DNA of 26,233 bases from positions 1 to 26,233 of the forward strand of contig JAZDKB010000037.1 in NCBI GenBank assembly GCA_043803405.1, read 5' to 3'. The position numbers and the translations under genes are program-made. The DNA is from Spirochaetota bacterium. Lineage in GTDB: Bacteria > Spirochaetota > UBA4802 > JAFGDQ01. How positions within the stretch are numbered: the stretch's first letter is position 1; each line of letters starts with the position of its first letter. A model generated the notes under the pieces. It had not been told where the DNA came from and did no database searches. It saw only the letters and a program-made list of their open reading frames with translations. This document shows, one piece after another, positions 1-26,233 of this stretch.

Positions 1-921
1 GCAATTATATGCCCAACCTATCCCATAGGGATAACGTGGATAAGGGCTTTCACTGCTCTCACCTGTTGCTCTGGCTGCAATATTCATTATCCTTATATCA
101 CTACAGTTATAAAAATGTATCGTAGCCCAATCACTATTAACGGCTGTTGTATGTATTATAGGCTTAACCAATGAAGGACTTGACGGATCACTGTAACCTC
201 CGATGATGATCGGCCCGGTTTTATCTGATATCGTGACTTGATTGGATATAGTAAATGTATCTCCGTTCCTGAATAGTATCCGCGTATTGGGCTGAACATG
301 TGAACCTGTAAGAGAACGATGCGGAGTAAGGAACGGATCATTCATTGTTAATCCTGTATTGGAATCGGATCCGTTGGCAGCCACATAATAAGTTGTCCCG
401 CTAAACGCAGAAACTGCAATAGCTATATTTATTGAGCCCGCATTGCCGGAAGCATCGTAAACATTCAGCTGAACCCTGTATGTGCCGGGATCCTCAAACA
501 CATGTGCGGCTACAAATCCGCTCGCCCTTTCATATTTCCCGTCAGGATCATTGTTATCCGCGTCAAAATTCCAGGAAAAAGTCGCATCCATATAGTCTGC
601 GTTATCTGCGAAGAAATTAGTTGAAGTTAATCCCGTAGTGCCTGTAGCGTCAAAAAATACAGATAAAGGAGCAAGTCCGCTTACCCTGGAAGTATTTACC
701 GATATAACAATCGAACCATCGCCGCTTGCCGGAGGTTCATTGGGAATTTCAGGTGAAGCGCTGGGTGCGGTGGGATCCATACCGGCAGTATTACCTTCGG
801 CGGACAAATCCTCAGGATTCATCGCGCAATTTGATAATAATACCGGGCAGGCAATAATAAGCACGAAAACCATCGCCATTCTTATTTTACTATCTTTCAA
901 CACTTGAAAAAGATTATTCAT
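1..921 (-). CDS. Lipoprotein with PKD domain and start of a right-handed beta-helix (pectate lyase-like) domain; partial, runs off the window's left edge
   Basis: Translated by hand from ATG at 921, which is preceded by an AAGGAG SD; open for 307 codons to base 1. MNNLFQVLKDSKIRMAMVFVLIIACPVLLSNC gives a lipobox-like Cys, followed by a Pro/Ser linker. PKD motifs: SGLAPLSVFFDA, FSWNFD, AAHVFEDPGTYRVQLNV. Then TYYVAANGSDSNTG and RILFRNGDTF, typical openers of beta-helix carbohydrate enzymes. Not in the ORF track because the stop lies outside the window. Confidence 0.85.
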   Translation of the reverse strand, partial: MNNLFQVLKDSKIRMAMVFVLIIACPVLLSNCAMNPEDLSAEGNTAGMDPTAPSASPEIPNEPPASGDGSIVISVNTSRVSGLAPLSVFFDATGTTGLTSTNFFADNADYMDATFSWNFDADNNDPDGKYERASGFVAAHVFEDPGTYRVQLNVYDASGNAGSINIAIAVSAFSGTTYYVAANGSDSNTGLTMNDPFLTPHRSLTGSHVQPNTRILFRNGDTFTISNQVTISDKTGPIIIGGYSDPSSPSLVKPIIHTTAVNSDWATIHFYNCSDIRIMNIAARATGESSESPYPRYPYGIGWAYNC

Positions 922-1145
922 AGTTAATTCTCCTTTAAATAATCTGCTTCAAGTTTTTTCCTGCCTCCTTGTGTGGAAATTCACGATCTGATTTGAATTA
1001 GCCGGCAATACACCCGGGACATATACTAAGGCAATATTAAAATTAAAATAAGCGGCACAAAGCGTTTTTACAAATCAGCTCTCAAAAAACACATGTCTGA
1101 AATCCTGTTGAGTTAGTATGTCATTCGTCAAATCGCGAAAAATCT

Positions 1146-1165
1146 CTTCAAGTTGCAGCTTGAAG
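1146..1165. repeat. Near-perfect 20-bp palindrome CTTCAAG-TTGCAG-CTTGAAG
   Basis: 7-bp arms are exact reverse complements and the central TGCA is self-complementary; lies in the divergent intergenic region. Confidence 0.6.
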
Positions 1166-1167
1166 CA

Positions 1168-1196
1168 ATTTATTTTTTCAATTTGAAAAAATAAAT
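1168..1196. repeat. Perfect 14-1-14 inverted repeat ATTTATTTTTTCAA-T-TTGAAAAAATAAAT
   Basis: Arms 1168-1181 and 1183-1196 are exact reverse complements; function unknown (operator or hairpin). Confidence 0.7.
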
Positions 1197-1348
1197 CAAA
1201 GGAATATACAAAAAAATTTCCGAATCGTCAATTGCCAGAGTAAAAAAAGTTTAAAATTTAATTTTTTTCTATATGATATTAAAGCTTATTTTTTTAAAAA
1301 TGTATAAAAACAAGAATAATGGTTGAAAGTTTTAAAAGCATTATAAAA

Positions 1349-1366
1349 CCAGTTAATGATAACTGG
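1349..1366. repeat. 7-4-7 inverted repeat CCAGTTA-ATGA-TAACTGG
   Basis: Exact reverse-complement arms; candidate operator. Confidence 0.45.
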
Positions 1367-1455
1367 CATAAAAAGAGCGAACAAATCTATTGGATTTCCT
1401 TAAATTTTATTTAGAATCAACCGGCAGAAATACTGGAAAAGCTCGACTATAAGAA

Positions 1456-1502
1456 TTGACAAAAAGAGAAAACCAATATATTTATGTCAATCTTATTGAC
1501 AT
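1456..1502 (+). promoter_or_regulatory. Candidate sigma70 promoter for the GT2/NRPS operon with an overlapping operator-like palindrome
   Basis: TTGACA 1456-1461, 17-nt spacer, TATTTA 1479-1484. Perfect 8-3-8 inverted repeat ATGTCAAT-CTT-ATTGACAT at 1484-1502 over the putative +1. Confidence 0.45.
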
Positions 1503-1589
1503 CCGGTTTCATTGCGCGAATCAATAACTGTTTGACCTCTTTTGGTTATTACAATTTAATTAAATGTATAAAAAAAATTGATTTAAAAA

Positions 1590-2582
1590 ATGTCTTTATT
1601 AAATAAAATAGGTGTTGTAATTATCGGCCGCAATGAAGGAAAACGTCTGGTTGAATGTTTTCATTCGATTATCGGAAAAGTGAATCGGATTGTATACGTA
1701 GATTCCGGTTCCACCGATAACAGTGTTGAGAACGCACGTCAGTTGAACATTGAAGTAGTAGAACTTGATATGACAATGCCTTTTACTGCTGCCAGGGGAA
1801 GAAACGCGGGTCTTAAAAAGCTGAAGGTATTAAAACCCGTACCTGAATTTGTTCAATTTGTAGACGGTGACTGCAAAATATCAAATGGATGGTTTGAAGC
1901 CGCTTTGAAAACAATCAAGAGTCATAAGAATATTGCAGCGGTTTACGGCAGAAGAAGAGAAGAATTCCCTGATAAAACTCCTTATAACCGGATTGTGGAT
2001 ATGGAATGGGAAAATTCCGTGGGTGAATCCGATGCATGCGGCGGTGATGCGCTGATGAAGATGAAAGCGCTGGATGAAGTGGGAGGTTATAATGCCTCCC
2101 TTATTGCAGGAGAAGAACCGGAAATGTGTCTTCGTATGCGAAGAAAAGGATGGAAGATTTTAAGCATAGGGCATGAGATGACTTTGCATGATGCGAATAT
2201 CACACGATTCGGACAATTGTGGAAACGAAGCATACGTTGCGGACATGCATATTTGGATGGATTTTTAATGTATGGAACATCGGATGACCGGTATAGAAAA
2301 AAACAGGTATTATCTGTCTTTTTCTGGTCACTCTGCATTCCTTTTTTATCAATCGGGCTGATACCAATATCCAAAGGATGGAGTTTGATTCTGATGTTTA
2401 GCTATGGATTGCTCTGGTATCGGATCAGAAAATGGCGCATCGGGATGAGTAATACTTCTATTCATGCATCACAATACGCGGCTTTCTATACCATAGCAAA
2501 ATTCGCAGAACTTCAGGGAATGATACAAAATATATTTAATAGAATTATTAAAAAGAAAACTGAAATTATAGAATATAAATAA
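1590..2582 (+). CDS. Family 2 glycosyltransferase with C-terminal membrane helices
   Basis: VVIIGRNEG start, VYVDSGSTD, ARGRNAG, DxD (FVDGD), GEEPE acidic motif, hydrophobic C-terminal segments. Confidence 0.92.
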   Translation: MSLLNKIGVVIIGRNEGKRLVECFHSIIGKVNRIVYVDSGSTDNSVENARQLNIEVVELDMTMPFTAARGRNAGLKKLKVLKPVPEFVQFVDGDCKISNGWFEAALKTIKSHKNIAAVYGRRREEFPDKTPYNRIVDMEWENSVGESDACGGDALMKMKALDEVGGYNASLIAGEEPEMCLRMRRKGWKILSIGHEMTLHDANITRFGQLWKRSIRCGHAYLDGFLMYGTSDDRYRKKQVLSVFFWSLCIPFLSIGLIPISKGWSLILMFSYGLLWYRIRKWRIGMSNTSIHASQYAAFYTIAKFAELQGMIQNIFNRIIKKKTEIIEYK

Positions 2583-2598
2583 AACAGTCCTGAAGCTA

Positions 2599-3507
2599 AT
2601 GAAAGAAATTTGCATTATAACAATAACATATAATTCAAAAAATTATATCGGTGAGGCGTTCCGAACATTGGAAATTCCATGTAAAAGTGGAATTATTGAA
2701 TGGATTGTTGTGGATAATGCCAGCCAGGATGCTACTGCTGATTATATAAAAAAAGAGTTCCCCTGGATAACGGTAATAAAAAGCGAAGAAAACCTCGGAT
2801 TCGGCCGGGGCAATAATCTTGGTGTTCGGCATACTCAGGCGCCTTTTATTTTATTCTTAAATCCTGATGCTGTTATTGACCCGGAAGCTGTTCAGTGTAT
2901 GCTCACATTCATGAAAGAAAATCTTAAAGCAGGTATTACTGCTCCGGCAATTGTAGAACCGGAAGGTACTCTTCAACCATGGTTTTTATTTCCGACTCCG
3001 TTAAGAATATTTATTCAGTCAATCGGCCTGGATCGTATTTTTAAGCAATTGTTCTATATACATCCCGGTTCACCTCCCCGAAAGGTTGACTGTGTTGGTG
3101 GCGCTGTTTTTATGGTTCGGAGAAATGTTTTTGAATCATTGAATGGATTTGATCCGAAATTTTTTTTGTATTGGGAAGAAACGGATCTTTGTTTAAGGGC
3201 TGTTCTCGGCGGTTGGGAAATATGGACCATCGGTGAAGCTGTTGCACGGCATACCAACGCAGTAAGCGCGAAGACACATAATAAACCTATGTATGCCGGT
3301 TGCATTTCGGAACACTTTTTTCAGAGCCGTTATTATTATCTTCAAAAGCACTATGGAAAAATTTTGGCCGGCATTACAGAGGTCGGAGAGTTGATTTTAT
3401 TATTTTGCTATTCTTTGTTAGGCAGGTTGATAAATCGTTCATTTAAGAGTAAATTCAGAGAGCGCTTATCCGGAACTGTATTGCAACTGCCGAAAAATGC
3501 CAGATAA
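2599..3507 (+). CDS. Family 2 glycosyltransferase (WbbL/rhamnosyltransferase-like subgroup)
   Basis: ITITYNS, VVDNASQD, ENLGFGRGNN, FLNPDA, GFDPKFFLYWEETDLC are hallmark motifs of this GT2 subgroup. Confidence 0.92.
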   Translation: MKEICIITITYNSKNYIGEAFRTLEIPCKSGIIEWIVVDNASQDATADYIKKEFPWITVIKSEENLGFGRGNNLGVRHTQAPFILFLNPDAVIDPEAVQCMLTFMKENLKAGITAPAIVEPEGTLQPWFLFPTPLRIFIQSIGLDRIFKQLFYIHPGSPPRKVDCVGGAVFMVRRNVFESLNGFDPKFFLYWEETDLCLRAVLGGWEIWTIGEAVARHTNAVSAKTHNKPMYAGCISEHFFQSRYYYLQKHYGKILAGITEVGELILLFCYSLLGRLINRSFKSKFRERLSGTVLQLPKNAR

Positions 3508-3552
3508 AACTGAATTCGAAATAATATACAATAATAAATAATTAAAAGTTAC

Positions 3553-6500
3553 ATGACAAATACATCAACATCTATTTTAAATTCATCCGAAGGAAACACC
3601 TACAGGCAAATCCAGGCTTCCAGGCAGCAGCAGCAGATATGGATGCTTAATCAATTATATCCGGATAATCCTGCATACAACTTATCAGCCGCTTTCAGAA
3701 TAAAAGGTAAATTAAATATTGAAGCATTAAATAAAAGTTATTTTGAAGCAGTGAATTCATACGAAATTTTTCATACAAGTTTCCAAATGGACAGAGGGGA
3801 ACTGAAGCAGATCGTTACAGGTATTGAAAACATCGCCATTTTAAATGAGGAGTTCGGAGCCGAGAACAATACACGCCGGGAGGAATCCATCAATCAATAT
3901 ATTCTGGAACGTGTCTCGGCACCTTTTGATCATGAAAAAGCGCCGCTCATTAAAGCCTTTTTATTACACATCACAAACGACGATCACCTGTTTTTACTTG
4001 TTTCCCATCAAATAGTGGCAGACTATGCCAGTATGAATTATCTACTGCAATACATATCAGAACAATACTCAATATTTTCCAATGGATTAACTGTAACGGA
4101 TCCGTTAAAACCGAAGCAGTATTCTGATTATGTTAACTATCAGAATCAGCAAATCGATGAGGGTTCTTATGCTGAGAAACTCAACTATTGGAAAAATACC
4201 GTATTAAATCCAAATGGCTTTCTTGACATCCCTGTTTCATGTACCAGGCCATCGATTCAGACTTTCGAAGGAAAAAAGCATGAGTATAATTTTCCTGAAA
4301 ATCTCTCAGATAGTATTAATAAGTTAGCGCGTGAAATGGGTATTTCAGTTGAAGCGGTTTTTTTAGGATTATTTCAAATTCTTCTTTTTCGCTATACGGG
4401 CAATGGAGGTTTCTCGATCGGGTTTCCTTTCTTAAATAGAAATACTGATAAATTTAATGATCTGCTGGGTCCACTTGAAAATATTCTGCCTTTTACCAGT
4501 AACATTTCAGATTCACTGGCATTAAGAAACGCATTGCTCCGGACTCAAAAAGCACTGCAAGAAGCATCCAATCATCAGGATGTGACCTTTGATTCGATTG
4601 TGGAGATCATTAAGCCATTGCATGATCCTGGTTATAATCCCATATATCAGGTTGGATTCCGATTTTTTAAATCTCCACGCCTGGTGCTGAACAATCTTGA
4701 AATAATTCAACATGATTGTTTTAATAAGACATCCTTTATTGATTTGTTTTTTAATATCATTGATGATAAAGGAAAGTATAAATTACGGATTGTCTATAAT
4801 CCCGGGCTGTTTGATGCATCGGCAGTTGCCGCTTTCGTAGAGCAATATGAGGTTTTACTTGCTAATGCGTTAGAATCGAAAGAAACTCCGATATCGCTGC
4901 TCAATTTGCTCCCGGAAGCCGATAAACATAAACAGTTGATTGATTGGAACAATACAAAGCGGCCGTTTCCAAAGCACCGGAAAATACATGAATTTTTTGA
5001 ATACCAGGCTTCATTGAATCCGGACAGTATTGCGGTAGAATTTGAAAAGAATAAACTGACATACAGGGAATTGGACCAACGCGCGAATCAATTGGCGCAT
5101 TTTTTACAGAAATATAAAGTGGCCCCGAATGTTTTAGTAGGAGTATGCCTGGAGCGGTCATGTGAAATGATGATTGCTTTGCTGGGTGTCTTAAAAGCCG
5201 GCGGCGGATACATTCCGATGGATCCTGAATATCCAAAAGACCGGATCGCTTATATTGCAGAAAATTCAAATGCGCCGGTATTGATTACACAACAATCCCT
5301 GTTGTCTTTTTTACCTGAAACCGATGCATCAACTGTTTGCATAGACAGAGACTGGCAGGAGATTGAAACTTATCCGGTTGATAAATTCCCGGACAATGCG
5401 GAACCTGATAATGTAGCGTATGTTATTTATACTTCCGGTTCAACAGGCAGGCCGAAAGGCGTTCAGATCCCACATGGAGCTGTTTCGAACCTGATGGCCA
5501 GTATGGCAAAAGAACCGGGAATGAATAAGAATGATGTTCTCGTTTGCGTTACAACATATTCCTTTGATTTATCAGTTCCGGATTTATATTTACCGCTTTA
5601 TACCGGAGCCAGGACAGTATTTGTTAAGCGTGAAATTGCCGCAGATGGTCCTCAGTTAGCTAAAATTTTAAAAGAGACTAAAGCAACCTTCATGCAGGCC
5701 ACTCCTTCTACATGGACGCTGTTACTGGATTCAGGATGGGAGGGTTCAAAAGAGCTGACGGCTTTGTGCGGCGGAGAAGCCTGGCCGGCAAATCTTGCCG
5801 GGATCCTGGTTCCCCGCGTCAAAGCATTATGGAATATGTACGGTCCGACGGAAACAACGGTATGGTCGACATGTTATCATATATCAAATCCGGATTCACC
5901 TGTCCTGATCGGAAAGCCAATTGACAACACATCGGTTTATGTTCTTGATAAAAATCTGCAGTTGGTACCTATTGGAGTTCCGGGAGAGCTCTATATCGGA
6001 GGCCATGGAGTCTCACTGGGCTATCTGGGCCGTCCCGAACTTAATAAAAGCAGCTTTATTGAAAATCCGTTCAATATTGACGGACACCCAAGAATATATA
6101 AAACCGGAGATTCTGTCCGCTACAGACCGGACGGTAATCTTGAATATCTGAACCGGCTGGATAATCAGGTTAAAATTCGCGGCTTGCGAATTGAACTTGG
6201 TGAAATAGAATCTGTCCTTCTTAAATTTCCGAATATTAAACAAGGTGTGGTAATTGTCAGAGAGGATAATCCGGATGACAAGCGTCTGGTCGGCTACTTT
6301 GTCGCCAGTGATGGAAACAAAATCAGCGAGAAAGAGCTGCGTGAATTTTTAAAAAGTACGCTGGCCTCATATATGGTGCCCCATCATATTGTACAGCTTG
6401 ATGAACTGCCGAGAACGCCGAACGGGAAGGTGGATCGAAAAGCATTGCCGGTTCCTCAACAGATCATTGCTGATGAGAAACAACCATATAAAGATCCGAC

Positions 6501-9234
6501 TCATTTAAAAAAGCTCCCAATGGATGATTGGTTTTATAAGCCTGTCTGGAAACCAATCCAATTGGAGTCAAATGCTGAATTACCGCAAGCCGCAACTTGT
6601 CTGCTTTTTCTGGATGAGGACGGCATAGGCGAGGAGCTAGCCGGGTACTTGCGGAAAAAAGAATATGACGTCATTACCGTGCGTTTGTCTGATTCCTATT
6701 ACAAGTTCAATGAAAGTGAATATTGCATTAACCCCGAACAGGGTCTTTCCGGCTATGTATCTTTAGCGGCTGATCTGGCGGCAAACGGACGGTTTCCAAA
6801 CAAAATTGCTCATTTATGGATGTTGACCGGACAGGAAACATTTAGGCCCGGGTCAAGTTTTTTTCACCGAAATCTTGAATGCGGCTTTTACAGCATTTTG
6901 TATTTAATACAGGCGCTTAACAAACAGGGATTAACAAATAGAAGTCAACTCCTGGTCGCCTTGAATGGCTCGCAAAAGGTGTATTCCGAGTATATACCAT
7001 ACCCTGAGAAGGTATGTGTTCTGGGGCCATGTATGGTTATGACCAGGGAATTTCCTCAAATGAAAACAAGTGTTGTTGATTTTGATTATCCTGCAAAAAA
7101 ACCGCAAATTTTACTGCATCCGAGAACTTTTATCAGTAAACGAATGCGCAAACGCTATGCAAAATTACTGGAAAAAGAACTGCTGGTTCCATCGGAAAAT
7201 GATATTATAGCATATCGGAAAGGGCGACGATTCGTAAAACAATATGAACAAGTCGCTTTACCATCTTCTTCGTCTAATTTACTTCGGAAAGGCGGAGTTT
7301 ACCTGATTGCCGGAGGATTGGGAAAAAAAGGTAAACAGATAGCTCATTATCTCGCTAAAAATATTCAGGCACGACTCATCATTGTAGATAGGAAACAACT
7401 GCCTGATAAAAAAGACTGGAATAATTTTCTATCCGGGACTGATAAAGAGCAGTCAATCGCCAACGATATTAAGACACTTCGCGAACTTGAAACTCATGGC
7501 CAGGAGGTAATATTTTATTCTGCTGATATTGCAGATGCAGGACAAATGGCAATATTGCTGGAGGATGTGAAAAGACGGTTTGGCGCTGTCAATGGAGTTA
7601 TTCATGCGGCTTCTATGGACACCTCAGATCCGATTTATATGCAGGATAACAACAAAGTGGAACGATGCTTTGCAGCCAGGGTAAAGGGGACACTGGCCTT
7701 AGATCAGCTTTTCCAGAAATTGGAATTAGATATGTTCATATTATTTTCCTCCAGTGATATTGTGACAGCAGGAACCGGGAAAGCTGGTGTTGTTGCAGCC
7801 GGTGCATTTATGGATGCATATACAGAAAATTGTGCTGCAAATAATAAAAGGAAAACAATATGCCTGGTTTGGGGATATTGGGATCATTCAGAAGTTCAAA
7901 CGGGAACAGGCTTAGGTGATGCTACAGATCCATCCGGAACCGTGTTGACGGATAATGAGCGGCTCCTGAATTATATATCAATGCAGGGACTAAAACCTGA
8001 AGAATGTTTTCAGGTTTTTGAAAAATCTTTGGCAGGTCAATCAGGAGTATTGGTTGTCTCACCGATTAATCTATTTGATTATGCATCTGAAATCGAATTA
8101 AGATGTTCAGGAACTTACGGAGATGAACTGGCTGAACCGAGGGACGATATTGAACGGACCCTGGTTGACTACTGGAAGGAGATTATCGGCATCAGACACC
8201 TTGGTGTCCGTCAGAATTTTTTTGACGTCGGCGGGCATTCGTTAACTGCAGTGCGTCTATTCGCAAAAATCCAGCAGAAGTATAATGTTCAGTGGCCGCT
8301 TGCAGTATTATTTGAAGCGCCCACTATTGAGGCATGTGCCAGGCTGATCAGGAATGAAATCCAGGGTAAGAGACAGAATAAGGATGGAGCTGACAGCCAG
8401 GAGTTTCGTTTTTTAGTAAAGATGCATGAGTCTACTGGAAACGATACCGTTCCGATATACATTGCCGCCGGCGGTTTTGGTAATGTACTTAACCTCAGAC
8501 ATCTTGCGCAGCTTATAGGTAACCAACGGCCTGTTTACGGAATACAGGCAAAAGGATTGCTTGGGGATGACCTCCCTCATGAAACGTTTGAATCAACAGC
8601 ATGTGATTACCTCAAAGAAATACGTAAGGTTCAACCGAATGGCCCGTATATACTAGCCGGATTTTGCTCAGGCGGGGAAATTGCTTATGAGATGGCACAG
8701 CAGTTAATTAATGATGGTGAAGATGTTTCACATGTTATAATGCTGGATGCGATTGCCTCGGACTGGCGGGAGAAACTGACCAGAAAGGATAAAATTGCCT
8801 TTCATATTATGAATTTCAAACGGGCCGGGATTAAATATCCATTTATATGGTTTGTTAACCGCGTTAAATGGGAATTGAAAAAACTCCGGGAAAAATTCGG
8901 CTTAAACAAAGAGGAAACAGGTCCGGCTGTATTTCGCGGAAGGGCTATTTTTGATGCCACCCTGAGAGCAGAAGACAGGTATAAGCCAAAACCGTATGCC
9001 GGCAAAGTGACCTTGTTCAGGCCAAAGCTTGATCAATTCGTCTTTTTGGACGGGGGAAGAGTAATAAATAAAAAACGCGAATTTGTGAGGCCGGACAATG
9101 GGTGGTCGCCTCATATTAAACAATTGGATATTCAGGAAATAGCTGTGGAACCGGGAGATCATGATGGTTTTGTACTTGAACCTGCAGTCCGTGATTTATA
9201 TTTTAAATTAAAGACAGTTTTAGAAAGTAAATAA
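3553..9234 (+). CDS. Single-module NRPS/PKS-derived protein: degenerate C - A - inactive KR - T(PCP) - TE (Cys nucleophile)
   Basis: C domain with HQIVADY at 4006-4026 in place of HHxxxDG. A domain motifs YTSGSTGRPKG (5428-5460), FDLS, NMYGPTE, YKTGD, GELYIGG, NGKVDRKAL. KR fold with GGLGKKG (7312-7332). T domain FFDVGGHSL (Ser at 8239). TE with GFCSG (Cys at 8665), MLD and GDHDG (His at 9160). Confidence 0.93.
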   Translation: MTNTSTSILNSSEGNTYRQIQASRQQQQIWMLNQLYPDNPAYNLSAAFRIKGKLNIEALNKSYFEAVNSYEIFHTSFQMDRGELKQIVTGIENIAILNEEFGAENNTRREESINQYILERVSAPFDHEKAPLIKAFLLHITNDDHLFLLVSHQIVADYASMNYLLQYISEQYSIFSNGLTVTDPLKPKQYSDYVNYQNQQIDEGSYAEKLNYWKNTVLNPNGFLDIPVSCTRPSIQTFEGKKHEYNFPENLSDSINKLAREMGISVEAVFLGLFQILLFRYTGNGGFSIGFPFLNRNTDKFNDLLGPLENILPFTSNISDSLALRNALLRTQKALQEASNHQDVTFDSIVEIIKPLHDPGYNPIYQVGFRFFKSPRLVLNNLEIIQHDCFNKTSFIDLFFNIIDDKGKYKLRIVYNPGLFDASAVAAFVEQYEVLLANALESKETPISLLNLLPEADKHKQLIDWNNTKRPFPKHRKIHEFFEYQASLNPDSIAVEFEKNKLTYRELDQRANQLAHFLQKYKVAPNVLVGVCLERSCEMMIALLGVLKAGGGYIPMDPEYPKDRIAYIAENSNAPVLITQQSLLSFLPETDASTVCIDRDWQEIETYPVDKFPDNAEPDNVAYVIYTSGSTGRPKGVQIPHGAVSNLMASMAKEPGMNKNDVLVCVTTYSFDLSVPDLYLPLYTGARTVFVKREIAADGPQLAKILKETKATFMQATPSTWTLLLDSGWEGSKELTALCGGEAWPANLAGILVPRVKALWNMYGPTETTVWSTCYHISNPDSPVLIGKPIDNTSVYVLDKNLQLVPIGVPGELYIGGHGVSLGYLGRPELNKSSFIENPFNIDGHPRIYKTGDSVRYRPDGNLEYLNRLDNQVKIRGLRIELGEIESVLLKFPNIKQGVVIVREDNPDDKRLVGYFVASDGNKISEKELREFLKSTLASYMVPHHIVQLDELPRTPNGKVDRKALPVPQQIIADEKQPYKDPTHLKKLPMDDWFYKPVWKPIQLESNAELPQAATCLLFLDEDGIGEELAGYLRKKEYDVITVRLSDSYYKFNESEYCINPEQGLSGYVSLAADLAANGRFPNKIAHLWMLTGQETFRPGSSFFHRNLECGFYSILYLIQALNKQGLTNRSQLLVALNGSQKVYSEYIPYPEKVCVLGPCMVMTREFPQMKTSVVDFDYPAKKPQILLHPRTFISKRMRKRYAKLLEKELLVPSENDIIAYRKGRRFVKQYEQVALPSSSSNLLRKGGVYLIAGGLGKKGKQIAHYLAKNIQARLIIVDRKQLPDKKDWNNFLSGTDKEQSIANDIKTLRELETHGQEVIFYSADIADAGQMAILLEDVKRRFGAVNGVIHAASMDTSDPIYMQDNNKVERCFAARVKGTLALDQLFQKLELDMFILFSSSDIVTAGTGKAGVVAAGAFMDAYTENCAANNKRKTICLVWGYWDHSEVQTGTGLGDATDPSGTVLTDNERLLNYISMQGLKPEECFQVFEKSLAGQSGVLVVSPINLFDYASEIELRCSGTYGDELAEPRDDIERTLVDYWKEIIGIRHLGVRQNFFDVGGHSLTAVRLFAKIQQKYNVQWPLAVLFEAPTIEACARLIRNEIQGKRQNKDGADSQEFRFLVKMHESTGNDTVPIYIAAGGFGNVLNLRHLAQLIGNQRPVYGIQAKGLLGDDLPHETFESTACDYLKEIRKVQPNGPYILAGFCSGGEIAYEMAQQLINDGEDVSHVIMLDAIASDWREKLTRKDKIAFHIMNFKRAGIKYPFIWFVNRVKWELKKLREKFGLNKEETGPAVFRGRAIFDATLRAEDRYKPKPYAGKVTLFRPKLDQFVFLDGGRVINKKREFVRPDNGWSPHIKQLDIQEIAVEPGDHDGFVLEPAVRDLYFKLKTVLESK

Positions 9235-9249
9235 ATGGAGCTATTTCTA

Positions 9250-9852
9250 ATGAATTTTATAAAAAAAATAATACGTTGGATTGCTTTAAAGTATGGCAAA
9301 TTAACTAATCTGTATATAAAATTATGTAGACCACGCGGTGAGGAATATGCACAATATTTGAAAAAGCATGGCCGTTTCAGGTCAATCGGAGATTATTGTT
9401 CGATCAATACTTTTACGAATATACCAGACCCTGAATTTGTGCGAATAGGGAATAATGTTCGGTTAAGCGGTTGTTCGCTTTTTGGACATGATGCCTCTAT
9501 TGCAGTTTTAAACCGCGCATATAATGTTAAACTGGACAAGGTGGGTAAGATTGATATTAAAGACAATGTATTTATTGGACATGGAGCAATTGTGCAGCCT
9601 GGCGTTACTATCGGTCCAAATGCTATTGTCGCAGCTGGCAGTGTTGTCACTTCTGATGTAAAAGAAGGAACCATAGTAGGCGGGATACCTGCCCGTACTA
9701 TTGGAAAAGTGGAAAAACTTGTTGCAAAACTAAAAAAAGAAACCGAACAATTACCATGGAATGACCTGATTCAGAAGCGTGTTGGGGCGTATGACCCAGC
9801 TTTAGAACCAGAATTGACAAAAAGGCGAATCAAATATTTTTTTGGTGATTGA
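9250..9852 (+). CDS. Hexapeptide-repeat (left-handed beta-helix) acyltransferase, sugar O-acetyltransferase-like
   Basis: IGDYCSI, IGNNVRL, IKDNVFIGHGAIVQPGVTIGPNAIVAAGSVVTSDV, VGGIPA. Start at 9250 is favoured because GGAG (9237-9240) precedes it; the alternative start 9235 abuts the NRPS stop. Confidence 0.88.
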   Translation: MNFIKKIIRWIALKYGKLTNLYIKLCRPRGEEYAQYLKKHGRFRSIGDYCSINTFTNIPDPEFVRIGNNVRLSGCSLFGHDASIAVLNRAYNVKLDKVGKIDIKDNVFIGHGAIVQPGVTIGPNAIVAAGSVVTSDVKEGTIVGGIPARTIGKVEKLVAKLKKETEQLPWNDLIQKRVGAYDPALEPELTKRRIKYFFGD

Positions 9853-10102
9853 TGATAGATCATCAACTGGCTGGTACAGTTGAATCATATAGGGAGACTC
9901 CTGAATCTTTATTAATATTATATACAAAAAAAATCCAACAGCTCATTATACTTATAACAATGCAGCATTTTTTCCAATGCTAATTAAATCATTTTCAGGT
10001 ATAAGTTCATCCTGGTTGCTGCCTATAAAAATTACTTGATATCAACATTATAGAAACAATAGTATCAATTTTAGGATTATTGTTTATTATATTATTGGGT
10101 AA

Positions 10103-11179
10103 ATGAAAATTGAAATGTTTAAATCAATAAAACAATTAAATTTCCCTAAAACCCCGTTAAAGCGTAGAATATTGTATAATTTCCACTCCTTCCTTCACTT
10201 ATCAAGAATAGATATAATTTTAGCACATACAATAGATGCTGACGGTGCAGTAATATTAGGGTATCATAGTGTTGCTTCAAATGAAAATAAAAGATGGATT
10301 GATCCAAGTAATCATATTCCAAGGGACATTTTTGAAAAGCACATGAAATTCCTCGCGAATAATCGTACTGTTATATCTATGGATACCCTTATTAATTCTA
10401 TAAAAGAAAAAAAGCCTTTACCCGGAGGAACAACAGTTGTTAGTTTTGATGATGGCTATCTGGATAATTTAACAAACGCGACTCCCATATTGAAGAAATA
10501 TAATCTTCCGGCAACAATATATCTCGCAACTGGATATATCGAAAGAGAAGAAAACCAGTGGATTGATCAATTATTCACATGTTTTAATGAACGAACAAAA
10601 GATAGACTATTGATTTCTGAAGTATCTGAGAAGCAAATAGAAATGAACGATTCTGCTTCCACATGGACTGCATATTCTCAAATTGCTAAATATCTTTTAG
10701 TAAGTACATATAAACAGAGAACATATATACTTGCATCTATAAAAAAACAACTTGTTCCAAATTATAATCCGCCCAAGCTCACTATGAACTGGGATGATGT
10801 ACGGACACTTGTTAATAACAACAGGAATATTACTCTCGGATCACATACTTATAATCACACAGATATAAGCAGGATAGTTAATAACAAAATAATATCTGAA
10901 ATTAAAATCTCTACAGAAGATATTAAAAGAGAGACAGGTCAAAGCCCTGTTCATTTTTCCTGTCCTTATTCCCGGACAGCAGAAAACTTACCGGCAATTC
11001 TCAATAAACTGGGATACTTATCATCTGTATCAGATAGTGCTGATTTATTAATTAATTCAAAAAGTTTTCCTTATGCTCTTGGGCGTGTTACGCCTCCGGT
11101 TAATTTATCCAGGCTGGCACACTATACAAGCGGTAATTATCCGGGAATATCAAAACTAATAATGAGGGGACGTTATTAA
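10103..11179 (+). CDS. Polysaccharide deacetylase (CE4/NodB family, IcaB/PgaB-like layout)
   Basis: ILGYHSV, SFDDGYLDN, GSHTYNH (H-x-x-x-H) and FSCPY motifs. Confidence 0.9.
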   Translation: MKIEMFKSIKQLNFPKTPLKRRILYNFHSFLHLSRIDIILAHTIDADGAVILGYHSVASNENKRWIDPSNHIPRDIFEKHMKFLANNRTVISMDTLINSIKEKKPLPGGTTVVSFDDGYLDNLTNATPILKKYNLPATIYLATGYIEREENQWIDQLFTCFNERTKDRLLISEVSEKQIEMNDSASTWTAYSQIAKYLLVSTYKQRTYILASIKKQLVPNYNPPKLTMNWDDVRTLVNNNRNITLGSHTYNHTDISRIVNNKIISEIKISTEDIKRETGQSPVHFSCPYSRTAENLPAILNKLGYLSSVSDSADLLINSKSFPYALGRVTPPVNLSRLAHYTSGNYPGISKLIMRGRY

Positions 11180-11248
11180 AGGAAAATAAAATTATTATAA
11201 ATAATTATTACGTCCGAAAATAATCATATTCTAATAAATAAAAAAATA

Positions 11249-12364
11249 ATGTTAAGAAAAACCTTTGCTGAAATAAATCTGAAAGCAATTAAAAATAATA
11301 TCAAGGCACTAAAAGAAAAAGCCGGCAATGATAAGAAAGTGCTTCTGCCTGTTAAGGCGGATGCCTATGGTCACGGTATTGTTGACGTATCGAGATATGT
11401 GGAAAAAAATAATATTATTGATATGCTCGGTGTAGCCACTCTTGACGAAGGTGTTAATCTGAGAAATGCAGGCATTAAGGTGCCTATTCTTGTGCTTGGA
11501 CTAATTATACCGGACGAAGAATCGACAGGGGTTATACTTGATTACAATCTTACACAGACTATCGCTGACAGAAGACTTGCAGAAAAAATTTCTGAAGCAG
11601 CAATGCTGAAAGGCAAGAAAGCAAGGCTTCATTTAAAAGTTGATACCGGCATGGGAAGGATTGGATGCAAACCTGAGGAAGCGGTAAGAATAGTAAAAGA
11701 AATATCCTCCCTGGAATTTATAGAACTGGAAGGGATATGCTCGCACTTTCCAGTGGCAGATGAAAAAAACACAGAATTCACCAATAAGCAGATTAATATA
11801 TTTTCGAAAATACTAATTCAAATTCAAAAGGAAGGCTTTGATATTCCTCTTAAGCATATATCAAACAGCGCAGGGATTGTAAGCTTTCCCGATGCCGCGT
11901 TAAACATGATAAGGCCCGGAATAATGTCATACGGATACCTACCTGCTTCAGGAATGAAACTGTATGACATTAAACTTGAACCGGCAATGACATTAAAGAG
12001 CTGTATTGTTTTCTCCAAAAGAGTAGCCAAAGGAGTTCCTCTTTGTTATGGATTGGCCTATACTGCACCGGAAGATTCAAATATCGCCACTGTAGCGATA
12101 GGATATGGAGACGGATACAGCAGGTTTCTGTCAAACAAAGCAAAGGTAATCATTAAGAGCAAAATATACCCCGTTGCAGGCAGAGTAACAATGGACCAGA
12201 TCCTGATTAACCTTGGAGATGATGAATATCCATTAGGCGAAGAGGTAATTCTTTTCGGCAGGGATAATATTACTGTTGATACTGTAGCCGAATGGATCGG
12301 CACTATCTCTTATGAAGTAACATGCGGTATATCCAAGAGAGTTCCAAGAGTATATATAGAATAA
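11249..12364 (+). CDS. alr: Alanine racemase
   Basis: VKADAYGHG (PLP lysine), HLKVDTGMGRIG, IRPGI, CYG, IGYGDG, GRVTMDQ, TISYEV. Confidence 0.97.
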   Translation: MLRKTFAEINLKAIKNNIKALKEKAGNDKKVLLPVKADAYGHGIVDVSRYVEKNNIIDMLGVATLDEGVNLRNAGIKVPILVLGLIIPDEESTGVILDYNLTQTIADRRLAEKISEAAMLKGKKARLHLKVDTGMGRIGCKPEEAVRIVKEISSLEFIELEGICSHFPVADEKNTEFTNKQINIFSKILIQIQKEGFDIPLKHISNSAGIVSFPDAALNMIRPGIMSYGYLPASGMKLYDIKLEPAMTLKSCIVFSKRVAKGVPLCYGLAYTAPEDSNIATVAIGYGDGYSRFLSNKAKVIIKSKIYPVAGRVTMDQILINLGDDEYPLGEEVILFGRDNITVDTVAEWIGTISYEVTCGISKRVPRVYIE

Positions 12365-12420
12365 AAAAACTGCGCCACTTCATCAAGACAGTTTTATTGA
12401 GTTTTATAAGTGGTCTCTTT

Positions 12421-12465
12421 AAAAAAAGGCAGGAAGTTGTATTTACACATAAAGAAGTTTCCTGC
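12421..12465 (-). terminator. Possible intrinsic terminator downstream of the FN3 lipoprotein gene
   Basis: GCAGGAA/TTCCTGC 7-bp stem with a long loop, followed on the - strand by a T7 tract; lies between converging genes. Confidence 0.35.
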
Positions 12466-12477
12466 AGGAGATTCCTT

Positions 12478-14694
12478 CTATTGACCATCCCATCCAGCCA
12501 TGCGGGCCAGCAACCACCACATTGCCTTGGCCAGGCGGAGTGTCCCGACCTCACCGATATGGTCGCTGTCGGCTCCTTCAGCGATTATGTTCCAATTTTC
12601 ATCATAATCCATCTTGTTGTCAGGATGGATCTGTTGATATGTATGGCCGCTCCATGTACTTATATTCTGCTCATTTGAATTATTCCAGCAAAGTATATCA
12701 GCATAGTCAAAAAGTATACCATCATTACTTTTTATATAATTTCGTATGTAATCATGTTTTATCTCTCTTTGAACTCCGGTTTCTGTTCCAGCATTTTCAT
12801 CAACAGGGCCGGTTGTAAATATCGCTTTGCATATATATCCGTTCTGTTGACAGTAAGAATTATAATCATCAATAGTCGTTAAATATGTATCCATGCAAAT
12901 GCTATTGCCTGTAATCGCCTGATCTCCGCTGTCAAGTCCCCATGGCAAGTTACCCTGGGGACCTCCGATACTATTTCCTGCCCAGCCAATATTATACACC
13001 GGATCTTTTACTGTTGTCGGGTCGTATGAACCGGTAAAATCATAACACCATCCAAAACCAAGAACATTAATGGGATTGGAAATATCATTCTGTTGTTTTA
13101 TTATATTCTTTATATTCTGTATTGCTGCAGCGTTTGTAAAAAAGTCTTCTTCTCCCACTGAGTCATGACGGCCGAGTCGAAGCATAGAACTTGTTGTTCC
13201 AGGAAAAACTGAATCAAAGGTCTGAACAGAATATTTTAAATTCTGGGTTTCCAGCAGATTCATCCCTATCCCATAACCGCGGCTGTGTGATTCGCCGGCT
13301 ATATCAACAAGCCATGTTTTAACTATTGCAATATATTGATCTGGTATATTTACATATTTATCAACACATGTGTGATCTGCTATGATCTGCCCTCCGACGG
13401 GAGCTGCCAATGTCGTTGCATTCGCGACATTCGTGTATCCCGAATTTCCCGCTGAATTATACGCGTATACTCTATAATAATATCTGGTCGATGGGCTTAA
13501 TCCCGTGTTGCTGTATGTTGCCGTATTCGCGCTTACTGTTGCTATTTGACTGTATGCTCCCGCGCTTCCGCCGCTGTCCGGAGCTCTTACTATTCTGAAT
13601 CCGGTCTCGTTATCTGAATTATCACTCCATGACAAGTTTATCCCGCTGGATGATACGACAGATAATAACAAACTGTCTGGAGCATTTGGAATTGTTATTG
13701 GAACAGGATCCGTCGTTGCACTCACTACGCTCGAATAAGAAGAATTGCCTGCTGAATTATATGCATATACTCTGTAATAATATCTGGTCGATGGGCTTAA
13801 TCCTGTGTTGCTGTATGTTGCCGTATTCGCGCTTACTGTTGCTATTTGACTGAACGTTCCCGCGCTTCCGCCGCTATCCGGAGCTCTTTCTATTCTGAAC
13901 CCGGTCTCATTATCCGAATTATCAGTCCATGACAGATTTATCTGGCTGTACGATATAACAGATAACAATAAATTATTAGGGTTGCTCGGAATAGTTACTG
14001 GAGCAGGATTAGTGGTTGCATCCGCAATATCCGAATACGGAGAATCTCCGACCGAGTTATAAGCAAATATTCTATAATAATATTTCGTCTCAGCAGTCAA
14101 ACCTGAGTCGCTGTATGTTGTTGTATTCGCACTTAGCGTTGCTATTTGACTGAATGCTCCCGGACTACCGCCGCTATCCAAGGCTCTTTCAACTCTGAAC
14201 CCGGTCTCGTTATCCGAATTATCAGTCCATGACAGATTTATCTGATTTGAGGATACAACTGACAGCAATAAATGATCCGGGCTGTCCGGAACCGTTAAAG
14301 GAACTGGATTAGTGGTTGCATCCGCAATATCCGAATATGGAGAGTCACCTACCGAATTATAAGACTTAACCCTGTAATAATATTTAGTGTCCGCTTCCAG
14401 ATCTGCATCGCTGTATGTATGCGTATTTTTAGAGACTTCTTTAATTTCAACAAAATCTCCCGCATTGCCGGAGTTATCGGGCGCTCTTTCAATCGTAAAA
14501 CCATCTTCATTATCTGAGTTATCAGCCCATGAAAGATTTATTATATTAGATGATACTCCCGATAATGATAAATTATTTGGAGCTTTTGGAGCAGATGTAG
14601 TACCATTCAGAAGATTTTCCATTTTGCATGAAGATAAAATAAGACATTCAACTGATAATAAAATAAAAAGAAATAACAATCTCTTTTCTTTCAT
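12478..14694 (-). CDS. Lipoprotein with four fibronectin type III repeats and a C-terminal SGNH-hydrolase-like domain
   Basis: GGAGG SD; MKEKRLLFLFILLSVECLILSSC lipobox. Four repeats of INLSWxDNSDNExGF...YYYRV. C-terminal domain has IAGESHS (GDS-like) and DSDH (DxxH). Confidence 0.88.
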   Translation of the reverse strand: MKEKRLLFLFILLSVECLILSSCKMENLLNGTTSAPKAPNNLSLSGVSSNIINLSWADNSDNEDGFTIERAPDNSGNAGDFVEIKEVSKNTHTYSDADLEADTKYYYRVKSYNSVGDSPYSDIADATTNPVPLTVPDSPDHLLLSVVSSNQINLSWTDNSDNETGFRVERALDSGGSPGAFSQIATLSANTTTYSDSGLTAETKYYYRIFAYNSVGDSPYSDIADATTNPAPVTIPSNPNNLLLSVISYSQINLSWTDNSDNETGFRIERAPDSGGSAGTFSQIATVSANTATYSNTGLSPSTRYYYRVYAYNSAGNSSYSSVVSATTDPVPITIPNAPDSLLLSVVSSSGINLSWSDNSDNETGFRIVRAPDSGGSAGAYSQIATVSANTATYSNTGLSPSTRYYYRVYAYNSAGNSGYTNVANATTLAAPVGGQIIADHTCVDKYVNIPDQYIAIVKTWLVDIAGESHSRGYGIGMNLLETQNLKYSVQTFDSVFPGTTSSMLRLGRHDSVGEEDFFTNAAAIQNIKNIIKQQNDISNPINVLGFGWCYDFTGSYDPTTVKDPVYNIGWAGNSIGGPQGNLPWGLDSGDQAITGNSICMDTYLTTIDDYNSYCQQNGYICKAIFTTGPVDENAGTETGVQREIKHDYIRNYIKSNDGILFDYADILCWNNSNEQNISTWSGHTYQQIHPDNKMDYDENWNIIAEGADSDHIGEVGTLRLAKAMWWLLARMAGWDGQ
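13410..14590. repeat. Four tandem 300-bp intragenic repeats encoding the FN3 domains
   Basis: Exact 300-nt periodicity visible in the DNA, e.g. 13475-13552 vs 13775-13852 (78 nt, 1 mismatch). Confidence 0.9.
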
Positions 14695-15022
14695 TATTAC
14701 TACCTCCCCTTCTTTAATAAATCACTATCTGTGTTATATTTCGCTACTAAGTGCCTGAAAACTATATTCAAACTTGTCAATTCATGAGAAGCTTTAATAC
14801 TTATAACAATAACAAATTGCAGTTTGGTAATGGTCAATTATCATTTTTAAAAAAAGTTAATCAGAATAAGATATAAAAAAAATATACGATCGGCAAATTT
14901 TTTATGAATATTTTATTAAAAATTATCTTTATAATAATTGCTATAAAAAAATAATCATCACTTCATATAAATATCTCTGGTCAATAACCCGAATAATTGT
15001 AAAAATTCTTAATGTAATTGAA

Positions 15023-15051
15023 TTGACTATAAAGAAATCCGGCATATTAAT
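15023..15051 (+). promoter_or_regulatory. Candidate sigma70 promoter for the glycoside hydrolase-like gene
   Basis: TTGACT-N16-TATTAAT; same pattern as at 1456 and 22850. Confidence 0.3.
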
Positions 15052-15181
15052 AATCCTATCGACATGGTATATTATACCAATCTGAAGCAGTTAGTGCGTA
15101 TTCTACACAAAAACTATTACGATTATTCAGAAATAAGCCGGTTAAGTTAGAATTTCACGGCATATAGAAAGGAAATCCAAT

Positions 15182-16813
15182 ATGATATACCGTATTATTT
15201 TGCTGATACTTTTACCGACATATACGCTTTTTGCCGGACAACTCGGCGTCAACATAAATTTAGCAGAAAGAGGCGGCACTTTTGTAGATATCGTAAAAGA
15301 AAATTATCGCTGGATTAAGGCAGTGACCGGAAGCCAGCTTACTCCGGCAGAGGTTGACAAACATGGCTGGCCTAAGACGGACGCGCAGTTTATTGCTGAT
15401 TACCGGCCGGTGGCAGAGTGGAGCGGCAGTATAGACGATCCATCTGCATACCGTATAGATATAAGCGGTACTTACAAATGTTCATTTATCGGCAATGCCA
15501 GTGTTCGGGGAGTTTCGGGAGGCACTGTACGGAACAAGACCTACGATGCAGTCTCAAACCTCACCACTTTCGATTTTGTTGTTGCCAGCCCATCCGGTTC
15601 AAATTACGGCCTCATTGTAATCGAATTCACAAAAACAAAACGGACAGCCTCCGGTACATCGGGAAGCGGATTCACATCCTTCCGTATGCTTCGCCCCGGG
15701 TATAAATCCTCCTCTACAAAAACGTTTACAGACGAATTCATTACTGCACTTACCGGAATTAAATTCTCTGCCATACGGTTCATGAATTTCACCATTGTAA
15801 ATGGCTGTGATCCCAATTACCCGCAACAGACAAAATGGTCAAAGCGCAAGCAAAAAGATGATGCCTCGCAAAATCGCATCCCACCGATCGGCAAGACTGA
15901 TGGCGCTTCCTGGGACTATGTCATTGAACTTTGTAATATTGTCAGAATAGATCCATGGATAAATATCCCTGTTTCGGCTGATTCCGGATATATCCGCGAA
16001 ACAGCTAAGCTATTCCGGGCGAATCTCAACCGAAACCTGAACATTTATATTGAGAGCAGCAACGAAGTATGGAATACAGCGCCGGGATTTGAGCAGAGCC
16101 ATTATAACAAGGCTCAGGCAAAAACACTTGGCATTGGTGAACACGAAAACCATGCCCGGAGAACAATTGAAATCGCTTCTATTTTCGCACAGGTATTCGG
16201 CAAAAATGCACTTAACAAACGCATACGTATCGTATTGTGCAGCCATAGTCCCATGCTGAAATGGTGGATGATGCCAATGCTTAATTACATCTCTAAAACC
16301 TACGGCAAGCCAAAAGATTTTATTTACGCGATAGCTTGTCAAAGCTATTTCGGTGGTGGAGTAACTGCCGAAGATAGTGTCGATAAAATTTTAGCTAACT
16401 GTAAAACAAACATAACTGATCAAATAGATGAAACCGGAAAAATAAATGAAGCAGGCCGCAAACAGTGGATTAAATTTGCTCATGATATGGGTTTTATCGG
16501 CGGATTCTGCTCTTATGAAGGCGGGCCAGATCATGGCGGCGGCGGTGTTATAAATATAGCCAATCGTATCAAGGCCGAACGGGATCCCGGAATGGCCGGA
16601 ATCTGGACATCTAATTTCGACGATGCCTTCTTTAAAATAGGCGGTAATCTGGTCATGCAGTACACTCTCTGCAGCGCTTATACACGCTACGGGTGCTGGG
16701 GGCTTACGGATGATATTTCCAAGCCGTACAGGAATAGCAAGTACAAAGCGGCGAAATTACTGGCTGAAAAGTGTTCCGCGAAAATCAGCCCCGCTATAAA
16801 AAAATCCAAATGA
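15182..16813 (+). CDS. Secreted glycoside hydrolase-like protein (clan GH-A-type TIM barrel)
   Basis: AAGGA SD; signal peptide ending in LFA. IRFMNF, DPWINIP, YIESSNEVWN (NE acid/base-type motif), SYEGGP (nucleophile-type Glu), YGCWG. Confidence 0.7.
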   Translation: MIYRIILLILLPTYTLFAGQLGVNINLAERGGTFVDIVKENYRWIKAVTGSQLTPAEVDKHGWPKTDAQFIADYRPVAEWSGSIDDPSAYRIDISGTYKCSFIGNASVRGVSGGTVRNKTYDAVSNLTTFDFVVASPSGSNYGLIVIEFTKTKRTASGTSGSGFTSFRMLRPGYKSSSTKTFTDEFITALTGIKFSAIRFMNFTIVNGCDPNYPQQTKWSKRKQKDDASQNRIPPIGKTDGASWDYVIELCNIVRIDPWINIPVSADSGYIRETAKLFRANLNRNLNIYIESSNEVWNTAPGFEQSHYNKAQAKTLGIGEHENHARRTIEIASIFAQVFGKNALNKRIRIVLCSHSPMLKWWMMPMLNYISKTYGKPKDFIYAIACQSYFGGGVTAEDSVDKILANCKTNITDQIDETGKINEAGRKQWIKFAHDMGFIGGFCSYEGGPDHGGGGVINIANRIKAERDPGMAGIWTSNFDDAFFKIGGNLVMQYTLCSAYTRYGCWGLTDDISKPYRNSKYKAAKLLAEKCSAKISPAIKKSK

Positions 16814-16844
16814 ATTTTTCTAAAGACTCAGCACAAATTTGCAA

Positions 16845-17438
16845 TCAGTTAATCTCTTCTGCTTTCCCATTACCGGATTTATTATATATCTCCTTTACCT
16901 TCTTCACTGCCCTGCAGTATGCCGTTTTGGCAGTCACTGCCTTTATGTGCAGAAATTCGCTTATATTCTCATAACTAAAGCCTTCAGCCCTGTACCGGAG
17001 AATACTTCTGTCTCTTTCGCTGACGGATGAAAGGGCATTTTGCAACCTGCTGTCAACCGGAGTAAGCTCCGTTTCTTCCGGATCATTTATATCTTTGTCC
17101 TGTTTCGCGGGATAAATATCAAGATAGCTTTCATCGAGAAACAGCAGCTCAGGTTTATGTGATTGTTTTCTGTAATAATCCCTTAGAAAATTCTTCGTTA
17201 CGGTTAAAACCCATGTAGCGAGAGTTCCCCTGTCGGGATCGAACCTGCCTATTGTTATAATAAGATGAATGAGGGTTTCGTTAAGCAGTTCGTCGGTATC
17301 TTCGCTCTCGGTGCAATAGTTCATGCATTCTTTGTAAATAAGACATGAGAACCTATTGCTGAATTCTGTATAGGCCTGCCTGCTGCCGTCAACTATTCCC
17401 TGTGCGGTTATTCTGTCTTTTTCTTTTGAATTTAACAT
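16845..17438 (-). CDS. ECF-type RNA polymerase sigma-70 factor
   Basis: Region 2: DTDELLNETL, FDPDRGTLATWVLTVTKNFLRDYYRK. Region 4: LSSVSERDRSIL, EGFSYENISEFL. Start at 17438 is favoured over 17459 because of the GAGG SD at 17445-17448. Confidence 0.88.
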   Translation of the reverse strand: MLNSKEKDRITAQGIVDGSRQAYTEFSNRFSCLIYKECMNYCTESEDTDELLNETLIHLIITIGRFDPDRGTLATWVLTVTKNFLRDYYRKQSHKPELLFLDESYLDIYPAKQDKDINDPEETELTPVDSRLQNALSSVSERDRSILRYRAEGFSYENISEFLHIKAVTAKTAYCRAVKKVKEIYNKSGNGKAEEIN

Positions 17439-17622
17439 AAAAAGCCTCACTTTGATCATATATATTATAAAAAATAATTTTCAGATAAACACTTTTAAAA
17501 TGTTTAAAACGAATCCATTGTCCTATTGTAACAGCCTCTTCAACAATTACCCTCCTGCCCTCGCAGAGCTGCCTCCCCCCGGTGTCTGTTACTTTACATG
17601 CATCAACCTGCTTCAAAGGCTG

Positions 17623-17641
17623 CCGGAACAAGTTCCGGGAT
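17623..17641 (-). promoter_or_regulatory. GGAACTT-containing motif upstream of the ECF gene, within palindrome CCGGAAC-AA-GTTCCGG
   Basis: Minus strand reads ATCCCGGAACTTGTT; GGAAC is a common ECF -35 core; near-identical copy at 18054-18069 (+). Confidence 0.35.
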
Positions 17642-18053
17642 AATTAATAAGATAGCATGGCCCCGCACAGCGCTGCTGATATTATAATTTGTAGTAACAA
17701 ATAGATTATTAAAAAGAAAATGAACAGGAGGTTATTTAAATATATGAAAACATTTTAAAAACGGAAACACTTAAATCTAAAAAGACCGATTTTTTTCAAA
17801 AAAATTACAAAAATTTTATAATTATACAAATTTTTATTCCGGGGTAATCATCCGCTTCATAACCGCTTCAAAGTCTAACTCACGGCTTTATAAAAAATTT
17901 TCCTGATCCCGCTTCCGCGCGATAAACATGTAACCTGTTTTCGTATATATAGGCAAAGGGCAATTTTAAATAAGGTTTTTGCTGAATCATTAAACCTGTT
18001 TCTTTCTAAATTACGCGAAGCTGTATTAAGCAAGTAGCGTTTCTGGAAAGAAC

Positions 18054-18069
18054 ATCCCGGGAACTTGTT
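18054..18069 (+). promoter_or_regulatory. GGAACTT-containing motif upstream of the 18134 gene (candidate ECF -35)
   Basis: ATCCCGGGAACTTGTT, about 65 nt before the ATG; no convincing -10 element found. Confidence 0.35.
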
Positions 18070-18133
18070 TGATGAAAAGGCATGAACATAAATTAACACT
18101 TGCTCTTAAAATCAATTATAAAGGAGAAATAAA

Positions 18134-18760
18134 ATGGCAAAAGTTAGATTAAGCACTCTGGTAGCAGATGTAAGAAACAGGCTGGGCAATGTTGTGTTCT
18201 CCAAGTGGAAGGATACAAATTATGTTTGGGAGTATACATCCTATTCAAGAGGCAACAGCGAAAAGCAGGCTGAAGTAAGAAACTGTTTCGCTCTTTTAGT
18301 CTCGGTCTGGAAAAGCATGGGACAGGTAATGCATAGTTCATGGAACGAGTATTCGAAAAACATGAACATGACAGGTTTCAATGCTTTTATAAAAACAAAC
18401 TCAGCGCTTGTTCTTGAGTGCGAGGCAATGGAGCTTTTTAAAAGCTATGGAGAAAATGAGATTGTATCCATTATTGCGGAAGGAAATGCTTCAGCAGGAG
18501 AGATAATTTGTTCTTTCTCAGTGCCTCAAAGCTCTACCGGCAGGTACGTGGTGTTCTTTGTTCAGAAGATCATGGAAGGAAAAGTAACAGATGAGATAAG
18601 AACTCACGAAGCGGGCATTAACCCTGTATCGCCTTTTACAATAAGCGGTCTGGAACCGGGCGGGGAATACTTTGTGTACGCTGTAATTACAGACGGCGAA
18701 TATTCTTCGGCTGTAACAGCTTCGGCTTCCGTTTCAGTACATGCAGTCGCAGGCGCGTAG
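18134..18760 (+). CDS. Hypothetical protein: basic N-terminal domain (DUF6266-like pattern) plus C-terminal FN3/Ig-like domain
   Basis: AAGGAG SD. MAKV...LGNVVFSKWKDTNYV...SEKQAEVRNCF...MTGFNAFIK pattern, then FTISGLEPGGEYFVYAV. No signal peptide. Family assignment is from recall only. Confidence 0.75.
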   Translation: MAKVRLSTLVADVRNRLGNVVFSKWKDTNYVWEYTSYSRGNSEKQAEVRNCFALLVSVWKSMGQVMHSSWNEYSKNMNMTGFNAFIKTNSALVLECEAMELFKSYGENEIVSIIAEGNASAGEIICSFSVPQSSTGRYVVFFVQKIMEGKVTDEIRTHEAGINPVSPFTISGLEPGGEYFVYAVITDGEYSSAVTASASVSVHAVAGA

Positions 18761-18789
18761 CTAAAGTGTTTTTCAAAAAACCGGCTGGG

Positions 18790-18829
18790 AACAACACACC
18801 TTAATAGATTTTAGGTGTGTTGTTTTTTT
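18790..18829 (+). terminator. Rho-independent terminator
   Basis: 12-bp stem AACAACACACCT/AGGTGTGTTGTT followed by a T tract, about 30 nt after the stop of the 18134 gene. Confidence 0.8.
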
Positions 18830-18911
18830 GAAGATAAATATATGACTTCTTAAATAATTAGCAGTAGAGTCTCAAAGAGTAGTATCACTTTTGAGAATTT
18901 AAGAATACATT

Positions 18912-19808
18912 TTAATGTTGTTTTTTTGCATAGGCAACCCGTGGATTCCCGGCAGGATCTTTTTTAAATTCAGGTTTACTAAACACTGAGTTTCTCGAAA
19001 ATAATAATTCAACCTGTCTTTCCTGACCAAGTCCAAATTCAAAAAATAAATAGCCTCCATGCTTGAGATATAACCCGGATTCCTTAATGAGGCGTTGATG
19101 GATCGAAAGGCCAAATGGCCCGCCATCAAACGCTTCACGGGGTTCATGCGTTAGCAAATGAGAATTTTTATCAGACAAAGCTTTCGTTGATATATATGGC
19201 GGGTTCGAAAATACTGCATCAACAGCACCCTCAAGAGATAATCCTGACAGTGGAGAAAACATATCGCCGGTAAAAACCCTGGCTCTATCATGAAGACTGT
19301 GCATTTTAAGATTCTCCCGAGTCAATGCTGCACAGGGTTCAGTAATATCAACCGCATAAATGAATGTATAGGGAAGATGATACAATACAGAGCAGGTCAA
19401 ATTACCACTGCCGCATCCGATTTCAATTATTACTTGAGTACTACTTTGCTGGTTCTGTTTTCCCAATATCTCCACAAGCGATTCGCCAAGTATTTCAGTT
19501 TCAGATCTGGCCACAAGAACTTCAGGTCTATACACAAGCTCCATGTCCATGAAATGCATACGCCTGGTTATATGGGCAAGTGGGGTCCCGTCAGTTCGCT
19601 GGCGTACTAACATATCAAGTTTTACTTTTTCTTCATCGTTCAGATCCGGCAGGGGTGTAAGGATTGCCTGTTCCGCTGAAAATGGTGTTCCCGCGGCGCA
19701 ATGCCATAGGGCATATATCGTAGATTCAGGCGTTTCCCGCGGGAGATCCGGAGAGAATGTGCATTCATTTAATACTATTTGCAGATATTTATCAAATAAT
19801 GTATTCAT
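18912..19808 (-). CDS. HemK/PrmC-like SAM-dependent methyltransferase (divergent paralog)
   Basis: GTPLAHI, RSETEIL (PRPETE-like), EIGCGSG (SAM motif I), SNPPY, HEPREAFDGG, FEFG; atypical N-terminus PDLPRETPESTIYALW. Confidence 0.88.
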   Translation of the reverse strand: MNTLFDKYLQIVLNECTFSPDLPRETPESTIYALWHCAAGTPFSAEQAILTPLPDLNDEEKVKLDMLVRQRTDGTPLAHITRRMHFMDMELVYRPEVLVARSETEILGESLVEILGKQNQQSSTQVIIEIGCGSGNLTCSVLYHLPYTFIYAVDITEPCAALTRENLKMHSLHDRARVFTGDMFSPLSGLSLEGAVDAVFSNPPYISTKALSDKNSHLLTHEPREAFDGGPFGLSIHQRLIKESGLYLKHGGYLFFEFGLGQERQVELLFSRNSVFSKPEFKKDPAGNPRVAYAKKQH

Positions 19809-19830
19809 AACATTATTATTCCTTAATTCA

Positions 19831-21396
19831 TTATTTCAGATTTTTTTTTGTGATTTTTCCGGTCTCTGTCTTGGGAAGAGAGTCCATAATCTCTATGACC
19901 TTGGGCACCATAAAGTTTTCGAGTTTTTGCATGCAATATTTTTGAATAAGCTTGGGAGTCAATGACGAATCATCAATCGATACGAAGGCCTTGATCGCCT
20001 GCCCCATGAGTTCATCTGGTATACCGATAACCGCAGCTTCCCGCACGCCTTTAATGCCAAGCAGGGCATTTTCAACTTCAACTGGACTGACTTTTTCACC
20101 TCGCGATTTAATTATATCATCGCTGCGGCCTTTAAAATACAGGAATCCTTCTTCATCCATCGAAAACCAGTCCTGAGCGCACAATACGCGTTCACCCGGT
20201 AAATTTCCGGGCCTGAGCATTTTTGCACTCAGATCAGGGTCTTTCCAGTACCCAAGCATGACATGAGCGCCCCGGACATGGAGAATGCCGGTTTCACCTG
20301 GAGGCACGGGGTTTCCCTCAGGAGAAAGAAGAAATACTTCAGTACCGGGAATTGCTTTCCCTACTGAGGATGGTTTGGCATCATTAAGTTCAGGCTCAAG
20401 ATAGCATACCCTTTTGCATTCAGTGAGACCATACATCCGATAGATGAGGGCGTTTGGGAATATCTGATGCAAATCAGTATTATAATCAACGGGTAAAGCT
20501 GCGGCAGTATTTGTAACCCGGGTTACATCGGGAAAACATAATGGCTTTCGGCGATGAGTAGATACCAGTGTAGTATAAATGGTTGGAACCCCAGGGAAAA
20601 CAGATACTTTTTGTTCACGCATTCGGTTAAAAATTTGTGCGGGATAAGTAAATGATCGTTCAAGAATGATTGTGGCGCCAATTAGTATGGACATCAATAC
20701 TTGATAAAGTCCATAATCAAATGCCAACGGTAAAACATTTAAAATATGGTGATCGGAGGATAGCCTGAGATACTGCGCTATGCTCTGGGCTGCGAATATC
20801 ATTGACTGGTTAGTTTGCATAACACCTTTCGGATCCCCAGTACTTCCAGATGTGTATATAAGAGCTGCAAGGTCAATTGATATAGATGGGGAAGGCAATG
20901 TCCAGGGTTGAGCTGTTGAGCACACCTTTGGTAAAGACTCTACCGGATAATTGGGAGTATATGGTATTGACTTAAAAAATTTATCTTCATCACCAGTAAA
21001 AAGCAAGGCTGTAAGCTTGGTGAATTGATGCAATATCGGGCCAAAAAATGGAGTAAGATGACTATCGGTTATCAAAATTTTTGCGTCGCTATTGTCCATA
21101 ACGTAGGTAAGTTTATCAGCCTTGGTTTGCGGGTTGATAATAAAAAATACACATCCAATCATAAGTATACCAAAGATAGCCATAACTGTATATGCTGTGT
21201 TGTCCATATACAGCGCGATCCGATCTCCACGTTGTGCCCCGAATTCCTTAAGAACTGTAGCGATTCTACGGGATGTATCAGCAAGTTCGGAATATGTATG
21301 CCCGGTTCCTTCTGCAACAAGAGCTACCTTGGAAGGATTAATTTCTGCTGAGTGGAATAAAGTTTCATGAAGAAGTCGAATCGGAGTGTTTGACAT
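19831..21396 (-). CDS. Stand-alone AMP-dependent ligase (ANL superfamily, acyl/aminoacyl-carrier ligase)
   Basis: IYTSGSTGDPKG, LPLAFDYG, MYGLTE, GRSDDIIKSRGEKVSPVEVE, LPKTETGKI. Confidence 0.92.
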   Translation of the reverse strand: MSNTPIRLLHETLFHSAEINPSKVALVAEGTGHTYSELADTSRRIATVLKEFGAQRGDRIALYMDNTAYTVMAIFGILMIGCVFFIINPQTKADKLTYVMDNSDAKILITDSHLTPFFGPILHQFTKLTALLFTGDEDKFFKSIPYTPNYPVESLPKVCSTAQPWTLPSPSISIDLAALIYTSGSTGDPKGVMQTNQSMIFAAQSIAQYLRLSSDHHILNVLPLAFDYGLYQVLMSILIGATIILERSFTYPAQIFNRMREQKVSVFPGVPTIYTTLVSTHRRKPLCFPDVTRVTNTAAALPVDYNTDLHQIFPNALIYRMYGLTECKRVCYLEPELNDAKPSSVGKAIPGTEVFLLSPEGNPVPPGETGILHVRGAHVMLGYWKDPDLSAKMLRPGNLPGERVLCAQDWFSMDEEGFLYFKGRSDDIIKSRGEKVSPVEVENALLGIKGVREAAVIGIPDELMGQAIKAFVSIDDSSLTPKLIQKYCMQKLENFMVPKVIEIMDSLPKTETGKITKKNLK

Positions 21397-21441
21397 AGAA
21401 AATCCTTACTGATTATTACTTATTTTTTTTATAAAATCAGT

Positions 21442-22440
21442 TTATTTTAATGAGATATCTAGCATTTTTGCCCCGAAATTGACCATGGAGATGTCTTCTT
21501 CTTGGATTGTCTTGGCAATACCATCCTCGCGCTTCATACTGCCGCTCCGGACAATACCTGCCATCTCCCATGCATATGGATGGAAATTGAATCTTTTTCG
21601 ATGCAAATAATTTGCAAGTGCATTTAAAACGCAATTACTGGAATTCGGGTCCGTATCTAAAGGCTCTTCCCATCCGAGCGATTTAATAAATTTCAGAATA
21701 GCTTTTTCATCATATTCAAAAAATGCAAGAGGATGAATATTAATAGGCCATCTTTTCTTATCTATATTATTCAGATCATTATCTGATAAAAAATAAGAAC
21801 TCAATTCTCTGCAATTTTCCAGTATAGGGTCTCTTGTGGTTTTATGACTTATATTTTGAAGTCTGGGGCTTGTTTGCATAATCGCAGATGTAATCGGAGC
21901 TTGCCCTGGCGTCCAACCATATGCAACAAGCGGAATATTCTTTTCGATAGCTGTTTTTAAAACTAAAGATTTAACATGGCTGATGCATGTTGTACACAGT
22001 GAGCTTGCCCGATCCAATGTTTTAGCGTTATATAAATCTTTTGTTGCTGCAATCTTAAAAATTTTCTTCATTTTTTGGAAGGACGGTCTTATTATTAAAC
22101 TTGTTGCTTTGCAAAGATCCGTCATCCGGATAATATTTTCCATTGCCTTTTCGGAAATAAATCCATTATCAAAAGTTAAGGCTAATATATTAAGATTATA
22201 TTTATCTGCAAGTTTATACATAGTATAAGTGGAATCTTTACCGCCACTAAAAGCCATAATGACATCATAATCGTATTTGCCTTTTACGCTTTCTAAAAGT
22301 TCTTCAAATTTTTTTGTATATTCACGCTTTTTCTGATCATCCGGCAGCTGTATATGCAGGCAGTAATTACATTTTCCGTCTTTATCGAATTCTATTCCCG
22401 GGAATGTATCCGGCAGCACACAATTGGAGCAAAATTTCAT
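21442..22440 (-). CDS. Cys-rich PP-loop (N-type) ATP pyrophosphatase, N-acetyl-sugar amidotransferase (WbuX/WbpG)-like
   Basis: CSNCVLPDTFPGIEFDKDGKCNYC N-terminus, YDVIMAFSGGKDSTY PP-loop, TFDNGF, CTTC, SSNC. ATG at 22440 has an AAGGAG SD (the track's start at 22446 is a TTG). Confidence 0.85.
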   Translation of the reverse strand: MKFCSNCVLPDTFPGIEFDKDGKCNYCLHIQLPDDQKKREYTKKFEELLESVKGKYDYDVIMAFSGGKDSTYTMYKLADKYNLNILALTFDNGFISEKAMENIIRMTDLCKATSLIIRPSFQKMKKIFKIAATKDLYNAKTLDRASSLCTTCISHVKSLVLKTAIEKNIPLVAYGWTPGQAPITSAIMQTSPRLQNISHKTTRDPILENCRELSSYFLSDNDLNNIDKKRWPINIHPLAFFEYDEKAILKFIKSLGWEEPLDTDPNSSNCVLNALANYLHRKRFNFHPYAWEMAGIVRSGSMKREDGIAKTIQEEDISMVNFGAKMLDISLK

Positions 22441-22490
22441 AAACAACTCCTTTATATCCTCAACATATAAAATCTGAGATTAATTATCTT

Positions 22491-22742
22491 TTAATTAACA
22501 TCTTTTATTTTTAAATATTTTACAATATTATCTATACTATCTAAATTTTCCGGAATTAATTCTTCATCCTCAATTTTTATTGAATATTTCTCTTCAAGGA
22601 ACATAACAAGCTCTAAAACACCGGTTGAATCTATTATACCGCTATCCAGCAAAGACTGATTTGTCAGTAAATTTATTTCACTGCGGCCTATAATAAAATT
22701 TTCTTTAATAAAATTAATTATTGTTTCTTGAACGCTTTGCAT
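22491..22742 (-). CDS. Stand-alone acyl/aminoacyl carrier protein
   Basis: 83 aa, acidic; LLDSGIIDSTGVLELVMFLEEKY (phosphopantetheine Ser in DS) and PENLDSI, the pattern of DltC-like free carriers. Confidence 0.92.
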   Translation of the reverse strand: MQSVQETIINFIKENFIIGRSEINLLTNQSLLDSGIIDSTGVLELVMFLEEKYSIKIEDEELIPENLDSIDNIVKYLKIKDVN

Positions 22743-22821
22743 ATATCTTCCCTTTGCATTATAAATTTACCGAGTCAACAACATGGGGTATTTCTTTTAA
22801 TACAGATTTAATGTTATAACT

Positions 22822-22850
22822 ATAAATAATTGTAATATAGCTGATGTCAA
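22822..22850 (-). promoter_or_regulatory. Candidate sigma70 promoter for the ACP operon
   Basis: Minus strand TTGACA (22850-22845), N16, TATTTAT; about 80 nt upstream of the ACP ATG. Confidence 0.4.
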
Positions 22851-23243
22851 GTAAAAGTTATTAATCAAGTTAGCATAAAAATATTATACTACATTCTATG
22901 GAACTGAAATTTTGTTTTCAATGAAATAATGCTGCAGCAATTGCATCGATAGTATGCCAACCAGCGACGTATCATCACGTTCGCCAATATTCTCATCATC
23001 TGTTAATTTTAAATTATTTTTCGTTTTCCGGCAACATCAAAGCCAAAATAGCTATAATTATCGATATGCATTGATGAAGCATTATTAGCCGAATAATATA
23101 TTACTTTTCCCTAATTATTAGTATATCATTTGATTTATTTCTTTATTAAATTAGCAAAATTTCTGTTTTGTAAAATGAGAGGCTGAGAATTCACGTTTTA
23201 TTTTCGATATAGGAGTAAAATGATAATTTGCACTTTATAGTGT

Positions 23244-23276
23244 TATCCGCGGACGATGATGTTGTGTCCGCGGATA
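23244..23276 (-). terminator. GC-rich stem-loop just after the OMP gene (terminator or 3' stabiliser)
   Basis: Perfect 11-bp stem TATCCGCGGAC/GTCCGCGGATA with an 11-nt loop, 10 nt after the stop codon; no strong U tract. Confidence 0.6.
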
Positions 23277-23286
23277 CTATTGAATG

Positions 23287-23925
23287 CTAATAATTCGACC
23301 CTATTGCTCTGAATCCAACGCCAACATAAAAAGCAATATCGTACGCGTTTTTCGGATCAGCTTTTAAAGTAATATTATTAAGTTCAGTTTCAGAGAATTG
23401 TTTATTGGTAAGGTTCCATCCAAATCTGCCTTCAAGGTCCAGGAACACGCCTTCTCCAACCGGAACATGATATCCAAGAATGCCGTTAGCCCATAAGTCG
23501 ATTTTTTTCTTAGGTTTTGAACCATCATTATCGCTTTCTGCAGCTATTAAGTACTTCCCTGACACTCCGGCTCCAACATAAAGACCGCCAACAGCGGCAA
23601 CTTTAGCCGATACCATAGGTAAAATAAACTGATATGCTGGATTTTTTTCATTATCAAGATCCAATTTAGTGTATTGATATTCCATTCCGAATCCCAGCCA
23701 AAAACCGCTAAAATTTAAATTATATTCACCCTGTAAAGCAAATCCTTTTAATTCCGCATCATCCGGTTTATTACCGTCTTTTTCTTTAAAAGTAGCTGTA
23801 TATACAGGTATATAACCTGCTTTTACAAAAATAACATCCTGCGTCATATACTGCGCGTTTGCTCCTAATGAAAAAGCTGCAACAAACGCAAAAACAGCTA
23901 AAACTGAAAATAGTTTACGTTTCAT
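23287..23925 (-). CDS. Outer-membrane beta-barrel protein (small, about 8-stranded)
   Basis: AAGGAGG SD; signal peptide ending in ANA; alternating amphipathic strands FWLGFGMEYQY, LYVGAGV, VFLDLEGRFGW, IAFYVGVGFR. Confidence 0.8.
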   Translation of the reverse strand: MKRKLFSVLAVFAFVAAFSLGANAQYMTQDVIFVKAGYIPVYTATFKEKDGNKPDDAELKGFALQGEYNLNFSGFWLGFGMEYQYTKLDLDNEKNPAYQFILPMVSAKVAAVGGLYVGAGVSGKYLIAAESDNDGSKPKKKIDLWANGILGYHVPVGEGVFLDLEGRFGWNLTNKQFSETELNNITLKADPKNAYDIAFYVGVGFRAIGSNY

Positions 23926-23993
23926 AAAATATCCTCCTTATTTATTATTGAATTAAGTAAAATCATAATCCTAAAAAAAAGCAAGTTTTTTAA

Positions 23994-26165
23994 TTATAAA
24001 AATTCTTTTAAAAATCCCTCTATTGCCGGGTTTACTTTATTGGTGTCATCACCCATAATGATAACATGGTTATCGCTGTTTATTGTTACATATTCTTTAT
24101 CTTCAGAACCGATTTTATTAAAAATTTCCCTGCCGCTTTCCGGATTTACAACAGGATCATTATTGCTTTGAATTACAAGAGCCGGGATTTGTAAATTCGC
24201 CAGGTTTTTTTCAACCATTTTCATCAATTTTTCCAGTTCCCAAATCCCATTAACCGGATTTTTAAAATAATTTATATGCGGGTTCTGTGGCTCATTTTCA
24301 ACAAATTCAAATTTACCTTTTTTAATATTAGCTTTTTTTAGAAGTTTATTCCACTTCACTACCGAAGATGCAAAATTGGATGCAATATTCGCAAGTTTTA
24401 AAGGCGCACAAATAGATATTGCACAATTAAAATCATCCTGATGATTGGCGGCATGAAGCATTGCAAGTCCGGCTCCGGTTGAAAAGCCTATAATAGCCAT
24501 ATTGTTTACGTAGTTCGTCAATACTACATATCCCCTCCTGACCGATTTCAGCCAGTCCATCCATGTTCTTGTGGCAAGATCGCCCGGAGAAGTGCCATGA
24601 CCACGCAGCCGGACCCCATAAACAGTATACCCTGATTTATATAAAAATTTTGCTAATTCCCTGACCTCTGCAGGAGCGGACAGGTACCCATGTATAAGCA
24701 AAACGCCTTTATTAGACAGCGGTCTTCGTAAAAAAAACGGCTGCCCTATACGCTTTGGCTTACTATCCTTTTGATCGAAAAAATTGTTATAATCACGTTC
24801 AAAGAGTTCTCTATCCCATTTTAAAAATGTATTTCGAATTCTGCTTTTTATAATAAAATCCGGCAATATCATAATATTATTAATTGCTTTAACAAGATTC
24901 CCGAGTGGCTCAATCTCATTCTTCAGTACTTCGGCAATATTATCTTTTCTTATTGTGTGAAATTCATAAGGCCGCGAAAACTTTTCCTTTTTCCTGTAAA
25001 TATATTGTTTATCTGTAGTAATTAACGATTCTTCTTCCAGTGCCGATATAAAATTCTGCATCTTGTCATTATCTTCATCTATAAGGAGTGAATTCTGTTT
25101 GCGATTTAAAAAAGAATGATTATATTTCAACTGGTTTTTTATTGTACTGATAGCTAAAAAAGCCCTGTTTCTTAAATCCCTCTTCGATATTTTGTTGGAT
25201 TTATATTTTAATAACATATAAGATAATATATGATCATGGTTTACTGTTGTCATGTTATATATGGAATTCATATAAATATACATCAACTGCATGCTTTCGT
25301 TTCGAAATTTAAGATTGCCTTTTATTTCTTCGTCAGTTAAATATAAATTATTATTTTGAATTAATTTAACAATTTTCTGCTTATTCAATAAAGTATTAAT
25401 TGGAATAGCCTTTCCGAAATTAATATCAATATCCACACCTTCGGTAAGCATTGATCCTTCCACTTCCAGTTCTTCCACAAGTCTTTCCGGCATATTCTCG
25501 ACCAGCCTGGCAGCGACCTTATTAATTAAATTTTTCCTGGCTCTTATAGGATAATATGTTACATTAACCGGAAGTATATGGGTTTCAAAATTGATCACAT
25601 CCTTAATCTTTTTCGTGGGATCAATCCCAAAATAATTACAATAAGCATTAATGCCTTCTGAAAAACCGATTTCATAAAAATATTTTAATTTCTGACGGTA
25701 AAATTCCGTTCTAAGCGCAAGTATTGCAGCTCCTGTATGAGGCGGCCTTCTGATGCCGGAGTTATAAACCATGTACTTGCCTTTCTCAATTATCTTCTTA
25801 TCCTTTACCATTTGCCCTTCAGGAAAAATTAAACACGACATATCTTTTTTAATCAAGGCAGACGTCATAATTCGGTCCCTGTCCGGAGAATCTGTTGACA
25901 CAGCCCCAACTTTTTCCAGATAGTTGCCGAATCCTCCGCCAAAAAATTCTCCCGATGCAAGCGACAGTATTTCAACACCTGTAATTTTATAAATAATATA
26001 CGGCAGGAAAAAAGTTTCCATACGCGTAAAATGGTTAATAACATAAAGAATCGGCTGATCCAGTATGTTTTCCTTCCCGCATGTCCTGATTTCGGCCTTG
26101 GTAAATTTCATTAATGCATTGATTGCCATGCCGGATAATTTAAAAAGAAAAGGCGACTTAACCAT
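23994..26165 (-). CDS. Fusion of a PlsC/GPAT-type glycerolipid acyltransferase and an alpha/beta-hydrolase carboxylesterase/lipase
   Basis: N-terminal NHFTRMET (HxxxxE variant of HxxxxD) and IFPEG. C-terminal LLIHG, RLRGHGT, GFSTG (GxSxG), NDPVV and DNHV (Ser-Asp-His triad). Confidence 0.88.
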   Translation of the reverse strand: MVKSPFLFKLSGMAINALMKFTKAEIRTCGKENILDQPILYVINHFTRMETFFLPYIIYKITGVEILSLASGEFFGGGFGNYLEKVGAVSTDSPDRDRIMTSALIKKDMSCLIFPEGQMVKDKKIIEKGKYMVYNSGIRRPPHTGAAILALRTEFYRQKLKYFYEIGFSEGINAYCNYFGIDPTKKIKDVINFETHILPVNVTYYPIRARKNLINKVAARLVENMPERLVEELEVEGSMLTEGVDIDINFGKAIPINTLLNKQKIVKLIQNNNLYLTDEEIKGNLKFRNESMQLMYIYMNSIYNMTTVNHDHILSYMLLKYKSNKISKRDLRNRAFLAISTIKNQLKYNHSFLNRKQNSLLIDEDNDKMQNFISALEEESLITTDKQYIYRKKEKFSRPYEFHTIRKDNIAEVLKNEIEPLGNLVKAINNIMILPDFIIKSRIRNTFLKWDRELFERDYNNFFDQKDSKPKRIGQPFFLRRPLSNKGVLLIHGYLSAPAEVRELAKFLYKSGYTVYGVRLRGHGTSPGDLATRTWMDWLKSVRRGYVVLTNYVNNMAIIGFSTGAGLAMLHAANHQDDFNCAISICAPLKLANIASNFASSVVKWNKLLKKANIKKGKFEFVENEPQNPHINYFKNPVNGIWELEKLMKMVEKNLANLQIPALVIQSNNDPVVNPESGREIFNKIGSEDKEYVTINSDNHVIIMGDDTNKVNPAIEGFLKEFL

Positions 26166-26233
26166 ATTCCCGTTCCCCCGAAATACTTACAAAAATCTAT
26201 TTATAAATTATAATATTAATATTTATTATTAAT

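Follow-up and report, generated by a model that had tools for sequence, protein, structure and literature searches.

A fused NRPS/PKS-derived protein in a spirochaete polysaccharide island, proposed to be a glycan aminoacyl-transferase

Decoration of surface polymers with amino acids alters charge, adhesion, and phage and host recognition, and the systems that have been studied, Dlt and Alm, consist of several separate proteins. In AlmEFG of Vibrio cholerae, glycine is held on a carrier and transferred in the cytoplasm to lipid A. In Dlt, adenylation and a carrier thioester lead to the placement of a small amino acid on a surface polymer (PMC13721041). The thioesterase (TE) of Pks13 releases its product onto polyols, with trehalose preferred (PMC9210659). 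A type of NRPS/PKS cluster to which the present protein is related was reported in 28 of 57 Roseobacter genomes in 2015, its product being uncharacterised (PMC4337385).

The window analyzed here is a stretch of 26,233 nucleotides, contig C37 of a Spirochaetota genome (G000). The original prediction placed a protein of 1893 residues 45 bp downstream of two GT2 genes, and the ORF coordinates confirm this layout (Table 1). The next gene, predicted to encode a sugar acyltransferase, is indeed that of an abutting acyltransferase, of the hexapeptide-repeat type, for which homologues suggest a start at 9250; a sugar as its substrate is suggested by family and context. The gene order to the CE4 deacetylase and alr also stands, but co-transcription of the CE4 gene is less certain, given the 250-bp gap that precedes it and its lower GC content (0.33; GC3, 0.24).

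Table 1. Positions of the genes and domains discussed, numbered from the first nucleotide of the window.
Feature	Position	Strand	Remarks
Duplicated PKD-domain gene, N-terminal part	1..921	-	Cut by contig end
GT2a glycosyltransferase	1590..2582	+	77% to G091 orthologue; 39-50% to glycosyltransferases of parent PKS loci
GT2b glycosyltransferase	2599..3507	+	81% to G091
Chimeric protein of 1893 aa, C-A-KR-ACP-TE; motifs of C and KR inactive, A of Gly type, TE with Cys	3553..9234	+	
Condensation domain	3610..4935	+	HQxxxD replaces HHxxxDG
Adenylation domain	4996..6447	+	Code DLPQLGMVWK, Asp235 kept
PKS post-AT linker and KR structural subdomain	6505..7257	+	
KR catalytic subdomain without catalytic Tyr	7294..7887	+	
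PKS-derived carrier domain	8158..8349	+	Ser1563 = nt 8239-8241
Type I thioesterase, Cys1705-Asp1732-His1870	8410..9222	+	
Hexapeptide-repeat acyltransferase	9235..9852	+	Abuts fused gene
CE4 polysaccharide deacetylase	10103..11179	+	SFDDG and HTYNH motifs present
Alanine racemase alr, second copy in genome	11249..12364	+	
ACP, N-acetyl-sugar amidotransferase-like, AMP ligase, and HemK-like methyltransferase	18912..22742	-	

An orthologous island is found in a second genome, G091, which is 96% complete. There, the gene of the fused protein (72% identical) is part of a complete Wzx/Wza/exosortase polysaccharide island with genes for Wza (PF02563), Wzx (PF13440), a priming glycosyltransferase (PF02397), WecG/TagA, GT2s, GT4s, a GT-C, and an exosortase. 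In the present genome, the same island is distributed among contigs C37, C28, and C7; the first 46 nt of the PKD-domain gene fragment are also both ends of C28, and this sharing at a repeated gene ties the window to the remaining parts of the island. The two near-complete fused loci that were read come from one order and are probably one horizontally shared island. The hexapeptide acyltransferase accompanies the fused gene in all three loci read (G000, G091, and L011), and a second alr travels with it, the copy in the window being 73% identical to that in the G091 island and 58% to the other alr of the genome, on C15. By contrast, no CE4 orthologue was found in G091, despite the same enzyme and island, so the CE4 enzyme appears to be accessory, and an amine exposed by it, as had been suggested, is not supported as the acceptor. 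The island also holds a second glycine-type A-T-TE next to a GNAT. Since homologues of all four genes of the cassette at the far end of Table 1 flank the island in G091 too, this cassette probably serves further tailoring. With the second A-T-TE and GNAT, the hexapeptide acyltransferase, and the ACP/AMP-ligase cassette, a single-polypeptide system is only one of the possible arrangements.

A Pfam search of the 1893-residue protein gives Condensation (C; residues 20-461), AMP-binding (A; 482-825 and 884-959), Beta-ketacyl_N (1027-1141), KR (1248-1444), PP-binding (1536-1599), and Thioesterase (1641-1742) domains. The carrier is the only one in the protein, the interval from A to KR has none, and KS, AT, and DH were not found by Pfam. 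The spacing of about 295 residues between KR and ACP, compared to about 600-700 in 113 of 119 parent PKSs, also shows that DH is absent. The condensation motif reads HQIVADY, not the HHxxxDG that is canonical for NRPS termination modules and that 244 of the 312 C domains aligned from related NRPSs possess. The A motifs (YTSGSTGRPKG, FDLS, GGEA, YGPTE, TGD, and NGK) and the carrier motif, GGHS(1563)L, are intact. The KR keeps GGLG, but the Tyr of at least 90% of the 119 parents is V, A, S, S, T, or V in the six fused forms. These alignments agree with the prediction that catalytic motifs are intact only in A, T, and TE, with C and KR degenerate.

Homology indicates that the protein is a chimera of a glycine-type C-A with a PKS tail, and not a plain NRPS; the earlier description as NRPS-derived thus fits the C-A part, but not KR, carrier, and TE. 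The donor of this tail, judged by the same comparisons, is the KS-AT-KR-DH-ACP-TE PKS of the Roseobacter-type NRPS/PKS/glycosyltransferase cluster. All 115 of the best 120 matches other than the fused forms are of this type, some cut by contig ends. The KR, ACP, and TE are homologous to those of the 119 parents (median 37-46%), and every fused form keeps 90 of the 123 columns that are at least 90% conserved in them. The joint lies at about residues 965-990, where ...DRKALP meets the parent-type ...DWFY..VW linker, and the KS, AT, DH, and NRPS T of the parents have been lost. No parent-family PKS was found elsewhere in the present genome. The parent NRPSs have the A code pattern D-I-L-Q…G-M-I-W, matching the fused protein.

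Seven parent-family loci on plasmids were opened; glycosyltransferase genes are present in all seven, a PPTase in five, and an annotated flippase in four, although these loci are not independent, as all are from Alphaproteobacteria. Their glycosyltransferases are homologous to GT2a, GT2b, and GT4 of the island, and flippase homologues are shared as well. In the Ruegeria, Parasedimentitalea, and Paracoccus loci, a GT2 gene lies directly between PKS and NRPS, and GT2b is about 30% identical to this GT2 in Ruegeria and Paracoccus. A distant Nostoc PKS (29.8%, no DH gap) belongs to an ordinary small-molecule cluster without glycosyltransferases. The predicted glycan link is borne out by the Wzx-type island of G091 together with the glycan genes at the seven parent loci.

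The glycine-type code predicts Gly, possibly Ala, as the substrate. Asp235 corresponds to Asp672 in FDLS, while Pro at position 239 is unusual for a Gly code; this Pro and the alr paralogue travelling with the island suggest that the substrate may be (D-)Ala. Among solved structures, 4ZXH, 8WWW, and 5U89 match the pocket region best. Activation of a small amino acid, as first proposed, is what the code and intact A motifs predict.

All six fused forms have Cys as the TE nucleophile (GFCSGG), whereas all 119 parent PKSs have Ser (G[FY]SGGG). In alignments, Cys-1705 falls on the catalytic Ser of 7CRN and on the Cys of 4ZXH, the best solved match by Foldseek. The fold is that of an ordinary type I TE, and the best structural matches mix hydrolysing, cyclising, and transferring enzymes, so that fold does not distinguish transfer from hydrolysis. 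In the sequence search, Pks13 TE chains aligned furthest along the TE, to residue 269-270 of 284; by fold, the Pks13 TE ranks high, yet no better than other type I TEs. The TE is cytoplasmic by sequence, and we infer that it transacylates onto a glycan.

Mean identities among five fused proteins are 87% for ACP, 82% for the A core, 74% for TE, 57% for the KR catalytic subdomain, and 54% for C, so that the carrier is the most conserved domain and C the least conserved catalytic one. The fused gene is under purifying selection, with dN/dS of 0.056 for A, 0.089 for TE, 0.18 for C, and 0.19 for the KR catalytic subdomain; among the catalytic parts, constraint is strongest on A, carrier, and TE. 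It was found in two of 122 genomes of its class, and the protein, in five clusters, is known solely from uncultured assemblies.

We propose, with about even confidence, that the fused protein activates Gly (or Ala) and that its Cys-TE passes the aminoacyl group to a cytoplasmic repeat unit or sugar precursor. It would then be a cytoplasmic glycan aminoacyl-transferase that arose by fusion and trimming of an NRPS/PKS assembly line. Ser-1563 would be primed by an Sfp-type PPTase; the window has none, as the original prediction noted in calling for priming in trans, and the genome carries two, on C4 and C36, far from the island as in G091. The A domain would adenylate glycine, possibly alanine, and load the PKS-derived carrier directly, with C and KR perhaps acting as scaffolds that hold the domain spacing. 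The aminoacyl group may then move to Cys-1705 as a thioester, and from there to a hydroxyl or free amine of a lipid-linked repeat unit or nucleotide sugar, built by the neighboring glycosyltransferases, before the Wzx flip. The product would be an extracellular polysaccharide bearing aminoacyl groups. Acetylation of a sugar or of the glycyl amine may be the task of the hexapeptide acyltransferase, which in the latter case would take over from the formyltransferase-like N-terminus found in the parent NRPS. Chain extension is not possible, since parental domains are missing and C is dead. No MBOAT and no lipid-A-acyltransferase of PF03279 was found in G091, and in the present genome the one MBOAT is on unlinked contig C29 and the PF03279 members are on C9 and C18 only, none near the locus. 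A transferase of the DltB or AlmG type thus seems dispensable.

Could a partner perform the transfer? Hexapeptide enzymes such as LpxA and LpxD take acyl-ACP donors, and the protein might merely activate and carry the amino acid, with the hexapeptide acyltransferase or the GNAT as the transferase and the Cys-TE as a relay or proofreading hydrolase. The constant company of the hexapeptide gene, which at E ≤ 1e-40 is found in the same two of 122 genomes, favors this, and Dlt has separate transfer proteins (PMC13721041). However, this acyltransferase family has 1354 members at that threshold against five fused clusters, so most work without the fused protein, and no homologue was found in four parent loci tested. 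The strong conservation of the TE and its family-specific nucleophile switch also argue against this arrangement, which we consider unlikely.

Somewhat more doubtful is that the locus yields a small diffusible aminoacyl-sugar or glycoconjugate, exported by a Wzx route, and not a decorated bulk polysaccharide. Carenaemin of Collimonas depends on a Wzy-type locus as well as on an NRPS/PKS cluster, and the authors of that study propose that the peptide core becomes attached to a flipped repeat unit (PMC8313283); the GT2 between PKS and NRPS in parent loci of three genera points the same way. Nevertheless, genes for export and polymer formation (Wza, a putative chain-length protein, exosortase) are present in the island, a glycosyltransferase would find no hydroxyl on Gly or Ala alone, and the G091 stretch that was read (C12:160000-246000) showed no exporter dedicated to small molecules.

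Some C domains tolerate the absence of the motif His that is replaced here by Gln. If C were active, the TE would transfer an N-acyl-aminoacyl or dipeptidyl unit, with the donor coming from the stand-alone ACP and AMP ligase of the island, or from the second A-T-TE. H152, Q153, and D157 are invariant in five of five fused proteins, C is under purifying selection, and homologues of the cassette flank the island in both genomes. On the other hand, HH persists in no fewer than 298 of the 312 related C domains, no other catalytic domain of the fused protein is as poorly conserved as C, and invariant columns are common in a set of just five sequences. We regard an active C as improbable.

An exosortase-handled surface protein or lipid as the acceptor is very improbable: the island of each genome has an exosortase/EpsI gene, and another adjoins a parent cluster in Ruegeria conchae, but exosortases are common in EPS loci (PMC1569441), no ORF of the present genome matched a simple PEP-CTERM tail pattern, and the TE is cytoplasmic. 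A functionless decaying relic of an NRPS-PKS cluster, as two dead domains, several missing ones, and great rarity might suggest, is equally improbable and already largely refuted by an open frame and architecture retained at only 67-72% identity, dN/dS below 0.2 in each domain where computable, and conserved active-site residues in A, carrier, and TE.

If the proposed aminoacyl transfer by the TE is correct, one chain that activates, carries, and transfers its cargo would amount to a compact glycan-tailoring tool, and a new job for an NRPS/PKS TE. The fused form also hints at the role of a widespread marine NRPS/PKS cluster. It is possible, although we hold this only tentatively, that the whole parent family consists of thiotemplated lines whose TE acylates Wzx-pathway polysaccharides, with the fused form as a natural minimal version. 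If so, the Roseobacter-type cluster would add an N-acyl-glycine-derived ketide to exopolysaccharide, which would explain that no small molecule has been reported; in the spirochaete, a single polypeptide would serve as glycan aminoacylase, and the change of TE nucleophile from Ser to Cys would have come with the change of cargo. The search for the parent product would then turn to the exopolysaccharide of mutants rather than solvent extracts. These implications are bounded by the rarity of the fused form, its origin in uncultured assemblies, and an inferred transfer step.

How does the fused protein compare with known systems? With the Roseobacter-type cluster, it shares KR-ACP-TE homology, the glycine-type A code, GT2 neighbors, and the glycan-locus setting. 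That cluster, however, has a type I PKS and a separate MupA/Atu3671-family LLM-containing NRPS, whereas the fused form is one polypeptide without KS, AT, DH, LLM insert, formyltransferase-like N-terminus, or local PPTase, and with a dead C, no KR Tyr, and Cys for Ser in the TE. Its A domain is uninterrupted and lacks its own T, unlike the LLM-interrupted A with T. Cereulide and valinomycin depsipeptide synthetases also have A-KR-T modules, in which KR follows A without an intervening T. The shared order is convergent. The fused protein keeps Asp235, as for an amino and not a keto acid, and its KR is of the PKS family and has lost the Tyr in all six forms. The AB3403 C-A-T-TE terminal module of Acinetobacter (4ZXH) shares a Cys TE, but has no KR insert and a TE of separate lineage (22-25% identity); to our knowledge, it is not a glycan enzyme. 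Pks13 shares the terminal ACP-TE and hands its acyl group to a sugar, with about 20% identity, a Ser nucleophile, long-chain acyl cargo, and a free disaccharide acceptor as differences. With AlmEFG, the proposed mechanism has in common that glycine is activated on a carrier and passed on in the cytoplasm to a surface glycoconjugate, but the fused protein has a TE, no AlmG-type PF03279 near its locus, and a setting of EPS instead of lipid A. Dlt (DltA/C/B/X/D) shares the adenylation-carrier-transfer logic, and an alr paralogue lies near the fused gene; here, the domains are fused, a TE stands in for MBOAT/DltD, and the proposed acceptor is a Wzx-pathway glycan in a diderm. The DltA-family models give 270 bits for TIGR01734 (cut-off 559.85) and 282.5 for NF003417 (cut-off 476). 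The logic is thus like that of Dlt and Alm, while the protein belongs to neither.

The six genes lie in the window where the original prediction placed them, and Pfam matches in the 1893-aa fused protein run in the order Condensation, AMP-binding, KR structural part, KR, a single PP-binding, and Thioesterase. The predicted motif states also hold. The A core motifs, the carrier Ser1563, and the TE residues Cys1705, Asp1732, and His1870 are all present. The C domain is degenerate, with the motif HQIVADY; HHxxxDG is found in 244 of 312 aligned C domains of related NRPSs, and HH in at least 298. The KR domain is likewise degenerate, having a glycine-rich motif and no catalytic Tyr. Compared with 119 PKSs of the KS-AT-KR-DH-ACP-TE parent family, this Tyr is replaced by four different residues across the fused proteins, and 29 of the 59 KR columns with 90% or higher conservation in those PKSs are altered in at least one fused protein. 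No PPTase is encoded in the window, as first noted, and two are encoded in the rest of the source genome; the Sfp-type enzyme on contig C4 is the likeliest to prime the fused protein.

The NRPS/PKS joint lies at about residues 965–990, with the A-domain end passing directly into a PKS post-AT linker. The KR-to-ACP spacing is 287–295 aa in the fused forms versus about 600–700 aa in 113 of the 119 parents, showing that the DH is missing; a helix downstream of the DH in the parents is still present in the fused protein. The protein is therefore a fusion of an NRPS C-A with a PKS KR-ACP-TE, without T, KS, AT, and DH. Of the best 120 matches to residues 985–1893, five share the fused architecture, namely the query itself and four proteins at 67–72%. 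The remaining 115 are type I PKSs, typically about 2150 aa long, and some are truncated by contig ends. In domain scans of six of these PKSs, four gave the order KS-AT-KR-DH-ACP-TE; the other two, one of which is truncated at its start, have an additional KR ahead of the TE. Variants P0008 and P0083 of the parent PKS, in which an additional KR separates ACP from TE, show tail shuffling within the family. A sixth fused form is a partial ORF in locus L011 (76%); the gene of comparison genome G091 and P0002, equal in length and start, were counted as one. A 50%-cluster search gave one full-length relative (P0003) among 150 listed, and a search with the C-A half returned a mass of multi-module NRPSs and revealed no donor. 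In the ACP-TE tree (121 rows; 7 short or ACP-less rows removed), the fused forms group together on a long branch with support 1.0. Since the tree does not separate a clade nested in the parents from one sister to them (supports 0.41 and 0.68), the DH may have been lost, or the fused forms may have diverged before its insertion. In parent loci L027–L030, the DH is placed between the KR core and the last KR helix, and a luciferase-like domain of the partner NRPS sits inside its A domain.

In G091, the orthologue lies in a fuller polysaccharide island (24 proteins scanned, then 8). Upstream of it are a hexapeptide acyltransferase, alr, GT4, and two GT2 genes; Wza, exosortase, and rml-like genes are also upstream in the island. 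Downstream come GT4, two PKD genes, Wzx, an ATP-grasp gene, GT2, and GT-C; a wecB-like gene (by motif), an LPG-synthase-type membrane protein, GNAT, and a second A-T-TE; acyltransferase-3, a second hexapeptide gene, GT2, and WecG/TagA; putative polymerase and chain-length genes, which have no family match and are named by homology only; and a priming GT and nucleotide-sugar dehydrogenase. Most of these genes have 60–89% homologues on source-genome contigs C28 and C7; the chain-length-like gene and one outer-membrane gene have homologues at only 33–40%, and no source-genome match was obtained for the ATP-grasp gene or the upstream GT4 gene. Given that the first 46 bases of the window are identical to both ends of C28 and that the tail of another PKD gene, a paralogue, forms the start of C7, the source-genome island is very probably one locus split at a repeated gene. 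Several near-identical copies of a PKD-domain surface protein break this assembly; in G091 such genes are in tandem.

The source genome and G091 each have two full alr copies, and comparison genomes G001, G002, and G004, none of which has the fused gene, have one each; the second alr travels with the island. P0396, a 74% match to the hexapeptide acyltransferase, and the fused homologue P0004 are both recorded with a longest contig of 34455 bases, which suggests a possible fourth co-occurrence of the two genes. The idea that the CE4 deacetylase exposes the accepting amine fails as a general rule, because no CE4 orthologue was found in G091 (best match 23% over 82 residues). No MBOAT or lipid-A acyltransferase genes were found in G091. 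An amino-sugar aminotransferase lying at one edge of the island in G091 was not counted as common to both islands, since its closest source-genome homologue (62%) has unrelated neighbours on C36.

The second A-T-TE has the code DILQLGMVWK and a Ser-TE (GLSFGG), its gene overlaps the GNAT gene, and among 122 genomes it is full-length only in the source genome and G091; it may form a glycylation unit of its own. Contig L016 carries another NRPS within an EPS-type locus. Homologues of the window's ACP-to-methyltransferase cassette flank the G091 island, where an ACP pair adjoins an asparagine-synthase-type amidotransferase. The Fn3-repeat and secreted-looking proteins of the window are possibly glycan-active. 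Promoter and terminator scans of the window gave results near chance, and two DNA runs matched only in short, scattered pieces.

Locations of the fused gene and of other features
Location	Strand	Feature
Window 1-921; also C28, C15:196192-198120	- (window)	PKD-domain surface protein
Window 3553-9234	+	Fused gene
Window 11249-12364		Second alr
Window 12478-14694	-	738-aa lipoprotein-like protein, four Fn3 repeats
Window 15182-16813	+	543-aa secreted-looking protein; no Pfam or NCBIfam match
Window 16845-17459	-	ECF sigma factor
Window 18134-18760	+	208-aa ORF, no family match; adjoins sigma factor gene
Window 18912-22742	-	ACP, WbuX-like amidotransferase, exosortase-system-like AMP ligase, HemK-like methyltransferase
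Source genome C4:115064-126220		3132-aa iterative-type PKS, then Sfp-type PPTase
Source genome C7:7987-11680	-	Second stand-alone A-T-TE, 852 aa, same island
L026:1827-5499		The same A-T-TE
G091 C12:160000-246000		Island stretch read
L016:5480-17283 (metagenome contig)		Several NRPS genes directly after chain-length-like and nucleotide-sugar dehydrogenase-like genes
L012 and L013:8393-11137 (Anaerolineales MAGs)		Stand-alone A-T-TE-like protein, about 910 aa, near membrane glycosyltransferase-like and nucleotide-sugar epimerase-like genes

What does the fused protein activate? The A-domain code is DLPQLGMVWK, and its pocket region best matches 4ZXH (AB3403), 8WWW, and 5U89. We take DILQLG[LM][IV]WK codes, AB3403, and DhbF module 1 to be glycine-specific. 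The code seen most often in 332 related A domains is DILQLGMVWK (24 domains); four of the domains have Pro and Gln as in the fused protein. Pro239 is shared with 8WWW, for which no substrate was found in the open-licence literature. Alanine may be an alternative substrate, and the island carries a second alr. A depsipeptide (keto-acid) module is ruled out, as the A domain keeps Asp235 and the KR has lost its Tyr.

Lacking a functional C, KS, or KR, the fused protein would be limited to activating one amino acid, holding it on the carrier, and handing it on through the TE. The polysaccharide-island setting leads us to propose a sugar, on the cytoplasmic side of the Wzx pathway, as the acceptor. 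We give such TE-mediated glycan aminoacylation an even chance. The TE motif is GFCSGG in all six fused forms versus G[FY]SGGG in all 119 parents; replacing a Ser nucleophile by Cys tends to favour transfer over hydrolysis. The TE model from the alignment (pLDDT 92; a single-sequence fold, at pLDDT 40, was not usable) is an ordinary type I TE. It resembles the TEs of NocB, AB3403, FAS, oocydin, and Pks13 alike (Z 24–28), so the structure is neutral on TE-mediated transfer, for which Pks13 provides a precedent with a sugar acceptor (PMC9210659). That a partner protein does the transfer instead is rather unlikely.

We doubt that the product is a diffusible glyco-conjugate of the kind proposed for carenaemin (PMC8313283).

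Among 149 matched plasmid records, eight PKS matches were opened. One, distant and from Nostoc, is in a small-molecule cluster without GTs. The other seven are family PKSs (all Alphaproteobacteria, and not independent), and each has a MupA/Atu3671-family NRPS and glycosyltransferases as neighbours, with a flippase annotated at four of the seven loci and a PPTase at five. Island homologues in these loci are GT2a (39–50%), GT2b (about 30%), GT4, and the flippase.

That the C domain is still active also seems improbable. Mean identity among the five fused proteins is 87% for ACP, 82% for the A core, 79% for the A sub-domain, 74% for TE, 69% for the KR structural part, 57% for the KR catalytic part, and 54% for C. 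Between the source genome and G091, dN/dS, a rough measure here with dS near saturation and not computable for ACP, is 0.056 for A, 0.078 for KR structural, 0.089 for TE, 0.18 for C, and 0.19 for KR catalytic. Under TE-mediated or partner transfer, and in most forms of an active C, the amino acid ends on the glycan. A protein acceptor is very improbable, and a relic hardly credible at such dN/dS values; the fused gene is a real, maintained feature.

It is also rare. In the class, 2 of 122 genomes have a full-length TE match and 5 more have weak partial ones; in the phylum, 2 of 401 genomes have a full-length match. No copy was found in two genomes of the same genus, 90–93% complete, which fits a mobile island. 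One of three further loci from a genome scan was a true relative, and none of three from a metagenome scan. The host label of G122 may be a binning matter, since the match is a single 3.7-kb contig; among 301 genomes of its phylum, only G122 itself matched. The main value of the fused gene is the testable prediction that this orphan NRPS/PKS family decorates exopolysaccharide.

The fused protein would work much like AlmEFG and the Dlt system (PMC13721041), but it falls outside both when compared on their defining features. The type B flagellin locus of C. difficile offers no NRPS parallel, as PMC5207246 gives FemAB-like, ATP-grasp, cyclodeaminase, and aminotransferase genes. The open-licence literature gave no account of the fused architecture or of the parent-cluster product, and PMC4062626, PMC6361997, PMC4359443, and PMC517821 had nothing further on function. 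Collins et al. describe a four-gene NRPS/PKS/GT/PPTase cluster with an uncharacterised product in 28 of 57 Roseobacter genomes (PMC4337385). By gene content, that cluster and the parent loci very likely belong to one family. Short of full membership in this Roseobacter-type cluster, the fused protein is a derived, non-extending variant of it.
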